From: Candidatus Cloacimonadota bacterium
GTDB lineage: Bacteria > Cloacimonadota > Cloacimonadia > Cloacimonadales > TCS61
Direction: 5' to 3'
NCBI GenBank assembly: GCA_021734245.1
Contig: JAIPJH010000004.1
Location: 9,645-73,644 of the forward strand
Length of the DNA stretch: 64,000 nucleotides
Part shown: positions 1 to 64,000 of the stretch, one piece after another
How the letters are laid out: each line of letters begins with the position of its first letter
Numbering within the stretch: position 1 is the stretch's first letter
Made by a program: the position numbers and the translations under genes
Notes under the pieces: model-generated
Databases searched by the model: none
What the model saw: only the letters and a program-made list of their open reading frames with translations
What the model was told of the DNA's origin: nothing

Positions 1-849
1 ACCAATGAACTGAAAATCAAATACGATCTGGAAACCAAGGAAGTGGAAAATGATCTTCTGAAAAAAGATCTTGAGATTATAAATATGCAGAAGAAGCATT
101 TGTTATATGTTCTGATTGCCGCCCTGATCATCATAACTCTGGTTATCATATTTTTGATTTCGAGCCGACGAATGAATAAAAAATTAAAACATTTGAACAT
201 AGCTCTCACGATTGCCAAACAGGAAGCTGAAAGAAACGAAAAGCAGATTTTGCTGATCAATAAAATGCTGCGGCATGACATCACCAATAATCTGGCGGTG
301 GTTGTTTCCGCTATCCGGCTCTACCAAAAAGAACAAGATAAAAGCTATCTGGATGAGGCAGCAAAGAAGTGCAATATCGGCATCGAACTGATCAAAAATC
401 TGCACAGTATGGAAAGAAAAAATATAGATTTCGAACATCGGCACCCCATTAATCTGGAAAAAATATTAGATAAGATAATTAACGATAATTCTGAGATCAA
501 CATTTCCTACAAAGGATCGGCTGTAGTGTTGGCAGATGACAGCATCGAATCTGTTTTCCGCAATCTGATCGAAAATGCTGTCAATCACGGCCAGGCAAAG
601 CAGATCGAGATTTCGATCCTGGAAGTGAATAATATTTGTGAGATTAGAGTTTTCAATGACGGCAGGCAGATAGATGAAGAAGTCATAGATAAAATATTTG
701 AAGAGAAATTCTCTCATGGCAAAAATGGCAATACCGGTCTGGGTTTGTATCTGGTAAAACAAAATGTACAACGTTACGGCGGTTCGATTTATGTGGAAAA
801 TACTCCGCCTTCCGGAGTTACTTTTATTCTGAGTCTGAAAAAAGCCTAA
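1..849 (+). CDS. Sensor histidine kinase, 5'-truncated by the window edge
   Basis: The frame is open from base 1 (TNELKIKYDLETKE...), so the tracked GTG at 43 is probably internal. TM segment LLYVLIAALIIITLVIIFLI. H-box-like MLRHDITNNL, N-box ENAVNHG, G-boxes NDGRQI and GNTGLGLYLV. The TAA stop overlaps the next ATG (TAATG). Confidence 0.8.
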   Translation, partial: TNELKIKYDLETKEVENDLLKKDLEIINMQKKHLLYVLIAALIIITLVIIFLISSRRMNKKLKHLNIALTIAKQEAERNEKQILLINKMLRHDITNNLAVVVSAIRLYQKEQDKSYLDEAAKKCNIGIELIKNLHSMERKNIDFEHRHPINLEKILDKIINDNSEINISYKGSAVVLADDSIESVFRNLIENAVNHGQAKQIEISILEVNNICEIRVFNDGRQIDEEVIDKIFEEKFSHGKNGNTGLGLYLVKQNVQRYGGSIYVENTPPSGVTFILSLKKA

Positions 850-1952
850 TGAGAATTTTTCTTTCCTTCCTGATATTAATTGCCTTTTCACATCAGCTGA
901 TTGGAAGTGTAAATTTTACCAATCTCAGCGGGTCTGATCTGGCTTTGGGTATCGGCTCACAACAAATTGCTTTGGGTGGTGCCGGAACACTTGTGGAAGA
1001 TGCTCCCGGTTCTATTTTCTGGAATGCGGCTGGAATCTCTCGAATTTCACATTCTCAGATTCAAATTGATTTTCAATCATTTACAGATTTTAAAAATGCA
1101 ATTTTAATTTGGAAACCGGATTTTTTCAAAGTATACTCTAAACAAGTTACGATTGGAATAAGTGCGATAAATCGTCTGAGATTTATAGGCAGCAGCGATC
1201 AGGTTTGGAGCGGTTATGCTGCCCATCTTTTGGACTTAACTATGATTGATCTAACTGATTTCACAGGTAAAATCAATTCCAATACTTACGATTATCGTTT
1301 TAACTTAGCCCTAAACCTGTCATCCAAATTAAATGCCGGTATTACTTTTGTTAGACTGGTCTGACGGACCGAAATTGAAAGAACCGGTGGTTCTGACCCG
1401 CATTATGAAGTAGGAATAGAATATAATACCTTTGATCTTGGCATTACTTATCAATTCAATAAAAATCTATCTGTCAGCCTGGTTAATAGAAATCTGCTTC
1501 ATTTTGGTGAAAACCGCTATAGTAATAAAGAAAATTCCACTCAAGAAACTGATGTAGAATTTTCTTTTCCCGATTATTTTACTTTTGGAATAGCATGGAA
1601 AAAAAATATTAATATTTATATGGATAATGAATTCATGATAGGAAAATATGGTGGAAAAACTTTGAAAGATATGAAAATCTGGTTTTTAAAAATAGGTGTG
1701 GAAAAAACTTATTTAAAGAAACTTGATTTGAGAGCTGGAATCACTGCTCCCATAATGGCAGAAACCACTACACTGGGAAATTTGTTAGATAAAATTCCAG
1801 ATCCAAAACTAAATCTATCATGCGGAATCGGCTACAAATGGAAAAGATTTACATTTGATTCAGCTTTATTCTTTAATCCTGGCCTTAGCTATGCAGAAAG
1901 AAAACCCGTTCCAGACTTATCTATTTCAATATCGTATCAATTATCAATTTAA
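849..1952 (+). CDS. FadL/PorV-like outer-membrane beta-barrel protein, paralog 1, with one in-frame TGA at 1362-1364 (candidate Sec or recoding site)
   Basis: Tracked ORFs 849..1364 and 1620..1952 share one frame, and 1365-1619 has no other stop. Signal peptide MRIFLSFLILIAF. IFWNAAGIS motif (NPAGL-like). OMP-style C-terminus SISISYQLSI. Collinear homology to the neighbouring paralog runs across the TGA. Confidence 0.6.
1380..1394 (+). promoter_or_regulatory. Hairpin AGAACC-GGT-GGTTCT, 15 nt downstream of the in-frame TGA (SECIS-like or recoding stimulator candidate)
   Basis: Perfect 6-bp stem. The loop starts 21 nt after the UGA and begins with GG. The geometry matches the hairpin in paralog 2, with a compensatory change. 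Confidence 0.4.
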
Positions 1953-1964
1953 AAGGATATAAAA

Positions 1965-3056
1965 TTGAAAAAAATATCAATTATCATTTTATTAATTTTA
2001 AACACACTTTTGTCTGCAGTAGATTTTGATTACCTAACTGGCTCTGACCTTTTTATTGGAGTTGGTGCTAAGCAGATCGGAATGGGTGGAACCGGATCTT
2101 TAATAGAAAATTCTGCTGCGTCCATTTACTGGAACCCTGCTGGCTTGAATAGTATTCGTGGAAACCAATTGGAAATTGATCTTGAAATTCCCTGGGATGC
2201 AAAAAATGCCATATTTATCTTCAAACCAGATTTTCTTAAACTAAATGGAAGACAGATCACAATTGGCTTAGCCAGAATTAACCGTTTAAAATTTAAAGGT
2301 TATAGTGAAGATGTCTGGGATGGATATTCCGAACATATTCTAAATCTTTCATTTAATTCAATCTCTAATTTTCGGGGAGGAATCGATACAGATACAAATG
2401 ATTATCGATTTGCTATGGCTTATGATATTTCCAAACGATTTGATTTTGGTTTCGCTCTTATTCGCTATGTATGACGAACCAAAGTGAACAGAATCGGAGA
2501 TTCTGCTGAAAAATATGAATTTGGTGTAGATTTTACAACCTTCGATTTAGGGTTGATTTACAAAATCAATCCCAAAACTTCTGCCAGTCTGGTTTATCGA
2601 AATATAGTAGATTTCTGGGGCAGACGAATACATGAAGACGAAGATTCCAACTACGAAAAGGCTGCGGATTTCAGTTCGCCAAATTTCCTAACTCTTGGAG
2701 TTTCCTATAAATACAAATCTTATAATTTATATTTGGATAGTGAACTTTTAAGTGGATATTATGGTTCAAATAAGAAATACATGAAATTCTGGTTTATCAG
2801 AGCTGGCGCAGAGAAATTTCTTACTAAATCCCTCATCGTTCGATCAGGAATTACCTATCCGGTAATGGCTGAAACTTCATCGCTGGGCAATATTCTTGAT
2901 ACAATTCCAAATCCCAAATTCAATGCTGCTGTTGGTTTAGGCTATCAAATTAAAAACTGGATTCTTGACACCACACTTTTTTTCAATCCCGGAATGAGCT
3001 ACGTAGAACATAAACCCGTTCCCGGTGGATCGATTAGTATAAGATACAACTACTAA
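1965..3056 (+). CDS. FadL/PorV-like outer-membrane beta-barrel protein, paralog 2, with one in-frame TGA at 2472-2474
   Basis: Tracked ORFs 1965..2474 and 2484..3056 share one frame. Signal peptide MKKISIIILLILNTLLSA. IYWNPAGLNS motif. C-terminus SISIRYNY. The TGA sits at the codon homologous to paralog 1 (..RLV-TGA-RTEIERTG vs ..RYV-TGA-RTKVNRIG). Confidence 0.6.
2489..2505 (+). promoter_or_regulatory. Hairpin CAGAATC-GGA-GATTCTG, 14 nt downstream of the in-frame TGA (SECIS-like or recoding stimulator candidate)
   Basis: Perfect 7-bp stem. The loop starts 21 nt after the UGA and begins with GG. The stem differs from paralog 1 by a paired C>T / G>A change that keeps base pairing. Confidence 0.4.
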
Positions 3057-3108
3057 AAAAGGGTCACAGTAAATACTGCAACCCTTTATAATATATTGTG
3101 GGTATACT

Positions 3109-5139
3109 TTATTTTACCTTCTTTTCTACCAATTTTTCGATCAACTTTTCATCAGGAATAAATGGCAATGTAATATGATCGGTGTCTTTACATCTTTCGT
3201 TATGTTCCATGCAGGTTGCGATAGAATTTTCATTTCTTGCCCATGCTCGGCGCGCCACGCCGCCCATCACGTCCCACCGGAATGAACGTTCCAAAATGTA
3301 ATCGACTCTTTCGCTGCCATCCAGAACCATACCGAAACCACCATTAATAACTTTGCCGATTCCCACTCCACCGCCGTTGTGTAGTGCAATCAAACTCATG
3401 CCGCGAGCCGCATTTCCGGCAAAACACTGCGTGGCCATATCTGCCATCACGTTACTGCCGTCCTTGATATTGGAAGTTTCACGGAAAGGACTGTCCGTGC
3501 CGCCGGTATCATGATGATCACGTCCCAGCATGATCGGTCCAACTTCTCCATTTTTCACCATTTCATTGAACTTGAGAGCAATGTTCATGCGTCCCATAGC
3601 ATCCTGATACAAAATTCGAGCCTGCGTTCCAACCACCAGTTTATTTTTGATCGCATCACGAACCCAGATGTAATTATCACGATCTTGATAACGTAATTCT
3701 TCCCGGCAATTTTGAATAACTTCAGCTGCCGCAGCATCGGTTTTGATAAGATCTTCTTCTTTTCCACTCAAACAAACCCAGCGGAAAGGTCCGTAACCGT
3801 AATCGAAAAGTTCCGGTCCCAGAATATCTTCCACATAACTGGGATAGATAAATCCATCATAGGTATTATCAGGATTTTTGGAAATTTCTTTCACTCCGGC
3901 ATCATAAACCGCTTTCATAAAGCTGTTGCCGTAATCGAAGAAATAAGTTCCATTTTCTACCAGCTTTTTGATCGCTTCGAAATGACGGCGCAAAGATTTA
4001 TCGACCAGTTGGCAGAACTTTTTTCTATCTTTGGAAAGCATTTCAGTTCGTTCTGCAAAACTTAAATCAACCGGACAATATCCACCTTCATAAGCTGCAT
4101 GACAGGAAGTCTGATCGCTGAGCAGATCGATGTGTTTCTGATTTTCTGCAGCGAATTCCAGCAGATCAACGATATTTCCATTATAAGCGATTGAAATTGA
4201 TTCCTCTTTCTGCAGATATTCTTCTGCTTGTTGGAAAGCTTCTTCAGCACTTTGAGTTACTAAACTTACCCAACCCTGATCGTGTCGCGTCTGGATGCGA
4301 GATTCATCAACTTCAGCAAAAATTCCTACGCCACCTGCAATTTCCACAGCTTTGGGTTGAGCACCGCTCATACCTCCCAAACCGGAGGACACAAATAATT
4401 TCCCTTTCAAATCGCCATCTTCAGGCACGCCAAGTTTCAGGCGCCCGGCAATTAAAATTGTGTTATAAGTTCCATGCACAATTCCCTGCGGTCCGATATA
4501 CATCCAGCCGCCGGCTGTCATCTGTCCGTAATTTGCCACGCCCAGGGCATTGGCACGATTAAAATCCTGCTGATTATCGAACATGCCGATCATTAATCCG
4601 TTTGTTAAAATAACTCTTGGTGCTTTGGGATGTGATTTGAATAATCCTAATGGGTGGCCACTTTCCAGAACAAGTGTATGTTCATGAGTGAGATTTTCCA
4701 GATATTTTTTGATAAGCCGATATTGCATCCAGTTCTGGCAGACCGAACCGGTTTCACCGTAAGTTACCAATTCGTATGGATAAAGAGCTGTAGCAAAATC
4801 TAAATTATTGTCGATCATCACCTGAAAAGCTTTTCCTTCTAAACATTTGCCTTTATATTCTTCTACAGGCTTTCCTTTCAAACATCCTTCCGGTCGATAA
4901 CGATAGCCATAGATATGACCATGTTCCATCAATTCATCCAGAAATTCCGGTGCTAAAGTTTCATGCAGCTCTTCTGGAATATAACGAAGGGCATTCTTAA
5001 GTGCTAAAGCAATTTCCTTTTTATTCAAGGGCATTTGACGTCGAGGAGCTCGACGGATTCCTTCCACAAATTTCGGATATTTTGGTAAATTAGAATCAAG
5101 TTTTATTGTCATAGCATTTGAAATATCAAGATTATTCAT
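3109..5139 (-). CDS. hutU: Urocanate hydratase (urocanase), long form
   Basis: 676 aa. The full-length sequence looks urocanase-like: RAPRRQMPLNKKE, GGWMYIGPQGIVHGT, GLGGMSGAQPKA, NGGGVGIG. Confidence 0.93.
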   Translation of the reverse strand: MNNLDISNAMTIKLDSNLPKYPKFVEGIRRAPRRQMPLNKKEIALALKNALRYIPEELHETLAPEFLDELMEHGHIYGYRYRPEGCLKGKPVEEYKGKCLEGKAFQVMIDNNLDFATALYPYELVTYGETGSVCQNWMQYRLIKKYLENLTHEHTLVLESGHPLGLFKSHPKAPRVILTNGLMIGMFDNQQDFNRANALGVANYGQMTAGGWMYIGPQGIVHGTYNTILIAGRLKLGVPEDGDLKGKLFVSSGLGGMSGAQPKAVEIAGGVGIFAEVDESRIQTRHDQGWVSLVTQSAEEAFQQAEEYLQKEESISIAYNGNIVDLLEFAAENQKHIDLLSDQTSCHAAYEGGYCPVDLSFAERTEMLSKDRKKFCQLVDKSLRRHFEAIKKLVENGTYFFDYGNSFMKAVYDAGVKEISKNPDNTYDGFIYPSYVEDILGPELFDYGYGPFRWVCLSGKEEDLIKTDAAAAEVIQNCREELRYQDRDNYIWVRDAIKNKLVVGTQARILYQDAMGRMNIALKFNEMVKNGEVGPIMLGRDHHDTGGTDSPFRETSNIKDGSNVMADMATQCFAGNAARGMSLIALHNGGGVGIGKVINGGFGMVLDGSERVDYILERSFRWDVMGGVARRAWARNENSIATCMEHNERCKDTDHITLPFIPDEKLIEKLVEKKVK

Positions 5140-5154
5140 TTAAAAAACTCCCAA

Positions 5155-5970
5155 TTATCTTATAATACCTGTCTCCACAAAATTGCCGGGAACATCATCA
5201 TGACCGGCCAACAGGCTATCAATCATTTCTGACAATCTCTCTACAACGTCAAATGAAATTGGCATCAAATTTTCGTTGCTATACTGCTTTCTTAAAACAA
5301 AAACTGCTTCAATAGGAAGTGAGCGAACATCTGGAGTGAGTTCTTTATCCAAGGTTTCAGTCACAATTATCGTTTTTACTTTTCTGAAAGTAGCTTTTGC
5401 CATATTTGCATAGTATTCTGAACGAATCAGATCATTCAGGTCGAGATTTGTAAAAGTGTGAAAAACAAGAAGCGGAAATTTCAGCTGATATTTATTGAAT
5501 CTTCTTTTCCCGGTAATACGAAACTGAAAATCTATATTTTGAATAAGAGATAAAAACATAGGCGAATCATCGATCTCAAAATTAGGATTTTTTTCCATCT
5601 CTCCAAAGCTTAAAGGATTGAAATTCATTCCCGTGGTAAATGATTGTCTTCCCCATTCGATACCCAGATTTTTTAAAATGCTTTTCTTTGATAGGAAAAT
5701 TGAAATAAAATCATCCAGATATAGTGAACTGAAAATTTCAGAATCAGGTTTAAATCCTTTCTTTGTCCCTTCCAGATATTTGAATTTTCTGCTATTTAAG
5801 TTCTTCAAAAACTTATTGAATTCTTGAACTATTAATTCATTGGTCAGTTTCTTCTCATCCAGGATTTTCTCAAATCCTTTCCATTTTAGTTTCAGCTCGG
5901 TCAGATACATTTTGTTAACCGGATTTTCTTCTTCCGGAATTAATCTATCCAATAGATCGGCATAAAACAT
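5155..5970 (-). CDS. Hypothetical protein, apparently co-transcribed with hutU
   Basis: Strong RBS (AGGAGGAATT-ATG). The 271-aa ORF ends 15 nt before the hutU start. No motif I can assign. Confidence 0.6.
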   Translation of the reverse strand: MFYADLLDRLIPEEENPVNKMYLTELKLKWKGFEKILDEKKLTNELIVQEFNKFLKNLNSRKFKYLEGTKKGFKPDSEIFSSLYLDDFISIFLSKKSILKNLGIEWGRQSFTTGMNFNPLSFGEMEKNPNFEIDDSPMFLSLIQNIDFQFRITGKRRFNKYQLKFPLLVFHTFTNLDLNDLIRSEYYANMAKATFRKVKTIIVTETLDKELTPDVRSLPIEAVFVLRKQYSNENLMPISFDVVERLSEMIDSLLAGHDDVPGNFVETGIIR

Positions 5971-6081
5971 AATTCCTCCTAAATTTCGGAAATTATTTTC
6001 TGATTTACCCTCTTCGTTTATAATGCGAAAAAATACTTTTACTCATTTATTGTCAAACAACTTTTAGATTTGATAATTTAT

Positions 6082-6110
6082 TTGACAAATCTTTTGTTGA
6101 ATTGAATTTT
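6082..6110 (+). promoter_or_regulatory. Promoter candidate TTGACA-N17-AATTTT
   Basis: TTGACA at 6082-6087, 17-nt spacer, AATTTT at 6105-6110, 17 nt before ATG 6127. One instance of a motif that recurs in this window. Confidence 0.45.
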
Positions 6111-6126
6111 CTTTGTGAGGTAGGAA

Positions 6127-7500
6127 ATGAAACTGATAAAAAATGCTGTAATTTCGAATGATAAGGAACTTGTTGATATTCTATATGAAGATAAAATAAT
6201 TCAAATCGGAAAAAATATTTCTCAATTCGAATTTGAAGAAATTATCGATCTGGAAGGAAAGATCCTGATTCCAGGCTGCATCGATGCTCATGTTCATTTC
6301 AACGATCCCGGCTACAACGAGCATGAAGATTTTATAACCGGCACAACTGCTGCAGCTTTTGGCGGTATCACCACGATCATCGATATGCCTTGCACTTCCA
6401 TTCCACCGGTTACGAATACTGAAAATCTTGAATCAAAACTATCTGTAATCAGGAATAAAGCCGTCATAGATTTTGCGCTCTGGGGTGGTATTCGCAGGAA
6501 TGATTTTCCAATTGAAATAGAAAAAATTCATCAATTATGGAAAGCGGGAATTGTCGGATTTAAAATTTACACAATTTCCGGAATGGACACTTTTGCAGCA
6601 CTTTCTTATGAAGATATAAAACAAATTTTTGAGAGATTCCCTGAAATGCTTTTTGCCTTCCATGCCGAGGATGCAGAAATTATCAAGAAAGCTGCCGATA
6701 AACTTTCTGAACTTGAAAAGATGAAGCCGGAAAATTATTTAAAATCACGACCTGCAGAAGCAGAAGTAAAAGCAGTTGGAAATATTTTGGAACTTGCCGA
6801 AAAAAATCATCTCCATTTCGTTCATATCAGTACCAAAAAAGCTGCTGAATCTATCTTGAAAGCAAAATCCAAATTGGATGTAAGCTGGGAAACATGTCCG
6901 CATTATCTGCAATTTACTGCTGCTGATTTTCCTCAGCTGAAAGGCAGATTAAAAACTGCTCCACCAGTTAAATGCGAAGATGATAAAAAATTTCTAAGAG
7001 CTGCCTTAAAAACAGGAAAAGTGGATTTTATTACAACAGATCACGCCGGATGTGATTGGAAAACAGAAAAAGATTTGGAAGATTTTTCCAAAGTTTATAA
7101 TGGAATTCCAGGAACACAATTAATGATTCCATATTTATTATCGGAATTTTATGTGAAGGAAAAAGTGCCACTATCCACTTTGATAAAGTTAACCTCGGAA
7201 AATGCTGCCAGAAGATACGGTTTATTTCCTCAAAAAGGAAGTTTACAAATTGGTTCTGACGCAGATTTTACGGTGATAGATCAAAATAGATCATTCTTGG
7301 TTAATGAAACAAAATTGAAATCGAAAGGAAAATATTCACCGTTTCATGGACAAACTTTTTCCTGTTCAATAGCAAAAACAATTGTCCGTGGAGAAACTGT
7401 TTTTGATCGAGAAAAAGGATTAATGGTCGATCCTGGTTTTGGAAATTGGGTAAAAAAAAAAGTAAATTATCTTATCGCGAAATCGGCAAAATTAGTTTGA
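6127..7500 (+). CDS. Cyclic amidohydrolase of the allantoinase/dihydroorotase family
   Basis: PGCIDAHVHFNDPG metal-binding motif, AAAFGGITTIIDMP, HFVHIST, ETCPHYL, TTDHAG. The 3' end overlaps convergent nrdG by 34 nt. Confidence 0.8.
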   Translation: MKLIKNAVISNDKELVDILYEDKIIQIGKNISQFEFEEIIDLEGKILIPGCIDAHVHFNDPGYNEHEDFITGTTAAAFGGITTIIDMPCTSIPPVTNTENLESKLSVIRNKAVIDFALWGGIRRNDFPIEIEKIHQLWKAGIVGFKIYTISGMDTFAALSYEDIKQIFERFPEMLFAFHAEDAEIIKKAADKLSELEKMKPENYLKSRPAEAEVKAVGNILELAEKNHLHFVHISTKKAAESILKAKSKLDVSWETCPHYLQFTAADFPQLKGRLKTAPPVKCEDDKKFLRAALKTGKVDFITTDHAGCDWKTEKDLEDFSKVYNGIPGTQLMIPYLLSEFYVKEKVPLSTLIKLTSENAARRYGLFPQKGSLQIGSDADFTVIDQNRSFLVNETKLKSKGKYSPFHGQTFSCSIAKTIVRGETVFDREKGLMVDPGFGNWVKKKVNYLIAKSAKLV

Positions 7501-8156
7501 AGTTCACGCGCCAGAAAGTTAAGATTTTCCTGTGAGAAAGAAGAAAATTTTACATAATCTTCATTCAGGGTTTTGGATGGTACAAACTTCTGAAGCAGAT
7601 ATCGTTTTGCTTTTCCCAGCATTTGCCCCATGATCAAAACATCATCTGTTGTTAGTAAATTTTGCACCAGTGTACTGCGAAATTCATAATCGATATTGGA
7701 ATTTTCAATAAGTTTAATGCTTCTTTTTATCGATTTTGAATCTACATTTGAACAAGTAACTTCCGCATATTTTGGCAGTGGTGCTTTTATATCCATCGCC
7801 AGATAATCCACTAATTTCAACCTGATGATTTTTTCTAAGATATCAGGATTTGTACCGTTGGTGTCAAGCTTAATGCTAAATCCCATAGATCGGCATTCTA
7901 ACAAGAAGTTTATCAAATCTGAATGCAAGGTCGGTTCACCGCCAGTTATACTCACAGCATCCAGTTTGCCTTTCCTATTTTCCAGGAAGTTAATAATTTC
8001 TTCTTCCGGTATTGGGTTGCAAAATTTATCAGCTTCAACAAGTTCGGGATTGTGACAATATGGACACCGGAAATTGCAGCCCTGAGTAAAAACAATTGCG
8101 CAGATTTTTCCGGGATAATCAATCAGCGAAAACTTCTGAAAACCACCGATTTTCAT
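7467..8156 (-). CDS. nrdG: Anaerobic ribonucleoside-triphosphate reductase activating protein (radical SAM)
   Basis: CNFRCPYCHNPE radical-SAM cluster motif. The start overlaps the nrdD stop (TAATG). Confidence 0.9.
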   Translation of the reverse strand: MKIGGFQKFSLIDYPGKICAIVFTQGCNFRCPYCHNPELVEADKFCNPIPEEEIINFLENRKGKLDAVSITGGEPTLHSDLINFLLECRSMGFSIKLDTNGTNPDILEKIIRLKLVDYLAMDIKAPLPKYAEVTCSNVDSKSIKRSIKLIENSNIDYEFRSTLVQNLLTTDDVLIMGQMLGKAKRYLLQKFVPSKTLNEDYVKFSSFSQENLNFLARELQTNFADFAIR

Positions 8157-10252
8157 TATTCTACCATCTTGAATGTCTTCCTGATATCGAACTCCGCTTT
8201 TTTACCATCGTTCCATTGCTGCACCGGTCGCAAATAACCGACAACACGAGAATATACTTCACAAGCCGTATTGCAATGCGGACATTTGTAATGTTCACCA
8301 TCGATGTAGCCATGAGTTTTGCAAACGCTGAAAGTTGGTGAAAATGTGAAATAAGGCAATTTGTAATTACTACAGATTTTATTCACCAGATTTTTTAAAC
8401 TATCAATGTTTCCAATTCTTTCTCCGGCAAAAAGATGCAATACTGTTCCGCCGGTATATTTTGTTTGAATCTCATCTTGAAGATCCAGAGTTTCAAAAAT
8501 ATCATCGGTATAATTTACCGGGAGTTGAGTTGAATTTGTGTAAAATGGTTCTGCCTGATGACTGTTATAATCTTTTTCGTTGGCAACCACGATATCTGGA
8601 AATCTCATTTTATCTATTTTTGCCAGACGATAAGTTGTACCTTCTGCTGGAGTTGCTTCCAGATTATAATTATTTCCGGTTTCTTCCTGATAATCTATCA
8701 ATTTATCTCGCATGAAATCCATGATCTCAATTGCAAAACCATGACCTTCTTCCATGCCAATATTGGCTCCAATCAAATTCAGGCTGGCTTCATTCATGCC
8801 AATAAGCCCAATCGTGGAAAAGTGATTTTTCCAATATTGACCGAACCTGCCTTTGATATCTCTAAGATAATATTTTGTATATGGATAAAGCGAATTATCG
8901 GTTAGTTTTTCCAGTACTTTACGCTTGATTTCCAAACTATTTTTGGCTTTTTCCATCAATTCATCAAGCCGCTGCAAAAAATCATATTTATTTTTGGAAA
9001 GATAAGCAATCCTGGGAAGATTTATGGTAACAACTCCGATAGAACCTGTAAGTGGATTTGCACCAAACAATCCTCCACCGCGAGCTTCCAATTTTCTTGT
9101 ATCCAAACGAAGACGACAACACATACTACGTGCATCATCAGGACTCATATCTGAATTCACAAAATTAGAAAAATACGGAATTCCATATTTGGCAGTAGCT
9201 TGCCACAGGTAATCCAAAGTAGGATTATCCCAATCAAAATCGGTAGTAATATTATAAGTAGGAATTGGAAATGTAAAAACTCGTCCTTTCGCATCACCTT
9301 CACTCATCACTTCCAGGAAAGCTTTGTTGATAACATTCATTTCCTCCTGAAAATCAGAATAAGTTAATTCCAGATGTTCGCCGCCCAGAATTACAGGATG
9401 ATCAGCATAAGTAGATGGAATAACCAGATCCATTGTAATGTTTGTAAAAGGTGTTTGGAAACCGACCCGAGTGGGAACGTTCACATTAAAAATAAATTCC
9501 TGCAAAGCCTGCTTTACTTCTTTGTAGGAAAGTTTATCGAAACGAATAAAAGGAGCCAGCAGAGTATCGAAATTTGAAAATGCCTGCGCACCGGCAGCTT
9601 CACCCTGCAGTGTGTAGAAGAAATTTACGATCTGGCCCAAAGCGCTGCGGAAATGTTTAGCAGGACCACTTTCAATTTTGCCGGAAGCTCCTTTAAAACC
9701 GATCATCAGAAGATCTTTGAGATCCCAGCCGACACAATAAACCGAGATCAATCCCAAATCGTGAATATGAAGTTCACCATTGATGTGAAGTTCTTTAACT
9801 TCTGGTGGATAAATTTTATTCAACCAGTAAATTTTGCTGATTTCCGAAGCAATATAATTATTTAAACCCTGTAGAGAATAAGCCATATTACTATTTTCTT
9901 TTACCTGCCAATCCAATCTCTCCAGGTATTTGTCGATCAGAGAAATTTCGGCATTGGAAACGATTTCGCGAATTTTGGCATGTTGATCTCGATAGATAAT
10001 GTAAGCTTTTGCGGATTTTTTGAAAGGAGAGGAAAGCAGAACTTCTTCTACAATATCCTGAATTTCTTCCACGCAGGGAACTTGCTTCTCAATCATTTGC
10101 TGAGCAAGATTGATAACTTGCAGTGAAAGTTTCTTGGCTATCGATTCATCAAATTCGTCCGTAGCTTCACCAGCTTTCAGGATGGCATGAGTGATTTTAT
10201 CAAACTCAAATTTTACTATCTGATTGTCGCGTTTTTTTATAAACTTAAACAT
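8156..10252 (-). CDS. nrdD: Anaerobic (class III) ribonucleoside-triphosphate reductase
   Basis: N-terminal ATP-cone (KRDNQIVKFEFDKITHAILKA). C-terminal Zn ribbon CPHCN plus glycyl-radical motif SRVVGYLRP. I prefer ATG 10252 (GGAGAG 7 nt upstream) over the tracked TTG at 10267. Confidence 0.93.
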   Translation of the reverse strand: MFKFIKKRDNQIVKFEFDKITHAILKAGEATDEFDESIAKKLSLQVINLAQQMIEKQVPCVEEIQDIVEEVLLSSPFKKSAKAYIIYRDQHAKIREIVSNAEISLIDKYLERLDWQVKENSNMAYSLQGLNNYIASEISKIYWLNKIYPPEVKELHINGELHIHDLGLISVYCVGWDLKDLLMIGFKGASGKIESGPAKHFRSALGQIVNFFYTLQGEAAGAQAFSNFDTLLAPFIRFDKLSYKEVKQALQEFIFNVNVPTRVGFQTPFTNITMDLVIPSTYADHPVILGGEHLELTYSDFQEEMNVINKAFLEVMSEGDAKGRVFTFPIPTYNITTDFDWDNPTLDYLWQATAKYGIPYFSNFVNSDMSPDDARSMCCRLRLDTRKLEARGGGLFGANPLTGSIGVVTINLPRIAYLSKNKYDFLQRLDELMEKAKNSLEIKRKVLEKLTDNSLYPYTKYYLRDIKGRFGQYWKNHFSTIGLIGMNEASLNLIGANIGMEEGHGFAIEIMDFMRDKLIDYQEETGNNYNLEATPAEGTTYRLAKIDKMRFPDIVVANEKDYNSHQAEPFYTNSTQLPVNYTDDIFETLDLQDEIQTKYTGGTVLHLFAGERIGNIDSLKNLVNKICSNYKLPYFTFSPTFSVCKTHGYIDGEHYKCPHCNTACEVYSRVVGYLRPVQQWNDGKKAEFDIRKTFKMVE

Positions 10253-10445
10253 ATCCCAACTCTCCAACTCTGTTTTAAATCGACAACTCTTTATTTTTCA
10301 TAAACTTACAAAAATGAACCCAGAAAACGCATTTTTGGACTCACTATATCTACTTGACTTAAAGATAAGGACTTAATGTTCTTGTCAAGAGCATTATAAA
10401 TTCATATTTTATTAAACTGCTCGAATCAAGCTTTATAAAGGTGTT

Positions 10446-10477
10446 TAAGCAGCGAATAAAAAATTATTCTGCTTAAC
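10446..10477 (-). terminator. Interrupted 13-bp hairpin downstream of nrdJ (possible terminator)
   Basis: TTAAGCA(gc)GAATAA-AAAA-TTATTC-TGCTTAA, about 50 nt after the nrdJ stop. It is followed only by a weak T tract on the minus strand. Confidence 0.35.
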
Positions 10478-10526
10478 TATACAGTAAAATCCCTAGATTC
10501 TTCGTCAAACAAAGCTGGTCTATTTT

Positions 10527-12785
10527 TTAGCATTTCGACCAACCACAGGAATTACACTTCAAACATCCTTCCGAATGTTCGATTGAACTACCACAATCTG
10601 GACAGGTTGCCATAGAACTTGATGAGATTTTTTTTGAAGATTCATCTTTGGCTTTTTTATTTAACTCCTCGATGTTTCTCAAGCTGTCTTGATCCAGTTG
10701 CAAAAACTTATCCAACGACTTTGCTACGCTGTCTGCACAGGAAGTTACCATACTGCCATTGCTCCACATGGGAGATGGACAGCGAATTCCTTTTAACTGC
10801 CTGGAAATGGAACTCACTTTCACATTAGATCGAAGACAAAGAGAAGTAAGACGGGCAATCGCTTCCAATTGAGCCGAGGCACATCCACCAACTTTTCCCA
10901 TTTGAGTAAAGATCTCACATGCACCCTTTTCATCGGAATTGATAGTTACGTACATATGTCCGCAACCGGTTTCGATCTTTTGTGTCGTTCCAATGGTGAT
11001 ATCCGGTCTTTCTCTGGGAGCAATACGATGACCGTTAGAAGTTTTTTGTTCTTTTATTTCCTTACCTTTGTTCAAAACCTGATTTTGACGACTACCGTCA
11101 CGATAAACAGTAACACCTTTGCAGCCAAGTTCATAAGAAAGTTCATAAGCCATCTGAATATCTTCCTTGCTGGCATTTTGGTTGAAATTAATCGTTTTGG
11201 AAACTGCATTATCGGTATATTTCTGAAAAGCTGCCTGCATCTGGATATGCCATTTTGGAGTTATATCATGACTTGTAACAAAAATCTTTTTCAGTTCTTC
11301 CGGAATTTCATCGATATGAGAGATACTGCCTGTTTCAGAAACTTTTTCCATCAACTCTTTGGAATAAATTCCTGCCTCCTTTACTGCTTTTTCAAAATGT
11401 GGATTGATGTATAACAATTTCTCTCCATCCATCACATTTTTTACATAAACCAGCGAAAACTGTGGTTCGATTCCACCGGAAGTATTCAGGATCATACTGA
11501 TGGTTCCGGTTGGTGCAATTGTGGTTGTGGTTGCATTCCTGATACCATTCTTTTTTATGTCTTTTTTCAGATTTTCCCAATCCATTTTTTCCGATTCTCT
11601 CGGCAGATTTCCTTCATCATAGACGCTACTCGTAAAATTGGGGAATGCTCCATCGATCTTTGCCAGTTTCATAGATTTAAGTTTGGAATGATAATCGATG
11701 AATTCCATGATTTCGGCTGCCAAATGCAAAGCTTGCTGACTATTGTAAGGAATTTTTAATCGGAAGAGAAGATCTGCCCAACCCATGATGCCAAGACCAA
11801 TTTTGCGATTGGCTTTTACCATCTCATCAATTTCGGGAAGTGGGAATTTGGAACGATTAATCACATCATCCAAAAACTCAACACTTTCATAAACAACCTG
11901 CTTAAGAAGTTCCCAATCAAATTTTTGCTTTTCTACCATTACAGAAAGATTTATCGATCCCAGATTGCAGGCTTCATTTGGTAGAAGCGGTTGTTCACCG
12001 CACGGATTTGTAGATTCAATCTTTCCGATATGCGGAGTTGGATTGTATTTATTAATTCTATCAATGAAAACTATTCCCGGTTCACCATTTTGATGCGCCA
12101 TTTTTATGATGAGCTTGAAAACATCACGCGCAGCAAGTTCTTTGACAATTTTGCCGGTATGAGGAGCAATGAGTTCGTATTTTTCGTCTTCATAAACTGC
12201 CTTCATGAACTTGTCTGTAATTCCTACAGAAATATTAAAATTAGTAAGTTTTGTAATATCTTCCTTGCAGGTTATAAATTCCAGGATTTCGGGATGATCC
12301 ACACTGAGAATTGCCATGTTGGCTCCACGACGAGTACCACCTTGTTTCACAGCATCTGTAGCTGCGTTAAAAACATTCAAAAAAGAGATCGGACCGCTGG
12401 AAACACCGTTGGTACTGCGGACCCTGGCATTTGCCTGCCGCAATTTACTGAAACTGAAACCTGTTCCGCCACCGCTTTTATGAATGAGAGCTGCATTTTT
12501 TACTGTTTCAAAAATACTATCCATGCTGTCTTCCAAAGGTAAAACAAAACAGGCAGAAAGCTGTTGAAGATCGTTTCCGGCATTCATCAATGTTGGTGAA
12601 TTTGGCAGGAAGCAACCAGAATCGAGTAATGCATAATATTTTTTTCTTTTATCTTCGTTGCCACCGCTGATATCAGTCGCAACGCGGTTTATCATTTGAT
12701 CCCAGTTTTCAATTGGTTCATCATTTTTATCATGTTTAAAATAACGTTTTTTGAGCACAGTAAGTGCATTTTCTGTTAAAATCAT
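10527..12785 (-). CDS. nrdJ: Class II (adenosylcobalamin-dependent) ribonucleotide reductase
   Basis: 752 aa. TLMNAG, NPCGEQPL, TIAPTGT and VSKTINF motifs. C-terminal Cys-rich tail CPDCGSSIEHSEGCLKCNSCGWSKC. Confidence 0.93.
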   Translation of the reverse strand: MILTENALTVLKKRYFKHDKNDEPIENWDQMINRVATDISGGNEDKRKKYYALLDSGCFLPNSPTLMNAGNDLQQLSACFVLPLEDSMDSIFETVKNAALIHKSGGGTGFSFSKLRQANARVRSTNGVSSGPISFLNVFNAATDAVKQGGTRRGANMAILSVDHPEILEFITCKEDITKLTNFNISVGITDKFMKAVYEDEKYELIAPHTGKIVKELAARDVFKLIIKMAHQNGEPGIVFIDRINKYNPTPHIGKIESTNPCGEQPLLPNEACNLGSINLSVMVEKQKFDWELLKQVVYESVEFLDDVINRSKFPLPEIDEMVKANRKIGLGIMGWADLLFRLKIPYNSQQALHLAAEIMEFIDYHSKLKSMKLAKIDGAFPNFTSSVYDEGNLPRESEKMDWENLKKDIKKNGIRNATTTTIAPTGTISMILNTSGGIEPQFSLVYVKNVMDGEKLLYINPHFEKAVKEAGIYSKELMEKVSETGSISHIDEIPEELKKIFVTSHDITPKWHIQMQAAFQKYTDNAVSKTINFNQNASKEDIQMAYELSYELGCKGVTVYRDGSRQNQVLNKGKEIKEQKTSNGHRIAPRERPDITIGTTQKIETGCGHMYVTINSDEKGACEIFTQMGKVGGCASAQLEAIARLTSLCLRSNVKVSSISRQLKGIRCPSPMWSNGSMVTSCADSVAKSLDKFLQLDQDSLRNIEELNKKAKDESSKKISSSSMATCPDCGSSIEHSEGCLKCNSCGWSKC

Positions 12786-12886
12786 AATTCTTCCTCTCCC
12801 CGATAAACAATAAGTTGTTGAAATTTAAGACTTTACAGACAAAATCATTTAATTTCTCAATTCCAACTCATCATTATTTATTAGTT

Positions 12887-12915
12887 CAAATTCAAGCAAT
12901 TAGCTGTGGTGTCAA
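12887..12915 (-). promoter_or_regulatory. Promoter candidate TTGACA-N17-AATTTG for nrdJ
   Basis: Minus-strand TTGACA (12915-12910), 17-nt spacer, AATTTG (12892-12887). About 100 nt upstream of the nrdJ ATG. Confidence 0.45.
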
Positions 12916-13105
12916 GACAGAAAAAAAATGAAAAAAACTTAAAATTTCCTAATCCTTATTTGGTGGGAATTAACAATGATTATTTTTTTTCAGAAAATTT
13001 ATTTGCTGAAATTTTATTCAATCTGGTCTTAATTTTGCCCTAATTTATAAAAGATAATTTAAATCATTTTATCATATTATTTTATACTGATATTTTTAAA
13101 TTTCG

Positions 13106-14320
13106 TTAGTTTCTAATGATCTTTATTGGATCGATTTTGACGGTTTTTTTGGCAGGTAAAATAGTAGACACAAAACTAATTATGATCGCAATAAGTGGAA
13201 CAAGTATGAAATCGATAGTTCGCATTTCGACAGGAAGCCATTGCAGAGGAAAACCAGGAACAGGAATTTGCACGATTTGCCATTTCAACTGAGCCCAAAG
13301 CAGACCCAATGCTAAAACTAAAGCAAACAGAACTCCGATAATACCAATCAGAGTTCCAGCAAAAATGAAGATCTTGATAATATCTTTTTCACTGGCTCCC
13401 ATTGCTTTCAAAACGCCGATCTCCACTTTTTTCTCTGTTACCAGTTTAACGAAATTACCAGTCATATTGAAGGAAGCGATGATTATCATGAGTGCCAGAA
13501 CCAGATACATGATGATCTTTTCCATCTTCATGGCATTGAACAGATTAGCATCGAAAACGCTCCAATCTTCTACAACATATTCGCTGCCAAGAAGTTTTTG
13601 AATTTTAACAGCATAAGAACGCGATCTATTTGCATCGATCGTTTTTACTTCTACAGAATTAACTTCATCGGAAAATCCTAGATAATATTGTGCATTATTC
13701 AGCGAAATGTATACGTGTAGCTGATCATATTCCGGCATTCCTGATGAGAAAATTCCCACAACTTTCAATTTCTTGCTTTTGGGTAAAAGTCCAAATGGAG
13801 AAGGCTCCGTTCCGACTGGTGAAATAAGTTGAACATATTCTCCAACAGTTGCATTGATGGTAAGCGACAAATCCAGGCCGATAATAATGCCGTCTTCTTC
13901 CAGATCTTTTTTTTCGGGAACGCCAACTACAATCTTGTTAATAATCTCTGTTATTTTGTGATGTTTTTCATAATCAATTCCAAAACAAAGTGTAGATGCC
14001 AGATTCTGATCTTTCTGAATCATCAATTCTGTTTCACAGACAGGAGCGGAAGCTTTGATAAAAGAAAAAGAAGATATTTTTTCCCCGATTTCCCGATAAT
14101 CCTTAATTGGTGAATAATCATTTTGATGAATCTTGATCTCTGCCTTTGAGCCGATCACTCTTTTGCGCATATCAGTATCAAATCCGTTCATCACGGAAGA
14201 CACAACCAGCAGTGCAAACACTCCAATAATAATTCCACAAACTGAAAGCAGGTTTGTTAAACTGAAAAATATTTTATTTCTGCCCTTCAAATAGCGAAGA
14301 GCGATAAGATAATGAAACAC
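13106..14320 (-). CDS. LolC/LolE-type (FtsX/MacB-fold) lipoprotein-release ABC permease
   Basis: N-terminus FHYLIALRYLKGR, MacB-type periplasmic domain, C-terminal FtsX helices (KAMGASEKDI). GTG start. Confidence 0.85.
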   Translation of the reverse strand: MFHYLIALRYLKGRNKIFFSLTNLLSVCGIIIGVFALLVVSSVMNGFDTDMRKRVIGSKAEIKIHQNDYSPIKDYREIGEKISSFSFIKASAPVCETELMIQKDQNLASTLCFGIDYEKHHKITEIINKIVVGVPEKKDLEEDGIIIGLDLSLTINATVGEYVQLISPVGTEPSPFGLLPKSKKLKVVGIFSSGMPEYDQLHVYISLNNAQYYLGFSDEVNSVEVKTIDANRSRSYAVKIQKLLGSEYVVEDWSVFDANLFNAMKMEKIIMYLVLALMIIIASFNMTGNFVKLVTEKKVEIGVLKAMGASEKDIIKIFIFAGTLIGIIGVLFALVLALGLLWAQLKWQIVQIPVPGFPLQWLPVEMRTIDFILVPLIAIIISFVSTILPAKKTVKIDPIKIIRN

Positions 14321-14323
14321 CTT

Positions 14324-15568
14324 TTACTCCGATGAATTTTGAGAAATCTTTCGATAAAGCTCTAAAATATTCTTATGAATTTGTTTCCGAGTAAAATTAT
14401 TCTTCAGCTGATTAAAAGAATTCTGTATCAGTCGAACTCTGAAACCGGAATTTGTTCTTACAAAATTCAAAGAATCGGCCAAAGATCGAAGGTCATCTTT
14501 TTTATAAAGGTAACAATTTTTTTTATTATCAAACAGAAATCCACTTCCTTCACTTTGAAAAGAGATAACTGGAACTCGGCTGGCCCAGGCTTTTAAGATC
14601 TGTTCGTTTTGCGACCATTTGGTAGCTGGATTGATAAAATAATCTGCAGCTTCATAAGCCTGCTTCAAGAAATTCAGATCGGAGCTTAAATCGGAAATAA
14701 TGGTTATCATATTATGAAGTTTGGCTTCATCTATCTTCTGCTGCATTTTTTGTAGATAATTCTTTGATTTTATTTTGCCAATGAATAAGAAATGAAAATT
14801 TTCTTTTTGCGATCTTAAATGTTCTGCCAGCTCCAGCAACCTAATTTGATTTGCTCCAAGATCAATATCAGATTCAAACAGGACCAATTCCGAAGTTGGA
14901 GATATTTTGTATTTTTTCCTGAAATCATGAGAACCTACGATCTGAAATTCTTCAAGATCAATCGCACAGAAAGCTGGAATTATGTTTTTATCAGGATATT
15001 TTTCTTTTAAAAGTATAAACTTTTTGTGATCGTAGCAAATTATTCCAGCTGCTTCAGAAAAAATGTCGATATCTTTTGAGAAAGCATCGATAAATTTACC
15101 ATAATCAATTATTCGTTTTTTTATTTTTTCCAATTTTTCAAAATGCAGTTTATCGGCATCGGTGAACACAGAAACAATATAGGGAATTTTATATTTCTTT
15201 GCAATATTGGTAACACTAACTGCAATGCGACCACTTGTATGAATATGATAGATATCTACATCACTGCTTTTTTTCAAAAACTTACTAATTCCTTTGCAAT
15301 GAGGATTTCCAATTGTTTCGTCCAAGAATTCTCTATCTTGCTTATTTAGATTTAAATACGGATAGTTATGGTGAAATCTTTTAACCGAATAATTTTCATA
15401 CATTTCTTCGGTTATGCTTGCACCAGCCAGTGTAGAGATCACTGTATTTTGATGCTCCTTTTTCTGTAAAAAATCCATAAGTTCATGAATTTTTTTCTCG
15501 GTTTCAGAAGCATTTTCCGGCACAAAACGCCGTGTAATATGATAGCAATTTATCTGATATTTATTCAT
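14324..15568 (-). CDS. Glycosyltransferase, GT-B fold (family 1/4-like)
   Basis: Has the general layout of a GT1/GT4 enzyme (HIHTSGRIA..., C-terminal VPVISFQSEG). I prefer ATG 15568 (MNKYQ...), which overlaps the upstream stop by 8 nt (ATGAATAA), over the tracked 15625. Confidence 0.65.
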   Translation of the reverse strand: MNKYQINCYHITRRFVPENASETEKKIHELMDFLQKKEHQNTVISTLAGASITEEMYENYSVKRFHHNYPYLNLNKQDREFLDETIGNPHCKGISKFLKKSSDVDIYHIHTSGRIAVSVTNIAKKYKIPYIVSVFTDADKLHFEKLEKIKKRIIDYGKFIDAFSKDIDIFSEAAGIICYDHKKFILLKEKYPDKNIIPAFCAIDLEEFQIVGSHDFRKKYKISPTSELVLFESDIDLGANQIRLLELAEHLRSQKENFHFLFIGKIKSKNYLQKMQQKIDEAKLHNMITIISDLSSDLNFLKQAYEAADYFINPATKWSQNEQILKAWASRVPVISFQSEGSGFLFDNKKNCYLYKKDDLRSLADSLNFVRTNSGFRVRLIQNSFNQLKNNFTRKQIHKNILELYRKISQNSSE

Positions 15569-18068
15569 TTGATAAATCAACCTCGATAATAGTTTCGTTA
15601 ATGATATCGTATCTGTTCTTTTCAATTCGGGATACCAGCTGATAAATTATCTGCATTCCCATTCCTCTGAATTTATCAGGTTCGGCAATATTTTTGTCTT
15701 CTGCTTCCGGCAGTTCCCAATCCATTCCATTATCTATGAATTTCATAGAGATTTTGTCATCAATATCGAAGTAAAATGCAATTATCGTATCTTTCTTTGT
15801 TTGTAATCCATGTTCAATAATATTGTTCAAAAACTCATTGATTACAAGTTCGATCTCAGTTGCCATTTTTTCATTTCCCACATATTCCATAATTGCTCGG
15901 AAGCATTCATTAGCAATTTCGGTAGTATTCTGAGAAAGAGAATTCACCATAAATAATTTATTGAATTTACCTTTTTTCTTTTTCTTCATTTTCTGGAATG
16001 TTAGCATGGTAAAATCATCTGCATTTATATCATATTTCAGATCCATCAATCTCTGTTTGAAAAGATGAGGAAGAATTATTCCTGTATCGATATTTGACTG
16101 TTCTTCCAAAAACTGAGTAAAACCAGCAAGTCCCAATTGATGACCATCAGGATTTTCACATTCGAAAATACCATCTGTATACAAAATATAGGATTTATTA
16201 TTTTTAAATTGGATAACATCTTCATGATCGGAAGTATAGTCAAAATCTTCATCCCAACCCACAGGAATGGAACCGCTATCTCCCATAACTTTTGTTTCAC
16301 CCGTTTTAAGATCGTATTCGATGATAGAAGGATGACCAGCATTTATGTAGCGGATCTCGTTCTTCTTAAGATCAATTAAACCTAAAGTTATAGTCATATA
16401 ATCATTATCGAACAGGCGGCGACAAAGAATTTTATTTAGCCGTTTGATGATAAAATGTGGTTTTATATTCTTCTTTTCACTTTCGATAACCATGCTGATT
16501 ATCGATTTTACAGCTGTCATCATAAGCGCAGCTTTTACACCATGCCCAGAAATATCTCCTACATAATAAACATATTTGCTGTTTGATATTTTGAGGATAT
16601 CAAAAAGGTCTCCTCCAATAGAACTGGAAGGTTTATAAATCGATGAAAAAACGATATCATTTTCCAGGCGTAACCATTGTGGAACCAGATAAGTTTGCAC
16701 GGAAGATGCCAGATCTATTTCCTGTTTCAATGAATTATAGAGGTTTTCAATTTCTTCTGCTGCTCTCTTACGTTGCAGAGCATTCACGATTATTTCGACC
16801 AGTATTTTGAGAAGTTTTATCGTGTCGTTGTCCCAATGTTTTTCATATTGGATGCTGCAAAGTCCTACAAATCCCAGAAGGTTATGCTCATAAACCATTG
16901 GCAGGAAAATGATAGAACGAGCTTTGATAGATGTTAGAAGCTCCTTTTCTTTCTCGGCCTGGGGTGGCATGGTAAAAATTGTAGGAATAAAAACCATATC
17001 CTGATTTTGCAATTGATCATGAAGCCAGGGAATTTCATCAACCATCAATTCATTTTTAAAATCTTGAGCAACATCAATTTCTGTGGAATACCAGTTGTTC
17101 GATCTTACAAAATTCGTTTTCTTTTCGTCCAATCGATACACAAAGGCACGATCGATATTTATGAAATTGCCGATTTTCATTAAACTTTCATCTACAGCAG
17201 CTTCTATTTTGTTTGTAGTCAAATTTATAAAATTTGTAGAAATTTGATTGATTAGTTTTTCGAACTTTACCCTGAATTCCAAAGCCTGCTTCACTTTTCT
17301 TTCTTCGGTCACATCCTCTTTTACGGCAATCAAATGAATAATATTGCCTTCATCATCGAACACAGGAGAAATGGAGGCTAATTCCCAATAACGCAAACCG
17401 TTTTTCTTCTGATTCAAAAATTCACCGGTCCAGGTTTTACCGGAAAGCACAGTATCCCAGAGTTCTTCATAAAATTCTTGTTCATGATATTCTGTTTTAA
17501 GAATTCGCGGATTTTTGCCGATCACTTCTTCCGATTTGTAACCGGTGACTTTCACAAATTTCGGATTTACATATTCTATATTTCCATTCGGATCGGTGAT
17601 CACCACCGAAGCAGAACTTTGTTCCACAGCATGAAAAAGCATCTTGATCTTATTTTCTGCTTCTGTTTGGGTTCGCAACAACTCGTTGTGCCTTACAGCT
17701 TGTTCCACCGTTACCGGCAAGAGCTGCAGATAATGGCGTTCGTTATCTTTGATCAGATAATCATGCGCACCTTCTTTCATTGCTTTTACTGCCACTTCTT
17801 CATCACCGCTTCCGGTAACAAAAATGAAAGGAATTTTAGTAGATTTATCAAGTATATCAAAGGCATTTCCATCACCAAGATTAAAATCGGCAATGATGAT
17901 ATCAAAATCATTTTCATTTAAGATTTTCTTAGCATTTTCCACCGAATCTGCTATCATAAAATCATAGGGAAGGTCCTGATTTTTTACAAGACGTTTAAAA
18001 GCCATTTGATCTATCACATCATCTTCTACCAGCAATACTTTTATTTTTTTGTCTTCAATATCCACCAT
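15561..18068 (-). CDS. Multidomain signalling protein: REC - PAS - GAF - PP2C/SpoIIE phosphatase - RsbW-like HATPase
   Basis: REC (KVLLVEDDVID, IIIADFNLGD). PAS (VVITDPNGNIEYVNPKFVKVTGY). GAF-like middle region. SpoIIE motifs (GGDLFD, VGDISGHGVKAALMM, YTDG). C-terminal anti-sigma-kinase-like segment (ELVINEFLNNIIEHG, GMGMQI). Confidence 0.85.
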   Translation of the reverse strand: MVDIEDKKIKVLLVEDDVIDQMAFKRLVKNQDLPYDFMIADSVENAKKILNENDFDIIIADFNLGDGNAFDILDKSTKIPFIFVTGSGDEEVAVKAMKEGAHDYLIKDNERHYLQLLPVTVEQAVRHNELLRTQTEAENKIKMLFHAVEQSSASVVITDPNGNIEYVNPKFVKVTGYKSEEVIGKNPRILKTEYHEQEFYEELWDTVLSGKTWTGEFLNQKKNGLRYWELASISPVFDDEGNIIHLIAVKEDVTEERKVKQALEFRVKFEKLINQISTNFINLTTNKIEAAVDESLMKIGNFINIDRAFVYRLDEKKTNFVRSNNWYSTEIDVAQDFKNELMVDEIPWLHDQLQNQDMVFIPTIFTMPPQAEKEKELLTSIKARSIIFLPMVYEHNLLGFVGLCSIQYEKHWDNDTIKLLKILVEIIVNALQRKRAAEEIENLYNSLKQEIDLASSVQTYLVPQWLRLENDIVFSSIYKPSSSIGGDLFDILKISNSKYVYYVGDISGHGVKAALMMTAVKSIISMVIESEKKNIKPHFIIKRLNKILCRRLFDNDYMTITLGLIDLKKNEIRYINAGHPSIIEYDLKTGETKVMGDSGSIPVGWDEDFDYTSDHEDVIQFKNNKSYILYTDGIFECENPDGHQLGLAGFTQFLEEQSNIDTGIILPHLFKQRLMDLKYDINADDFTMLTFQKMKKKKKGKFNKLFMVNSLSQNTTEIANECFRAIMEYVGNEKMATEIELVINEFLNNIIEHGLQTKKDTIIAFYFDIDDKISMKFIDNGMDWELPEAEDKNIAEPDKFRGMGMQIIYQLVSRIEKNRYDIINETIIEVDLSNE

Positions 18069-18095
18069 TTTATCACCTTTAAAAAATAATTTCTG

Positions 18096-19997
18096 TTATT
18101 CTTTTTTTTGCTTCAATTTTGGAATTGTAAATATCACTTTTAGGCCTTCTCCCGGTTCTGATTCCAACCAGATTTTGCCGTCGTATTTATCGATGATCTT
18201 TTTTACAATTGCCAAACCTATTCCGGTTCCGTCGATATCATCTTTGCTTTCCAGAGTCTGGAATATCTGGAATACTTTACTGAAGTATTTTGCATCAATT
18301 CCGGGTCCGTTATCTTCCACAGAGAATTGCCATTCCGATCCCTTATCTTCAGATTTTATCTGGATCAGCCCTGTATCTTTATCATTATATTTTATCGAGT
18401 TTTCAATAAGATTTTCAAATATCTGTTCTACCCTGGTCCTTTCAAATACAATTTCAGGAAGATTTTCCTGAACTTTAATTTGAATTTTTTGCGGAATTGA
18501 TAGTTTGTGGGTAACATTTTTAATGAGTTTGTTCATGTTTACTTTGATCTTTTCTGCATCAAAATTCACGACATTCACATACTCAAAAATTGCTTCAATT
18601 AGCTGATGCATTCTTTCAGTTCTTCCCACAAGAAGATTCATGTTCTTTTTGCCTTCCTCTGTCAGATTATTCTCTTCATCCATCAGAACCCAATTTGCCA
18701 AAGTGTTTATTGCTCTGAGAGGAGATTTCAGATCGTGGGAAGTTATGTTAGCAAAATCCATGAGATCTTTGTTGGTCTTCTTCAATTCTCTCAAGGCTTT
18801 CAGCATTTTTTCTTCATCAATTTTTCTTTCGGTTACGTTTCGGATCGAACCGATTATCTTTATCCCATCACTCGAATCATCTTTTAAAACTCTGGCACTA
18901 ATTGAGCACGGAATAAAATTTCCATCAGGATCAGAGAAAGAAATATCAAAATTATCGATCTCTTTTTGCTGTCTGATCACTTTCAAGAAAACATCTTCAC
19001 ATTCCAGATCGGTACAAATGAACCCAAGTTTCTTGCCAATAATCTGATCTCGATCGAGATGAATCAGGTTTCTGATAGATGGACTTATATCTTTGATCCA
19101 ACCCTCTTCATCAAGCTCAAAATAAACATCTTTCATATTATCGAAAATACTCTGATATTCATTTTTGGTGTCTTCAGGTTCTTCTACGCCTTTAAATTTT
19201 GAAGTAGTTATGTCGTCTATCTGCATGAAGGAAATAACGATCGCAAGAGGATTTTTTTCAGCATCGCGAAGTAATTCCGGTTTTGCTAAAAGATACTTGG
19301 AATTTTCTTCATCTCCTTTGGTTCTTAAATAAAAATCTGTACTTCGCCACTGATCCAGATTATCAAAAGATGGTATTGGATTATCATCTGCTTTAAAAAA
19401 AATCTTTATATTTTTCTCCAGTAAATTGCTTGTTTTTATACCAAAAAGGTTGGCCATTTCCGGATTGCAGAAAATGATCTTTCCCTGCAAATTGGTAATG
19501 GAAACAGGATGTTTGATGGAAATAATTGCTTTCTTAAGAAGATCGAGTCTCGAAGTATTTTTCTGCATTTCTTCAAAAGATATCTGCATTTTCTTATATG
19601 TAGAAGATATTTTACGAAGTCGATTCAATTCGCTGGTCTGTTCTTCCAGAGATTTTAGCAATGTTCTAGATTTATAGCGATATTTCTTTTCTTCCTTTTC
19701 TTCAACTTGCCTCAATTCATTTCGCAGTTTAAACTGAATCATCATTAAAACAATGATGAAAATAAAGGCAATTATAAGAAGTATCAGAATGACATATGAC
19801 AGAGTTCCCCAAGATGATTTTGATGATCTTATATTAGGATTTGAATTGGATGTTCTATTGAATTGTCCTGAGGAATTGCCAAGAACGATGGAATCTTTTT
19901 TTGTAGAATTTTCCTGGGTTCGAATAAAATTGTCCTGAGAAAATAAGCTAAAGCAAATTATAGTGAGTAATAAAAGAATTAGTGATTTTTTTCTCAT
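18096..19997 (-). CDS. Membrane-anchored PAS sensor histidine kinase
   Basis: Signal/TM segments, two PAS-like regions, H-box ITSHDLKSPLRAI, N-box ENLIENSIKY, G-boxes DNGPGID and GTGIGLAIVKK. Confidence 0.87.
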   Translation of the reverse strand: MRKKSLILLLLTIICFSLFSQDNFIRTQENSTKKDSIVLGNSSGQFNRTSNSNPNIRSSKSSWGTLSYVILILLIIAFIFIIVLMMIQFKLRNELRQVEEKEEKKYRYKSRTLLKSLEEQTSELNRLRKISSTYKKMQISFEEMQKNTSRLDLLKKAIISIKHPVSITNLQGKIIFCNPEMANLFGIKTSNLLEKNIKIFFKADDNPIPSFDNLDQWRSTDFYLRTKGDEENSKYLLAKPELLRDAEKNPLAIVISFMQIDDITTSKFKGVEEPEDTKNEYQSIFDNMKDVYFELDEEGWIKDISPSIRNLIHLDRDQIIGKKLGFICTDLECEDVFLKVIRQQKEIDNFDISFSDPDGNFIPCSISARVLKDDSSDGIKIIGSIRNVTERKIDEEKMLKALRELKKTNKDLMDFANITSHDLKSPLRAINTLANWVLMDEENNLTEEGKKNMNLLVGRTERMHQLIEAIFEYVNVVNFDAEKIKVNMNKLIKNVTHKLSIPQKIQIKVQENLPEIVFERTRVEQIFENLIENSIKYNDKDTGLIQIKSEDKGSEWQFSVEDNGPGIDAKYFSKVFQIFQTLESKDDIDGTGIGLAIVKKIIDKYDGKIWLESEPGEGLKVIFTIPKLKQKKE

Positions 19998-20027
19998 AAA
20001 TCTCCTGTTTTCGAGATTAATAAATTC

Positions 20028-20441
20028 CTAAATAGGGAACTCACAGATATCCCAATAATTTTCTATCTTTTTTATCATTTCCACAAATTCCTGGTAATTT
20101 ACCGATTTGATAATATATCCGGCAACCCCAAGTTTATAGGAATCCAACTTATCTTGTTCCGAACGAGATGTAGTGAGTACAACAACAGGAATGCTAAGTA
20201 ATTTCTCATCTTGTTTTATAGTACGCAAGAATTCAATTCCATTCATACGGGGCATATTCAAATCCAATAGAATAATTGCCGGAAGCTCCATGATTTCACT
20301 TTGCAGGTATTCCAAAGCATCTTCCCCATTTTGTTTCACAATAACTTCATTCGAAACTTCGATCTCTTTTAAAGCTCGTTTCACCGTCATAGCATCTACC
20401 AGATCGTCTTCAACAACTAAAATTGGTCTGTTACTTTTCAT
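20028..20441 (-). CDS. Single-domain response regulator (CheY-like receiver)
   Basis: ILVVEDDLVD, ILLDLNMPRMNG, VVVLTTS and AGYIIKS motifs. 137 aa. Confidence 0.9.
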   Translation of the reverse strand: MKSNRPILVVEDDLVDAMTVKRALKEIEVSNEVIVKQNGEDALEYLQSEIMELPAIILLDLNMPRMNGIEFLRTIKQDEKLLSIPVVVLTTSRSEQDKLDSYKLGVAGYIIKSVNYQEFVEMIKKIENYWDICEFPI

Positions 20442-20457
20442 AAATAAACCCCAAAAT

Positions 20458-21771
20458 CTATTCTTCTGTTTTCATTTTTGGAAGTGTAAAATAAAAAGTT
20501 GTTCCTTCTCCCAATTTGGAATTCAACCATACTTTTCCGCCATACATTTCTACAATTTTTTTGATAACCGTAAGGCCCACACCCGTGCTGTTATTTTGAT
20601 CTCTGGGTTGTAACATATGAAAGATCTTGAAGATCTTATCATAATCCTTTTCCGCAATTCCAGGTCCGTTATCCGAAACAGAAAATTTCCAGAATTCTGC
20701 ATTATCTTCACATCCTATCTTGATCTCACCCTTTGGTTTATCGATATATTTTAGCGCATTGCTGAGCAGATTTTGGAAAATTTGTTTTATTCTGGTTTTT
20801 TCCAATTTCACAGTAGGAAGTACATTAACTATCTCGATATTCATGTTCTTCGGTGGAGCCAGAAGATCGATAATATCCGGAACTGTTTTACTAAGATCTA
20901 ATTCTACATGCTCTTCATGCAACCGTCCAATTCTGGAATATTCCAGAACTCCATTTATCAATCTATCCATGCGTTTCACGCGTGATTTCAGTAAGTTCAA
21001 CTGTTCTTTTCCATCTTCATCAAATTTATCTTCATAATCACTTACAAGCCAGGTCGCCAATGAATTTATTCCTCGAAGTGGTGCCTTCAAATCGTGAGAA
21101 ACAATATAGGCAAAATCTTTTAATTCAGTATTTATGCTTTCAATTTTGACCATTGCTTTCTCCAATTCTTTCTCATGTTTATGGGAAAGCATAAACAAGG
21201 TTTGAAAATTTCTGGTAGATTTTATACGTAGATAATTTGCCAGGAAAGAAACATAAAATGAAAGCAGAAGAATTACCGAAATATCCTTCCAATATTCAGT
21301 GAAATTATTGAGGATAAGTTGATGGACCACAGTTAACAGGATGATAATAATTGAAATAAAATACCATTTAAAAGAAAGATAAAATATGCCACATCCAATA
21401 ATAAGTAAAATTATGTAAATTATGTAAATGATATCACCTGTAAATTTTATATATTGGATGCTGTTGAAAAGTAAAATACCTAAAATTATCGTGCCTAATA
21501 AATGACTATATTTTGGCTTCATTTTTATGCTCATCACCAGGTTCATAACGGCAAAAAGCAGCAAGAATGACATCACAGTCTGCAGCACTGTCATCATGTT
21601 TGCGTTGAACATTGTAAGATGAGCAATAGCAAATATCAAGAAAAGAAATGTAACAGCAAAAGAAAGAGCTTTTACACTGGAATAGAAAATTTCATCGATG
21701 CGATTTTCGAGTTCTTTTGGTTCTACTTCAATATTGATCTTTTTCTTTGGTTTTACATCGTCTATGCTCAT
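20458..21771 (-). CDS. Polytopic membrane sensor histidine kinase
   Basis: About 6 TM helices, then H-box VSHDLKAPLRGI, N-box NLLSNALKY, and DNGPGIA / GVGLTVIKK. I prefer ATG 21771 (AGGGG RBS) over the tracked TTG at 21777. Confidence 0.87.
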   Translation of the reverse strand: MSIDDVKPKKKINIEVEPKELENRIDEIFYSSVKALSFAVTFLFLIFAIAHLTMFNANMMTVLQTVMSFLLLFAVMNLVMSIKMKPKYSHLLGTIILGILLFNSIQYIKFTGDIIYIIYIILLIIGCGIFYLSFKWYFISIIIILLTVVHQLILNNFTEYWKDISVILLLSFYVSFLANYLRIKSTRNFQTLFMLSHKHEKELEKAMVKIESINTELKDFAYIVSHDLKAPLRGINSLATWLVSDYEDKFDEDGKEQLNLLKSRVKRMDRLINGVLEYSRIGRLHEEHVELDLSKTVPDIIDLLAPPKNMNIEIVNVLPTVKLEKTRIKQIFQNLLSNALKYIDKPKGEIKIGCEDNAEFWKFSVSDNGPGIAEKDYDKIFKIFHMLQPRDQNNSTGVGLTVIKKIVEMYGGKVWLNSKLGEGTTFYFTLPKMKTEE

Positions 21772-21882
21772 ATCCAACCCCTTATGAAAAAATTAATAAT
21801 CATCAATTAATTTTACGTTTGTAATTTATAAATTATATAGCTTGATTTGTAAATACTTTTTTTATATGAAATTAATTTTTAT

Positions 21883-21908
21883 AAAAAAAAGGGCAGCAAT
21901 AGCTGCCC
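21883..21908 (-). terminator. Rho-independent terminator of lysS
   Basis: GGGCAGC-tatt-GCTGCCC followed by T8 on the minus strand, 10 nt after the lysS stop. Confidence 0.8.
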
Positions 21909-21918
21909 ATTCAATAAT

Positions 21919-23415
21919 TTATTCTTCTGGTTTCATTTGGGGAAAGAGGATTACTTCCTTGATAGAAGTATTACCCGTGAATAGCATTACCAGACGGTCG
22001 ATGCCGATTCCCAATCCACCAGTCGGCGGCATTCCATATTCCAATGCTTCCAGGAAATCTTCATCTACCACGTTTGCTTCAACGTCTCCCATTTCTCGCA
22101 GTTTGGACTGCGCTTCCAGCCTTTCTCTTTGCTCGATAGGATCATTTAATTCTGTGAAAGCATTTCCATACTCGTTTCCATTTATGAACAATTCGAATCT
22201 TTCCGTAAGAAGTGGATTTCCAGGTTTTTCTTTTGCCAGAGGAGAAATCTCTTTCGGAAAATCGGTAACAAATGTCGGTTGAACCAACTTTGGTTCCACG
22301 AAATGTTCAAATAAAGCTTCGATCAATTTTCCTGCTCCGGCAGTTGGTTCGATTTCGATCTCATGTTTTTCGCAAAATGTTTTGATCTTTTTATAATCAA
22401 AATCGGAAGCATCAAAACCACTTTCTTCTTTTATCAATTCGATCATTCCGGCTCTTCGCCAGGGCTTTTTTAGATGAATTTCCGTTCCCATAAAATCGAT
22501 GGTTTCAATTCCAAAAACTTCCTTGGCAATATGAAGGATCATATCTTCCGTGATATCCATCATTCCGTTTATATCGGTATAAGATTGATACAATTCCATC
22601 ATGGTAAATTCGGGATTGTGAGTTCTGTCCATTCCTTCATTTCGGAAATTTTTACCGATTTCATAAACACGTTCAATTCCGCCCACGATCAATCTTTTCA
22701 GATAAAGTTCCAGAGCAATTCGCAAGTACAGATCGATGTCCAAAGTATTATGATGAGAAATGAAAGGTCGGGCATTTGCCCCGCCATAAAGTGGCTGCAA
22801 GATTGGGGTTTCCACTTCCACGAAACCTTTAGAATCCAGGAAATCCCGCATCGCTTTTATCATTCGAGAGCGAATAACAAATGTATCTTTCACTTCCGGA
22901 TTCAAAAGCAGATCGAGATAGCGTTTACGATAACGCAGTTCAATGTCATGAAATTCATCATAACGCTGCAGCTTACCGTCTACAACTTTTTCTTTTACAG
23001 TGGGAAGTGGTTTCAAACTTTTTGCCAGCATCGTCACCTGGCTGGCTCGAATGGAATATTCTCCTATTTTGGTTATAAAACACTCACCTTCGATCTGCAC
23101 GAAATCTCCCAGATCAAATAACTTGTAAACTTCGTAATTTTCTTCGCCAACGTTATCTTTTCTCACGAAGATCTGAATTCTGCCGGAATCATCAGAAATA
23201 TTGCCAAATCCTACTTTTCCCTGGCGCCGCATCGCATTCAAACGTCCAGTGATTGTAACCTTTTCACCACTTTCCAAAAATTTATCTTTTTGCTCAATCA
23301 GTTCACCGATCTTATGAGTTCGTTTACAGCGATTGGGAAACGGATTGATTCCCAAATCCCTCACTTTCTGCAGTTTTTCTCGTCGTACTTTCAGCAACTG
23401 ATTAATGTTTTCCAT
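21919..23415 (-). CDS. lysS: Lysine--tRNA ligase, class II
   Basis: 498 aa. OB-fold N-terminus, class II motifs (FRNEG, ELNDP..., GGLGIGIDRLVM). Confidence 0.95.
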   Translation of the reverse strand: MENINQLLKVRREKLQKVRDLGINPFPNRCKRTHKIGELIEQKDKFLESGEKVTITGRLNAMRRQGKVGFGNISDDSGRIQIFVRKDNVGEENYEVYKLFDLGDFVQIEGECFITKIGEYSIRASQVTMLAKSLKPLPTVKEKVVDGKLQRYDEFHDIELRYRKRYLDLLLNPEVKDTFVIRSRMIKAMRDFLDSKGFVEVETPILQPLYGGANARPFISHHNTLDIDLYLRIALELYLKRLIVGGIERVYEIGKNFRNEGMDRTHNPEFTMMELYQSYTDINGMMDITEDMILHIAKEVFGIETIDFMGTEIHLKKPWRRAGMIELIKEESGFDASDFDYKKIKTFCEKHEIEIEPTAGAGKLIEALFEHFVEPKLVQPTFVTDFPKEISPLAKEKPGNPLLTERFELFINGNEYGNAFTELNDPIEQRERLEAQSKLREMGDVEANVVDEDFLEALEYGMPPTGGLGIGIDRLVMLFTGNTSIKEVILFPQMKPEE

Positions 23416-23475
23416 TTTTTTTCTCCATTTATCTAATTTGTGATTCTACGGTTAGTTATGCCGCAGTCACGTTTC

Positions 23476-23504
23476 CTAATTTATGAGAGTGGTTTTTGTG
23501 TCAA
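23476..23504 (-). promoter_or_regulatory. Promoter candidate TTGACA-N17-AATTAG for lysS
   Basis: Minus-strand TTGACA (23504-23499), 17-nt spacer, AATTAG (23481-23476). About 60 nt upstream of the lysS ATG. Confidence 0.4.
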
Positions 23505-23706
23505 GTTTGGTATAAGATTTGCCACTAAGACACGAAGCCACAAAGAATCTACAATTGTCTTTCTGAGGAATTCTTGCAAAGGCAATCGACGAAGAATCTT
23601 AACAAAACTTTCTAACTCTGAATGTGCTTTTCGTAAGACTTTGTGAAAGAAGCCTTTTCACTAATTCAACTTATTTAATTCTGCTGTTACATAGAACAAG
23701 CTTCAA

Positions 23707-23758
23707 GACTTGTCACATGCCAAAAGGTTATGTGATAAGTCGATTTTTACTTTTTTTT
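23707..23758 (+). terminator. Orphan plus-strand terminator-like hairpin with T tract
   Basis: GACTTGTCACAT-(11 nt)-ATGTGATAAGTC, a 12-bp stem with one G-U that pairs only in plus-strand RNA. It is followed by GATTTTTACTTTTTTTT. No plus-strand gene lies upstream. Confidence 0.4.
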
Positions 23759-23859
23759 ATCGAGATGGTCAAACCAACATAAATTCAAAACGTATCCCCC
23801 GAATAATATTTATTTTTCAGTAATCAACAAAAACACAATAATTTCATTTTTTTCAAGCT

Positions 23860-24117
23860 CATGAATTTTTAATCTGTGAAATCAATTCAATTTCACTGGG
23901 TTATTCATGGGAAAAGCAAACAAAGCCTTTTATAGTAACCATTTCAATGGTTTTTTATTTGTGTAAACGGTTGAAACCGTTGTCAGAAATATTTCTCGTA
24001 TCAAGATTCCCACGAATGAATTCGTGGGCTTTACTGGATAAGGTTTTGGACAGTTAATAAAGCAACAATTTCATTTATTACAATAAATTAGGTTTATACC
24101 TTCCAAATTTTTCGGGG
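23860..24117. repeat. ~260-bp multi-hairpin interspersed repeat, copy 1
   Basis: Collinear with 48496-48753 (my by-eye alignment). Contains hairpins GTGAAAT-N7-ATTTCAC, ACCATT-tc-AATGGT, AACGGTT-ga-AACCGTT and CCCACGAAT-ga-ATTCGTGGG. Ends in ATTTTTCGGGG. Confidence 0.8.
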
Positions 24118-24173
24118 GGAAGCGTGAATATAAATTTAATTTTGTTTCTGTGTTAATCGATGCTATTCGGTAT

Positions 24174-25088
24174 TTATTCCTTCTCTTCCTCCGGCATTTC
24201 GAATTTCAGTTTTACAACTACCGGACGATGATCGGTGATGTATTTATAGCGCGCATCATCTCCGCCTTCCATGAATTTATCGATGGTAACCACTTTTACA
24301 AATTCTTGTGAGCTTTCAAATTCATCATAAAGTTCGTTGGAGATGAGAATGTGATCGATATGACCACGATATTTCCAGTAAGGATAACTCCAGTCGGCAC
24401 TGTCGTTCTGGGCAATTTCATAATCGACAAATCTGTATTCAGCAGGTTTTTGCAAAAGGCTGGTAAAAACATTGGCAGCGCCTTCATCTATCAATTGATC
24501 ATTCAAATCACCCAGAACGATCACATTGTCGTCGGGATGGTTTGCCAAAATCCAGGCATCCAGTTTTTCTACAGCAGCCCGACGGCGTGCTTCATTTTCG
24601 GCTCCCGTTCTGGCTTTAAAATGATTATTTACAATGATGATCTCCTGGTCGGCAAAAGTACATTCCAATACCAGCGGACTGCGTGGGAATGGCTGCCATT
24701 CTCCAAAAAAAATCTCATAAATTCCACTCACTCCGATCAGATCGGTTTTGTAGATAAAAGCCAGTTCCAGCTTCCAGTAATTGCGATTGGCTCGATAGCC
24801 GCTCCAGTTATGTTTATCCAGTGCATTAAGTTGATCGATCAAACAAAAGAAAGCTGAATCACTTTCGATCTCCTGGAAACCGATAATATCAGGATCGACA
24901 GCATTGATTATGTCAGCTGCATAATCTATTGTAAAATCACTTTTGGGAAAGTTTTGAATATTCCAGGTCATCACTTCCAAAGTTTGCTCTTCACCCACTT
25001 CCAGTTTATCATATTCAATTTCGGGAAGTTCTTCGCTCTCTAAAATTGCAAAAAGCAGAAAGCAGAAAGCAAAAATAATTTTTCTCAT
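24174..25088 (-). CDS. Secreted endonuclease/exonuclease/phosphatase (EEP) family hydrolase
   Basis: Signal peptide MRKIIFAFCFLLFAIL. TWNIQNFPK, GFQEIE, VLGDLND and ITDHRPVVV motifs. ATG 25088 with a GGAG RBS is preferred over the tracked TTG at 25109. Confidence 0.8.
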   Translation of the reverse strand: MRKIIFAFCFLLFAILESEELPEIEYDKLEVGEEQTLEVMTWNIQNFPKSDFTIDYAADIINAVDPDIIGFQEIESDSAFFCLIDQLNALDKHNWSGYRANRNYWKLELAFIYKTDLIGVSGIYEIFFGEWQPFPRSPLVLECTFADQEIIIVNNHFKARTGAENEARRRAAVEKLDAWILANHPDDNVIVLGDLNDQLIDEGAANVFTSLLQKPAEYRFVDYEIAQNDSADWSYPYWKYRGHIDHILISNELYDEFESSQEFVKVVTIDKFMEGGDDARYKYITDHRPVVVKLKFEMPEEEKE

Positions 25089-25179
25089 AATATCTCCAAT
25101 TTTTTCCAACTTCGGAATGTACGAAGTTCTTCCGAATGTTGAATTTAGTAAATTTTAACTCATAAACATTCGAATGATC

Positions 25180-25227
25180 TCGAAAAAATTCGAAAACAAT
25201 TCGAAAAAATTCGAAAACAATTCGAAG
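25180..25227. repeat. 21-bp direct tandem repeat (TCGAAAAAATTCGAAAACAAT, 2.3 copies)
   Basis: Exact copies at 25180-25200 and 25201-25221 plus a partial third. It lies between the S8 stop and the EEP start. TTCGAA cores recur through 25108-25228. Confidence 0.8.
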
Positions 25228-25228
25228 A

Positions 25229-26947
25229 TTATTTCATCAATACCATTTTCCTTGTAAAAATCTGGTTTCCAGCTTGCAATCTGGCAAAATAAATGCCCGA
25301 AGAAACAGGTTTGTTGTTGTTATCGGTACCGTTCCAGACAACAGAATAACTCGGTGACGTGCCATATCCTTCGACAGGCTCAGGATGACTTTTTCCCTCT
25401 CTCTTTGCTAAACTCCCGCTTGGGAACGTAAATGTTTTCACTTTCTGGCCTTTCAGATTAAAAATTTCAATTGTCGCAAAGACAGAGCTTTGCGTTACGC
25501 TGAAGCTGATTGTCGTGCTGGGATTGAAAGGATTGGGATAATTTGTAATATGAATTTGAGATTCAGGAATATTATTTTGAGCAGAAACCGGATTCAACAT
25601 CAAATCCAAAGAATTGAATACATTTAACCTTCCTCCGGAAACAGTCACATTTTCCAGATCGGGAATAATATCAACACCATCCAATAAAAACTGTTTGATT
25701 TCCAGACATTTTGTAGGGTCTGCTTCATATTCCAGCAGCCAATCCTGAGGTGCTGCAGAAAACATAAGAGCAACCGCTCCTGCCAAATGCGGTGCCGCCA
25801 TTGAAGTTCCAGTTTTCCACGTATAATCGTTATTCCAATTTGTAGAGTAAATACTGCTGCCTGGAGCTCCCAGATCAATGCATTCCAAGCCATAAGCCGC
25901 ACTGTTGTGTTTTGTATCGTCATTCATCGTATTGGTTACTGTTAAAAGATAATCACTTTCGCAAGCTGTTGGCATGTCGCCGCAATTATCAATATTTACG
26001 CCAGCATTCATAGTCGCAGCTGAACTGAGAACACCAGCTACACCTAGAGAATCGTAAATTGCGCTCCACAGTGGGTACTGGTTGGGATTGCCGTAATCTA
26101 TTCCAAAAGAAGCATTCGTAGAAATTACAAAAGCTCCCAAAGCTCCTGCTGTTTCGTTCCATAACTTTCTCATTTCCAATACATATCCATAACCTTCCAC
26201 CACAACCGATTCTACACTGGAATCAGCCGCTATCGGCATGATTTTGCCATTCCAGCAAACTCCGGTTACACCTAAATTGTTGTTTCCGATCGCTGCGGCA
26301 ATTCCTGCCACGTGAGTTCCGTGGCTGTCTGTAGGAATAATACCGCAATGTGTATAACCATTCCAACCGTCGTAATCATCTACATAACCATTACAGTCAT
26401 CATCAATATTATTATTGGGAATTTCATTGATATTTTTGAAATAGTTTATATCATCATGGTTCAGATCGGCACCACCATCCACAATGGCAATTACTAAAGT
26501 ATCTCCAAAAGCTGTTACTCCACCGTTTGTAATATTCCAGGCTTCAGGTGCGTCGATATCACTATCTTCAATGCCGTTCATCTGCCCGGTATTGTGCATG
26601 TTCCATTGCAGATCAAAACTTTCATCATCAGGAAATTCACGTTGTTCGATGTAATGATTGAATTGTGAAATCATAACATATTTACTTTCATTCAAAGAAA
26701 TTTTCACATCTTCATCTTTCCATCGATCGGGAACAAAAGAGCACAACCAGATATTCATTCTTCTGGTTAGAAGTCGTTCAAATTTCAGATCAATCTCACT
26801 GAATTCATTCTCCAATTTTCGTATCTGCTCCTGGCTGGGAAAGGAAGGATTCAGCTGCACCATTATTTCTCCGGATTTATAGAGAGTTTCAGATGCAAAA
26901 AGTGTACTAAATATAAAAATCATTAAAATAATAATTGATTTTCTCAT
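25229..26947 (-). CDS. Subtilisin-family (S8) serine protease with T9SS C-terminal sorting domain
   Basis: Catalytic-triad contexts IAIVDGGAD, HGTHVAGIAA and GTSMAAPHLAG. CTD NYPNPFNPSTTISF...KMVLMK. Signal peptide from ATG 26947 (GGAGG RBS). Confidence 0.9.
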   Translation of the reverse strand: MRKSIIILMIFIFSTLFASETLYKSGEIMVQLNPSFPSQEQIRKLENEFSEIDLKFERLLTRRMNIWLCSFVPDRWKDEDVKISLNESKYVMISQFNHYIEQREFPDDESFDLQWNMHNTGQMNGIEDSDIDAPEAWNITNGGVTAFGDTLVIAIVDGGADLNHDDINYFKNINEIPNNNIDDDCNGYVDDYDGWNGYTHCGIIPTDSHGTHVAGIAAAIGNNNLGVTGVCWNGKIMPIAADSSVESVVVEGYGYVLEMRKLWNETAGALGAFVISTNASFGIDYGNPNQYPLWSAIYDSLGVAGVLSSAATMNAGVNIDNCGDMPTACESDYLLTVTNTMNDDTKHNSAAYGLECIDLGAPGSSIYSTNWNNDYTWKTGTSMAAPHLAGAVALMFSAAPQDWLLEYEADPTKCLEIKQFLLDGVDIIPDLENVTVSGGRLNVFNSLDLMLNPVSAQNNIPESQIHITNYPNPFNPSTTISFSVTQSSVFATIEIFNLKGQKVKTFTFPSGSLAKREGKSHPEPVEGYGTSPSYSVVWNGTDNNNKPVSSGIYFARLQAGNQIFTRKMVLMK

Positions 26948-26978
26948 TTTTCCTCCGTGGTTATAGATCATTCATTCA

Positions 26979-28175
26979 TTATTCTTCCAGGTCAAGATTC
27001 AATCCTACCGGACGATGATCTGAAACATAATTATCGTATTCACCCCAGTTTCCATCCAGATACTCGTCTAATAAAATTGTCTCGACACTCGAATCTGAAA
27101 AAGCAAATTCATCGAACAATTCATTTGTAATCATAATGTGATCGAGATGGCTGGGCCAGCCGGGATAAGACCAGTAATTATTGGGTCCCCAAGCAATATC
27201 CATATCTACAAAAAGATATTCACTGGAATTATCGATCAAATTCTGAAAAACATTATTTGCTGAATTATCATCCAATTCATCATTCAAATCTCCGATCACA
27301 AAAACGTTTGCGTCTGGCAGATTTTCAGAGATAAAATCATCCAGAAGATTGCTGGCATCATATCTGCGGGTTTCTTCATCCCAGGGATCATTCAAATTCA
27401 TAATCCCATCTCCCGAAGCTTTGAAATGATTGTTGATAATGAAGTATTCTTCTGTGTCATAAATACAATTCATTACCAGTGGATTTCTGGGAAATGGTCT
27501 ATTGTCATTTTCAAAAATCTCGTAAATATCAATAACTTGAACTAAATCGGATTTATAGATAAACGCCAGATTTATATCATACGATGCTGAATAGGCTCGA
27601 TGTCCTTCCCAATTGTGATTTACATCTATGGAATTTAATTGATCGACTAAAGTATAAAAAAAATCTTGATTTTCAATTTCCTGCAATCCGAAAATTTCTG
27701 CATTCATTCCCAAAATAGCATAAGTTACGTAATCTACCGTTGTCTGGTTCTGTTTTGGAAAATGCTCGATATTCCAGGTAACCACATCGAAAGTTTCGTC
27801 AGTGCCGAATTCCAGACCGCCAAAATAGAACTGATGCAGGATTTCAATTTCATTGCTCCAGTCCGATATTTCATCATCGAAAACCGCAGCTACTCGGTAG
27901 ATGTAATATTCATTTTCTTCCACATCGTCATCCAGATATTCGCTTTGATTGATTTCGGTGGTATCGATGATTACAAATTCTGATCTGCCTGTCTGACGTG
28001 AAATCAAAAAACCGATCTCCTGATTGCTGTTGTCATCCCAATTCAGATGAATTTCATCATTCAAAGTATTTACCGCTTTCAGATTGGTTGGTTTATCTCT
28101 TTTGCCTGAAGGTTCGGTAGATATACCGCAGGAAATGAGTAAAATCATCACAAATAACAAAATTATATTTTTCAC
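26979..28175 (-). CDS. EEP-family hydrolase lipoprotein with N-terminal FN3-like domain
   Basis: Lipobox LLISC. FN3-like PTNLKAV...LNWDDNS. EEP motifs TWNIEHFPK, GLQEIE, VIGDLND and VSDHRPVGL. Paralog of 24174..25088. Confidence 0.8.
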   Translation of the reverse strand: MKNIILLFVMILLISCGISTEPSGKRDKPTNLKAVNTLNDEIHLNWDDNSNQEIGFLISRQTGRSEFVIIDTTEINQSEYLDDDVEENEYYIYRVAAVFDDEISDWSNEIEILHQFYFGGLEFGTDETFDVVTWNIEHFPKQNQTTVDYVTYAILGMNAEIFGLQEIENQDFFYTLVDQLNSIDVNHNWEGHRAYSASYDINLAFIYKSDLVQVIDIYEIFENDNRPFPRNPLVMNCIYDTEEYFIINNHFKASGDGIMNLNDPWDEETRRYDASNLLDDFISENLPDANVFVIGDLNDELDDNSANNVFQNLIDNSSEYLFVDMDIAWGPNNYWSYPGWPSHLDHIMITNELFDEFAFSDSSVETILLDEYLDGNWGEYDNYVSDHRPVGLNLDLEE

Positions 28176-28753
28176 TTTTTCTTCTCCAATTTTTCTATTA
28201 ATAAAACAGCATGCAAAAGATGTTCCGCAATAAAATCCGGCTTGTATTTCCAGTTCTTTCTATTCTCCAGGAATTCCTTCTCTCCATAGCCCGTTCGTAC
28301 TAAAATCGTCGTTAAACCGGCTTTTTTACCAAATTCAATATCGGCATATTTATCGCCAATCATATAAGACTCTTTTATTGAGAAATTGTATTTTTCACAG
28401 GCTTTTTTGAACATTCCCAAACCCGGTTTTCTATCTTCATGATCGATGGTGAAAGGTGCAATTTTACCATCTTTGTGATATGGAGAATGGAAGATCTCAG
28501 TGATCTCTGCATTATGTTTTTGTAGTTCTTTCAGCATTTTTTGATGGATTTTATTCATCTCATTTTCAGTATAAAATCCTCTCGCAATCCCAGATTGATT
28601 TGTAATCACAAAAACCAGAAAATCCATCTCATTCAATTTTCTGATAGCTTCGGCTGTGAATTCGTAAAGTTCAAAATCTTCCGGTTTATTTATATATCCA
28701 TTTTCGTCGGAATTTATTGTACCATCACGATCTAAAAAAACTGCTTTTTTCAT
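28172..28753 (-). CDS. gmhB: D,D-heptose 1,7-bisphosphate phosphatase (HAD-IIIA)
   Basis: FLDRDGTIN, VITNQSGIARG and MIGDKYADIEFGKKAG motifs. ATGA overlap with the downstream gene. Confidence 0.8.
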   Translation of the reverse strand: MKKAVFLDRDGTINSDENGYINKPEDFELYEFTAEAIRKLNEMDFLVFVITNQSGIARGFYTENEMNKIHQKMLKELQKHNAEITEIFHSPYHKDGKIAPFTIDHEDRKPGLGMFKKACEKYNFSIKESYMIGDKYADIEFGKKAGLTTILVRTGYGEKEFLENRKNWKYKPDFIAEHLLHAVLLIEKLEKKK

Positions 28754-28801
28754 TTAACTAATAAAACTCCTTTTTCTCCCCCTGTTAAGGGGAAACTATT
28801 T

Positions 28802-28932
28802 CTCAAAGACGGAGCTTTGAGTTACTTTGTACCGAAAACATCTTGTTTGCGATCCTCAAAGACGAAGCTTTGAGTTACTTTGTACCGAAAACATCTTGTT
28901 TGCGATTCTCAAAGACGGAGCTTTGAGTTGCT
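28802..28932. repeat. 53-bp tandem repeat, 2.5 copies, each with a CTCAAAG-N6-CTTTGAG hairpin
   Basis: Units at 28802-28854 and 28855-28907, plus a partial unit from 28908. They differ at 2 positions. Confidence 0.85.
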
Positions 28933-28938
28933 TTTGTT

Positions 28939-28958
28939 CACGTTCAGGAGTGAACGTG
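28939..28958. other. Perfect 8-bp hairpin CACGTTCA-GGAG-TGAACGTG
   Basis: Sits 27 nt downstream of the LptD-like stop. There is no flanking T tract, so its role as a terminator is uncertain. Confidence 0.5.
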
Positions 28959-28984
28959 TTACAATACTTTTTCTGCACGTTACA

Positions 28985-31516
28985 CTACTTTTTATGATCC
29001 GATGTTCTGAATTTAAGAGCATCAGGTAATTTTATGTTAAAAAGCTGGAATCTGTAATTCCAGTAATCACCTTGTTGTGTATAGCGGAAAAAAACTTTCC
29101 AGCAATGCAATTCTCTGGTAATCGTAAAACTGTGAGAAACCAATTCATCTTTTTGCAGATCGATATAATTGTCATAGGCAATGATCCAATTCTTTGATAT
29201 TTTAGCACTTAGTGCCATGCGAAGATTACTGGAATAATCGTTAGCCTCGTGTGACGCTTTGTTTGTGTCATAATTATGAGTAAAAGTGAGTGACCAATTT
29301 TTCTTGCTTTTCTGCAGCTCATCCATTTCTTTTATTGTATTTATAACGTTATCTTCTTCTGTACTCAAGGTGTCGGAAGCAAAAAAATCGCTGGTTTCAA
29401 ATTTATTTTCTGCGATCGGGAAATAATCGATATAATTAGCATCACCGGAAAGAGTTAATTTTGTAGTTGTTCCAAAGCTCCAGTTCTTTACGCCATAATT
29501 CCAATCTTTATGGTTCCAGTTTTTAAATTTGAGATCATAAGTTCCCTGCGAAACAGATCCATCAGGATCAAAACTCAAGCTCAGGAATTTCCATTTGAAA
29601 TTATTGAAATTGAAATTAATCGAGTGAGAAATATCTGAGTATCCATTTCCTTCTTTTTCAAAATCGTAGGAAATACTCGATTTTATCTTAAAAAAATCGT
29701 TGATCTTTCTTTCATCAATTTTTTCTGTTCCAAGCAGTTTCAGTGACCATTTATTATCCAAAGACAAAGTGATACTACGGGATTTTTCACCATTTTTAAC
29801 GTTGATACCACTGAAGCTGTAATATTTATCGTTTTCCGTAAAATCGGGTTGGTAATAAAAAGTAGCGCTGGGAGTGATAACATGACGAACTGCTCTTACA
29901 TAAATATCTCCAAAATCTCGTATTCCATAAAGGTTGAATGAGGCAGTTGTATTTGCGCTGTAATCTGAAGCTCTCACAAATTCATTATCATTTTTATCTC
30001 TGTCAAACCAGACTTCGTTTCCCGAAATGGATGGTGTGATGTTCAGCCAGCCTTTAAATTTGTAACTGAAACTGATACCTCCGGAATGTTTGGCTCCGGC
30101 ATGATGTTCGTTTATATCAGTTCCTTCATCATCTTTTTTGTTACTCCAGATGATCTCATCGAAAGAAGAATTTCTATCGGATGTAAAACCGGATTGAACG
30201 GCTTTGAATCTGTATGAATAGGAAAAACCTTTCCACCAGGAATCTTCTGGAATTTCTTCATCTTCTGCCAGGAAAATCTCGTAAAAAGGTTTGGATGGAA
30301 GGGAATATGAAATGGAAGGCAGCACAATATCTTTTCTTTCACCGTTCCAGGTTAATGTATCACCATCAATCACATAAGTTTTATCTTCTCCCAGAAGGTC
30401 GTGTGTATAATTTGCACTCACGTTCAGATAACTTCCCAGGAACGGTTTTTTGAAAGACATTGATGATTTGATCTCTTCCGCCAGACGTTCGTTCACATCT
30501 TCGCTGCCCTGCCAAACTTTGGAACTGCTTACAAAATTCAAATTGGCATCAAAAGTTGTATGATTACCAAATTCATGATGATGACGACTGTGAACATTCC
30601 ACTCATAAGTTGCCTGATCGGGTCCATTTATTCGTTTCTGCAAGATTGCTGAGAAATTGCCATTAAAAATATAGCGTTTTATATATTCAGAAGTCAAGCC
30701 AAACTGCCATCCGGTTTTCTCGTAATAATCCAAAGCCAGAGTTGCATCGGCATAATCTTTGTAAGCATAATAATAAGCGATATTTTCCAAGTATTTACCT
30801 TCAGTTTCGCTCCAACCGGGAGATGGAACCAGAATTCCTGATTGCCTACCGCGTTTTATGGTAAAGGTTCCAAAAGGTAGAGCCATTACAGGAAAATGAT
30901 TAACATAAAAAATGATAGGTTTGCCCACAACTTTGTCATTCTGATACAATCGCAGTTTTTTGCTTCCAATATAAAAATGCGGATGAAGCGCATCACAAGT
31001 GGTAAAAATGCCATTATCTACATCGAATGTTTTCTTATCTATTTTGCGAATCTCATCTCCGTAATAAAAACCTTTATCGAATTTGCTGGCACCTTGCTTT
31101 AGAAGTCCCCATTGCGTATCCAGATCATAGTACACATTTTCTCCCAGAATAAGCTGACTGCCATCTTCCATAAAAGATTCACCTTTGGCAAAAGCCTGCT
31201 CTTTTTTCATATCGATCGAGATCGTATCCGATTGAATATCGGAGGTGTGGTATTTAACGTTTGCCTCTCCAGCCAACAATATCAATTCATCATCCACAGA
31301 ATAAAACACGCTGTCGGCAGCATAGAAAACAGAATCGACTTCCATCGAATCTTTTTTTACAAGTGAATCGGAAATTGCTGATAAAGAATCAGGTTTCTGA
31401 TCGATAAGTGATTCAGCACTTTCCTGAGTGTAAACAACCACACTCCAGAATAAGCTGATGATAACCAGCAATAGCGTTATTCTTCTTCTCAATATCGACC
31501 TTTTCATTATGCGCAT
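28985..31516 (-). CDS. LptD/OstA-like outer-membrane LPS-assembly protein
   Basis: Signal peptide after ATG 31516 (MRIMKRSILRRRITLLLVIISLF). OstA-like N-terminal segment. Long aromatic-rich beta-barrel region. The tracked start 31603 runs into the divergent promoter region. Confidence 0.65.
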   Translation of the reverse strand: MRIMKRSILRRRITLLLVIISLFWSVVVYTQESAESLIDQKPDSLSAISDSLVKKDSMEVDSVFYAADSVFYSVDDELILLAGEANVKYHTSDIQSDTISIDMKKEQAFAKGESFMEDGSQLILGENVYYDLDTQWGLLKQGASKFDKGFYYGDEIRKIDKKTFDVDNGIFTTCDALHPHFYIGSKKLRLYQNDKVVGKPIIFYVNHFPVMALPFGTFTIKRGRQSGILVPSPGWSETEGKYLENIAYYYAYKDYADATLALDYYEKTGWQFGLTSEYIKRYIFNGNFSAILQKRINGPDQATYEWNVHSRHHHEFGNHTTFDANLNFVSSSKVWQGSEDVNERLAEEIKSSMSFKKPFLGSYLNVSANYTHDLLGEDKTYVIDGDTLTWNGERKDIVLPSISYSLPSKPFYEIFLAEDEEIPEDSWWKGFSYSYRFKAVQSGFTSDRNSSFDEIIWSNKKDDEGTDINEHHAGAKHSGGISFSYKFKGWLNITPSISGNEVWFDRDKNDNEFVRASDYSANTTASFNLYGIRDFGDIYVRAVRHVITPSATFYYQPDFTENDKYYSFSGINVKNGEKSRSITLSLDNKWSLKLLGTEKIDERKINDFFKIKSSISYDFEKEGNGYSDISHSINFNFNNFKWKFLSLSFDPDGSVSQGTYDLKFKNWNHKDWNYGVKNWSFGTTTKLTLSGDANYIDYFPIAENKFETSDFFASDTLSTEEDNVINTIKEMDELQKSKKNWSLTFTHNYDTNKASHEANDYSSNLRMALSAKISKNWIIAYDNYIDLQKDELVSHSFTITRELHCWKVFFRYTQQGDYWNYRFQLFNIKLPDALKFRTSDHKK

Positions 31517-31635
31517 TTTTTTGGTTCTCTCTTTTGTGTCAAGAAAAGGTCTTCGGCTGCAATAGCTGTAGATATCCGATTTATTTGACAACTCAAACGA
31601 CAAAATATTCCTCGTTCCAAGATATTGGAGGAAAG

Positions 31636-32367
31636 ATGGAATTGAATGTGCTGATATTTGGAATTATTGTTTTTCTGATTTCCGGGATGCTGCAGGGGCT
31701 TTCCGGATTCGGTTTTTCAATTTTAGCCGTTCCTCTGATAACTTTGATAATTCCTCCCAGAACTGCTGTTCCTATTCTGATGCTTTATTCTATTATCATC
31801 AATCTGGTCGTTTTATATTCCACGCGTAAATCTGTTGATCTGAAAAAGATCTGGATTCTGCTGGCTGCCGGAATTGTTGGATTGCCATTTGGAGCTCATT
31901 TACTGGTTATATTGGATAGCAGTATTCTAAAGATCTTTATTGGTGGAGTTATCATCGTGTTTGGATTGCTGCTTTTGATGGGTTATCGAAAAACACTGAA
32001 GCATGAGAAAATCACGATGATTCCGATAGGCATATTCAGTGGACTTTTGAGTGGAAGTATTTCTATCAGCGGGCCACCGATTATTATATTCCTGGCAAAT
32101 CAAGATCTTGGAAAACATTCATTTCGAGGAAATCTTGCGATCTATTTTTTTCTATTGAATATTTTCACAATTCCAGTATTCTGGTTAAATGGACTTTTTA
32201 CAGAAGATGTAATGCATTATTCTTTACGATTTTTACCCGGGCTTCTGGTTGGTGTAATTCTGGGAAACTTGTTTTCTCATAAAGTTCAGGAACAGCATTT
32301 CAGAAAATTTACTTTAGTTTTGCTTCTGATAATGGGAGTGCTGGCAGTAATTTCGGGTTTAAGATAA
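31636..32367 (+). CDS. TSUP/TauE-SafE family membrane transporter
   Basis: ATG 31636 with a GGAGGAAAG RBS. Polytopic. GLSGFGFSILAVPL and ISGPPIIIFL motifs typical of TauE/TSUP. Confidence 0.8.
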   Translation: MELNVLIFGIIVFLISGMLQGLSGFGFSILAVPLITLIIPPRTAVPILMLYSIIINLVVLYSTRKSVDLKKIWILLAAGIVGLPFGAHLLVILDSSILKIFIGGVIIVFGLLLLMGYRKTLKHEKITMIPIGIFSGLLSGSISISGPPIIIFLANQDLGKHSFRGNLAIYFFLLNIFTIPVFWLNGLFTEDVMHYSLRFLPGLLVGVILGNLFSHKVQEQHFRKFTLVLLLIMGVLAVISGLR

Positions 32368-32451
32368 TTTTTCGACCACGGATAAACGCAGATAAACACC
32401 GATAACTCTTTAATTCTGTCATTCTACCTGCCAAGCCGAAGTTCTGAATGT

Positions 32452-32544
32452 ATAGGAACGAAGTCTGCTCTTTTAAAGCGACAATGTCGCTTTGCATCAA
32501 AAAATTGATGCAGTCCAAAGTTTTGCATCAAACAAACTCCAAAA
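32452..32544. repeat. Three-hairpin island repeat, copy A (5'-degenerate; hairpins 2 and 3 intact)
   Basis: AGCGAC-aat-GTCGCT and TGCATCAA-aaaa-TTGATGCA, identical to copy D. Ends in CTCCAAAA. Confidence 0.75.
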
Positions 32545-32585
32545 AATTTATTGCCAAAAATCACTATATTTTCATATCTAAACAC

Positions 32586-33302
32586 ATGAAAATCTTAATA
32601 TCTTTTATCGGGAATCATGATCCTTTTGCAGATGATAAAGAAGAACTCGGACCAATTCTTTCTATATTAAAAAAACATAAATTCGATAAACTTTTTCTAT
32701 TATTTAATAATGAGAAATACTGGGATTCACTAAATCGAACACAGCAATTCTGTAATCAGAACTATCCACAAATGAAAGTAGAGTATCGTCTAGCAGAAAC
32801 TTTGAGTCCAATTGATTACAATTTTGTTTATCCTGCTATGTATCAGGTGATTCAGAAATTGAAAAAAGATAATCCAAAAGCGAAATTTACCATTTCGGTT
32901 ACTTCTGGTACACCGACCATGCATGCTTGCTGGCTTTTTTTAGTTCAAGGTGGAGTTATTAACGCAAAACTTATTCAAGTTTCTCGTGAGGCTGGAATTC
33001 AGGAGATAACATTTAAACTAGATGATTTCCCAAAAATAGAAGAAACTCCCGAGATCAAAGCAAAACTTACTCAACTTGCTAGAGAAAACGAGCAACTTAA
33101 GAATTCATTAGATCTCGAGACAGCTCTTAAAAAAGGTTTTTATATACCTGAAGAAGGTTTAGACCTAATAAATGAAATATTACCAGCATATTACAAAGGA
33201 GCTTTAAAGCTTGCTGGTGGAAATGCAGCGAAGGCAGCAAAACTTTTGGGTCTGAAACCACATACTTTCAGAAAGAGGTTAAGAAAATTAGAAATAAAGT
33301 AA
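32586..33302 (+). CDS. RtcR-type CARF domain fused directly to a Fis-type HTH (no sigma54 AAA+ module)
   Basis: MKILISFIGNHDPF... and VTSGTPTMHACWLFLVQGG..AKLIQVS closely parallel E. coli RtcR ITTGTHVAQICWFLL..ARLIQ. The C-terminal GGNAAKAAKLLGLKPHTFRKRLRKL is an HTH_8. Only 238 aa. The tracked 5' extension (32448) only translates the repeat. Confidence 0.75.
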   Translation: MKILISFIGNHDPFADDKEELGPILSILKKHKFDKLFLLFNNEKYWDSLNRTQQFCNQNYPQMKVEYRLAETLSPIDYNFVYPAMYQVIQKLKKDNPKAKFTISVTSGTPTMHACWLFLVQGGVINAKLIQVSREAGIQEITFKLDDFPKIEETPEIKAKLTQLARENEQLKNSLDLETALKKGFYIPEEGLDLINEILPAYYKGALKLAGGNAAKAAKLLGLKPHTFRKRLRKLEIK

Positions 33303-33429
33303 TTTGGAGTAAGGTAATTATTTCCTTTTAGAGTCGGAACGACTATGCTCTTTCAAGCGACTGCGACGCTTTGCATCAAACACTCTACAAGTCTTTCAGA
33401 CTTCTGAGTGATATTGATTCACTCCAAAA
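33303..33429. repeat. Three-hairpin island repeat, copy B (3' half diverged)
   Basis: TTTGGAGTAAGGTAATTATTTCCTTTTAGAGTCGGAACGACT..AGCGACTGCGACGCTTTGCATCAAA.., ending in CTCCAAAA. Begins 1 nt after the CARF-HTH stop. Confidence 0.75.
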
Positions 33430-33516
33430 GTTAAACGTAACAAAAGTTACGCATGTATTTAAAATCGATAAACCATGAAAATAGTGTTAATTTCTTTTAT
33501 GATAACACTTTAAGTT

Positions 33517-33545
33517 TTGACCATTGTTTTTCAACTGGACAGAAT
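33517..33545 (+). promoter_or_regulatory. Promoter candidate TTGACC-N17-CAGAAT for the island operon
   Basis: TTGACC at 33517-33522, 17-nt spacer, CAGAAT at 33540-33545. About 50 nt upstream of ATG 33596. Confidence 0.35.
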
Positions 33546-33595
33546 GTGATTTTTAATTATGGTAGGTTAAGTAAATTGAAATCTATGGAGGTCAT

Positions 33596-34852
33596 ATGGA
33601 CATCAGAAAATTTTTAGAGCAATTTGATGATTCGGAACTGAAAAATATTGGCGTATTAAATACAAAAAGAAATCTATTAAATTCTAAAAGTGTTGAAAGT
33701 TTAATACAATTAATGAAACAAAGTAATATAGATAAACTAGAAGGACCAGAAGATTGGTTTTTAGATATAAATTATAATTTTTGTAATCCCAAATCAAATC
33801 TAAAACAAACTGGAAATTTAAAACAAAGTCAAACAAGACTTGGAGTTGTTTTTGATTTCCAAAATAACATTTTGAATCCTCATTATAGATCTTTTGATAA
33901 AAACCAAAACAATGAAAATTCCAGTCAAAATTCTCCCCAAGAAATTTACAAACAAAAAATCATATTAGATACTACTGTTTTTGCTAATGAAGATATTTCA
34001 AAACCTGAAAATAGAATCAATTTATCACTTTTCAGTTTATTCCTAATTGATGATTTCAGATCCTGGTTTTTAGAACAGTTTGATCTTCCACAAGATTCTG
34101 TTATTTTCCCTTCGACTAATTTAAAAGGTGGAATCAGACCTGATTTTGCAGTAAATAACAAAGAAGATAAACCAATAGCTTATATAGAAGTTGAGATCGG
34201 AAGAGAAGATATTGGTCAATTACAAAATTTTAGAAGTATGCTAAATGTCCCGGTCTTTTCAGTTTGTGGAAAAAAAGAACATGAAGGACATCTGAGTCTT
34301 TTAGAAATTTATGATAAATTAAACGAAGTAAAAGAAAAAATTAAATCCAAACAATTCAATAAGAATTTTGCTGTTTATGAAACCTTGATTTATGAAAACG
34401 TTCTTTCATATGGACGTGAGAGATATAAATCAACTACAATATCAGATGAAATGAGAAATTCTTTTCTTATTCAAAATCTGATGGATCATTTGGAGATTCA
34501 CGAAGATGTGGGAAGAACTATGAGACCTGGTGAATTTCTGCTTGAAACAAAGAAAGAATTCGGATTCTCTCTTAGAATTTATTCACGAGAATCAAAAATT
34601 AGGAATAGCTTATCCATTATGGCACGATCCGGTGGTAGACCAAGAATCATATTCCCTTCTAAAGAAAAATTAGAGAAATATTTACCTTCGTATAAACAGC
34701 CTGCAATTAACGAATTATGTAATTTTCTAAAAAGGTTTGGTTATCATATTGATACATTACCGGAAAGATCACAAGCAAGAATCGATATAAACCTCGTTGA
34801 GGGAAATATTGATAAATTTATTGCGATTTTGGAAAAATTGGGTGAAATATGA
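33596..34852 (+). CDS. Hypothetical protein with a PD-(D/E)xK-like nuclease core
   Basis: GGAGG RBS. 418 aa. The candidate core GGIRPDFAVNNKEDKPIAYIEVEIGRED has the spacing typical of restriction-endonuclease-fold proteins. The rest is unassignable. Confidence 0.55.
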   Translation: MDIRKFLEQFDDSELKNIGVLNTKRNLLNSKSVESLIQLMKQSNIDKLEGPEDWFLDINYNFCNPKSNLKQTGNLKQSQTRLGVVFDFQNNILNPHYRSFDKNQNNENSSQNSPQEIYKQKIILDTTVFANEDISKPENRINLSLFSLFLIDDFRSWFLEQFDLPQDSVIFPSTNLKGGIRPDFAVNNKEDKPIAYIEVEIGREDIGQLQNFRSMLNVPVFSVCGKKEHEGHLSLLEIYDKLNEVKEKIKSKQFNKNFAVYETLIYENVLSYGRERYKSTTISDEMRNSFLIQNLMDHLEIHEDVGRTMRPGEFLLETKKEFGFSLRIYSRESKIRNSLSIMARSGGRPRIIFPSKEKLEKYLPSYKQPAINELCNFLKRFGYHIDTLPERSQARIDINLVEGNIDKFIAILEKLGEI

Positions 34853-34968
34853 AAATAGATAGAAACGATCCAATTAACAAAATAATATTTCCTGATAAGA
34901 AATCAACAACTGGTTGTATGACATTAATTGTTTGTATTTTATTATGTTTTGAGAGGTTGCATGGATAG
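34849..34968 (+). CDS. 39-aa micro-ORF with a hydrophobic Cys-rich tail, translationally coupled on both sides
   Basis: MKIDRNDPINKIIFPDKKSTTGCMTLIVCILLCFERLHG. Its ATG overlaps the upstream TGA (ATATGA) and its TAG overlaps the downstream ATG (ATGGATAG). It is below the track length cutoff. Confidence 0.3.
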   Translation: MKIDRNDPINKIIFPDKKSTTGCMTLIVCILLCFERLHG

Positions 34969-37378
34969 AAAAAAACAAATTCTAAATGCTATAATCAACA
35001 AGAATTGCAATGAGTTAGTATTTCAAGAAAGTTATGAAGACATTTTAGTAGAAATAACTGATGATTTACTTAAAAATAATGATTTTGTTCCTTGCAGTGT
35101 ATTAAACAGAAGTTTATTTTTATATACATCAGGTTCTGATTTTATACCTTTGGACGAAGAACAAGCCAAAAGAAACAGAATCATTAAACCAATCAAAACA
35201 AAGGTTGAAGCAAGGATTTCAGAAAAATTAATATCCCTTATCAAAACAAATGAAGTTGATTTATTCAATGATTTTTTTCGGGTATTATACAAAAATGAGG
35301 AAGACTATAAAGATTTATTATTCACCTATGACGATAATATTTTTATAGAACTAATTTCTTACATCATTTCAAATGATGATCTTGAATTATTGTTTGATAT
35401 TTTTAAATATTTAAACGACAATTTTAATGTTGATTATAATGAACCAATTGAAAAGATATTCATATACTTCATGGAAAACCGTGATAATAGATTCTATCCT
35501 CAGTTTAAAAAAGAATTAGTGATTTGGTTCAATGAATTTGTTTTTGACGGAACCCCATTAGACATATTCTATGAGCGAAATTTCTTGGATCTTATTGTTA
35601 AATATGATGTTGAGTTAACTGCTGATATTTTAGAGCAATCTCTTCATATTACTAATGATCAAACTGAGGATATGAATATAATTGATATGTTATTAGAATA
35701 TTCGAATTTTTTTGACACTTCAATTGAAAATACCAAAAGAAAAAATATATATGAAGCTCTTAATAAATTTGCTTCCAAATATCCGAGTAGCGAATCAATG
35801 TCTTTATTATTATTTTTTTCAATTATTCAAAATGTAAATGAACCAATTAAAATCTTTAAAAAAATAAAAACTAAAAATCTTAAAAATGAAGTAATCAATT
35901 TAATTTGTAAGAAATATCTGAATCCCAGATTAATTAGATTAGATTTAAAGAATAGAAAAAAAATTGTGGATTTTCTATTAGATCAAAATTTAGATTTCGA
36001 TTTTGAACTAAAAATACTAGAAGCATTTATATCTAACCAAACCACGTTAACTTTACAAAAGGATATATTCAATTTATCAGATTATATTAGAAAATTATAT
36101 CATGCTATGATAGAAGGAATAAACAGAAACAGTGTTGAAAAATCTATAAAAAATGACCTAAAATCGCTTTTGCTTATTATAATTAGATTGTACGATAATA
36201 ATTTTGATATTGAAAATCATAAATTATTTACAAAAATATGTAATTATTTATTTAATTTTACCCCACAAAGATACTATTCTATGTATAATTATTTTGATTC
36301 TATCGATTTATCATATAGTGAATTTGCAAAAACGGGTATAACATCTGGTCCTAGTTTTCATGATCTCAAGTATGAAAAATATGATACATCAATAAAAAAA
36401 GATTATTTTACTTTTAAAATATTTCATAAAATATTCTTCAAATTGAATAAAATATCAGATAACAATAACGAACTTAAAAAATATGTTGATTTGATACATA
36501 AATTGTATAGTTCATTATTTGTCTATACTAGAAATGTGATTTTTATTAATTCAGCTGTCGAAAAAAAAGATGAAATTACTAAAGCACGGGTTGAAGAACG
36601 CAATCGTATTTTGGCAAATCTATCTCATACGGTCAAAAACATGATCGGTACGATTATAGATCCTTTGGAAAATATGAAAAGCCAAAATAAACTTCAACCA
36701 GTTGCAATAGATAATGCAATAAGAGGAGCCAATCTGGTTCGCGGTTTAGTAAATGCAATGAACCTTAGTTTCAAAGGTTCAATAGAAGACTTCCAATACG
36801 ACATAAAAAATGCAGAATACAATAATTCTACTTCTCTAAAACAAATGTTTATAGAGTCCCTTAAATATTCCATTAGCTCGATGTTCGACGGTAAATATTT
36901 TGAAAAATTTATGAGAAATTATTTTCCCAACAAAGCTGAATTTCTGGTAGCAAAAACCAAATGGAACGATGTTTCTCAAACAACAGAAATTCAAAAAATA
37001 ATGGATTTTATGAACACATATATGCTGAAAGCAGAAATTGATCTGGATTCGGCACAGGATTTTGTAATAGGTAATGATAAGGGATCTTCTCTTAAATTCC
37101 TAATTATGATCCAGGAAATGGTTTTCAATGCTGTTAAATATTCTTCCTTCGTTCCCCAGGATGAACGTTTTATCAAAATTGAGTTTTCGGCTGATAATGA
37201 ATATGTTTCCATTCAAGTAAGCAATAAATTCCAACCTAAAACTAAAGTGAAATCTAGTGGTCTTGGACATGAGATAATTAACAATTTTTCTAAATTGCTG
37301 CAAACAAAACCTGATATTAGAACTGAAAATGAAATATATTCGGTAGAAGTGAAGTTCCAAAATTTGTGGGAGGTATAA
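34961..37378 (+). CDS. Atypical histidine-kinase-like protein: ~560-aa uncharacterised helical N-terminal region plus DHp-like and HATPase_c-like C-terminus
   Basis: ATG 34961 with a GAGAGG RBS. H-box-like RILANLSHTVKNMIG, N-box-like QEMVFNAVKYSS, G-box-like SSGLGHEIINNF. No TM segment or signal peptide. Codon usage is very AT-rich. Confidence 0.7.
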   Translation: MDRKKQILNAIINKNCNELVFQESYEDILVEITDDLLKNNDFVPCSVLNRSLFLYTSGSDFIPLDEEQAKRNRIIKPIKTKVEARISEKLISLIKTNEVDLFNDFFRVLYKNEEDYKDLLFTYDDNIFIELISYIISNDDLELLFDIFKYLNDNFNVDYNEPIEKIFIYFMENRDNRFYPQFKKELVIWFNEFVFDGTPLDIFYERNFLDLIVKYDVELTADILEQSLHITNDQTEDMNIIDMLLEYSNFFDTSIENTKRKNIYEALNKFASKYPSSESMSLLLFFSIIQNVNEPIKIFKKIKTKNLKNEVINLICKKYLNPRLIRLDLKNRKKIVDFLLDQNLDFDFELKILEAFISNQTTLTLQKDIFNLSDYIRKLYHAMIEGINRNSVEKSIKNDLKSLLLIIIRLYDNNFDIENHKLFTKICNYLFNFTPQRYYSMYNYFDSIDLSYSEFAKTGITSGPSFHDLKYEKYDTSIKKDYFTFKIFHKIFFKLNKISDNNNELKKYVDLIHKLYSSLFVYTRNVIFINSAVEKKDEITKARVEERNRILANLSHTVKNMIGTIIDPLENMKSQNKLQPVAIDNAIRGANLVRGLVNAMNLSFKGSIEDFQYDIKNAEYNNSTSLKQMFIESLKYSISSMFDGKYFEKFMRNYFPNKAEFLVAKTKWNDVSQTTEIQKIMDFMNTYMLKAEIDLDSAQDFVIGNDKGSSLKFLIMIQEMVFNAVKYSSFVPQDERFIKIEFSADNEYVSIQVSNKFQPKTKVKSSGLGHEIINNFSKLLQTKPDIRTENEIYSVEVKFQNLWEV

Positions 37379-37379
37379 G

Positions 37380-38426
37380 TTGAAAATACTTTATGTGGAA
37401 GATGAACTGACAAAGAATGTTCCCAAAATTATCAGGTTATTCGAGAAATATCTTGGACCTAAAAGAGTAAAGCAGTTAGAAAAACTAGAAAATGATGAGA
37501 GTGGTTACGGTGCTGAACCTCAGGAAATTAAGAGAATAGTTGAATCGTGTGGAGTTGTAGATATTGAATATTGCTTTACTGATAGTTTAAAGAAAATAGT
37601 AGAATTCCAAAATGAATATACAATTTTCATAATTGATAGAAACTTATCTGAAGTAGAGTATGAGTTGGAAGATATACAAAAAATCGGAACAAGCTACAAA
37701 AATGAGTTTTATGATAAATTCTTTGAACGTGAGGGAGATTATTTTCTTGAACTACTTATCTCAGCTAAATTTGATGTAATTAATAATTTTTACTTTCTTA
37801 CAGCTAATTCCCGCGATGATCTGCGAAATGCAGATAGATTAAAAGAGCATTTTGATTTTGGATTATTTAAAGCAAGTAACATCATTGATAAATCTGATAA
37901 TCTGGAAATGCATAAACTAAAGATGCGAATTGAAAATGATGAAAAACTTCAGGTTTTGAAAGATAATATTAGATATGTGCGTATATTGGAAAAAATCGAT
38001 TCTGACGTTTCGGAAAACTTCCTTGACCTTTTAACTCATAAAGATGATTCAAATCAAAATACCATAAGAAAAAATCTTACTACAATAAGAAATATCCTTT
38101 CCGATAATATTCTTCCGGAAATTGCCAGGTTGAAAAATGCTCCTGATTTTTGCTGGAATCCCAAGAATAAGAATCAGATTGTTATGAGAGGAGTTATAAG
38201 TTGGATATGTAATTTCGATAAAGATACGAGAATAAATAATTTTCAATTTAATTCTAATGCTATTATAAAGAATTTTCTATATGATATTCAGGAGATAGCA
38301 AGTGATTATGGTGATCATAAAAATTACAAAAAAAAAGAAAAAACACTTGCTACTAGTGATACCGTAAATTCACTAATATATGCTTTAAAAGATATTATCG
38401 TGTGGTATGATAAGATTCTGGAGTAA
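37380..38426 (+). CDS. Receiver (REC)-like domain protein with an uncharacterised C-terminal effector-like domain
   Basis: TTG start 1 nt after the upstream stop, with a GGGAGG RBS 6 nt upstream. KILYVEDE, TIFIIDRNL (candidate phospho-Asp) and YFLTAN. The C-terminal ~180 aa (TIRKNLTTIRNILSDN ... IQEIASDYGDH ... LIYALKDIIVWY) has no DNA-binding motif that I recognise. Confidence 0.65.
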   Translation: MKILYVEDELTKNVPKIIRLFEKYLGPKRVKQLEKLENDESGYGAEPQEIKRIVESCGVVDIEYCFTDSLKKIVEFQNEYTIFIIDRNLSEVEYELEDIQKIGTSYKNEFYDKFFEREGDYFLELLISAKFDVINNFYFLTANSRDDLRNADRLKEHFDFGLFKASNIIDKSDNLEMHKLKMRIENDEKLQVLKDNIRYVRILEKIDSDVSENFLDLLTHKDDSNQNTIRKNLTTIRNILSDNILPEIARLKNAPDFCWNPKNKNQIVMRGVISWICNFDKDTRINNFQFNSNAIIKNFLYDIQEIASDYGDHKNYKKKEKTLATSDTVNSLIYALKDIIVWYDKILE

Positions 38427-38513
38427 AAGAATTATTTCCTTTTAGAGTCGGAACGACTCTGTTCTTTTCAAGCGACTGCGTCGCTTTGCATCAAAGGATT
38501 GATGCAGTCCAAG
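38420..38513. repeat. Three-hairpin island repeat, copy C
   Basis: GGAGTAA (supplies the stop of the REC gene), then AGAGTCG-gaa-CGACTCT (38444-38460), AGCGAC-tgc-GTCGCT (38471-38485) and TGCATCAA-agga-TTGATGCA (38487-38506). Confidence 0.85.
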
Positions 38514-38545
38514 GGTGTTTTGGAGTACAGCGATCATTCGCTATT

Positions 38546-38656
38546 TTTTGGAGTAAAGGAATTATTTCCTTTTAGAGTCGGAACGACTCTGCTTTTTGGA
38601 AGCGACAATGTCGCTTTGCATCAAAAAATTGATGCAGTCCAAAATTCTCTCCAAAA
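38546..38656. repeat. Three-hairpin island repeat, copy D (most complete; TTTTGGAG...CTCCAAAA termini)
   Basis: Hairpins at 38574-38590, 38601-38615 and 38617-38636. Terminal 8-bp inverted repeat TTTTGGAG (38546-38553) / CTCCAAAA (38649-38656). It abuts the stop of the convergent permease gene. Confidence 0.85.
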
Positions 38657-41074
38657 TTATTCGTATTTCAATGTTTCTACCGGATTCAGGTTAGCTGCTT
38701 TTATGGTTTGCGTACTTATCGTGAAAAGTGCAATAAGTAATATGATAACGCCTGACAAGATAAAAATCCATACACTCATAACAGTTCGATAAGCAAAATT
38801 CTGCAGCCATTTATCCATGGCATACCAGGCAATTGGAATTGCGATAAGATTCGCAACTAAAACCCATTTCACGAAATCTGTCGTCAGCAGTTTTACAACA
38901 CCGGTAGTTGTGGAGCCCAGAACTTTTCTTATACCGATCTCACGATTTCTCTGTTCACTCAAAAAAGAAGCCAGCCCGAATATTCCCAGACAGGCAACGA
39001 AAATTATCAAGATCGAAAAGAAGAAAAACAGCTTTCCCATTTTTTCTTCAGCATTATATAATTGATTATACTCTTCATCCACAAAGCTGTAATCAAACTC
39101 TTCATTCGGAAAAAGCTTCTGATATTCGGTTTTCACTTTTCCAATTAGTTCAGGAAGATCAGTATTATCGGAATATTTAATAATTACATTCTGAAAATAT
39201 GTGTTTTCCATAAATAGTGCTACCGGACTGATCTCTTCTCTTAGAGAGCGATAATGAAAATCTTTCAGAACTCCGATAACTTCGGGTCTGGGAAGTTCTT
39301 CATTCACGTTCATTGTTTGAGATCCTCCACCGATCGGCAGATCAAATTCTGCTCCAATCGGATTTTGCAAACCAAACTCTTTTACAGCAGCTTCATTGAT
39401 GATCACAGCCATATTTTTATCGGAAGCAATATCAGGATCAAAATTTCTGCCTTCCACCAATTCCAGATCGAAGAGCGGAATATAATCATAATCGCAAGTT
39501 AGCGCATTTATCATCATTCCTTCCGGTGGTGTTTCATCATCTCCATCATCTGTTACAGCGTTCATCACCAAAGCTCCACCCGAGCCCGGAGGAGCAAAAC
39601 AGCTTGTTGCCATTTCCACTCCAGGAATTTTCAGTACTTCTTCTTTTAATATTTCTGTATTTTGTCCAGAATCTGGGGTGGGAATGATCAATTTATTTTC
39701 TTTGTCAAATCCCAGATCAACGTTCTTCACATAACTTATCTGTTTAAAAACCGTTATTGTAATAATTATCAAGGAGATCGCAATTGTAAATTGAGTGATC
39801 ACCATGATCTTACGAAATAAAGTTTTTGCTTTTCCGCTTCTGGCTTGGATTGCAGAGATCGGCTTGAAACGTGAAAGGAAAAATGCGGGATACAAACCAG
39901 CCAGAATTCCCACAATGACAGCCAAAACCAAAATGACCAAAATAGTTAAAGGATTTTTCAGATAATTCACGCTCAATTCCCGTCCGATAAAATTATTTAA
40001 CTCCGGGTACAGGAACGAAAAAATGATCAATCCCAAAACTACCGAAATCAGAGTTATTAAAATTGATTCACTCAAAAATTGACGGATCAATTGAGATTTA
40101 TTGGATCCGAAAACTTTTCGCATTCCCACTTCCTTGGAGCGATGGGCAGAACGAGCAGTAGAAAGATTCATGAAATTAAGGCAGGCAATCAGCATTATGA
40201 GAAACGCAATTGCCGAAAACAGGTACACCTGATCGATATCTCCACTGGGACTGAACTCATTATTGATATGAGAATAAAAATAAATTTCTTTGAAAGGCTG
40301 CACCATCAGAATTATCATAGAAGCCATTGCTGAATTTGTTTTTTTCAATACCAGGTCGGGAAGTTTAGCTTCAAATTCTTCCGGAATAAGATTTTCATCT
40401 GCCAGAATATATACATGATCTGTTCCGAACTGTCCCCATTGTTCACTATACATCCCCATTGCTTTCAAACTGGAATAAGAAGCCAGAACATCAAAATCCA
40501 TTTGAGTATTGGTTGCCGGTTTTTCCATAATTCCTGTAATAGTGAATATGTTGCCATTTTCGTCGGAAAGTGTTTTGCCCACAATAAATTCATTTCCAAA
40601 ATATTTTTCAGCTGTTTGTTGTGATATTACTATCGAAAATGGTTCGGTCAATACATCCTGCTTATCACCAGAAATAAGTTCAAAACTGAAAATATCGAAA
40701 AAAGAAGATTCTGTAAACACAACATCCATCTCACCCAATTCTCTGTTATCATATTCAAATTGGTAATCCGGCTGCATCTGCCGAATTCGTACTGCATCAA
40801 TTACTTCGGGAAATTCTTCTTCCAGAGCTGGAGCCAGGGGCGGCATTACAGAAGCAAAGGGGATTTTGTTGTCGCCGTGAGACAAATTTACAGCTATCCG
40901 GTAGATATTATCACCATTCTTGTGCATTTTTTCGAAGCTGATTTCATTATTCACAAATAATAAAATTAGTAAACAACTCGCCAATCCAATAGCAAAACCA
41001 ATGATGTTTATGGCTGAATAAGTTTTGTTTTTCCAAATATTGCGAAAGGCAATTTTAAAATAATTTTTAATCAT
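38657..41074 (-). CDS. MacB/FtsX-type ABC transporter permease (two FtsX modules)
   Basis: 805 aa. N-terminus IKNYFKIAFRNIWKNKTYSAINIIGFAIG. Two MacB_PCD/FtsX repeats (RSKEVGMRKVFGS, RNREIGIRKVLGS). Confidence 0.88.
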   Translation of the reverse strand: MIKNYFKIAFRNIWKNKTYSAINIIGFAIGLASCLLILLFVNNEISFEKMHKNGDNIYRIAVNLSHGDNKIPFASVMPPLAPALEEEFPEVIDAVRIRQMQPDYQFEYDNRELGEMDVVFTESSFFDIFSFELISGDKQDVLTEPFSIVISQQTAEKYFGNEFIVGKTLSDENGNIFTITGIMEKPATNTQMDFDVLASYSSLKAMGMYSEQWGQFGTDHVYILADENLIPEEFEAKLPDLVLKKTNSAMASMIILMVQPFKEIYFYSHINNEFSPSGDIDQVYLFSAIAFLIMLIACLNFMNLSTARSAHRSKEVGMRKVFGSNKSQLIRQFLSESILITLISVVLGLIIFSFLYPELNNFIGRELSVNYLKNPLTILVILVLAVIVGILAGLYPAFFLSRFKPISAIQARSGKAKTLFRKIMVITQFTIAISLIIITITVFKQISYVKNVDLGFDKENKLIIPTPDSGQNTEILKEEVLKIPGVEMATSCFAPPGSGGALVMNAVTDDGDDETPPEGMMINALTCDYDYIPLFDLELVEGRNFDPDIASDKNMAVIINEAAVKEFGLQNPIGAEFDLPIGGGSQTMNVNEELPRPEVIGVLKDFHYRSLREEISPVALFMENTYFQNVIIKYSDNTDLPELIGKVKTEYQKLFPNEEFDYSFVDEEYNQLYNAEEKMGKLFFFFSILIIFVACLGIFGLASFLSEQRNREIGIRKVLGSTTTGVVKLLTTDFVKWVLVANLIAIPIAWYAMDKWLQNFAYRTVMSVWIFILSGVIILLIALFTISTQTIKAANLNPVETLKYE

Positions 41075-41236
41075 AATTTTTCCTTTTTACGACATCAATA
41101 TTATTTACAATCAAAAACGGAATAATTGATAATTGTTACAATAATTTTATTTTTCTTGTGTAAAATACTTGCCTGAAATAATGATTTTATCTTATTTGTT
41201 TTATGAAAAATTAGTTCAAAATTCTGGGAGGAATTG

Positions 41237-42223
41237 ATGAAGATTTTTAAATTTATTTTGTTATTAAGTTTAGTACTTTTTATAGTTTCCTGCGGTCCCG
41301 ATTATAAGCCCAAAGAAGTAAGGAAGGAAAATGTGCCCACGCTCGATAAGCAACTTAACAATCTCACGTCACAGATCATTGCCAGTTTCAATCAGTCAAA
41401 TGTCAGTAAAATTGCTGTTATCGAATTCGCTGACTTGGAAGGGAATGTAACACAACTTGGCAGATTCATTGCCGAAGAATTGATAACTCGGATTTTTACA
41501 ACCGGCAGATTTGATGTAGTAGAAAGAAACCTTCTGCAAAAAGTTCTGGAAGAACAGAAACTTGGAATGACAGGCTACATCGATCAGGAAACCGCAATAA
41601 GTTTAGGTCAGATTTTAGGTGTCGATGCAATCATCAGCGGATCTATCAGCGATCTGGGTAAGAACGTAAAAATTAATGCCAGATTAATTTCTACCGAATC
41701 CGGTTCTGTTTTTGCTGTTGCTTCTGTAAATGTTCAGAAAGATGATACCATCAAACTCTTATTAGGAGAAAGTATTCAACAAACTTTTGAAACTAACGAT
41801 AATAGTATATCTGAACCTCAACTTTCCGGCATAAAACCTCCAGTTGTAGAACATGGTATTCAATTTGTTTTGAAAGAATGCTTTTATACAAACGGAATTG
41901 TATCTGTAATCTTGGATGTTACAAACTTGGATATGGATAAGAACATATCTCTACTAGATAGAAAAGATCAATATTATATCAGGATCATCGATGATCAAGG
42001 CAGAGAATTTAAAAGCCGAGAACAATTTTTGGGAACTCACTCAAAAGGTTGGAATGGAATTCGCGATGTGATGCTGGTGCAAGATGTTGCAACGCAATAT
42101 ACAGTTAAATTTTCTGGTGTGAAAACTAAACCCGAAATGGTAAAAAGACTGGACCTGCTCTTGGAAATTCCTGATATTCAGAATTATTTCTCGATTACTT
42201 TCAGGGATATTCCAGTTCAATAA
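41237..42223 (+). CDS. Lipoprotein with CsgG/LpoB-like N-terminal domain
   Basis: Lipobox FIVSC. KIAVIEFADLEG...RFDVVERNLLQKVLEEQKLGMTG...GVDAIISGSI resembles CsgG/FlgO/LpoB-type periplasmic domains. GGGAGG RBS before ATG 41237. Confidence 0.65.
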   Translation: MKIFKFILLLSLVLFIVSCGPDYKPKEVRKENVPTLDKQLNNLTSQIIASFNQSNVSKIAVIEFADLEGNVTQLGRFIAEELITRIFTTGRFDVVERNLLQKVLEEQKLGMTGYIDQETAISLGQILGVDAIISGSISDLGKNVKINARLISTESGSVFAVASVNVQKDDTIKLLLGESIQQTFETNDNSISEPQLSGIKPPVVEHGIQFVLKECFYTNGIVSVILDVTNLDMDKNISLLDRKDQYYIRIIDDQGREFKSREQFLGTHSKGWNGIRDVMLVQDVATQYTVKFSGVKTKPEMVKRLDLLLEIPDIQNYFSITFRDIPVQ

Positions 42224-42244
42224 ATTCATTATTGATTTTTTTAT

Positions 42245-42277
42245 AAAGCTCCTGCTAACTTTCAGGAGCTTTTTTTA
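42245..42277 (+). terminator. Rho-independent terminator
   Basis: AAAGCTCCTG-ctaacttt-CAGGAGCTTT followed by TTTT, 22 nt after the stop. Confidence 0.85.
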
Positions 42278-42316
42278 GTATAGAAAGCATCATAAATATT
42301 GTTAACAGCTTTTAAT

Positions 42317-42345
42317 TTGACAGAAAAACTCACATTCAAAATTTG
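42317..42345 (+). promoter_or_regulatory. Promoter candidate TTGACA-N17-AATTTG for gcvPA-gcvPB
   Basis: TTGACA at 42317-42322, 17-nt spacer, AATTTG at 42340-42345. 34 nt upstream of ATG 42379. Confidence 0.45.
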
Positions 42346-42378
42346 TATTTAAAAAATAATAAATTAAGGAGTTAAAAG

Positions 42379-43722
42379 ATGCCTTTTATTTCCAATACAG
42401 ACAAGGAACGCAAGGAAATGCTGGCAACCATCGGAGTGGAAAAATTCGATGATCTGCTGGTGAATATTCCCCGCAAATTCCTGCAAGACAAAGAGTGCTG
42501 TCTGGAACCTGCCTACTCCGAAATGGAGATTACTTCGAAGATAGCAAAACTAGCAGCAAAAAATGTTTCTACCTTTCAGGCTAATTCATTTCTGGGTGGT
42601 GGAGTTTACGATCATTTCATTCCTGCTGCTGTCGATCATGTTATTTTAAAACCTGAATTTCATAGCGCTTACACACCTTATCAGGCTGAAGTAAGCCAGG
42701 GAACATTGCAATATATTTATGAATATCAAACCATGATATGCGATCTTACCGGAATGGAAATTTCCAACGCCGGTATGTACGACGGAGCTTCTGCAGCTGC
42801 GGAAGCGATACTTATGGCAGCTCGTAAAACAAGACTTTTCAAAGCTGTTATTGCTGGAACGATCCATCCCTGGTACAAAGAAGTTATTAAAACTTATACC
42901 GAAGGTATCGGTGTGGAATTAATTTTTATTTCAACTAAAAATGGACTTGTCGATCTTGAAGAATTAAAGAAAGCTGTTGATGATAAAACAGGTTGTGTAC
43001 TTCTGCAAACTCCGAATTTCTTCGGAAATATCGAAAATGCTTTTGCGGTGGAAGAGATAACTCATTCTGCTAAGAAAGCACTTTTCATCACAGCAGTAGA
43101 TCCAATTTCATTGGCTGTAATGAATGCTCCTGCAGAATACAGAGCAGACATCGTGGTTGGAGAAGGACAGGCTTTGGGAAATGCTCAGAATTATGGTGGT
43201 CCATTATTTGGATTTCTGGCAACTAATTTGAAACTGAGCCGTGTTATGCCAGGCAGAATTGTTGGTGCTACCCTGGATGCTGATGGCAAACGAAGTTATG
43301 CTCTTACTTTGCAAGCCCGTGAACAGCATATCCGTCGAGCAAAAGCAACTTCCAATATCTGTTCCAATCAAGCTCTGTGCAATCTGGCAGCTACAGCTTA
43401 CATGACTTTGATGGGAAAAGAAGGATTGAAAGAAGTGGCAATTCAAAGTACTACTAAAGCTCATTATTTAGCTGAAGCAATTGCTGAAATTGATGGTTTT
43501 GAAATGGCTTTTGATGCACCATTTTTCAAAGAATTTGCTGTAAAAACACCGCTTCCGGCTGCTGAAATTATTTCCAAATTAAAATCTAAAAATATTTTCC
43601 CAGGAATCGATCTTGAAACTTTCGGACATGAAAACTTACTGTTAATAGCAGTTACTGAAAAGAAGAGGAAATGCGATTTAGATGAACTTGTGAAATCTCT
43701 GCAGGAGGTGAATGATGGCTAA
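42379..43722 (+). CDS. gcvPA: Glycine dehydrogenase (decarboxylating) subunit 1
   Basis: 447 aa. FLGGGVYDHFIPAAV, SAYTPYQAEVSQGTLQ and SNICSNQAL motifs. AAGGAG RBS. Confidence 0.93.
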   Translation: MPFISNTDKERKEMLATIGVEKFDDLLVNIPRKFLQDKECCLEPAYSEMEITSKIAKLAAKNVSTFQANSFLGGGVYDHFIPAAVDHVILKPEFHSAYTPYQAEVSQGTLQYIYEYQTMICDLTGMEISNAGMYDGASAAAEAILMAARKTRLFKAVIAGTIHPWYKEVIKTYTEGIGVELIFISTKNGLVDLEELKKAVDDKTGCVLLQTPNFFGNIENAFAVEEITHSAKKALFITAVDPISLAVMNAPAEYRADIVVGEGQALGNAQNYGGPLFGFLATNLKLSRVMPGRIVGATLDADGKRSYALTLQAREQHIRRAKATSNICSNQALCNLAATAYMTLMGKEGLKEVAIQSTTKAHYLAEAIAEIDGFEMAFDAPFFKEFAVKTPLPAAEIISKLKSKNIFPGIDLETFGHENLLLIAVTEKKRKCDLDELVKSLQEVNDG

Positions 43723-45166
43723 AACGATTTTTGAACGAACCAGCCCCGGACGTAAAGGTTACACACTTCCAGCTAATGATGTAAATATAAAACCTGAGAG
43801 CTGTATTCCTGAAAAATATCAGAGAAAAAGCGAAGTAAAATTACCTGAAGTTAGCGAACTTGATGTGATGCGTCACTTCTTGGAACTGGCCCACATGAAT
43901 CACTGCATCGAAAAAGGATTCTATCCGCTGGGTTCCTGTACCATGAAATACAATCCCAAAATAAATGAAACTTTAGCTCGAAATACAGGCTTGAATAATC
44001 TGCATCCTTTGCAGGATGAAGATACAGTTCAGGGTGCATTGGAAATTCTTTTTGATCTGCAGGAAATGCTGGCAGAAATTTCTGGTTTCAACCAAGTTAC
44101 TTTGCAGCCGGTTGCTGGAGCTCATGGTGAATTTACCGGACTTAAAGTGATGAAAGCCTATCATGAATCTAAAGGAAATTCTCATAAGAATAAGATCATC
44201 CTGCCGGATTCAGCTCACGGAACAAATCCCGCCAGTGTAACTTTGACAGGTTATGAAGTTGTAGAAATAAAATCCAATGCAGATGGCATGGTTGATATTG
44301 AAGATCTAATAGCACACGTGGACGAAAACACAGCCGGATTTATGCTGACCAATCCCAACACTCTGGGACTTTTCGAAAAACAGGTAGAGGAAATCGCTGA
44401 GATCATTCATGCTGTAGATGGTCTGATTTACATGGATGGCGCTAATTTCAACGCTATTTTAGGAATTGTAAAACCAGGTCAGATCGGTTTTGATATCATG
44501 CATTACAATCTGCACAAAACTTTCGCAACTCCTCATGGTGGAGGCGGTCCTGGTTCTGGTCCTATTGGTGTTCGTGAAGATTTAGCTAAATTTCTTCCAG
44601 CTCCGCTAATCGGGAGAATAGATGATAAATATTTTCTGGATTTTGGTCATGAAGAATCTACCTTTGGTAAAGTTCATTCCTTCTTTGGTAACTTTCTGGT
44701 GAACGTGCGAGCTTATATCTACATCAAAATGGTAGGAAATAAAGGATTGCGTGATATTGCTGAAAATGCGGTCATCAATGCGAACTATCTTATGAAAAAC
44801 CTGGAAAATTTTTACAATATACCACACAAAGATATTTACTGTATGCATGAATTTGTAGCCAGCGGAGAATGGCAGAAACAGAAATATGGAATCAAAACTT
44901 TAGATATTGCCAAACGCATTCTGGATAAAGGTTTCCATGCACCAACCATCTACTTTCCGCTTATCGTGCACGAAGCTATGATGATCGAACCGACCGAAAC
45001 CGAAAGCAAGGAAACCCTGGATGAATTTGTTGCTGCCATGATCGAGATCGCCAAAGAGTGCGAGGAAAATCCTGAACTGCTGACAAATGCACCGCAGAAT
45101 ACACCAGTAAAACGCGTGGATGATACGCTGGCAGTGCGGCAATTAAATGTGAAATTTGAGTGGTAA
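43712..45166 (+). CDS. gcvPB: Glycine dehydrogenase (decarboxylating) subunit 2
   Basis: 484 aa. LGSCTMKYNP, NLHKTFATPHGGGGPG (PLP lysine context). Overlaps the gcvPA stop. Confidence 0.93.
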   Translation: MMAKTIFERTSPGRKGYTLPANDVNIKPESCIPEKYQRKSEVKLPEVSELDVMRHFLELAHMNHCIEKGFYPLGSCTMKYNPKINETLARNTGLNNLHPLQDEDTVQGALEILFDLQEMLAEISGFNQVTLQPVAGAHGEFTGLKVMKAYHESKGNSHKNKIILPDSAHGTNPASVTLTGYEVVEIKSNADGMVDIEDLIAHVDENTAGFMLTNPNTLGLFEKQVEEIAEIIHAVDGLIYMDGANFNAILGIVKPGQIGFDIMHYNLHKTFATPHGGGGPGSGPIGVREDLAKFLPAPLIGRIDDKYFLDFGHEESTFGKVHSFFGNFLVNVRAYIYIKMVGNKGLRDIAENAVINANYLMKNLENFYNIPHKDIYCMHEFVASGEWQKQKYGIKTLDIAKRILDKGFHAPTIYFPLIVHEAMMIEPTETESKETLDEFVAAMIEIAKECEENPELLTNAPQNTPVKRVDDTLAVRQLNVKFEW

Positions 45167-45248
45167 GGTTTAGCAACGAACCTGTCTTCGCAAAAGCTTC
45201 GCCAAGGCAGGCAAAACTAACAAAAACGAACTTTTGAATAAATTGTGC

Positions 45249-45278
45249 CGGACGGTTTGCAAGCCGTCCGCTTTTTTT
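45249..45278 (+). terminator. Rho-independent terminator of gcvPB
   Basis: CGGACGG-tttgcaag-CCGTCCG followed by CTTTTTTT. Confidence 0.8.
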
Positions 45279-45295
45279 CTCTCTACTATCTTCCT

Positions 45296-45360
45296 ATAGC
45301 TTCTCCCATGAATTCCATGGGCTGAAAAAATGAGAATATTATTTCCCTTGATTGATTACT
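45296..45360. repeat. Partial copy of the ~260-bp multi-hairpin repeat (3' portion)
   Basis: TTCTCCCATGAATTCCATGGGCT...ATTATTTCCCTTGATTGATTA parallels TTCCCACGAATAAATTCATGGGCT...ATTTTCTTTTATTTCAATTGATTA in copy 2. Confidence 0.5.
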
Positions 45361-45470
45361 AAAAAAGATCCTTTTTCGCAGGATGCGTGTAGTTTTTTTT
45401 TGATTTGACAGTAAATGGTATTTTTTAAGAATCAAGAAACGTTGAATCATTATCAAAGAGGGGGGAAAAG

Positions 45471-46580
45471 ATGCAAAAAATTAAAATCATTTTTATCTTG
45501 ATTGTTCCTATTGTTTTTTTTCTGATTTTAGCAGGTTGTTGTGAAGATTGTACCGCACCGGATAACGTCACTCCAGATCTGCTGGGTTGGGCAGTGGGAG
45601 GTGAAATTGGAGGCGACGGGATCATTCTTCACACAGAAGATGGCGGTATCACCTGGGAACAGCAACAGGATTCACTGCTTTTTGACGGAGTGCATTTTTC
45701 GGATATCTGCATCATAGATCAAAATACATTAATCGCTGTTGGTGGTCTGAAATCTGATGGAACTTACAGTGTACTAAAGTCGGAAGATGCCGGAGAAACC
45801 TGGGAATTATCGGGTGATCATTCTCTGGAAAATGTTTCGTACGAATGCATCTTTGCTCTTGATGAAAACAACATCTGGATCGTAGGTGAGCAGGGTTGTC
45901 TGTATTACTCCAGCGATATTGCAGAAACGTGGACGAAAATCGAAGTTCCAACAGATTATCAACAGGATCTTCTGCTGCGTATTGCTGCTGTTAGCACCGA
46001 TGAATTGTGGATCGGTACGGATAAACATATTGACGGTAATCTAAATTATCCGCGCCTGCTGCATACAACCGATGGCGGAGCAAACTGGGAAGTTTTAAAT
46101 GTATTGGAAGATCTTCAGGTTCAGGGAACAGAAAACGGCCATTTTCTGGGTATCAAGACTTTTGGAAACAGCGTGTGGGCAATTGGCGGCTTTGGAAAAT
46201 TTGTATTACGTTCTGGTGATAATGGCAACACCTGGGAAGATATTTTTCAATCAAATTCAAATTGTGATGCAAACGATCTTTTCGTGCTGAGTGAAACCGA
46301 AGCCTACATGGTTGCTGACTATGGGGGAATCTTCAGTACAAATGATGGTGGAATGCATTGGACAGAATACCATGCTAACACAAATACCTGGGTTGTGGGA
46401 TTGGCTGTAATAGACAAGACCAACCTGTGGATTACCGGCAGCCCAGGAGGATGGGGAGAAACTTCGATCATTATGCACTCTTCGGATGGCGGTTTTTCCT
46501 GGCAGGATCAAACACCTCAACTCCTGCTGGATAATTCTGACAGAAGTATGTATAAGATCAGATTTATGAAGGATGAATGA
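45471..46580 (+). CDS. BNR/Asp-box repeat beta-propeller lipoprotein (Ycf48-like)
   Basis: Lipobox LAGC. Seven S/TxDxGxxW repeats (TEDGGITW, SEDAGETW, SSDIAETW, TTDGGANW, SGDNGNTW, TNDGGMHW, SSDGGFSW). Confidence 0.85.
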   Translation: MQKIKIIFILIVPIVFFLILAGCCEDCTAPDNVTPDLLGWAVGGEIGGDGIILHTEDGGITWEQQQDSLLFDGVHFSDICIIDQNTLIAVGGLKSDGTYSVLKSEDAGETWELSGDHSLENVSYECIFALDENNIWIVGEQGCLYYSSDIAETWTKIEVPTDYQQDLLLRIAAVSTDELWIGTDKHIDGNLNYPRLLHTTDGGANWEVLNVLEDLQVQGTENGHFLGIKTFGNSVWAIGGFGKFVLRSGDNGNTWEDIFQSNSNCDANDLFVLSETEAYMVADYGGIFSTNDGGMHWTEYHANTNTWVVGLAVIDKTNLWITGSPGGWGETSIIMHSSDGGFSWQDQTPQLLLDNSDRSMYKIRFMKDE

Positions 46581-46598
46581 AAGTCTACAAATTCAATT

Positions 46599-46625
46599 GG
46601 GCGATTTTTACATCGCCCTTTTTAT
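46599..46625. terminator. Terminator hairpin between convergent genes
   Basis: GGGCGAT-ttttac-ATCGCCC followed by TTTTTATTT on the plus strand. It lies between the 46580 (+) and 46668 (-) gene ends. Confidence 0.75.
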
Positions 46626-46667
46626 TTACATATTACAATGTTGTTAAAAAAAATTGTGATATTTCCT

Positions 46668-47783
46668 TCACAAACCAAATACAAATTGATTCTTCATAAT
46701 TGCCTGTTCAAACTCATAAACCAGTGAATCCATTAATTCCTTAACAGAAATAATTTTTTCAACACGCCAGGCATTGGCTCCGGCAAAGCTGAAACCGTTT
46801 TTCAATTCACCGATCTTGGCTTTCATCAAAGCATTGGCTATGCAATAAAGTGATGTTTTGAAATCACAGGTTTTCAGGCATTTCCAGGGACAGCGAAAAG
46901 GTTTTTTTATTCCTGCTTTCACGTCATTCAAAAAGTCATTTAAAATGGCTCTTCCCGGCAAGCCGACAGGGCTTTGAATAATGACAATATCTTCCTTTTT
47001 GCATTTGATGTATTGATTTTTAAATTCGATATCAGCATCACATTCTTCGGTAGCTACAAATCGCGTTCCCAGTTGTACTCCGCTGGCACCAAGATGCAAA
47101 AATTTGAAAATATCATTTCCATCATAAATTCCTCCACCTGCAATTACGGGAATAGTTTTTCGATATTTGCTTTCATAAACTTTAAGTTCATCACAAACAG
47201 CTGGTGTAATTTTTTCCAATGAAAAGTCTGGATCATCTAATTGCTCCGGTTTGAAACCAAGATGTCCACCAGCCAGCGGTCCTTCCACAACTACTGCATC
47301 TGGTACAAAACCAAAATGTTTATCCCAGCTTTTAAAGATAAGTTTTGCAGCTCTTGCAGATGAAACGATCGGCGCAACTTTGGTCTCAGAATTTCTTAGT
47401 GTATCTAATGAAATTCCTTGTGGTAATTTTATGGGTAATCCTGCTCCCAGAAAGAGAATATCTATCTTCTCTTCTAATGCAACTCTTACCATGTCATCAA
47501 AATCCGATATTGCCACCATGATATTCAATCCAATGATTCCATCTGATAGTTTTCTGGCTTTACGAATTTCCTGCCGTAAGGCTATCTGGTTATCTTCCTG
47601 ATATGTTTTTCGGGTAGAATGGTTAAGTAAACCCAACCCTACAGATGAAATTACACCTATTCCACCGGCATTAGCTACTGCTGAAGCTAAACCCGCCATT
47701 GATATTCCAACTCCCATTCCACCTTGGATTATGGGAAGTTTTGCAACTAAATTTCCTATTTTTAATTCTGGTATTCTAATCAT
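46668..47783 (-). CDS. Nitronate monooxygenase / FabK-like FMN oxidoreductase (NPD family)
   Basis: PIIQGGMGVGIS..ANAGGIGVIS, AGGGIYDG and GVQLGTRF motifs. AGGAGG RBS. Confidence 0.8.
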   Translation of the reverse strand: MIRIPELKIGNLVAKLPIIQGGMGVGISMAGLASAVANAGGIGVISSVGLGLLNHSTRKTYQEDNQIALRQEIRKARKLSDGIIGLNIMVAISDFDDMVRVALEEKIDILFLGAGLPIKLPQGISLDTLRNSETKVAPIVSSARAAKLIFKSWDKHFGFVPDAVVVEGPLAGGHLGFKPEQLDDPDFSLEKITPAVCDELKVYESKYRKTIPVIAGGGIYDGNDIFKFLHLGASGVQLGTRFVATEECDADIEFKNQYIKCKKEDIVIIQSPVGLPGRAILNDFLNDVKAGIKKPFRCPWKCLKTCDFKTSLYCIANALMKAKIGELKNGFSFAGANAWRVEKIISVKELMDSLVYEFEQAIMKNQFVFGL

Positions 47784-47843
47784 ATTTCCTCCTAAAATAT
47801 TCGACTATTTTTGTTTTTTAGTCGAATATTAATTAAAAAAAAT

Positions 47844-48416
47844 TCAGTTTCTCACTTCAATTCCTTTAAAAATTATTTCCATCATCTGTTTGCTGTCCCG
47901 CTCCAGATCTTGCGACTTTTGCACAAAAAGTGGATACTCTAAACCTTTGATGGCTATTGCGATCATTCTAACTACGACATCCACTTTGCAAGGTGTGAAA
48001 GCACTCTGAGAAATTCCTTCATTTATCAGATTACTTAATACATTTGATTCGAAGTTATAGAAATCTTCTCTTACCTGTTCTATAAAAAAATAATGGTCCA
48101 GGTATTCATTTGTAAGAGTTTTGTAATAATTGCTAAGCTCTTTTAAATGGAGCATTCGTGTGCGTACATACTGCATGATTTTATCTTGCGGAGAATATGC
48201 TTTACTGATAGCGTCTTGCAATTTTATTCTGAAAAGTTCCGAGTCAATTCTCACAATTTCCGCAAAGATATCTTCTTTATTTTTGAAGTAATAATACATG
48301 GTCGATTTTGCCATTCTCGCTTTAGCAGCAATTTCGTTCATAGTGGTTTTTTTGAAACCGTAAGTGACAATAAGTTCTTTTGCTGCTTGTACTATCCTAT
48401 CCTTTTTTTCATCCAT
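47844..48416 (-). CDS. TetR/AcrR family transcriptional regulator
   Basis: N-terminal HTH FKKTTMNEIAAKARMAKSTMYYYFKNKEDIF. 190 aa. Lies upstream of the NPD gene on the same strand. Confidence 0.88.
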   Translation of the reverse strand: MDEKKDRIVQAAKELIVTYGFKKTTMNEIAAKARMAKSTMYYYFKNKEDIFAEIVRIDSELFRIKLQDAISKAYSPQDKIMQYVRTRMLHLKELSNYYKTLTNEYLDHYFFIEQVREDFYNFESNVLSNLINEGISQSAFTPCKVDVVVRMIAIAIKGLEYPLFVQKSQDLERDSKQMMEIIFKGIEVRN

Positions 48417-48442
48417 AAATTCTCCATTTCACAACTATCGAC

Positions 48443-48471
48443 CAAAAAAGTATTTTGTTCGAATATGTCAA
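48443..48471 (-). promoter_or_regulatory. Promoter candidate TTGACA-N17-TTTTTG for the tetR operon
   Basis: Minus-strand TTGACA (48471-48466), 17-nt spacer containing a TTCGAA palindrome, TTTTTG (48448-48443). Confidence 0.4.
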
Positions 48472-48495
48472 ATAAAAATATTTATTTTTCACGAC

Positions 48496-48753
48496 CATGA
48501 ATTTTTAACCTGTGAAATCAATTCAATTTCACTGGGTCATTAAGGGGAAAATTTTTCAATCCCCTTTATAATAACCATTTTAATGGTTTCAATTTACCAA
48601 AACGGTTGAAACCGTTGCCTTCTATGTTTCCCACATCTCGGTTCCCACGAATAAATTCATGGGCTTTATTGGAGTTGAATATCGGTAAAATTATGGTGGT
48701 ATTTTCTTTTATTTCAATTGATTAGGCTTACTTTACTTGAAGATTTTTCGGGG
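48496..48753. repeat. ~260-bp multi-hairpin interspersed repeat, copy 2
   Basis: Collinear with 23860-24117. Same hairpin series, plus AAGGGGA-N11-TCCCCTT. Same orientation and same context: 3' of a secreted-hydrolase gene and 5' of the next minus-strand gene. Confidence 0.8.
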
Positions 48754-48852
48754 ATAGTTGATAATATTTTTTTAATTGAAAATTATTATCGTGAACTTTG
48801 TGACCTTTAAACTACACGACTGAATCCCGTCAATCCTGCGATCCTGTCCAAT

Positions 48853-48879
48853 AAAAAAACGCCCTGGAAAACCAGGGCG
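48853..48879 (-). terminator. Rho-independent terminator of the C25 peptidase gene
   Basis: Minus strand CGCCCTGG-tttt-CCAGGGCG followed by TTTTTTTATT, 60 nt after the stop. Confidence 0.85.
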
Positions 48880-48938
48880 CTTGTGTTTTGAGACCCAAGA
48901 ATGGAAAACTAAATTTCCGGTCTCAGGTTTATCTTTGC

Positions 48939-51900
48939 TTATTTCAGCATTATCATTTTGCGAGTACTGGTATATCTGCCACCAGCTCTCATTTTATAGA
49001 AATAAACTCCACTTGATACATTTTTCTTATTGGAATCTTTGCCATCCCAACGCGCTGTATAGAATCCAGGTTCCATTTCTTCATTCACCAGAGTAGTTAC
49101 TTTTGCACCTTTAATATTGTAAATATCGATAGTAACTTTACCGGCATCCTTTATAGCGAATTTGATGTCTGTAGTTGGATTGAATGGATTTGGATAATTG
49201 CCGGTAAGTTCTGTTTTGGTTGGAATAAGATTAGGATCGTTTCCAACCATAATTCCGGTTCCTTCCAAAGCGATCTCCAGAGTCGGCTGATTTATCGCAT
49301 TGCTGTTGATTACCAGATCTCCACTGTAAACCATTCCTTCCGTAGGAATAAATTCAACTTCAAATGTCTGGCTGTCTCCAGCATCAATTGTAAAGTTGTC
49401 AACTGCCAGACTAAATCCGGCTGGAGCTGTCATAGTTCCTGTCAGTTCTTCAGTTCCGGGGTTGGAAAGTGTAAACTCTTCGATCACACTTTCACCAACT
49501 TCCACTTCACCAAAATCAATTGAAGAGATATTGGCGTTGACAGCAGGGCCGCTGGCTCCGCCACCACCTAAAATCACATCATCAACATACCAGTTGTTAA
49601 TATCCCATGAGTCACCATCAAATACAAATGCTAGTTGAAAAGTAGTAGAACCTACATCAGAAGTTGTAATTTCAGTTTGCACAATTTCCGGTCCAATATC
49701 ACCGTTTGGATTAATAACCCAGGCATCGTTCCAGGTATTTCCATCCGATGTGGTTTGAATTTTGAGGGCATAACCACCACCGAAATCATCCACCATATGT
49801 TTAAATTCCAGATCAAGACTTTGATTTCCTGTAGTATTGATAACTGGGCAAACCAGTCTTTGAGTTGCCAAAGTAGATGGAGACCAGTAGAATTCGGCTT
49901 CTGGAGCTGTTCCGCCGGCGTTATTTCCTGTACCTGCTATCCAGTTGGTTCCACCTTCTGTATACCAGTCGGTTGGTAGGAATGTATCGAAATATTCTTC
50001 GATAAGATATCCACCGATCTGAGCTCCAAATTGTCCATAACCGGTAATTCCATTATCTCCAGATATATTTAAACTAAAAGTGGCAACGTAAGCTTGTGGT
50101 GTATTAGCAGCAGAAGTTACATTGAAAGAAGCAACCTCTGTGTCTCCAGTAAGAACGTCACCTACTGTACTGTTGGAACTGTTTATTGTAATATATTGAT
50201 CGTTACTTACCAATTCTCCCAACACGTTGAAAGCATCAGCTGAACCGTTGTTTAAAACATCAACCAGAATATCTACAGTTTCGCCAGCATCCCAGAAATA
50301 ATCACCATTTCCAGCTGCTGTGTCATCTATTGTGAATGGCCCCATTTCCAAAATTGGAGCATGAGCCATAAGAGTAAAATTACTTATCCAGGTTTCTGTT
50401 CCATCTGTTGCTTCCATTTCGAAAGCGATAGCATGCATATCAGGAACTGCCGGATCGATTTCGATGGTAAATGCACCCATTTCGGTAACAGTTCCTCCAG
50501 AAGCAATATCACCAAAATCTTGGCTATCGTCTGTAATTGTAACATATTGATCTGAACTGGAAAGTGTAGCAGAAACACCTGTTGCAGGATCGGTTCCCAC
50601 ATTGATCAAAGTCACATCCAAATCTGCTGTTTCAGCATAATCCAGCATGCCGTTATCATTAGCCGCCGAATCATCGATCACACAACTATCAAACATCACA
50701 TAAGCTCCACCAGGAGGAATCACGGAAATATCATCATAAATTGTATCACCGTTGAAAGCTGTTACTGTAAGCTTTGCATCACCGGCTGCCAGATTATGAG
50801 AAAGTGTAACAGATCCAGTAGCATCTGTAATGCCAGTAGCAACTTCACCATCCTGATAAAGTGTAACCATCGCACCTTCGATTGGATTTCCATTGGCGCT
50901 GACGATTGTGGTAAAATCAACTCCCATCAGAACTGCATTATTTGAAAGTGTTAGAGCAGCTGGTGAATCTGTTCTTACTTGTAATGTTGCATCACCAAAA
51001 ACTGTCCATTTTGCCATTTCTTCGGCACCCTGATATCCGTCTTCCATTGCCATTAAAATCGTACCATTGAAACACATTGAACCATAAGTTGTTTTTTGTA
51101 CATCTGTGGTTGTTCCATTTTGGCCTGGATGTAAAGAATAATCATAACCTCCAATAAGCAGGTCATTCATATAATCCTGACCCATCATAGGAGGATTCCA
51201 GGATTGATTTTGGGTAGAGGCTAACATACCAATAGCTCCACCATTCTCTTTCCTTAACCAGGCTTCGGCGAAACAGGTACCACCATTGAAGTTTCCATTT
51301 ACACAGGCAACCGAGATAATGAAGGGAAGCATTTCACCATTGGTCAGCATATTCACATGTGAATTACTGAAACCTGAAGAACCCCAGGAAGTTGTAGAAC
51401 CATGTCCAGTATAATTAATAATACTAACCCCATTATTTACAGCTGTTCCCACGCCGGCAGCGCTGGCAGATGGATCGAACTGAGTTTCATGTGAAGTATA
51501 AGTTAGTTGAGAAAGTTTATCATCATAGATCACATTAATGTGTTCATAATCCAATTCATTATCATCGCCAGGACCTTGATTGGAAGCAATTCCCAAAGCT
51601 GTTGTATACCAACTTGCTCCGGTTTGAGGAGTTTGTTCATATGTAATCGATTTATTAACTTGAGTAATTACATCTGTTTCGTTACTTGCACTGAATCTTC
51701 CAATAACCAGATCAGGATAAACATCCGTTCCAACTACACAACCCAAATTGGGATCTGCCGGATCTCCACCCATCACAGCGCCAGAAATGTCTTCCCAATC
51801 TCCAACGATTTGAACATAAAGAATATCATTATTGTTATTGTATGAAGTTTCCACTAATGTTTGCACATTTGTTCCCGTAGCAACCAACTCTTCATAAACG

Positions 51901-52664
51901 GTATAACCCATTTCTTTTTTCCACTGAATCCAGGGTTGGATAGCATTTTCGTCTCGAGCAGTATAGATAACCAGGATTGAGCCGTATTGATCTAATTCAT
52001 TAACGAATCTGGAATTGTCATAATTGATAAATAAGGTGCTGTACATGAAATGTGATTCGCGGGTAATTCTGGAGCTGTCTACAGGAAGAGGATTGATAAC
52101 TGAAGTATTATTTTCCACCAGGGAAACAGTTACAGAAGTATAAACTCTCAGCACGTTTCTAGCTGCATTGTATTGGAAGGGATAAACGTAAACATTTGTA
52201 CCACGAACTGATCTAATTACAAAAGGCTCTCCAACTTCTGCCACATTTTCCGGATAAAATTCATCTGTAATGGAATTAGGATCGATCAAATATGGGATCA
52301 GATCAGGATTTTGATTACGATAGATCGTTCCACGAGAAGGAAGCATTGGATAGTTCAGATCATATTCTTCATATTCAAAATCTGTAACCATCGGTGTTAC
52401 ATTCCTGTTCTCCAATTGCACGGTTGCATTGATATAAGGAAGTTCTGCCCAACCTGCTTTTTTGGTTGTAACGCCTCCACCAAATTCAATTTTGGAATAC
52501 ATTTCTCCATTTTTCATGGTTTCGTCCAGTCGAAAATCTCCTAATTCAAAATCCAGTTGATATTCCGAAAAGGAAGGACGACTGAAACTTACATCAAATC
52601 CATTGTTGGCAAACAGCATCAAGCTGCCAAGAATGAGTAATAAAACTAATAAATTCTTTTTCAT
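48939..52664 (-). CDS. Gingipain-like cysteine peptidase (C25 family) with T9SS C-terminal sorting domain
   Basis: 1241 aa. Signal peptide. YVQIVGDWEDI, GRFSASN, INYTGHGSTTSW (His) and FIISVACVNGNF (Cys). Ig-like repeats. CTD NYPNPFNPTTDIKF...KMIMLK. Confidence 0.85.
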   Translation of the reverse strand: MKKNLLVLLLILGSLMLFANNGFDVSFSRPSFSEYQLDFELGDFRLDETMKNGEMYSKIEFGGGVTTKKAGWAELPYINATVQLENRNVTPMVTDFEYEEYDLNYPMLPSRGTIYRNQNPDLIPYLIDPNSITDEFYPENVAEVGEPFVIRSVRGTNVYVYPFQYNAARNVLRVYTSVTVSLVENNTSVINPLPVDSSRITRESHFMYSTLFINYDNSRFVNELDQYGSILVIYTARDENAIQPWIQWKKEMGYTVYEELVATGTNVQTLVETSYNNNNDILYVQIVGDWEDISGAVMGGDPADPNLGCVVGTDVYPDLVIGRFSASNETDVITQVNKSITYEQTPQTGASWYTTALGIASNQGPGDDNELDYEHINVIYDDKLSQLTYTSHETQFDPSASAAGVGTAVNNGVSIINYTGHGSTTSWGSSGFSNSHVNMLTNGEMLPFIISVACVNGNFNGGTCFAEAWLRKENGGAIGMLASTQNQSWNPPMMGQDYMNDLLIGGYDYSLHPGQNGTTTDVQKTTYGSMCFNGTILMAMEDGYQGAEEMAKWTVFGDATLQVRTDSPAALTLSNNAVLMGVDFTTIVSANGNPIEGAMVTLYQDGEVATGITDATGSVTLSHNLAAGDAKLTVTAFNGDTIYDDISVIPPGGAYVMFDSCVIDDSAANDNGMLDYAETADLDVTLINVGTDPATGVSATLSSSDQYVTITDDSQDFGDIASGGTVTEMGAFTIEIDPAVPDMHAIAFEMEATDGTETWISNFTLMAHAPILEMGPFTIDDTAAGNGDYFWDAGETVDILVDVLNNGSADAFNVLGELVSNDQYITINSSNSTVGDVLTGDTEVASFNVTSAANTPQAYVATFSLNISGDNGITGYGQFGAQIGGYLIEEYFDTFLPTDWYTEGGTNWIAGTGNNAGGTAPEAEFYWSPSTLATQRLVCPVINTTGNQSLDLEFKHMVDDFGGGYALKIQTTSDGNTWNDAWVINPNGDIGPEIVQTEITTSDVGSTTFQLAFVFDGDSWDINNWYVDDVILGGGGASGPAVNANISSIDFGEVEVGESVIEEFTLSNPGTEELTGTMTAPAGFSLAVDNFTIDAGDSQTFEVEFIPTEGMVYSGDLVINSNAINQPTLEIALEGTGIMVGNDPNLIPTKTELTGNYPNPFNPTTDIKFAIKDAGKVTIDIYNIKGAKVTTLVNEEMEPGFYTARWDGKDSNKKNVSSGVYFYKMRAGGRYTSTRKMIMLK

Positions 52665-52689
52665 TTTTCACCTACCTATTTTAATTTGT

Positions 52690-55600
52690 TTATTTCAATA
52701 ACAACATTTTCTTAACGCTGGTATAGTCGGTTTCTCCCACGAATAACTCGTAGAAATAAACGCCACTTGTAACCTGCTTATTATTATCGTCTTTTCCGTT
52801 CCAGGTAAGATTGTAATAACCTGCCTGTTGAACTTCGTTTACGAGTATTTTTACTTTCTGACCTTTGGTATTAAATATCACTAATTTAACATCAGAATTC
52901 TGATTCAATCCATAACTGATATTTGTAGTCGGATTGAAAGGATTCGGATGATTTCCATACAATTCAGTTACCAATGGAATAAGGTCATTTGTTCCTGTTG
53001 CCACACCGGTTCCACTTACAGGAATTTCAATCAATGCCTGATTCGGGTCATTACTGCTGATCTCGATATTGCCGTCATAAAGCATTCCTTGTGTTGGGGC
53101 AAATTCAATTTCTACAGTGATGTCTTCATTTGGAGGAATTGTGAAATTTTCTTCATTTCTGGTGGGAAGTGTTACGGTAAATCCATCTGGAGTTAAAATC
53201 GTTCCGGTAAGTTCTGCCGTTCCCAGATTCTGAAGTGTAAAATCTTCGATTACTGTTTCACCAACATTCACATCACCAAAAGCTATTTCTGTGATATTTA
53301 CATTTATAATAGGAGTAGCTGTTCCGCCGATTCCCGGGAATACGATGTAATCGATCCAGGCACAATCGCTGCCGCTGCTGACTGAATAATCTTTTTCATA
53401 AGACCATTTGAATTCTGTATCATCGCCAGCTGTTACTGCATAAGTTACTTCACTCCAGCTTTCTTCACCTGCCCATTCTTCTTTCAAAGTTCCATTTATA
53501 TAAAATCTCAGATAATCGTAATTATCTTCCGAAGATACTTTCCTGAAGAAACTGATCTCGTCGTCGGCAGGAATATCCAGAACCAATGTAAGTTCGGCAT
53601 TCTGATTGTGAGAAATAGTTTGCGACTTGGCACTGTAAACACCTTCGTAAGGATTTAAGTTTGTTACTTCCCAGCCATAGGTTCCCATCTGCCAGTCGAA
53701 CATACTGAAATCGCCTGTTTCGAAATCTTCAAAAACAAGACCGATAGGAAGATTGAGAGTTTCAGATGCATTATACTCACCTGCATTGGCTGCAAATCCT
53801 AAAGTTGCAATAGTTCCGGGTTGAGCATCATCAGCTACTTCCACCTCAAAATCTGCCCAAACTTCCTCGCCGATATTTACAGCAGGAATATTAACCGTGT
53901 CTACCAGAAGTGTGATAACATCAGGAGATGCATTGGTCAATTCTGCGATCATGTCAGGTGATAAAGCATTACCGGCATTGGTTATTGGAATTGAAACTGT
54001 AGCAGTTTCGCCGGGATCTAAAAGACCATTTCCGCCATTATCATCTATCACATAAGGTCCTACATCAAAAGCAGGAGCATTGAAAGTTATATTTATTGTT
54101 GAACCCCAGGTAGAAGAACCTGTGATTTCCACATTGAACATTGCAATATGCTGATCTGGAATATCATCAGCTACTTCAATTTCAAAAGCATCCAGAATCT
54201 CAACGATCGTACCGGTTGTGATGTCTCCAATATTTGTTGTGGAACCTGTAATGTTTACATAAGTATCGGTTGTGCTGAGTGTAGCAGTTACATTTGTAGC
54301 ATTATCAGTTCCCACATTCTCAAAACTCATATCAAGACCGATCGTCTCATTGTATTCGGGAATGTTATTGTTATCATCTGTGATTTCAAATGATTCTACA
54401 ACCACATACGGTCCACCACTTGGAATCACTTCGATCTGAGCGATAACAGGGATTTTATTTTGTCTGGAAATCACAATATCAGCCATGCCAGGATTTGTAA
54501 ATGCATCAAATCCCAAAGTTGCAACGCCTGTTTCATCTACAAGAACGGTACCATGAATTACGCCATCCAATGAAAGCGAAACATAGGAATAGGGTTCTGC
54601 ACTCACTTGAATTTCATCCAGACCCAGGAAAATCACATCGGGATAACTGACCATATTTTCGGCAGGAACGCCCAGATAAACCTCCAGAGAAGGATCGCCC
54701 ATGATGGCATAAATTTCCCAGTAATAATTGATCATGCCACCACCTTCAGTTACAGACAGGTTGCCGCGATAGATCATTCCGGCGGTAGTTGTATACCAAT
54801 CTTCAAATGGCTCACCATTATCATGGAAAAGTCCGTCATAAACTCCTAATCCGGTAGTAGCATAAGTTGGGTTTGCAGTAACTGTTCCGGCTCCAACACC
54901 CCACCAGTAATCTTCATCCCAGTAAGTGCTGTTCGTTCCACCAATGTAACCAATTGCCCCTTTATCTTCAGCACGAAGCCAGGCTTCACCAAAACAGGTT
55001 CCAACTTCAAATTTATTGGTAAGACAGCAGTTCCCTACAGCAAGGCAGTATTCTCCGCTGTTCTGTAAACTGTTTATGTTTGCAATTGTAAATGATGGAT
55101 CGCTCCAACTTGTGGAACTTCCATGAGCAGTATAATTGATATAGCCTACACCATCGCTTACATTTTGTACGATCTGAGAAGAAGAACTTCCAGAAGAAGG
55201 ATACAGATATGTGTGAGAAGTAATTCCATGAGCAAGATTAAAATAATTTTCTGTGCCATAATTGATCTGCCCATTTCCCCAGGTGCTGCCATGCGATGAA
55301 TCCATTCCGGCTATCATTACCACTTCGCCCAGATAACTTGGATCGGGCATGTCAAATTTCTCATACATCAACGTTTTATCTATTTGCGGTTGGAGTTGAG
55401 CTGTTGTTTGAGCAGAAAATCTTCCATAATACATATCGGGAACTATATCAGGACCATCCAATTTTACATAATTCAAATCTGTTACATGGCTTCCTGTAGA
55501 ACCACTCCAAGCTGGAATTTGCTGTACATCACCCACGAAAAGTACAAATGACGGTGCCGGATCGTCTGGAGTAGCAGCATCATATAGACCCTGCAGATAA

Positions 55601-56463
55601 TTGTGAATACTTGTTGGTGAGGTACCCACATTCGGTTCATCAGTATATGCTTCGATTACATCAAATCCTTTTTGAATTTTCCATTCGATAAAAGGTTGAA
55701 GCTGAGTTTCAAACATTGGATCAGAAACAATAACATATTTCACAGGATATTGCGTAATATTATCTCGGTAATTTATAGAGTTACTATTCAACAACGTGCT
55801 GTTAAAGAGATTTTGGAAATAATGGGAATAAGCTTTTTCTCGCAGATAATTTGTAGCTGCAATGTTTGAATTTATAAATTCAACATTCACATCGATATTA
55901 TTGTAAACCCGGATACTACCTCTAACTGGATTGTATTTAACAGGTTCTACAATAACTGCAAAAATTCTAACTCCCCGCATGCTGCCAATCTCTTCCACAG
56001 AAACAAGCGGATCCGAATTATATGAATTTGAATTATAATTTGCAGCTTCATAAATAAATTCAATTTTGCTGGGATCTGCACTTTTGGGAAGAGGTGGTTG
56101 TGCTGGTATGATAGAATTATCTATGCCGAATTCAGCTAAGATATACTCAGTTTCCTCAAAATCTGCAGCTGAAATTCTTACTTCTGCACCAATCGGTACA
56201 GCTATCAATTTTCGAATAATCGGCAATCTTGGTTCTCCAATTCTGGTTGAATACGTTCCTTCTGGTATTGCGATCTGATCAAAATCACCTTCATCCGAAT
56301 TTACTGTAAACGAATTGATTCGGGATAATTTATAATTTAAATTCAATCCAAAATCATCACTTCTCAGAACCTCGACTTTCGTGCCGGAAAATCCAAGTTC
56401 AATTGTACCTGCAAATATAATTGCAAATGACATTAAAAAACAAATCAATAATAACTTCTTCAT
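52690..56463 (-). CDS. Gingipain-like cysteine peptidase (C25 family) with T9SS C-terminal sorting domain, tandem paralog
   Basis: ATG 56463 (GGAGAG RBS, signal peptide MKKLLLICFLMSFAIIFA). FVLFVGDVQQIPAW, GRFSAQT, INYTAHGSSTSW and CLAVGNCCLTNKF. CTD NHPNPFNPTTNISY...KMLLLK. Confidence 0.85.
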   Translation of the reverse strand: MKKLLLICFLMSFAIIFAGTIELGFSGTKVEVLRSDDFGLNLNYKLSRINSFTVNSDEGDFDQIAIPEGTYSTRIGEPRLPIIRKLIAVPIGAEVRISAADFEETEYILAEFGIDNSIIPAQPPLPKSADPSKIEFIYEAANYNSNSYNSDPLVSVEEIGSMRGVRIFAVIVEPVKYNPVRGSIRVYNNIDVNVEFINSNIAATNYLREKAYSHYFQNLFNSTLLNSNSINYRDNITQYPVKYVIVSDPMFETQLQPFIEWKIQKGFDVIEAYTDEPNVGTSPTSIHNYLQGLYDAATPDDPAPSFVLFVGDVQQIPAWSGSTGSHVTDLNYVKLDGPDIVPDMYYGRFSAQTTAQLQPQIDKTLMYEKFDMPDPSYLGEVVMIAGMDSSHGSTWGNGQINYGTENYFNLAHGITSHTYLYPSSGSSSSQIVQNVSDGVGYINYTAHGSSTSWSDPSFTIANINSLQNSGEYCLAVGNCCLTNKFEVGTCFGEAWLRAEDKGAIGYIGGTNSTYWDEDYWWGVGAGTVTANPTYATTGLGVYDGLFHDNGEPFEDWYTTTAGMIYRGNLSVTEGGGMINYYWEIYAIMGDPSLEVYLGVPAENMVSYPDVIFLGLDEIQVSAEPYSYVSLSLDGVIHGTVLVDETGVATLGFDAFTNPGMADIVISRQNKIPVIAQIEVIPSGGPYVVVESFEITDDNNNIPEYNETIGLDMSFENVGTDNATNVTATLSTTDTYVNITGSTTNIGDITTGTIVEILDAFEIEVADDIPDQHIAMFNVEITGSSTWGSTINITFNAPAFDVGPYVIDDNGGNGLLDPGETATVSIPITNAGNALSPDMIAELTNASPDVITLLVDTVNIPAVNIGEEVWADFEVEVADDAQPGTIATLGFAANAGEYNASETLNLPIGLVFEDFETGDFSMFDWQMGTYGWEVTNLNPYEGVYSAKSQTISHNQNAELTLVLDIPADDEISFFRKVSSEDNYDYLRFYINGTLKEEWAGEESWSEVTYAVTAGDDTEFKWSYEKDYSVSSGSDCAWIDYIVFPGIGGTATPIINVNITEIAFGDVNVGETVIEDFTLQNLGTAELTGTILTPDGFTVTLPTRNEENFTIPPNEDITVEIEFAPTQGMLYDGNIEISSNDPNQALIEIPVSGTGVATGTNDLIPLVTELYGNHPNPFNPTTNISYGLNQNSDVKLVIFNTKGQKVKILVNEVQQAGYYNLTWNGKDDNNKQVTSGVYFYELFVGETDYTSVKKMLLLK

Positions 56464-56572
56464 TTTTAACTCTCCTTCCTTAATACTTTTTTTTAATTTT
56501 GAACGCAAAAATGAAACCAAACGCTAAATTATTTATCATAATATTAAGCATATTTTGAACTGTTAAAAATAA

Positions 56573-56600
56573 TTGACAAAAATGCTTCCTTACTAATTTT
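56573..56600 (+). promoter_or_regulatory. Promoter candidate TTGACA-N16-AATTTT
   Basis: TTGACA at 56573-56578, AATTTT at 56595-56600. Upstream of the small ORF and the ruvX-mltG gene string. Confidence 0.4.
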
Positions 56601-56622
56601 AAAGGAAAAATTGGAGGTAACA

Positions 56623-56946
56623 TTGGATAAGAAGCCGTTTCAAAACAACTCAACAAAACCTGCATCTTCTGCATTTATAAAGGGTTTAAGAAGAATTAAT
56701 TCGCTGGGAAAAAGTGCTTTGATCCACATGAAAATACACTCGTTAAAAAGAAGAATCAAAGATGTAAAAGCCCAGATAGGTGATTATGTTTTCAACCACC
56801 AAAGCAAATTCAAAGATGATGAATTCATCTCCGGATTATTCGCAATGATAGAAACTTACAACAACAAGATTTTGAGCCAAAAAACAGCATTAAATTCTAT
56901 TCACCAAGAACTTAATTCACTAAACGACAAGAAGATAGATGAATAA
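56623..56946 (+). CDS. Small hypothetical coiled-coil protein
   Basis: The ORF is open from 56611. With the promoter candidate at 56573-56600 and GGAGG at 56613-56617, the TTG at 56623 is the more plausible start. No recognisable motif. Confidence 0.4.
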   Translation: MDKKPFQNNSTKPASSAFIKGLRRINSLGKSALIHMKIHSLKRRIKDVKAQIGDYVFNHQSKFKDDEFISGLFAMIETYNNKILSQKTALNSIHQELNSLNDKKIDE

Positions 56947-57023
56947 ATGAAAACTGTATACTTTGTTTACACTTTGAAGTCTTGCGTTAATTATTGATAG
57001 TGATAAATAAGGTTTAATCGATT

Positions 57024-57440
57024 GTGGCAATGTTTAGAATTTTAGCGATAGATTATGGAGAAAAAAGGATTGGAATCGCCATCACCGATCCTTTACAAAT
57101 AATTGCCAGACCTTATAAAGTATTAGCCAATGACGGAATAAATGCTTTGAACACTATCGAAGAGATAATCCAAACAGAAAAAGCTGGGAAAGTGATCTTA
57201 GGTTTACCGGTTAATCTGGCAGGAGAAGATACAAAGAAAACCCTGGAAGTGAAAGAGTTTGCTACTAAACTGAAATCTGTAATTTCTGTTCCCCTGGAAT
57301 TCTGGGATGAAAGATACACTACAGATGAAGCAAAGAAAACAATAAAAAAGATGAATATAAACACCAGAGAAGCACGTCAAATCGTAGATAAGATAGCTGC
57401 TTCGGTAATTTTGAAAGATTATCTGGAAAACCACAAGTAA
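57024..57440 (+). CDS. ruvX: Putative pre-16S rRNA nuclease / Holliday junction resolvase-like YqgF
   Basis: ILAIDYGEKRIGIAITD and ERYTT motifs. 138 aa. GTG 57024 or ATG 57030 as start. Confidence 0.88.
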   Translation: MAMFRILAIDYGEKRIGIAITDPLQIIARPYKVLANDGINALNTIEEIIQTEKAGKVILGLPVNLAGEDTKKTLEVKEFATKLKSVISVPLEFWDERYTTDEAKKTIKKMNINTREARQIVDKIAASVILKDYLENHK

Positions 57441-57442
57441 TA

Positions 57443-58441
57443 ATGAAATTACACTTCAAGATTCTTCTTCCTATTCTGCTTATCATTATAATATTAGGTA
57501 GTTATCTCTATTATCTTTTGTATTCTCCCAAACAGATCAAAGAAACGATCATCGAAATCGAAAAAGGTGAACCTGCTCTTTCCATTGCCGATAAACTTTA
57601 CGACAAAAATCTTATCCACAGCCGGGAAGCATTTTATTTATATATAAAATTTACAGGTGCTCAAGGTGACCTGAGTTACGGAAAATATTTGTTCAAAGGC
57701 AACTTGAACATGATCGATATCATCAAACTAATCCAATCCGGGAAAGTACTGTTGCGTAAAATTACCATCCAGGAAGGCCTGCCAGCCTGGAAAACCTGTA
57801 AACTGCTTTCACAAAAAGGATTTGGAGACTATAGAACCTTTATTAAGCTTTATTCAGATTCTACCTTTGCCAAAAAACTGACAGGATTCAATATTCCGAA
57901 TCTGGAAGGATTCTTATATCCTGAAACCTATTTTTTCCCCGAGGAATCCAGTGAAGCATTTATTTTGGAACATTTGGTAAAAGAATTTTTTAATCAAACT
58001 TCCGATCTGGATTTCAAGCCAAATAAATTATTGAATTTTTATGAGACGATCATTTTGGCTTCTATCGTGGAGCGTGAAGCCAGATTAATGCGCGAGAAAC
58101 CCACCATTGCCAGCGTTTACATAAACAGATTGGAAGATAATTACAAACTACAGGCCGATCCGACTGTAGCTTATGTCTTGGAACTGCAAGGTAAAAACCG
58201 CAAAAAAATATATTATAAAGATCTACTGATAGATTCTCCATACAACACGTACAAACATTACGGTTTACCTCCCACGCCGATTTGCAGCCCATCCAGAACT
58301 TCTATTGAAGCAGTTCTCAATCCGGCTGAAACAGATTTCTATTTCTTCTTCGCAGACGGTACTGGCGGACATGAATTCACTAAAACCTATAAACAACATA
58401 TTTTCAGACAAAATCAGATAAAGGCTAATAATGGAAAATAA
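57443..58441 (+). CDS. mltG: Endolytic murein transglycosylase (YceG family)
   Basis: N-terminal TM anchor. GFLYPETYFF, ILASIVEREA and LQADPTVAY motifs. Confidence 0.9.
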   Translation: MKLHFKILLPILLIIIILGSYLYYLLYSPKQIKETIIEIEKGEPALSIADKLYDKNLIHSREAFYLYIKFTGAQGDLSYGKYLFKGNLNMIDIIKLIQSGKVLLRKITIQEGLPAWKTCKLLSQKGFGDYRTFIKLYSDSTFAKKLTGFNIPNLEGFLYPETYFFPEESSEAFILEHLVKEFFNQTSDLDFKPNKLLNFYETIILASIVEREARLMREKPTIASVYINRLEDNYKLQADPTVAYVLELQGKNRKKIYYKDLLIDSPYNTYKHYGLPPTPICSPSRTSIEAVLNPAETDFYFFFADGTGGHEFTKTYKQHIFRQNQIKANNGK

Positions 58442-58461
58442 GGAAAAACATAACATAAACC

Positions 58462-59640
58462 ATGGAAAATAGTCATCTATTATTGCATTTAGCTATCATC
58501 ATATTCTTCTCCAAAATATTAGGAGCGATCTCTCGCAAATTAAAACAGCCACCGGTTATTGGAATGCTGCTTTTGGGAATTCTGCTGGGACCTACTTTTC
58601 TGCATTTCATAGAACCAGATGCAGTGATCAGCTGGATCGCAAAAATCGGTGTACTTTTCCTGCTTTTTGAAGCTGGATTGGAAACTGATTTGAAAAGGAT
58701 AAAACAGGATTCTAAACAGGCAATTTTGCCTGCTTCCGGTGGAATTTTGCTGCCTTTCATATTGGGCGGAGGTTTTACATATCTGCTTTTCCATAATGTT
58801 TCACAAGCTCTCATCGTCGGTGTTATTTTTACTGCTACCAGTGTAAGTGTGAGTGTGATGACGCTGATCGATTTAAAGAAATTGAAAGGTCTGGAAGGAA
58901 GATGTATTGTAAATTCTGCAATTATCGATGACATTGTTGGAATTTTGCTGCTGACAATAATTTTTGGTGTAACTTCGCATACAACCTCCGGAGAAGGAAC
59001 TTTAACTATTTCTGTTGTTAAGATCATCTTTTTCTTTGTGATAGCATTTGCCATGGGAATTTTTGTGCTACAACCGTTTTTTTTGAATTTGAAAAAAATC
59101 AATCTTGATAATGTTGTAATTTCGCTGGCGATAGCTGTGGTCATGTTATATTCCTGGATTGCTGAAATAAGCGGATTAGCAGCAATTACAGGAGCTTATT
59201 TTGCTGGATTATTTTTGGGACAAACCCAACACAAAAATGCTGTGCAGACAGGAATTACAAATATCGGAAAATCATTTTTTGTAGATGTGTTTTTTGTTAA
59301 TATCGGTTTGGAATTCAATCTTTTTGATATTGAAGCAGAACCATTCTTTTTGACCGGTTTTGTTCTTTTGGCTATTTTTGGAAAAATAATCGGAAGCGGA
59401 GTAGGAGCCAAACTTACAAATTTCGATCTGATCAGATCATTTAGAATTGGATCGGGAATGATCCCACGAGGAGAAGTAGCATTAATAGTTGCGAATATGG
59501 CTTTGGAAAAAGGTCTTGTTTCCACCGATATACTTTCCGCAACTATTATGATGGTAATCGTATCAGCTTTGATAACACCTTTTTTGTTGAAAATTGGATT
59601 CACCAAAATGGGCAAAAAAAGTTTTGCAGATAATAATTAA
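58462..59640 (+). CDS. Cation:proton antiporter (CPA2, Kef/NapA-like)
   Basis: 392 aa, polytopic. LKQPPVIGMLLLGILLGP, LLFEAGLETD and ATSVSV motifs. Confidence 0.85.
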   Translation: MENSHLLLHLAIIIFFSKILGAISRKLKQPPVIGMLLLGILLGPTFLHFIEPDAVISWIAKIGVLFLLFEAGLETDLKRIKQDSKQAILPASGGILLPFILGGGFTYLLFHNVSQALIVGVIFTATSVSVSVMTLIDLKKLKGLEGRCIVNSAIIDDIVGILLLTIIFGVTSHTTSGEGTLTISVVKIIFFFVIAFAMGIFVLQPFFLNLKKINLDNVVISLAIAVVMLYSWIAEISGLAAITGAYFAGLFLGQTQHKNAVQTGITNIGKSFFVDVFFVNIGLEFNLFDIEAEPFFLTGFVLLAIFGKIIGSGVGAKLTNFDLIRSFRIGSGMIPRGEVALIVANMALEKGLVSTDILSATIMMVIVSALITPFLLKIGFTKMGKKSFADNN

Positions 59641-59662
59641 TTAATTTTTTTTAGGAGACCTT

Positions 59663-60487
59663 ATGTGGAGAAAAAGCATAAATAAAAATCTTATCATTAT
59701 CAATCCTGATGTAAGTTCCAAAAAAGAACTATTTGAGGAAATGGTCAATCATGTTTATAATCTTGACCTGGTGATGAACAAAAAGAAATTCTTGAATGCG
59801 CTTTTGGAACGTGAAAAAATGGCCAATACAGAATTGATACCGGGAATAGCACTTCCTCATGCCAGAACAAATGCTACAAACAAAATGTTTATTAGTATTG
59901 TCATCCTAAAAAAAGGTTTGGATTATGGCAATCCTGACATGGGGCCGGTGAGAATAATTTTCTTTTTCGGCTGTGATGAAGATCACAACAAAGAATATCT
60001 GCAACTTCTGGCAAAATCTAACCGTATCCTGAAAATGAAAGGTTTCCAGGAAAAACTTCTGCAAAGTAATAAACCTGAAGAAATTATGGAACTCCTCACA
60101 GCTTTTGATGATGAAATTGATGAAAGTGAAGAAGGCAGGAACTACCTGCTATTATTCACATTGAACATTCCTGACAAAACTACAGAAGTTATGAACAGCA
60201 TGGTAGAATTGGGTATTACAAATGCATCGATTGTTGACTCTACTTCAATGGCAAAAACGCTGGCTTATGAAATGCCGATATTTGCTGGCCTCAGCTACAT
60301 GGCTCAGGGAAAATCAAAACGATCCAGCCTGATTTTTGCACATATCGAAAACAGAAATCTGGCCAAAAAACTGGCGAAACTTCTGAAAGAAAACGGCATC
60401 GATCTAACCAAAAAAGGTGTGGGATTTCTTCAAACGATCAAGGTGGAAGATATTATCGGAAACTTCGAAGAAGATATAGATTTATAA
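59663..60487 (+). CDS. PTS EIIA(Ntr/Fru)-type domain protein with an uncharacterised C-terminal domain
   Basis: N-terminal EIIA type-2 features (ELIPGIALPHARTN with the candidate phospho-His). C-terminal ~120 aa unassigned. Lies 22 nt after the antiporter gene. Confidence 0.65.
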   Translation: MWRKSINKNLIIINPDVSSKKELFEEMVNHVYNLDLVMNKKKFLNALLEREKMANTELIPGIALPHARTNATNKMFISIVILKKGLDYGNPDMGPVRIIFFFGCDEDHNKEYLQLLAKSNRILKMKGFQEKLLQSNKPEEIMELLTAFDDEIDESEEGRNYLLLFTLNIPDKTTEVMNSMVELGITNASIVDSTSMAKTLAYEMPIFAGLSYMAQGKSKRSSLIFAHIENRNLAKKLAKLLKENGIDLTKKGVGFLQTIKVEDIIGNFEEDIDL

Positions 60488-60598
60488 AAAAATGAATAAT
60501 CTGATTCTTATTGAATATTGGAGTTGAATAATGATTCATTCAAACATTTTACTTGACGATGATTTTAAAATATTAGTTTTCTTGTCGCAGGAGTCTGA

Positions 60599-61759
60599 AT
60601 GAAAAAGTTATTAATAGTTGTAACATTGATTATCAGCGGAATCCTCTGGTCTGCAGAATACACCGTACAGCTTAGCTGGGACGAGTTTGAAGGCGAATGC
60701 AACGGATTTATGAGTGGACACATCGGCAAAGAACATGCTTTTGTAAGTGGTGGCGGCAGCGACGAAAAACTGGATGGAAAATTGATTTCAGTCGGTGAAG
60801 GAATGTCGATGGATGCCCAGCAGATTTTCAAGATCAACTCCGATGAAGGCTATTTTACTTTCTGGATCAAAGATAAATTCGCAGATGATGATATGAATAA
60901 CGATCCTACTTTGATAGCTCGAGCAAAACCTATGATCTCAATTTATGATGGAAACAATCTTATCGATCTGATAAAAGTACCGGAAGGAAGCGGTCTGGCC
61001 TGTAAAGTTTTTACTCTGGATGCAGATACCGGGGAAGTTGACCGTGAAATTCGTTTCTTTCCAAAATCCAGAATAATTCTGGGAAGAGTTTTAAATGCGG
61101 TAAATGGAGAGCCTCTGGCTGATGCGAAAGTATTAGCAACCGATTATCTGAAAGACAGTAATTATATAACAACCGATGAAACTGGATTTTTTATTTTCCC
61201 AGCCGAAATTGGCGAGTATAAGATAAACGTTTACAAAGAAGGTTTTATTGGAAATACTGCCACGATGCGAATGGGAGCAGATGAAACACCACGGGAAATG
61301 TTCTTCGCACTCTCTCCAGAAATCAAGGAATTCCGAATTGTGGTAACCTGGGGCAGTCGTCCGCGAGATCTTGATGCTCATCTCAGCGGGCCCAATCCCG
61401 ATGGTGGAAACTTCCATATCTGGTACAGGAACAAAATTTTGATAGCAGGTAGAGACTTTTTAGATAAAGATGATACCGATAAATATGGTCCGGAAACTAT
61501 CACAATTTATAAACCAGCTGTTGGTGAATATTATTATTCAGTTTATGATTATTCTAATAGGAAAAAGAAAAGAAGTAAACGACTTTCCCGCAGTAATGCT
61601 GTGGTAAACGTTTATGGCGAAAATAAACTGCTGGCAACTTTTGAAGTTCCCGAAAATGAAAAAGGAAATTGCTGGCACGTATTCAAGATCGATGAAACTC
61701 ATGAGATCATTCCCATAAATACTATTGATTTCGTGAAAGATGAACGTGATATTCAATAG
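60599..61759 (+). CDS. Secreted protein with CarboxypepD_reg-like and YfaP/DUF2135-like domains
   Basis: Signal peptide. GRVLNAVNGEPLADAKV...GEYKINVYKEGF. C-terminal RIVVTWGSRPRDLDAHL...DDTDKYGPETITI resembles the YfaP C-terminal domain. Confidence 0.55.
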   Translation: MKKLLIVVTLIISGILWSAEYTVQLSWDEFEGECNGFMSGHIGKEHAFVSGGGSDEKLDGKLISVGEGMSMDAQQIFKINSDEGYFTFWIKDKFADDDMNNDPTLIARAKPMISIYDGNNLIDLIKVPEGSGLACKVFTLDADTGEVDREIRFFPKSRIILGRVLNAVNGEPLADAKVLATDYLKDSNYITTDETGFFIFPAEIGEYKINVYKEGFIGNTATMRMGADETPREMFFALSPEIKEFRIVVTWGSRPRDLDAHLSGPNPDGGNFHIWYRNKILIAGRDFLDKDDTDKYGPETITIYKPAVGEYYYSVYDYSNRKKKRSKRLSRSNAVVNVYGENKLLATFEVPENEKGNCWHVFKIDETHEIIPINTIDFVKDERDIQ

Positions 61760-61802
61760 AAAATGAAAAGTTTTTAGCAAAAGTAATTAGGAGGAGAAGC
61801 AA

Positions 61803-62336
61803 ATGAAAAGAATTATTGTACTGTTAGTGATCGCTGTATTTGTTTTTGCTGCATGTGGCAAAGGCAACGGCGGTGGACCGAAAAAAGTTTATTATCCCGA
61901 ATGGTGGCAGCAGCAGAATAATGCCGACTATGTTCAAACATACGGCATGGCTACCAAAGTATCCCAGAATTCATCTTACGATGCAGCTTATGCCAATGCT
62001 ATGCTGGCTGCTGCTCAGTATGTGGAAACTTATGTAAAAGGTATGGTAAAGAATTACGAAGAAGAAGCCGGCGTTGAAAATCCACAGGTTTTAGCTCTTA
62101 CCAGTAAAGTGGTAAAAGCTGTTGCCAATGCAAAATTCAATAATGTGATGGTTACCAAACAGGAAACGATCGTTACTGATAATGATCGTTATCAAACCTT
62201 TGTTCGCGTAAGTGTTCCCAAAGAAGCTGTTAACAAAAATCTGATGAATCAGATCAAAAATGAAGAAGCTTTATACAACCAGTTCAAAGCATCTCAAGCT
62301 TTTGATGAGCTGGAAAGCGAAGTAGAAAAATACTGA
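61803..62336 (+). CDS. Small lipoprotein (LPP20-like?)
   Basis: Lipobox FAAC. AGGAGG RBS. 177 aa. The family assignment is a guess. Confidence 0.55.
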   Translation: MKRIIVLLVIAVFVFAACGKGNGGGPKKVYYPEWWQQQNNADYVQTYGMATKVSQNSSYDAAYANAMLAAAQYVETYVKGMVKNYEEEAGVENPQVLALTSKVVKAVANAKFNNVMVTKQETIVTDNDRYQTFVRVSVPKEAVNKNLMNQIKNEEALYNQFKASQAFDELESEVEKY

Positions 62337-62358
62337 TTTAGAGCTTCCATAAAACTTA

Positions 62359-62385
62359 AGCCCGGCAGTTTGTCGGGCTTTTTCT
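62359..62385 (+). terminator. Rho-independent terminator
   Basis: AGCCCG-gcagtttgt-CGGGCT followed by TTTTC. Confidence 0.75.
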
Positions 62386-62542
62386 TTATATAAAAAAGTT
62401 GAGCTAACTTCTGAAAGCATCTTTGTCGCTTAAAATCGAAGGATCGATTTACTCCAAGAAAACACGCGTCTTTTTGTAAGAACTTTCCTTGGCAAATTAC
62501 GTAAGATGGATCGTTTGAACGACGTTCAACTTCGTCGTATAA

Positions 62543-64000
62543 CTATTTCAACATCATTATTTTCTTCGCTGTTTCTTTTCTATTTTGTTGTAGTTTAACA
62601 ATATATTGTCCGCTGGAAACGGATTTTCCCATTTCATCTTTTCCATTCCAATTGCATTCGTAAGTTCCTGGAACGGTTGTGCAATCCAACAGTGTTTTCA
62701 CTTTTTGCCCTTTTATGTTGTAAATTGCCAGTTCTATTTTTCCAGATTCTACCAGTTCCAGTTTGATGGTTGTGGAGGGATTGAAGGGATTGGGATAATT
62801 TGATAAGTTAGTAGTTAGGAGTGAGGAGTTGGGAACTGTTGGTTCTTCGATTCCTGTGCCTTGCCATTCGTAAGCACCTATGTCGATTGTATCTCCGTAA
62901 ATGCGGGGATTTCCTGCCAAATCATATTGAGGAAGCACAACTCCGTAAGGTAAATCCAATGTTCCTGCATCGATACAGGGAGAATACTCGAAAAGGGCAT
63001 AAGGCCACTCATGTCCGGATCCAAGCCAGAGGGGATTGTTACTGAGCATTGTTGTATAATCCCAGTTAATATTATTTGTTCCGCCCATTTGTACTATTCC
63101 ACTTTCTCCACCTTCTATCAGGGAATTTCTTGCATTGAGTGTACAAGGCCCAAATGTTCCATTCAAGCAAATCTCTGAAAATACATCTCCATACAGAATG
63201 GAGTTTACAATATTAGCTTCAGATTGATCTGCGAGCTGGATGGCTGACCCCATATGTAAAGTGGAGTTATCTCCAATAGTGCAATTAACAAGATTTAACT
63301 TGGTTTGCCAATCTATGAGTATTGCCACTTCATTGGGCAGCCATTCAAATGACTCCTCCGAATTGTTGGTTATCTCAGAGTTGATAACATTAACAACTAA
63401 TGAATCCATATTAACAGTTGTTCGATATACTCTAAGTGCTCTGTTAAAACTATCCGAGTCGTTATTAATATACCTATAATTCACCACATTAAATACAGGA
63501 TTATTTTTAGCCGTATATAAATAGATCCCGGGTGTTCCATTTTGTATATCATTTACTTGGATGTTTTCTATATATATATCTGAAAATGAAGCATTTATAG
63601 AATTTCCAGTGTAAGAATATTGATCATCATTTAAAAAATGAATATTTTTAAATTTTGCCTCTGTGTTTTGTGTTATATGAATATAACCCTGATTTTTTGG
63701 ATTAATAAAAGTGAAATTTTCTATTTGATATCTGTACTGAGGATCCATTCCATATAAATGACCACCGTTAAATTCAGTATCCAGAATAGTATTTTCCATT
63801 GATTCACCCACCAAATCCACATAACTTTTAAGATGCAGAGGAAATATCTGATTATTTTGAGATACGGAATATGTTCCATCCGCAATATGAATAGTTTTCT
63901 GCATTGTGCTGTCAGAATGTATTTTTGCCAAAGCATAAGCTATCGTTTGTAAAGGTTCTTCAGCAGATATTCCACTATTATTATCATCTCCTTCCGGTGA
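62543..64000 (-). CDS. Right-handed beta-helix (DUF1565/pectate-lyase-fold-like) protein with T9SS C-terminal sorting domain, 5'-truncated by the window edge
   Basis: The frame stays open to base 64000 (SPEGDDNNSGISAEEPLQTIAYALAK..., a typical DUF1565 N-terminus), so the tracked TTG 63931 is internal. CTD NYPNPFNPSTTIKL...KIMMLK. Confidence 0.75.
   Translation of the reverse strand, partial: SPEGDDNNSGISAEEPLQTIAYALAKIHSDSTMQKTIHIADGTYSVSQNNQIFPLHLKSYVDLVGESMENTILDTEFNGGHLYGMDPQYRYQIENFTFINPKNQGYIHITQNTEAKFKNIHFLNDDQYSYTGNSINASFSDIYIENIQVNDIQNGTPGIYLYTAKNNPVFNVVNYRYINNDSDSFNRALRVYRTTVNMDSLVVNVINSEITNNSEESFEWLPNEVAILIDWQTKLNLVNCTIGDNSTLHMGSAIQLADQSEANIVNSILYGDVFSEICLNGTFGPCTLNARNSLIEGGESGIVQMGGTNNINWDYTTMLSNNPLWLGSGHEWPYALFEYSPCIDAGTLDLPYGVVLPQYDLAGNPRIYGDTIDIGAYEWQGTGIEEPTVPNSSLLTTNLSNYPNPFNPSTTIKLELVESGKIELAIYNIKGQKVKTLLDCTTVPGTYECNWNGKDEMGKSVSSGQYIVKLQQNRKETAKKIMMLK

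Follow-up and report, generated by a model that had tools for sequence, protein, structure and literature searches.

Two tandem genes for FadL/PorV-type outer-membrane barrels with a predicted in-frame selenocysteine codon in a Candidatus Cloacimonadota bacterium

Two adjacent genes of a Candidatus Cloacimonadota bacterium very probably encode full-length outer-membrane barrels of about 365 residues, with 14 strands and a FadL/PorV fold, in which an internal UGA is decoded as selenocysteine (Sec) through a bacterial SECIS element (bSECIS). Both lie near the start of the window, that is, the whole 64-kb stretch of DNA that we analysed (Table 1). Their family has no NCBIfam model, and its genes have been deposited as paired truncated hypothetical proteins from Cloacimonadota and other metagenome-assembled genomes (MAGs). 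Recognising a FadL/PorV-type selenoprotein family would correct this split annotation. It would also add a third outer-membrane barrel, structurally distinct, to the known selenoproteome.

Table 1. Features of the gene pair and its surroundings (positions are those of the window)
Feature	Position	Strand	Remarks
Sensor histidine kinase (the window holds its C-terminal part)	43..849	+	upstream of gene 1
Gene 1	849..1952	+	367 codons; predicted outer-membrane barrel selenoprotein; signal peptide at about codons 1-19; predicted Sec at codon 172
Predicted Sec codon (UGA), gene 1	1362..1364	+	Cys aligned in 21/21 full-length homologs; TGA in 13/13 split homologs
SECIS-type hairpin, gene 1	1380..1394	+	AGAACC-GGU-GGUUCU, nt 19-33 from the U of UGA
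Gene 2	1965..3056	+	363 codons; paralog of gene 1; start TTG; predicted Sec at codon 170
Predicted Sec codon (UGA), gene 2	2472..2474	+	column is Cys in full-length homologs
SECIS-type hairpin, gene 2	2489..2505	+	CAGAAUC-GGA-GAUUCUG, nt 18-34 from the U of UGA
Terminator-like hairpin, then UUUAUAAUAU	3058..3087	+	after gene 2, before convergent hutU

Two paralogs with one internal TGA each

Translation gave a single frame for each gene with one internal stop apiece, TGA in both cases. As the original prediction had held, the two TGAs occupy homologous codons of paralogs that differ at about half of their residues yet remain collinear: BLASTP aligned the products across the stop with 47% identity over 346 residues and 2 gap positions. 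Amino-acid identity between the two is 44.7% before the TGA and 47.9% after it; for gene 1 and its ortholog L001 the values are 55.3% and 54.9%. Since identity is equal on both sides, the downstream half is under selection. The TTG start of gene 2 is preceded by AAGGA at 1953-1957. Both products had been described as ending in termini typical of outer-membrane proteins, which applies to gene 2 (...RYNY) but not to gene 1, whose end (...SYQLSI) has no terminal aromatic residue.

A Cys column and a hairpin downstream of the UGA

The family was revealed by an index-free profile search of 1.84 billion representatives; a word-indexed search gave 2 matches. In the profile search, full-length proteins measured 354-391 aa, and the fragments were either N-terminal, with their ends at profile position 164-172, or C-terminal, with starts at 177-196. 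Scanning metagenomes with a 4-sequence alignment yielded 2 more Sec forms and 2 more Cys forms. A scan of genome contigs was swamped by matches to the generic hatch motif WNPAG. Besides L001, the one true ortholog, it gave 60 distant relatives of PorV-like type, which score only about 38-73 bits against the family profile.

TGA stands at the homologous codon in all 13 diverged split genes (the two window genes, L001, L064-L069, L072, L075, L076 and L077, from independent assemblies), TAA and TAG in none. Products of these TGA genes are about 31-57% identical to that of gene 1. Wherever the contig is long enough, the frame runs on past the TGA for about 190-200 codons, and the complete genes carry no further stops or frameshifts. 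In alignment A5, all 21 full-length sequences have Cys in this column, where all 7 split sequences have TGA, and all other Cys forms inspected, including L078 and L079, have their Cys there. The original prediction had proposed looking for a fixed residue opposite the TGA, and Cys is that residue.

At this site the family motif is [CU]-x-[TS]. Among homologs, the Cys often lies within C-x-T-x-x-C-G, and the variants U-x-T-x-x-C, C-U and C-x-x-x-U occur as well. A second Cys is found at +5, +13/14, -1 or -4 from the site in other family members. The remark that no Cys lies close to the TGA is therefore correct for the window genes, which have no partner Cys near Sec and are in this respect less typical of redox selenoproteins, but it does not extend to the homologs.

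All 13 TGA genes carry a hairpin of 6-7 bp at nt 18-34 from the UGA; a search for SECIS elements past each UGA of the window pair had been suggested in the original prediction. Its loop measures 3-5 nt (3 nt in most members), starts GGN and contains an invariant G25, and the spacing between UGA and loop is 21 nt. In gene 1, the hairpin codes for R-T-G-G-S. Pairing was found in 91% of the pair cells versus 72% in shuffles, none of 500 of which reached 91%, and compensatory changes were detected at 5 of the 7 pairs. The covariation score was 0.549 versus 0.206 (0/500 as high). When the partners were slid, just 18-45% of the cells paired, and RNAalifold independently recovered the same helix. The hairpin is absent from the four homologs with TGC (Cys), which show 1-2 of the 7 pairs at that position. 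The chance frequency of a hairpin of this kind is 0.34% of window positions; TGA and hairpin coincide at 8 other places in the window, never in the reading frame of a gene.

We compared these elements with the consensus model of Zhang and Gladyshev as summarised in PMC13188914, which describes a loop of 3-9 nt with G in its first two positions, a stem of 4-16 bp, a UGA-loop distance of 16-37 nt and a minimum free energy no higher than -7.5 kcal/mol. Loop size, stem length, the invariant G25 and the spacing all lie within this geometry. The window hairpins alone fold at -6.1 and -6.7 kcal/mol, short of the published -7.5 kcal/mol, which the window elements reach barely and with 60-nt folds (-7.8 and -9.7 kcal/mol; z 0.5 and -1.5, unremarkable). 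Hairpins of higher-GC homologs reach -8.9 to -11.4 kcal/mol locally. Rfam returned nothing relevant, either for the region at E up to 10 or for the whole window at gathering scores.

In the bSECIS prototype, E. coli fdhF, an in-frame UGA is likewise followed by a hairpin just downstream inside the coding region. Other features shared with bSECIS genes are a loop that opens GG or GU, a UGA-loop distance within 16-37 nt and the existence of Cys homologs. The fdhF loop is GGUC and has its G at nt 23, whereas the loop G of this family lies at nt 25; in comparison with the prototype, the stem is short and the 3-nt loop of most members minimal. Moreover, the host protein is here an exported beta-barrel rather than a cytoplasmic or periplasmic oxidoreductase.

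Conserved TGA, aligned Cys and covarying hairpin all favour Sec, which the original prediction had listed first among the ways of decoding the UGA, and the reading of the in-frame UGA of both genes as Sec is strongly supported by sequence comparison. Recoding would follow the standard bacterial mechanism: the hairpin 18-34 nt past the UGA, acting as bSECIS, would recruit SelB with Sec-tRNASec to the ribosome, and Sec would take the place of the Cys that is invariant in the family. We infer that decoding depends on SelB. Genes for selA, selB, selC and selD were found neither in the 64-kb window nor in the fetched loci, and a search for tRNA-Sec in the window and 48 loci gave none. A Cloacimonetes-type tRNASec has been described at the phylum level (PMC5330540), the only statement on Cloacimonadota selenoproteins that our literature search found.

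It is improbable that the UGA is instead a leaky stop, read by a near-cognate Trp or Cys tRNA, or a device for making a short product of 170 aa and rarer long isoforms. Some truncated product is to be expected in any case, since bacterial Sec insertion competes with termination, and the lack of sel genes in the window would suit a leaky stop. But a leaky stop leaves unexplained both the Cys that every full-length homolog has at exactly this column and the covarying hairpin, with its invariant loop G and constant spacing, that the TGC forms lack. Programmed readthrough and deliberate short and long isoforms, both considered in the original prediction, account for none of the facts on TGA, Cys column and hairpin. 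In addition, the 170-residue product comprises, in the AF2 model, the hatch and 5 of the 14 strands, which do not form a closed barrel.

Less probable still is that the halves are separate genes or decaying pseudogenes. Gene callers and NCBI do annotate them as separate hypothetical proteins, and L064 is apparently disrupted, with a stop 44 codons past its TGA. However, one TGA recurs throughout 13 genes as divergent as these, the stop is never another codon, the complete members are otherwise intact and conservation is the same to either side. Nor is there a consistent start past the TGA, the callers' picks lying 4 to more than 80 codons downstream.

We attach next to no weight to a sequencing or assembly error, since the same TGA-split genes are present in two Logan assemblies and four NCBI protein accessions, all from MAGs of Cloacimonetes/Cloacimonadota, hold the exact C-terminal fragment of gene 2, nor to a UGA reassigned to Trp or Gly, which does occur occasionally in low-GC uncultured lineages but is refuted by the stop-codon usage of the window. 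The 37 other ORFs of the window end in TAA (27), TGA (6) or TAG (4), and those with TGA include the ORFs stopping at 34850-34852 and 46578-46580. An allantoinase-type gene ends in TGA, and its profile match stops at the gene end; no other long ORF of the window has a mid-gene TGA. That is, the original prediction was right to treat TGA as a true stop elsewhere and genome-wide reassignment as unlikely, and the assembly errors it had allowed for do not explain genes that recur in independent assemblies.

Predicted fold and position of the Sec residue

The AF2 model of gene 1 (pLDDT 92.8) has 14 strands and an N-terminal hatch at about residues 20-68, and a second AF2 model (pLDDT 91.3) likewise shows 14 strands and the hatch. 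According to these models, only the full-length product would give a complete barrel. The top fold matches in the PDB were FadL, TodX and TbuX (E 5e-10 to 1e-7, TM 0.53-0.61), which have in common with the modelled protein the 14-strand barrel and an N-terminal hatch of about 45 residues.

Judging by a count of the strands and by how residues alternate along them in the models, Sec172 would lie in strand 5, close to the extracellular rim, and face the lumen above the hatch. It would stand about 11 residues up from the periplasmic turn, where the barrel wall reaches its extracellular end. In FadL, a kink in strand S3 gives a lateral opening. A FadL-like kink at residues 171-173 of strand 5 was considered and rejected, as the strand is continuous in the model of the Cys form; the X residue probably accounts for the break seen there. 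A structural disulfide between Cys180 and Cys193 in P0004 was likewise discarded, because the two are separated by about 4 positions in the strand register of the model.

The invariant Cys/Sec probably marks the active site of a widespread, uncharacterised FadL/PorV-like family, to judge from its conservation, and offers a concrete residue for mutation in a search for function. Most likely, Sec would serve as a chalcogen site, redox-active or nucleophilic, in contact with whatever the channel lets through. More tentatively, the channel may be catalytic or covalent, with a lone lumen-facing selenol that captures or transforms a passing substrate; we regard this as possible but doubtful. The substrate could be a species of chalcogen or soft metal, a compound with a disulfide or secreted cargo. 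If such a catalytic channel exists, the barrel would be an enzyme or redox gate and not a passive pore, and the variably placed second Cys of the relatives would be the resolving residue. Either way, one may ask what purpose a surface selenol serves in a cell that lives anaerobically by fermenting amino acids.

Relatives and gene neighbourhood

The hatch motif, WNPAG in gene 2 and WNAAG in gene 1, resembles the conserved NPA of FadL. With Pfam PF03349, gene 2 scored 19.6 bits against a gathering threshold of 29.7, over 28 hatch residues only, and gene 1 gave no match. We know of no conserved Cys or Sec in FadL proteins at the corresponding position.

The best NCBIfam match was NF033709 (PorV/PorQ), with 40 bits over residues 31-342, most of the protein; scores for gene 1 and five Cys homologs ranged from 38.5 to 43.8 bits, far below the cut-off of 90. 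PorV of the T9SS complex (8gl6_F) matched the fold with a TM of 0.56. The host belongs to a T9SS-bearing group, two PorU-like genes lie in the window 46-53 kb away, and a gene for cargo with a T9SS tail neighbours the homolog in L072/L073. No T9SS genes adjoin genes 1 and 2, and no such adjacency is conserved among the loci. Cys forms of the family occur in Maritimibacter and other Pseudomonadota, a phylum in which we know of no T9SS.

Two outer-membrane barrels are among the 119 prokaryotic selenoprotein families of a 2026 inventory, from which a FadL/PorV-type barrel family is absent. The statement that no Sec-containing beta-barrel outer-membrane protein is known is thus out of date, selenoproteins of the MtrB/PioB type and TonB-dependent-receptor selenoproteins having been predicted. 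The latter resemble the present family in being predicted outer-membrane beta-barrels with both TGA and Cys homologs, but they have 22 strands and CxxU and occur in Desulfobacterota, as opposed to 14 strands and the motif given above; the NCBIfam search gave no match to their model. The GSU2204 family (MtrB/PioB, NF041027) is likewise a predicted outer-membrane selenoprotein. It differs in being the barrel of a porin-cytochrome conduit with CXXCH, and neither the NCBIfam nor the fold comparison showed a relation to it.

No conserved operon context was found across the homolog loci: neighbours vary, and hutU alone recurs, in close relatives. Gene context therefore offers no functional clue. In the window, the ATG of gene 1 overlaps the TAA of the histidine kinase gene (TAATG, 847-851), and because of this overlap the two are probably co-transcribed. 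The histidine kinase in locus L062 measures 722 aa and comprises TPR and HATPase_c domains. Behind gene 2, the terminator-like hairpin folds at -12.9 kcal/mol (z = -4.2), a value equalled by none of 200 shuffles.

Cysteine or TGA at one position of a barrel family

The two tandem outer-membrane barrel genes, gene 1 and gene 2, each form a single reading frame with one internal stop. Their products align continuously through the stop, at 47% identity over 346 residues and with 2 gap positions, which verifies the single-TGA frames and the collinearity of the paralogs put forward in the original prediction. Between the paralogs, identity was 44.7% before and 47.9% after the TGA; for gene 1 and its ortholog on L001, a contig from another Cloacimonadales metagenome-assembled genome (MAG), it was 55.3% before and 54.9% after. 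Selection therefore acts equally on the halves before and after the stop.

Positions of genes, hairpins and neighbouring features (window unless another locus is named)
Feature	Position	Strand	Detail
Gene 1	849-1952	+	one internal stop, TGA 1362-1364
Gene 2	1965-3056	+	one internal stop, TGA 2472-2474
Kinase stop/gene 1 start	847-851		TAATG
Gene 1 hairpin	1380-1394	+	AGAACC-GGU-GGUUCU
Gene 2 hairpin			CAGAAUC-GGA-GAUUCUG
L067 hairpin			CGGAACC-GGC-GGUUCCG
L065 hairpin			CCGGGC-GGACA-GUCCGG
L075 hairpin			CGGAGC-AGGUA-GCUCCG
Terminator-scan marks	1380-1394; 2487-2507	-	both SECIS hairpins
Early TAA in L064 homolog	L064 850-1000		Sec motif of the homolog, U-K-T-T-M-C
Rubredoxin/flavodoxin genes	L064 5291-6834
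FlgD_ig + Por_Secre_tail gene	L072 1756-3282; L073 1546-3108	-	convergent
Urocanase	3109-5139	-	676 aa, long
Amidohydrolase	6127-7500	+
nrdD, nrdG, nrdJ	7467-12785	-
Giant paralogs	48939-52664; 52690-56520	-	1241 and 1276 aa
Orphan ORFs	33596-38426 (+); 60599-61759 (+); 62543-63931 (-); 5155-5970 (-)		418, 816, 348, 386, 462, 271 aa

A word-indexed search gave only two relatives. One of them, the protein P0001, carries Cys exactly at the TGA of the window genes, followed by an invariant R-T. A profile search that uses no index, run against 1.84 billion representatives, returned 112 proteins at E <=1e-10 in three classes: full-length proteins (354-391 aa), N-terminal fragments (168-195 aa) ending at profile position 164-172, and C-terminal fragments starting at profile position 177-196. 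This is the gene-caller output expected from genes with an in-frame stop. In an alignment of 28 sequences, the critical column held Cys in 21/21 full-length proteins and TGA in 7/7 reconstructed split genes. Cys forms with source names belong to Maritimibacter and other Pseudomonadota, all annotated 'hypothetical protein'.

Altogether 13 split genes were compared: the two window genes, the single-copy L001 ortholog (56% identity, likewise beside hutU), the further close relatives L076 and L077, and eight more distant ones from metagenomes (L064, L065, L066, L067, L068, L069, L072, L075). At the homologous codon every one of them reads TGA, with no case of TAA or TAG. Where the contig is long enough, the frame stays open for about 190-200 codons past the TGA to a normal end. 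The L064 homolog meets a TAA only 44 codons past its TGA and is therefore frameshifted, misassembled or decaying.

Among full-length proteins C-x-T-x-x-C-G is common, others have the second Cys 13-14 residues downstream and some the first Cys alone; hence the first Cys is invariant and the second variable. Sec forms comprise the window type (V/T/D-U-R-T, without nearby Cys), U-x-T-x-x-C (L064, L065, L067, L075), which mirrors C-x-T-x-x-C of the Cys forms, C-U (L066) and C-x-x-x-U (L068, L069, L072). Relative to the Sec, the nearest Cys thus lies at +5, -1 or -4 or is absent; in Cys forms the second Cys lies at +5 or +13/14 or is absent.

A SECIS-type hairpin and the probable decoding of UGA

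In 13/13 Sec-form genes a 6-7 bp hairpin is possible at nt 18-34 (counted from the U of UGA), with its loop centred on nt 25-27 and an invariant G25. On the ungapped codon-aligned alignment, 91% of helix cells were paired versus 72% in 500 shuffles (0/500 reached 91%), and the covariation score was 0.549 versus 0.206 (0/500). Five of the seven helix pairs showed compensatory changes on both sides; pair 19-33 occurs as C-G, A-U and G-C, its 3' base being the synonymous third position of a Ser codon. When the 3' partners were slid by 1-3 columns, only 18-45% of cells paired, and RNAalifold, unprompted, gave the same helix. Four Cys-form (TGC) genes formed only 1-2 of the 7 pairs at this site, with local folds of -1.6 to -4.3 kcal/mol versus -6.1 to -11.4 kcal/mol for Sec forms. 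Comparable hairpins with G25 occur at 0.34% of window positions; each of the 8 other window TGA trinucleotides with such a hairpin lies either out of frame or on the non-coding strand.

In the bacterial SECIS model as published (PMC13188914), the loop has 3-9 nt with a G within its first two positions, the stem has 4-16 bp, the loop lies 16-37 nt from the UGA and the free energy is <=-7.5 kcal/mol. The family hairpin agrees with all geometric constraints of the model. The 60-nt folds of the two AT-rich window genes (-7.8 and -9.7 kcal/mol) lie only marginally beyond its energy limit, and their hairpins taken alone (-6.1 and -6.7 kcal/mol) fall short of it. Rfam held no family matching the hairpin. 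A generic terminator scan marked both window hairpins as terminator-like, an example of how such elements get misread.

SelB- and SECIS-dependent selenocysteine insertion at both UGAs is the best-supported explanation, and very probably the correct one: SelB would act with the downstream hairpin to insert selenocysteine at the UGA. As a mechanism, this is ordinary bacterial recoding. A Cloacimonetes-type tRNASec has been described at phylum level (PMC5330540); selA, selB, selC and selD were absent from the 64-kb window and the fetched loci. The original prediction held that the UGA was decoded, as selenocysteine or by readthrough, or served to make short and long isoforms. Its selenocysteine option is supported by Cys in 21/21, TGA in 13/13 and a covarying hairpin missing from the four Cys forms. 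Neither leaky readthrough nor deliberate isoforms can account for the Cys column or the covarying hairpin, and the 170-residue isoform would not make a complete barrel. Three observations contradict split genes or pseudogenes: the stop is always TGA, both halves are equally conserved, and no restart codon is consistently present.

Code reassignment can be excluded, and so can assembly error. Among the 37 other window ORFs of at least 190 aa (window GC 36%), the stop is TAA in 27, TGA in 6 and TAG in 4, and with only TAA and TAG set as stops no other long window ORF had a mid-gene TGA; the two TGA stops cited in the original prediction are among the 6, and the doubt it voiced about genome-wide reassignment was justified. 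Identical split genes are present in two independent Logan assemblies, and four NCBI protein accessions from Candidatus Cloacimonetes/Cloacimonadota MAGs, named 'hypothetical protein', carry the exact C-terminal fragment of gene 2, which also identifies the source organism as a Cloacimonadota member.

Modelled barrel fold, probable selenocysteine position and novelty

Pfam and NCBIfam gave sub-threshold matches only: Toluene_X/FadL matched 28 hatch residues of gene 2, and the PorV/PorQ family scored 40 bits versus a cut-off of 90. The AlphaFold2 model of gene 1, for which a 41-row family alignment was the input, was confident (pLDDT 92.8, pTM 0.88) and comprised a signal-peptide helix, an N-terminal hatch (about residues 20-68) with a WN[PA]AG motif and 14 strands. 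Foldseek against the PDB ranked FadL homologs, TbuX, TodX and FadL at the top (E 5e-10 to 1e-7, TM 0.53-0.61), and also found PorV of the type IX secretion complex (TM 0.56).

Because short turns alternate with longer loops, strand 5 (161-178) would rise from periplasmic turn 157-160 to extracellular loop L3 (179-184). As its 12th residue, Sec172 (the UGA codon of gene 1) would lie near the extracellular rim. It shares its face with N162, invariant G164 and T166, opposite L161, A163, I165 and F167; from this shared face, and from modelled secondary structure rather than coordinates, we infer that its side chain points toward the barrel lumen. In the model of the Cys-form protein P0004 (pLDDT 91.3), Cys180 occupies the equivalent place with the same parity on a continuous strand (169-185); the break at 171-173 in the gene 1 model is probably an artefact of the unknown residue. 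Judged from sequence, the Cys/Sec pattern fits nucleophilic or redox-active cysteines rather than structural disulfides. Since one Cys/Sec is invariant and the second Cys variable or absent, a redox or ligand-binding site lining the channel is the favoured, if tentative, function.

Of the 119 prokaryotic selenoprotein families in a 2026 inventory, two are outer-membrane barrels: one is the GSU2204 MtrB/PioB-type protein, the other a TonB-dependent receptor carrying an FCYXU motif. The original prediction, whose author knew of no Sec-containing barrel, is thus out of date on this point. The FadL/PorV-type family is absent from the table of that inventory, the BSepDB paper makes no mention of it, NCBIfam release 20 has no model for it and its deposited proteins are truncated hypotheticals. 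With a Sec/Cys pair, TGA-containing homologs and a bSECIS, these barrels are a new selenoprotein family by the field's usual criteria. The novelty is the family, not the kind of recoding.

Gene organisation and neighbours

Gene 1 begins with an ATG that overlaps the TAA of the sensor histidine kinase gene lying upstream; on contig L062, which is longer, that kinase is a 722-aa TPR protein. Gene 2 starts with TTG, 7 nt past the GGA of AAGGA. Directly after its TAA stands a strong hairpin followed by a U-rich tract (-12.9 kcal/mol, z = -4.2), and neither TGA is followed by a signal of this kind. This layout suggests transcription through both full-length genes.

On L001 the neighbours are a 1298-aa upstream protein, a 207-aa opposite-strand ORF and hutU; at other loci the homolog sits beside a T9SS-tail cargo gene, beside rubredoxin and flavodoxin genes, or beside an MCP and a PilZ gene. 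As the neighbours vary between loci, context gives no functional clue. On the L064 contig there are also genes for two rubredoxins, a flavodoxin-like protein and a low-molecular-weight phosphatase/ArsC-like protein, and on L072 and L073 a convergent gene after the C-x-x-x-U homolog has a FlgD_ig domain and a Por_Secre_tail domain, the latter for T9SS C-terminal sorting.

Elsewhere in the window, six orphan ORFs had no family match (three against Pfam and NCBIfam, three against NCBIfam only). The urocanase adjoins an amidohydrolase that scores above the allantoinase TIGR03178 cut-off and, below cut-off, matches the model for ErtD, a hydantoin-5-propionate amidohydrolase of ergothioneine utilisation. 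For ribonucleotide reduction the organism has an anaerobic class III enzyme with its activase (nrdD, nrdG), directly followed by the B12-dependent class II nrdJ. The tandem giant paralogs, ~46 kb from the barrel genes, have sub-threshold matches to the N-terminal region of T9SS sortase PorU/PorU2 and to a choice-of-anchor D domain, and may bear on a PorV-like role of the selenoprotein barrels.

What the first reader, a model, noticed from the sequence alone, without database searches (positions are those of the whole stretch)
1362..1400. Hairpin with a compensatory substitution at a fixed distance from both in-frame UGAs
Seen in sequence: paralog 1 has AGAACC-GGT-GGTTCT at 1380-1394, and paralog 2 has (C)AGAATC-GGA-GATTC(TG) at 2489-2505. 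In both, the apical loop starts exactly 21 nt after the UGA and begins with GG. The stems differ by a paired change (C>T in the 5' arm, G>A in the 3' arm). This keeps Watson-Crick pairing although it changes two amino acids (T/I and G/D). Established knowledge: bacterial SECIS elements are stem-loops shortly 3' of the UGA with conserved G(U) in the apical loop. Inference: selection acts on RNA structure here, not only on the protein. The stems are short (6-7 bp) and the loops very small, so this would be at best a minimal SECIS or a readthrough stimulator.
Basis: partly seen in the sequence, partly recalled or inferred. Interest (0 to 1): 0.7.

Follow-up and report, generated by a model that had tools for sequence, protein, structure and literature searches.

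The report
SECIS hairpins of outer-membrane selenoprotein genes
The small hairpin 21 bases after each in-frame UGA is a conserved RNA signal of the type that makes bacterial ribosomes insert selenocysteine instead of stopping. It marks a widespread family of selenium-containing outer-membrane channel proteins that the published selenoprotein lists I checked do not include.

Summary
Both tandem paralogs (849-1952 and 1965-3056) have one in-frame TGA at the same alignment column. Each TGA is followed by a 6-7 bp hairpin whose GGN triloop starts 21 nt later.

The in-frame TGA is best read as selenocysteine. TGA is an ordinary stop elsewhere in the window. About 25 full-length homologues carry Cys at that column. 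More than 100 database clusters are N-terminal pieces that end one residue before it.

DNA from 15 distinct TGA-containing homologues, from Cloacimonadota and a GC-richer group, shows the hairpin in the same register. Of the pair cells, 91% are paired, against 47% or less when the partners are slid. Four of seven pairs show compensatory double changes. Synonymous sites are frozen inside the stem and variable beside it. Two Cys-form genes lack the hairpin.

The element meets the published bacterial SECIS criteria for loop size, stem length, loop G and spacing. The energy criterion is borderline.

The protein is a FadL/TodX-like 14-strand barrel, and the hairpin encodes the tip of the strand 5-6 loop (inferred extracellular). 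Selenium incorporation and SelB binding were not tested. No sel genes lie in the window.

Verdict: a real SECIS of a known kind, in a selenoprotein family I did not find described.

The parts
849..1952 (+). Paralog 1: gene for a FadL/PorV-like outer-membrane beta-barrel protein, 367 residues when the single in-frame TGA is read through. GenBank annotates only residues 1-171, as a hypothetical protein.
   Evidence: Translation. 47% identity to paralog 2 across the TGA. Homologues are full length. GenBank naming of the 171-aa piece.
1362..1364 (+). In-frame UGA of paralog 1, inferred selenocysteine codon (residue 172).
   Evidence: Aligns with an invariant Cys in Cys-form homologues. TGA is kept in 15 distinct homologues. 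TGA is a normal stop elsewhere in the window.
1380..1394 (+). SECIS hairpin 1: stem 1380-1385 / 1389-1394 (6 bp), loop GGU 1386-1388. It encodes R-T-G-G-S.
   Evidence: In-register conservation and covariation. Frozen synonymous sites.
1965..3056 (+). Paralog 2: second copy of the same gene. TTG start 12 nt after the paralog 1 stop, with AAGGA upstream. 363 residues with read-through.
2472..2474 (+). In-frame UGA of paralog 2, inferred selenocysteine codon (residue 170).
   Evidence: Same alignment column as 1362-1364.
2489..2505 (+). SECIS hairpin 2: stem 2489-2495 / 2499-2505 (7 bp), loop GGA 2496-2498. It encodes (N)-R-I-G-D-S.
   Evidence: The identical stem is found in L001, L142, L146 and L148 despite variable neighbouring synonymous sites.

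Best explanation
Each hairpin is the bacterial selenocysteine insertion sequence (SECIS) of its gene.

Proposed mechanism: when the ribosome reaches the in-frame UGA, the stem-loop begins 14-15 nt downstream, at the mRNA entrance. It presents its GGN apical loop, closed by a C-G pair. [quoted passage not shown]

Shown here:
- The UGA is conserved and in frame, and the homologous column is Cys in other family members.
- The hairpin is conserved in register, with compensatory changes.
- It fits the published bSECIS model.
- It encodes the loop that joins barrel strands 5 and 6, which I infer to be extracellular loop L3.

Inferred, not shown:
- SelB binding, actual selenium incorporation, and the presence of selABCD in this genome.
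- That the hairpin lies in a loop because the peptide sequence there is least constrained.
For: 1. The genetic code is standard. TGA ends several ordinary ORFs in the window, and only these two genes need one TGA read through to reach homologue length.
2. Similarity between the paralogs continues across the TGA (47% identity, E = 2e-120).
3. The column is a Sec/Cys pair. It is Cys in P0001, P0003-P0026 and L062/L063. It is also Cys in a larger subgroup with a C-x-T-x-x-C-G motif.
4. 113 of the 120 best hits of a profile search are N-terminal pieces. All but four of them end right before that column. Read-through of their DNA restores full-length proteins.
5. Fifteen distinct TGA-containing genes all have the hairpin with the loop at nt 25-27.
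6. In alignment A5, 91.4% of pair cells are paired, against 17-47% when partners are slid by 1-3 columns. Four of seven pairs, covering 16 cells, changed on both sides. No shuffle out of 500 reaches the observed score. RNAalifold independently returns the same helix.
7. L140_p1, the orthologue of paralog 1, has U·G at columns 23-29. L140_p2 has two further compensated pairs.
8. In nine Cloacimonadota sequences, the third codon positions inside the stem are invariant or compensated. Neighbouring invariant Arg, Thr and loop Gly codons use 3-4 synonymous codons each. The stem codons ATC, ACC and TCT are not the preferred codons of this genome.
9. The two Cys-form genes have no in-register hairpin: 4 of 7 and 1 of 7 pairs.
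10. The bSECIS criteria (3-9 nt loop, 4-16 bp stem, G in the first two loop positions, 16-37 nt spacing) are met. A printed canonical example has the same GGC triloop.
11. A Cloacimonetes-type tRNA(Sec) is described in the literature.
Against: - No selA, selB, selC or selD lies in the 64 kb window or in the fetched loci. The Sec trait of this genome is therefore taken from the literature on the phylum.
- The hairpins are short and weak. Alone they fold at -6.1 and -6.7 kcal/mol. The -7.5 threshold is passed only when 60 nt are folded (-7.8 and -9.7). Z-scores are not significant.
- No conserved lower stem was found.
- No Rfam family matches.
- Part of the covariation (A-U versus C-G at columns 19-33) tracks GC content and clade, so the number of independent events is smaller than the cell counts.
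- The peptide motif [RP]-[TIV]-G-[GDS]-[STP] is conserved too, so protein and RNA constraints are partly confounded.
- Only two Cys-form genes were available as a negative control.
- There are no experimental data.
Confidence: 0.85

Rival explanations
1. The hairpin stimulates UGA read-through without SelB. It acts as a roadblock that slows release-factor action, so a near-cognate tRNA (Trp, Cys or Arg) decodes the UGA.
For: The hairpin is short and lies at the mRNA entrance when UGA is in the A site. No Sec machinery was seen in the window.
Against: - The homologous column is invariably Cys, never Trp or Arg. That is the signature of Sec.
- The loop GG is invariant in 15 of 15 sequences while the third loop base varies freely. 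A roadblock does not need this, but the SECIS model does.
- The TGA forms with a named source come from Cloacimonadota and Desulfosalsimonadaceae. For Cloacimonetes, Sec use is documented. For Desulfobacterota, I rely on general knowledge and on the top-organism list.
Confidence: 0.06
2. The pairing is a by-product of a conserved peptide motif (R-T/I-G-G/D-S) and has no RNA function. The UGA is handled by some other signal.
For: The peptide motif is conserved among the TGA forms. AGA, GAT and GGA are common codons in this AT-rich genome.
Against: - Amino acids change in pairs that keep the base pairing: T/G, I/D, I/G (as U·G) and V/D.
- Synonymous positions in the stem are frozen, while equally conserved flanking codons vary. 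The non-preferred codons ATC, ACC and TCT are fixed.
- The GC-rich clade keeps the helix with different codons and a bulge.
- The motif is absent from the Cys forms.
Confidence: 0.05
3. The genes are pseudogenes, split genes or carry sequencing errors, and the UGA simply terminates translation.
For: Gene callers and GenBank annotate only the 171-residue piece.
Against: - The same TGA at the same column occurs in two paralogs that are 47% identical.
- It also occurs in 15 independent assemblies and in more than 100 protein clusters.
- Conservation is undiminished downstream of the TGA.
- Half of a beta-barrel is not a plausible product.
Confidence: 0.02
4. The organism uses an alternative genetic code in which UGA is a sense codon (Trp in code 4 or Gly in code 25).
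For: The genome has low GC content (36%).
Against: - TGA terminates several well-defined ORFs in the window. Long genes contain no internal TGA.
- The L001 and L152 homologues use TGA both internally and as their terminator.
- The aligned residue is Cys, not Trp or Gly.
Confidence: 0.01

Closest known systems
Bacterial SECIS element (bSECIS consensus of Zhang & Gladyshev 2005 as summarised in PMC13188914; prototype E. coli fdhF)
   Same: - A stem-loop inside the coding region, just 3' of the Sec-UGA.
- Small apical loop starting with GG, 6-7 bp upper stem (10 bp with one bulge in the GC-rich clade), and 21 nt between UGA and loop.
- The SelD example printed in BSepDB has the same C-G-closed GGC triloop and a single 3' bulge.
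   Different: - At the short, weak end of the range. In the Cloacimonadota forms it has no conserved lower helix and no bulged U.
- The loop starts about one codon further from the UGA than in fdhF (the fdhF spacing is from memory).
- SelB binding was not tested.
FadL / TodX / TbuX outer-membrane hydrophobic-compound channels (Pfam PF03349)
   Same: The AlphaFold model of the Cys-form homologue P0124 (pLDDT 92.8) is a 14-strand barrel. Its best solved matches are TodX, FadL and TbuX, with E from 4e-10 to 1e-7 and TM-score about 0.58.
   Different: - Sequence similarity is marginal: Pfam E = 5e-4, below the gathering score.
- The protein is about 60-80 residues shorter.
- It has a conserved Cys/Sec in strand 5 that, as far as I recall, is not a FadL feature.
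PorV/PorQ family (NCBIfam NF033709; type IX secretion) and UPF0164 (PF03687)
   Same: Shared N-terminal G-S-D-L-G-x-G-A-R-A-x-G-M-G-G-A...W-N-P-A-G motif and similar overall length. Weak hits to NF033709 and NF052325. The genome encodes cargo with type IX sorting domains.
   Different: Scores of 32-50 bits are far below the cut-offs of 90-325 bits. The protein is a distinct subfamily, not an identified PorV or PorQ.
Previously predicted outer-membrane selenoproteins: GSU2204 / MtrB-PioB-like beta-barrel protein and TonB-dependent receptor, FCYXU type
   Same: These are outer-membrane beta-barrels with one Sec, predicted by Sec/Cys pairing plus a SECIS, mostly in Desulfobacterota.
   Different: They are unrelated barrel families with other Sec motifs. 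No FadL/PorV-like entry appears in those lists.

Membership tests
Bacterial SECIS (bSECISearch consensus model) | Apical loop of 3-9 nt on an upper stem of 4-16 bp | tested here: met
   3-nt loop with a 6 bp stem (paralog 1) or 7 bp stem (paralog 2). The criteria are quoted.
Bacterial SECIS (bSECISearch consensus model) | [quoted passage not shown] | tested here: met
   The loops are GGU and GGA. G25 and G26 are invariant in 15 of 15 homologues.
Bacterial SECIS (bSECISearch consensus model) | [quoted passage not shown] | tested here: met
   21 nt in both paralogs and in all 15 homologues.
Bacterial SECIS (bSECISearch consensus model) | Minimum free energy of -7.5 kcal/mol or lower | tested here: inconclusive
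   The result depends on the segment folded. UGA plus 57 nt gives -7.8 and -9.7 kcal/mol. The 39-nt segment holding only the hairpin gives -6.1 and -6.7. The GC-rich clade reaches -14 to -17.
Bacterial SECIS (bSECISearch consensus model) | Binds SelB and directs Sec insertion at the upstream UGA | not testable with these tools
   Needs a SelB binding assay, a reporter assay or 75Se labelling.
Selenoprotein gene | Conserved in-frame UGA with coding conservation on both sides | tested here: met
   plus more than 100 truncated clusters.
Selenoprotein gene | Homologues with Cys at the Sec position | tested here: met
   The column is invariant Cys in alignments A2 and A3. About 25 full-length Cys forms and a further C-x-T-x-x-C subgroup.
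Selenoprotein gene | The host genome encodes selA, selB, selC and selD | tested here: inconclusive
   None is present in the 64 kb window or the fetched loci. The rest of the genome could not be reached. A Cloacimonetes-type tRNA(Sec) is reported in the literature.
FadL/TodX family (PF03349) | 14-strand beta-barrel fold similar to FadL | tested here: met
   Tested on the Cys-form homologue P0124 (33% identical to paralog 1). pLDDT 92.8, 14 strands by DSSP, top PDB matches TodX, FadL and TbuX.
FadL/TodX family (PF03349) | Pfam score above the gathering threshold | tested here: not met
   19.2 bits against a cut-off of 29.7 for paralog 2, and no hit for paralog 1.
PorV/PorQ family (NF033709) | NCBIfam score above the curated cut-off | tested here: not met
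   40 and 32.5 bits against a cut-off of 90.

The most novel reading that the evidence does not exclude
These genes define a previously unlisted selenoprotein family. It is a FadL/PorV-like outer-membrane barrel with a single Sec in strand 5, two residues before an invariant Thr. The ancestral motif is C/U-x-T-x-x-C. From the alternation of residue types along the strand, Sec probably faces the lumen near the extracellular mouth. Sec would then sit on the cell-surface side of a hydrophobic-substrate channel in anaerobes, which suggests redox or covalent chemistry during uptake or export rather than a cytoplasmic oxidoreductase role. The family is common, with more than 100 clusters at 90% identity, and is systematically annotated as two fragments.
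Probability: 0.6. Interest if true: 0.7.

Novelty: new member of a known kind. Interest (0 to 1): 0.58.

Why it matters
- Annotation: these genes are split or truncated in every record I saw. The window's own copy is a 171-residue 'hypothetical protein' in four GenBank entries.
- RNA biology: this is a clean natural example of a minimal SECIS. It shows a C-G to U·G to U-A compensatory path that overrides amino-acid identity. It also shows the SECIS placed in the part of the protein that tolerates it, the tip of the strand 5-6 loop.
- Selenium biology: most known bacterial selenoproteins are soluble redox enzymes. A widespread FadL/PorV-type outer-membrane channel with Sec near its outer mouth would add to the few predicted envelope selenoproteins. 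It gives a testable system for what selenium does at the cell surface of anaerobes.

Tried and rejected
- Alternative genetic code: rejected, because TGA is a normal stop in the window.
- Rfam: no SECIS or other family at gathering threshold or at E <= 10 around the genes.
- The first homologue search with paralog 1 alone gave only 2 hits. Profile queries were needed.
- The 133 loci from the genome and metagenome scans contained only one more TGA form (L001) and two Cys forms.
I used the Cys-form P0124 instead.
Whether the Cys pair forms a disulfide, and which way the Sec side chain points, could only be inferred from strand alternation.
- A search for tRNA(Sec) in the window and loci found none. 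Pfam annotation of 37 window ORFs found no sel genes.
- A covariance model of the element finds only the two sites in the window. This shows uniqueness, but it is not independent evidence because both sites were in the model.
- Literature: no paper in the library links selenocysteine to a FadL/PorV/UPF0164 protein. The 'hypothetical protein DG' and 'DW' of deep-Sep are unrelated sequences.
- Cluster look-up added no taxonomy beyond Cloacimonetes.

Full report
**1. What is at the site**

The window carries two tandem, co-oriented genes at 849-1952 and 1965-3056. Each is interrupted by one in-frame TGA, at 1362-1364 and 2472-2474.

With the TGA read through, the products are 367 and 363 residues long. 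They are 47% identical over 346 residues (E = 2e-120). The alignment runs straight across the TGA, which falls in the same column in both.

- Paralog 1: AGAACC-GGU-GGUUCU at 1380-1394.
- Paralog 2: CAGAAUC-GGA-GAUUCUG at 2489-2505.

In both, the loop begins 21 nt after the UGA. ViennaRNA predicts both hairpins.

On their own the hairpins are weak. They fold at -6.1 and -6.7 kcal/mol, with z-scores of +0.39 and -1.34 against shuffles. However, a scan of both strands of the window finds only two hairpins with at least 6 Watson-Crick pairs closing a GG-initiated triloop, and they are these two.

**2. The UGA is recoded, most likely to selenocysteine**

TGA is a normal terminator for several ORFs in the window, and long genes contain no internal TGA. 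This excludes genetic codes 4 and 25.

A first protein search found a 391-residue homologue with Cys at the UGA column. Profile searches then showed two populations.
- About 25 full-length proteins have Cys at the column, in the motif C-[VTI]-T-T-F...C-Q.
- 113 of the 120 best hits are N-terminal pieces of 150-230 residues (one of 332). All but four end one residue before the column. One of these pieces is the window's own 171-residue product. GenBank lists it as a hypothetical protein of 'Candidatus Cloacimonetes bacterium'.

An exhaustive search of cluster representatives found matching N-terminal and C-terminal halves. It also found a further full-length subgroup with the motif C-x-T-x-x-C-G.

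I fetched contigs for several truncated pieces. In every case the stop is TGA, and reading through it restores a full-length homologue. Two of these genes (L001 and L152) use TGA both internally and as their real terminator.

Conservation of an in-frame UGA together with Cys homologues is the standard signature of a selenoprotein.

**3. The hairpin is conserved in register and covaries**

Fifteen distinct TGA-containing genes were aligned from the UGA, without gaps.
- Nine are from Cloacimonadota. These include orthologues of both paralogs in the same gene order: kinase, gene 1, gene 2, urocanase on the opposite strand.
- Six are from a GC-richer group. One of these is from a Desulfosalsimonadaceae MAG.

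All fifteen have the loop GGN at nt 25-27 and pairs 24-28 through 19-33, mostly also 18-34. Counting the helix on this alignment gives:
- 91.4% of cells paired, against 17-47% when the 3' partners are slid by 1-3 columns.
- Four of seven pairs with changes on both sides, covering 16 cells.
- None of 500 shuffles reaches the observed covariation score or the observed percentage paired.

RNAalifold independently returns the same helix.

The U·G case is L140_p1, the orthologue of paralog 1. It is the expected intermediate between the two states. L140_p2 carries two more compensated pairs (A-U to C-G at 19-33 and A-U to G-C at 22-30) and one A·A mismatch. The GC-rich clade keeps the upper four pairs (AACC/GGUU) and extends the helix to 10 bp with a single bulged C.

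**4. RNA constraint versus protein constraint**

I compared synonymous sites within the nine Cloacimonadota sequences.
- Codons 2 (Arg), 3 (Thr) and 9 (the loop Gly) encode invariant amino acids but use 3-4 synonymous codons each.
- The third positions of the stem codons 7, 8, 10 and 11 are invariant, except in L140_p2 where both changes are compensated.
- The fixed stem codons are not the genome's favourites. ATC makes up 32% of Ile codons, ACC 22% of Thr codons and TCT 26% of Ser codons.

The same set of related sequences therefore shows variable synonymous sites next to frozen ones. This controls for relatedness.

The amino-acid changes also come in base-pair-preserving combinations: T/G, I/D, I/G and V/D.

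The two Cys-form genes for which DNA was available have no in-register hairpin, with 4 of 7 and 1 of 7 pairs. This negative control has only two sequences.

**5. Comparison with the SECIS model**

A 2026 review prints the consensus constraints (PMC13188914):
- a loop of 3-9 nt and an upper stem of 4-16 bp;
- a G in the first two loop positions, usually followed by G or U;
- 16-37 nt between the UGA and the loop;
- a minimum free energy of -7.5 kcal/mol or lower.

The first three are met. The energy criterion is passed only when about 60 nt are folded (-7.8 and -9.7 kcal/mol).

The 'canonical SECIS' example printed for a SelD gene in BSepDB is a C-G-closed GGC triloop with a one-base 3' bulge. 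That is the same apical architecture, so a triloop is not unusual. Rfam has no matching family.

From memory, not tested here: the E. coli fdhF element places its loop G/U about one codon closer to the UGA, and its minimal functional form is a 17-nt upper stem-loop 11 nt from the UGA.

**6. The protein**

Pfam and NCBIfam give only sub-threshold hits to FadL (PF03349), UPF0164 and PorV/PorQ.

An AlphaFold model of the Cys-form P0124 has a pLDDT of 92.8 and is a 14-strand barrel. Its best solved matches are TodX, FadL and TbuX.

The Cys that aligns with Sec (Cys182) lies in strand 5, five residues before the loop that joins strands 5 and 6. By the usual outer-membrane-protein topology rule this is extracellular loop L3 (inference). 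The five codons that form the hairpin (R-T-G-G-S in paralog 1) align with the tip of that loop.

The alternation of residue types along strand 5 of paralog 1 puts Sec, and the invariant Thr two residues later, on the lumen-facing side (inference).

The position of a partner cysteine varies among family members:
- five residues after the Sec or Cys (U/C-x-T-x-x-C);
- thirteen residues after it;
- immediately before it (C-U in L151);
- absent in the Cloacimonadota forms.

**7. What is not shown**

No selA, selB, selC or selD lies in the window or in the fetched loci. That the phylum uses Sec rests on a literature mention of a Cloacimonetes-type tRNA(Sec) (PMC5330540). SelB binding and selenium incorporation are untested.

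**8. Novelty**

The hairpin is an ordinary bacterial SECIS in kind.

I did not find the host family described as a selenoprotein. It is absent from:
- the 'complete list' of 87 prokaryotic selenoprotein families (PMC9312934);
- the deep-Sep paper and its supplement;
- the text of the 2026 review and of BSepDB.

NCBIfam release 20 also has no specific model for it. Those sources do list two other outer-membrane barrels as predicted selenoproteins: a GSU2204 / MtrB-PioB-like protein and a TonB-dependent receptor. An envelope selenoprotein is therefore not unprecedented.

I rate the finding as a new member of a known kind and of moderate to good interest.

Noticed in passing
window 43-851: The sensor histidine kinase gene (HATPase_c) ends at TAA 847-849, overlapping the ATG (849-851) of paralog 1. 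A kinase directly upstream of the barrel gene(s) recurs in L142, L146 and L148, and the paired genes followed by urocanase on the opposite strand recur in L140-L145. This suggests an operon whose function is unknown.
   Followed up: partly
L134:2094-2131, also L137, L138, L152, L149: The GC-rich TGA forms carry U-x-T-x-x-C, with a Cys five residues after Sec. This matches the C-x-T-x-x-C-G motif of a large full-length Cys subgroup (P0235-P0268). L151 instead has a Cys immediately before Sec (C-U). The Cloacimonadota forms have no nearby Cys at all.
   Followed up: partly
L001:4457-4459 and L001:5039-5041; L152 gene end: The same gene uses TGA once as the internal (Sec) codon and again as its real terminator. 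The outcome therefore depends on local context, not on the code.
   Followed up: yes
window 7053-7085: A third TGA is followed by a GG-triloop hairpin (with G·U pairs) at the same +25 spacing. It is out of frame in the amidohydrolase gene 6127-7500 and looks like a chance match.
   Followed up: yes
window 25229-26971, 48939-52664, 52690-56520, 62543-63931 (all - strand): A subtilase, two very large gingipain-like C25 peptidases and another protein. The subtilase, the first C25 peptidase (48939-52664) and the last protein carry type IX secretion C-terminal sorting domains (Por_Secre_tail). The organism therefore probably has a type IX secretion system, in which PorV-like barrels act.
   Followed up: no
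window 7467-12785 (- strand): Two ribonucleotide reductase systems sit side by side: NrdD with its radical-SAM activase (7467-10267) and a Ribonuc_red_lgC-type reductase with a TSCPD domain (10527-12785).
   Followed up: no
window 33596-38426 (+ strand): Three consecutive ORFs of 418, 816 and 348 residues have no Pfam match at E <= 1e-5. They lie just after a CARF/RtcR-like regulator gene (32448-33302).
   Followed up: no
L139:848-1100: The read-through product stops early at 260 residues, and the C-terminal part continues in another frame (L139 +1043). This is probably an assembly frameshift in a short metagenome contig.
   Followed up: no

Follow-up and report, generated by a model that had tools for sequence, protein, structure and literature searches.

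Our analysis suggests that five same-strand genes at 32586–38426 of the window, a 64,000-nt stretch of Candidatus Cloacimonadota DNA, make up a horizontally acquired accessory operon whose core consists of a CARF-type regulator (gene A), a soluble histidine kinase (gene C) and the cognate receiver protein of that kinase (gene D). We favour this reading with modest confidence, and a defence function of the module is plausible by analogy with known systems.

The block lies between a TauE/TSUP gene (Pfam TauE, 1.8e-39) on one side and a convergent MacB/FtsX gene (Pfam MacB_PCD, 2e-34; FtsX, 9e-26) on the other, an arrangement described in an initial annotation of this DNA and borne out by the open reading frames, their junctions and the Pfam matches of the flanks. 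The tight coupling claimed there for the genes from B to D was likewise found, with an ATGA overlap between gene B and a micro-ORF, an overlap of ATGGATAG between the micro-ORF and gene C, and a 1-nt gap between C and D. From B to D, the GC content is 0.274, against 0.337–0.401 (mean 0.370, sd 0.016) in other 4.8-kb segments of the stretch, which puts a figure on an AT-richness previously noted without a GC value; GC3 is 0.18–0.23 in the block versus 0.29–0.35 in the flanking genes, and the lowest GC of the block, 0.21–0.25, occurs in the N-terminal region of gene C. Gene B, the micro-ORF, gene C and gene D gave no above-threshold match in PADLOC, NCBIfam and Pfam scans, in agreement with the earlier view that the products have no housekeeping assignment.

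Regulator, kinase and receiver

Gene A (32586–33302, plus strand) encodes a 238-aa protein predicted to combine an RtcR/PspF-type CARF domain with a Fis-type HTH. It matches Pfam RtcR (3.6e-10; 40 bits, cutoff 23.1), HTH_8 (2.7e-6) and Cas_Csm6_CARF (1.4e-6; 28.4 bits versus a cutoff of 27.5). Its best PADLOC model is RtcR_PspF2 CARF_AAA_HTH (1.3e-31, aa 1–173), many PADLOC CARF_HEPN models are matched at 1e-10 to 1e-14, and comparison with E. coli RtcR gives an E-value of 1.7e-4. Judged by these family profiles, the protein belongs to the RtcR_PspF clade of the CARF superfamily, consistent with the CARF–HTH assignment made initially. In an alignment with a 498-aa RtcR-like protein, the CARF and HTH parts are 51% and 60% identical and the central AAA+ is missing; gene A is thus a precise AAA+-deletion derivative of RtcR-like proteins of 490 aa.

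The sigma54 AAA+ module is also deleted in the regulators of four homologous loci (L004, L022, L032 and L033), and activation by regulators of this type therefore cannot be sigma54-dependent. Full-length relatives of gene A share 27–34% identity with E. coli RtcR over the region from CARF to AAA+, have a Fis-type HTH and mostly keep the GAFTGA motif. A search of 15 loci for sigma54 −24/−12 promoters ahead of the kinase or regulator genes turned up nothing convincing, even in loci whose regulators keep GAFTGA. We dropped the idea of a sigma54 promoter through which the regulator would drive the kinase operon, and we infer the regulatory link between gene A and the kinase operon from gene order only.

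Gene C (34961–37378, plus strand) comprises an N-terminal part of ~524 aa (34961–36532), presumed to be a soluble sensor region, and a C-terminal part of ~280 aa (36533–37378) with a HisKA-like H-box and a GHKL ATPase. The H-box, LSHTVKN, is divergent; its His is invariant in the alignment of the kinase family, as are the N-box (ExxxNAxKY) and the G2 box (SGxG), and the invariant residues of the core are H36, N40, E199, N203, K206, G247 and G249. A G1 box (DxGxG) was not recognisable in the core. HisKA and HATPase Pfam scores of gene C itself are below the gathering score, and weak matches recur among 20 family members (HisKA in 17, HATPase_c_5 in 16), in keeping with the atypical kinase proposed at the outset. 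No PDB sequence matched the kinase-core profile.

The catalytic core of gene C is 41–58% identical to those of the kinases in homologous loci; with its nearest relatives in the databases, identity reaches 82%. The N-terminus of gene C bears no resemblance to those of kinases with cores 42–72% identical to its own, and the sensor region is swapped even among close relatives. The absence of transmembrane segments points to a soluble, cytoplasmic kinase. Some homologues are annotated or matched as histidine kinases or TPR proteins, with TPRs in many of them; Pfam detected no TPR in gene C itself. On this sequence evidence, gene C is probably a soluble, divergent histidine kinase of HisKA/GHKL type whose presumed N-terminal sensor region is exchanged freely.

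Gene D (37380–38426, plus strand) starts with TTG behind a GGAGG ribosome-binding site and encodes 348 aa predicted to form a receiver followed by a helical domain. In the receiver (aa 1 to ~172), 40 D-family sequences show little or no variation at residues E7/D8/E9, D86, T141 and K171, and the structural model (pLDDT 90.9) places D8, D86, T141 and K171 at the ends of strands beta1, beta3, beta4 and beta5. The domain is expanded by ~50 residues, including an invariant REGDY motif, and the Pfam Response_reg model does not match it. Foldseek searches with the D model returned receiver domains only, with KdpE at a probability of 0.99 but an E-value of 0.1. The family has at least 229 homologues of uniform length and with no Pfam domain; scanning 40 members against Pfam gave no consistent family and one isolated HEPN_AbiU2 match (E 0.008). 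No enzymatic or toxic domain was found in the C-terminus with Pfam, PADLOC, PDB-sequence, Foldseek-PDB or BFVD searches. Modelling thus supports gene D as a receiver with canonical phospho-acceptor residues joined to a family-specific helical domain of ~175 aa that has no known relative. Of the receiver-effector announced in the initial annotation, the receiver part holds, on both residues and fold, and the effector part is not supported, no enzymatic effector being identifiable.

Since D has no recognisable catalytic domain, it could be a regulator rather than an effector. This favours an alternative that we consider rather unlikely, though worth weighing, in which D is the phospho-dependent partner of the RtcR-like CARF regulator in a three-component transcriptional switch. 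The kinase–D pair would then gate CARF-dependent transcription of cargo, which would be gene B in the studied block and, in other loci, RM, AAA_15/21 or toxin-antitoxin genes, in analogy to the binding of the RtcR CARF domain by RtcA/RtcB. Direct binding of RtcAB to that domain is described in PMC9650030 and lends support to the scheme. RtcR-family bEBPs also carry a CARF domain where NtrC-type bEBPs carry a receiver, which makes a trans-acting receiver protein a logical complement. No operator or sigma54 promoter that such a switch would use was identified.

Gene B, the micro-ORF and the repeats

Gene B (33596–34852, plus strand; 418 aa) begins with a domain of ~110 aa that is common to many defence enzymes and turns up elsewhere in fusions with homologues of mad6/PD-T4-6 kinases, ThsA/LmuA SIR2, NsnA, type I MTase, REases and PDC-S15. 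The remaining ~290 aa are PD-(D/E)xK-like, with invariant E138, R140, R181, D183, E198, E200 and Q253 and a putative catalytic motif of E138, (R)PD183 and E198-x-E200, in which the third position is E, not K. All top fold matches of the model (pLDDT 93) are PD-(D/E)xK proteins (Bax1, YaeQ, DrdV, influenza PA-N and SPO1766), but at E-values of 0.02–1 and low TM-scores. Motif residues and predicted fold, the latter through weak matches, are thus consistent with the PD-(D/E)xK-like character first suggested, and gene B may act as a nuclease effector.

The micro-ORF (34849–34968, plus strand; 39 aa) has a conserved N-terminus, MKIDxNDPxNKIIFPDK, followed by a hydrophobic tail. It is kept in L004, where it likewise overlaps the start of the kinase gene by ATGGATAG, and an orthologue of gene B, 53% identical, occupies the same position in L022. 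Each of the two genes is confined to the studied block and one other locus, and they do not hold up as the module partners they had been taken for. We rejected gene B as a core partner on its presence in 2 of 23 loci; gene B and the micro-protein are lineage-specific accessory cargo.

Four copies of a repeat, all in plus orientation, accompany the operon, as had been reported; the three hairpins then attributed to each become, in a full copy of ~100 nt, four hairpins and a closing stem. Copy A (32422–32518) is partial, with the 3' hairpins 3–4 intact and a degenerate 5' half, and copy B (33303–33389), with hairpins 1–3, starts directly after the gene A stop codon; its hairpin 2 and T-run are terminator-like. 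Copy C (38416–38512) is complete and covers the end of gene D, whose last codons and stop codon come from the 5' end of the repeat. A 28-nt partial unit (38518–38545, plus strand) with a terminator-like hairpin and T-run separates it from the complete copy D (38546–38642). RNA fold z-scores are −3.6 for copy C and −6.1 for copy D (−6.05 before rounding). The repeat termini are inverted (TTTGGAG...CTCCAAA), and the 26-nt core pattern has four matches in the stretch, with none expected. Beyond the block, dispersal is hinted at by a single diverged fifth copy (62410–62456, plus strand), situated between convergent genes and made up of hairpins 3–4 and the terminal CTCCAA.

L021 and L033 both have related repeats at the stop codon of their D gene. 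In L021 they also flank, in inverted orientation, a Y1 transposase inserted inside the module, which matches REP_Tyr_transpos NF047646 (NCBIfam; 99.7 bits versus a cutoff of 80). This RAYT-flanking relative and the fifth copy outside the block argue against repeats as island boundaries, the role given to them in the initial annotation. As ~100-nt palindromic multi-hairpin units with inverted termini, located between genes and at stop codons, they resemble REP/REPIN-RAYT elements; they differ in that no RAYT gene was found in the 64-kb stretch and that four of the five copies cluster at the operon. The stretch has no Rfam match. Eight matches to the repeat in JGI metagenomes were set aside as chance, with a different GC and unrelated flanks.

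The clustering, with four same-orientation copies in 6.2 kb versus one diverged copy in the other 58 kb, together with the related elements in L021 and L033, could also be read as the mark of a REP/RAYT-mobilised or REP-delimited cargo unit, with the repeats as functional ends or recombination sites. We regard this as very improbable: the copies subdivide rather than bracket the block, with one after A and two after D, the stretch contains no RAYT, and most homologous loci have no such repeats, a finding on which we also rejected the repeat as a conserved part of the module. REP elements are known to gather 3' of stop codons and to serve there for termination or stabilisation. The repeats of the block are probably dispersed elements of REP/REPIN type; they double as terminator-like structures on the 3' side of genes and stand outside the signalling logic.

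Recurrence and genomic neighbourhood

The kinase gene lies directly 5' of the D gene in 23 of 23 distinct loci, and 17 of the 19 that could be evaluated have a same-strand RtcR-like gene upstream. Loci with A, C and D come from at least five phyla and from unrelated genomic contexts, with insertion sites that are non-syntenic across genomes. Homologues are hence co-localised in the same order across phyla rather than scattered, and the trio matches no named system, as had been supposed for the whole block. No D-family match was found in the phage, plasmid and viral collections INPHARED, PLSDB and IMG/VR, which neither helps nor hurts a defence reading.

Same-strand 'superoperons' in L006, L013, L023 and L034, where the kinase–D pair stays constant beside the RtcR-like gene and the other genes of the array vary, would suit D as a transcriptional partner of the regulator. 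In L001, L033 and, apart from gene B, the studied block, on the other hand, nothing else is co-oriented downstream, so that the trio would there regulate only itself or distant genes.

The neighbours of the trio often include type I RM genes (L023 and L034), AAA_15/21 genes of Septu/PARIS/OLD-like type (L006, L009, L019, L021 and L023), and ParE/RHH toxin-antitoxin, HEPN/NTase and MntA-like genes. Housekeeping neighbours are also many (valS, recG, polA and TCA-cycle genes), and the module is syntenic between relatives in L021 and L033. These last observations, the lack of matches in defence HMM libraries and the fact that a kinase and a receiver are the commonest bacterial signalling design would fit an ordinary, non-immune two-component system for environmental or physiological stress that travels with an RtcR-like regulator, its defence-like neighbours reflecting residence in variable genome regions. 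We think this improbable, given the soluble kinase with a sensor region swapped even in close relatives, the atypical composition and non-syntenic insertion sites, the recurrent adjacency to RM, AAA_15/21 and toxin-antitoxin genes, and the domain that gene B shares with defence enzymes. Moreover, two D-family proteins, each beside a family kinase, come from different contigs of a single MAG (P0007/P0127 and P0008/P0126). For the accessory operon that we favour, recurrence beside defence genes and the lack of a matching named system make the trio a strong contender for a new module of stress or anti-phage signalling.

Known systems and a possible mechanism

The immune reading of the module draws on its genomic setting and on parallels with Detocs and with defence operons led by RtcR. 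Detocs is a defensive two-component system of a TPR kinase and a REC-effector, detected by a rule that requires all three genes DtcA, DtcB and DtcC, and its DtcC effector is a PNP in ~80% of cases and otherwise a nuclease, TM domain or similar (bioRxiv 10.1101/2023.01.24.525353). The block resembles it in its probable cytoplasmic histidine kinase, whose N-terminal sensor lies outside the membrane and, going by the TPRs in many homologues of C, may be of repeat type, in the adjoining receiver, where another domain stands in for the usual DNA-binding output, in its modular receiver-effector design and in its occurrence among defence genes. Unlike Detocs, it has no stand-alone 'buffer' receiver DtcB, and a D-profile search of ORFs of at least 35 aa and a Pfam Response_reg scan found no second receiver ORF at 32.4–38.7 kb. 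The output domain of D is neither a PNP nor another recognised effector family or fold. The receiver gene follows the kinase gene with an overlap of 4 nt or a gap of 1 nt, and the operon is headed by a CARF regulator, a component absent from Detocs. B, C and D have no match in PADLOC 2.0.0, a release in which the presence of Detocs models is not assured.

Gene A and its full-length relatives are homologues of RtcR, which suggests a comparison with RtcR–RtcBA. Here, however, gene A lacks the sigma54 AAA+ that its relatives elsewhere combine with CARF and HTH, the regulator is co-oriented with its presumed targets rather than divergent, and no rtcA or rtcB was found within 10 kb in the studied stretch or in 26 loci (tblastn with E. 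coli RtcA/RtcB, E ≤ 1e-3), on which ground membership of the Rtc system was rejected. PMC11090510 describes RtcR homologues at the head of defence superoperons of CoCoNuT types II/III-A, and PMC4012209 links RtcR-like CARF-AAA-HTH proteins to RM systems. The loci studied here share with these a CARF-AAA-HTH RtcR homologue at the 5' end of same-strand arrays with RM and defence genes; RtcR_PspF2 is the best model of gene A, and the arrays of L023 and L034 run into type I RM. They differ in that no CoCoNuT genes (CnuB/C/H) were seen and in their constant kinase–receiver partner, which the searched passages of the two papers do not describe.

With classical two-component systems the pair shares the H-box His, N-box and G2 of the kinase, the acidic pocket, phospho-Asp, Thr and Lys of the receiver, and adjacent, translationally coupled genes. 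It departs from them in scores below Pfam thresholds for both proteins, in a soluble kinase without a G1 box and with a swapped sensor region, and in a receiver ~50 residues longer, with REGDY and an output domain without a match. In kind, the block combines Detocs-like logic with an RtcR-led operon.

We propose that the CARF domain of gene A would sense a nucleotide-derived or damaged-RNA signal and control transcription of the operon; with its AAA+ module gone, A would act without sigma54 in the studied genome. The variable N-terminus of the kinase would detect a second cue, probably invader- or stress-derived, upon which gene C may autophosphorylate on the H-box His and pass the phosphate to D86 of gene D. 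Phosphorylated D86 would in turn switch on the C-terminal domain of D. A more far-reaching version, which we put forward tentatively, holds that the trio is one obligate, undescribed unit integrating two independent danger inputs, namely a CARF ligand (a cyclic nucleotide, for example, or damaged RNA) and a kinase-sensed invader cue, and that D, as a REC-X protein, carries a domain of a new class, either a phospho-activated effector or a CARF-gating domain. Such trios would then be a new family of anti-phage or stress immunity hubs, disseminated horizontally among anaerobic lineages of Cloacimonadota, Desulfobacterota, Fidelibacterota, Armatimonadota, Verrucomicrobiota and Bacteroidota.

Should the trio prove to be a defence or stress module, it would join Detocs as the second family whose immune pathway is itself a phosphorelay, and it would be the first in which a CARF sensor is hard-wired to a histidine-kinase sensor. 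A protein family of more than 200 clusters without domain annotation would thereby gain a function, as would a new receiver-linked output domain, and the targets of widespread non-Rtc RtcR homologues would become easier to explain. In addition, a REP/RAYT family is documented in an uncultured phylum. Within Cloacimonadota, the stepwise loss of the sigma54 interface, of GAFTGA and then of the whole AAA+, traces the conversion of a bEBP into a sigma54-independent regulator.

Gene order of the block and its conservation

The region at 32586–38426 carries five ORFs on the forward strand, flanked by a TauE/TSUP gene (Pfam, 1.8e-39) on one side and a convergent MacB_PCD/FtsX gene on the other. Gene B (33596–34852) and the micro-ORF (34849–34968) are joined by an ATGA overlap, the micro-ORF and kinase gene C (34961–37378) by a ATGGATAG overlap, and C and D (37380–38426) by a 1-nt gap, with D starting on a TTG codon that has GGAGG ahead of it. 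These junctions agree with the initial annotation, and the AT-richness described there is borne out, since the GC content of B to D is 0.274, compared with 0.337–0.401 (mean 0.370, sd 0.016) in all other 4.8-kb windows, and GC3 is likewise lower in the block (0.18–0.23) than in neighbouring genes (0.29–0.35). Genes C and D correspond to NCBI locus tags K9N09_02570 and K9N09_02575 of a Candidatus Cloacimonetes MAG.

We searched six-frame ORFs of 26 homologous loci (23 distinct places including the window), drawn from metagenomes and GTDB genomes, with profiles built in this analysis. A kinase gene lies directly 5′ of the D gene in every locus with upstream sequence, usually with a 4-nt overlap. 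Of the 19 loci whose upstream DNA extends for 3 kb or more, 17 have an RtcR-like gene there in the same orientation; L009 and L019 do not. According to record titles or source names, the loci span Cloacimonadota, Desulfobacterota, Fidelibacterota, Armatimonadota, Verrucomicrobiota and Cytophagia, and insertion sites vary by lineage (valS/recG, polA/oxaloacetate decarboxylase, glycosyltransferase/epimerase, and TauE/MacB in the window). In one MAG the D family is represented twice, once on each of two contigs, and both genes adjoin a C-family kinase gene. This conserved neighbourhood speaks against the refuting condition named with the initial annotation, that homologues would be scattered, as they are co-localised across loci. 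The 39-aa micro-ORF is conserved in the homologous locus L004, with the same overlap onto the homologous kinase start, and is probably a real small protein. The same locus carries tandem kinase paralogues of 769 aa and 531 aa with differing N-termini ahead of a single D gene (L004:5075-9004), the conserved micro-ORF lying directly ahead of the first.

The kinase, the receiver protein and the CARF-HTH regulator

Over its last ~280 aa, kinase C shares 41–58% identity with the kinases of the collected loci and as much as 82% with its closest database relatives. Within this core, the H-box (LSHxxKN), N-box (QExxxNAxKY) and G2 box (SGxG) are invariant across the family and the G1 box is absent; weak HisKA matches were obtained for 17 of 20 members and HATPase_c_5 matches for 16 of 20, and the relatives include proteins with TPR repeats and proteins that their sources label as histidine kinases. 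The N-terminal 524 aa contain no TM segment and do not resemble the corresponding regions of kinases with 42–72% identical cores. This part is only ~160 aa long in one relative, and just three full-length homologues were found in a set of 5.8 billion proteins.

The D family numbers 229 or more clusters, uniform in length (331–361 aa), and has no Pfam domain. In a 40-sequence alignment, E7/D8/E9, D86, T141 and K171 are fully or almost fully conserved, and an AF2 model of D (pLDDT 90.9) places them at the C-terminal ends of β1, β3, β4 and β5, where, in the predicted structure, they form the canonical receiver active site. Foldseek searches with D returned receiver domains only, as weak matches. 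The C-terminal ~175 aa, which are helical with one β-hairpin and contain conserved residues R237, S308, G311, H313, T325, K337 and W342, gave no sequence or fold match, and no effector fold was recognised in them. Longer D-like paralogues (476–536 aa, with ~24% identity along their full length) occur in three loci (L006:5930-7360, L009:4308-5738 and L013:13732-15339); together with extra kinase copies in L013, they indicate that some loci hold multiple kinase/receiver sets.

Gene A (32586–33302) encodes a 238-aa protein with Pfam matches to RtcR, Csm6_CARF and HTH_8; among profiles, PADLOC RtcR_PspF2 CARF_AAA_HTH matches it best (1.3e-31), over the CARF part only. Alignment with a 498-aa Cloacimonadales homologue shows 51% identity in the CARF domain and 60% in the HTH region, and the ~250-aa sigma54 AAA+ module between them is missing from A. 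This short form, lacking the whole AAA+ module, is present in five loci including the window. GAFTGA, the sigma54-contact motif, is kept in full-length RtcR-like homologues of Desulfobacterota and other loci (L010, L011, L013, L020, L023) and lost in both full-length Cloacimonadales proteins (L014:6119-7612 and L018:5717-7249). Taken as a sequence series, these regulators suggest that sigma54 dependence was lost stepwise. A search for −24/−12 sigma54 sites upstream of kinase or regulator genes in 15 loci yielded no convincing promoter, and no operator was identified. Palindromes such as TGCATCAA-N4-TTGATGCA, and the region upstream of B, are candidate target sites for A.

A, C and D are best read as a CARF-controlled phosphorelay module, a reading built on what was directly observed, namely domain identities, catalytic residues, gene coupling and a conserved gene order. 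In such a module, the CARF regulator would control expression on a nucleotide or RNA-damage ligand, the exchangeable kinase N-terminus would sense a second cue, and phosphotransfer to D86 would switch on the C-terminal domain of D.

Accessory genes and repeats

The genes between and after the three core genes are variable: ParE/RHH in L001; a radical SAM protein, a TPR protein and a D-like paralogue in L006; a RadC-like gene in L032; an MntA-like NTase with its partner in L034; type I RM in L023 and L034; and AAA_15/21 ATPases resembling AriA, PtuA, AbiLi or OLD in L006, L009, L019, L021 and L023. Under the main rival to the phosphorelay reading, D would partner the CARF regulator in a phosphorylation-dependent manner, and the trio would be a transcriptional switch for variable defence cargo. 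In two Desulfobacterota loci, L006:10196-11884 and L009:5880-7621, a conserved pair of an AAA_15/21 ATPase (~380 aa) and a 185-aa protein adjoins the kinase-D genes; more distant AAA_15/21 genes adjoin the module in L019, L021 and L023.

An exhaustive HMMER search divides B into an N-terminal ~110-aa domain (residues 1–110, window 33596–33925), which has no family assignment, and a ~290-aa domain found elsewhere as a stand-alone protein. The N-terminal domain is likewise found at the start of Ser/Thr kinases (some with FGE-sulfatase, others lacking it), of a type I MTase-HATPase protein of 1900 aa, and of Schlafen/AlbA_2, SIR2, GmrSD (NsnA), McrB-like AAA_5, nSTAND and FRG proteins, whose bodies include matches to the defence models mad6/PD-T4-6, ThsA/LmuA, NsnA, REase and PDC-S15; it appears to be a promiscuous domain of defence proteins, as yet undescribed. 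The ~290-aa domain has invariant residues E138, R140, R181, D183, E198, E200 and Q253, and the top matches of an AF2 model of B (pLDDT 93) are all PD-(D/E)xK proteins (Bax1, YaeQ, DrdV, influenza PA-N and SPO1766), albeit weak (E 0.02–1). An orthologue of B in the same position was found in L022 only (53% identity), and its role as a core partner was rejected. Based on this distribution, the domain fusions and the weak fold matches, we treat B as cargo, probably a nuclease-like, defence-type gene.

The core pattern of the repeat occurs four times in the window against zero expected, in each case at the block (32422–32518, 33303–33389, 38416–38512 and 38546–38642, forward strand), so the repeat is real. 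In the full copies, C and D, the fold consists of four hairpins within a closing terminal stem (fold z-scores −3.6 and −6.1, respectively). Terminator scoring picks out hairpin 2 with the T-run behind it, and the block holds eight terminator-like sites against 1.9 expected. Relatives were sought with a profile of the four copies. A diverged fifth copy lies far from the block in a convergent intergenic region (62410–62456), with compensatory changes in hairpins 3–4 and a terminal CTCCAA, hinting that the element may be dispersed in this genome. A clear relative is situated at the D stop codon of another locus (L033:10062-10157), with hairpins 1–2 replaced compensatorily and hairpins 3–4 almost identical, the D proteins being only ~46% identical. 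L021 also has relatives, one of them after D (L021:11040-11145). In both loci, the stop codon of the D homologue falls inside the 5′ terminus (TTTGGA[G/A]TAA) of the related REP element, and ...LE forms the C-terminus of several D-family proteins, as though their last codons came from the element.

In L021, a 178-aa REP-associated tyrosine transposase (L021:6800-7665; NCBIfam NF047646, 1.3e-28, 99.7 bits, equivalog cutoff 80) separates the kinase gene from a split CARF-HTH gene and is flanked by two TTTGGAGTA...-type REP elements in inverted orientation that are related to the window repeat. Together with the repeat structure, these transposase-flanking relatives argue that the window repeats are probably REP/REPIN-type elements. 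Their TTTGGAGTAA terminus frequently provides a stop codon. The repeats are absent from most homologous loci and cluster at the module in three genomes; Rfam gave no match, and JGI metagenome matches were all due to chance. An unrelated 95-nt direct repeat (97% identical copies, 274 nt apart; L004:3456-3550 and 3730-3824) lies just 5′ of the CARF-HTH gene of its locus.

Overall, the block itself is as the initial annotation observed it, and the interpretation offered there is partly supported: the CARF, kinase and receiver identities hold and the homologues are co-localised, but B is not a core partner; the bracketing by repeats is present, but REP/REPIN-type elements, rather than island ends, probably account for it.

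Relation to known systems

Detocs combines a soluble repeat-sensor kinase with receiver-effector logic, as seen here, but a buffer receiver is a required part of it and its effectors are of known types, PNP among them (bioRxiv 10.1101/2023.01.24.525353), whereas we found neither a buffer receiver in the block nor a PNP or other known effector in D. The regulator family is shared with RtcR-RtcBA, the long RtcR-like forms being 27–34% identical to E. coli RtcR, but the targets differ, as rtcA and rtcB are absent from the window and from all 26 loci. Defence superoperons with an RtcR homologue at their head, and RtcR_PspF proteins linked to RM, are known from the literature (PMC11090510, PMC4012209); the searched passages mention no kinase-receiver pair with them, and literature searches for RtcR with two-component or anti-phage terms found nothing relevant. 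By analogy, a defence function of the trio is plausible. The module follows two known designs, a defensive-type two-component system and an RtcR-led operon, and is built on two unannotated protein families.
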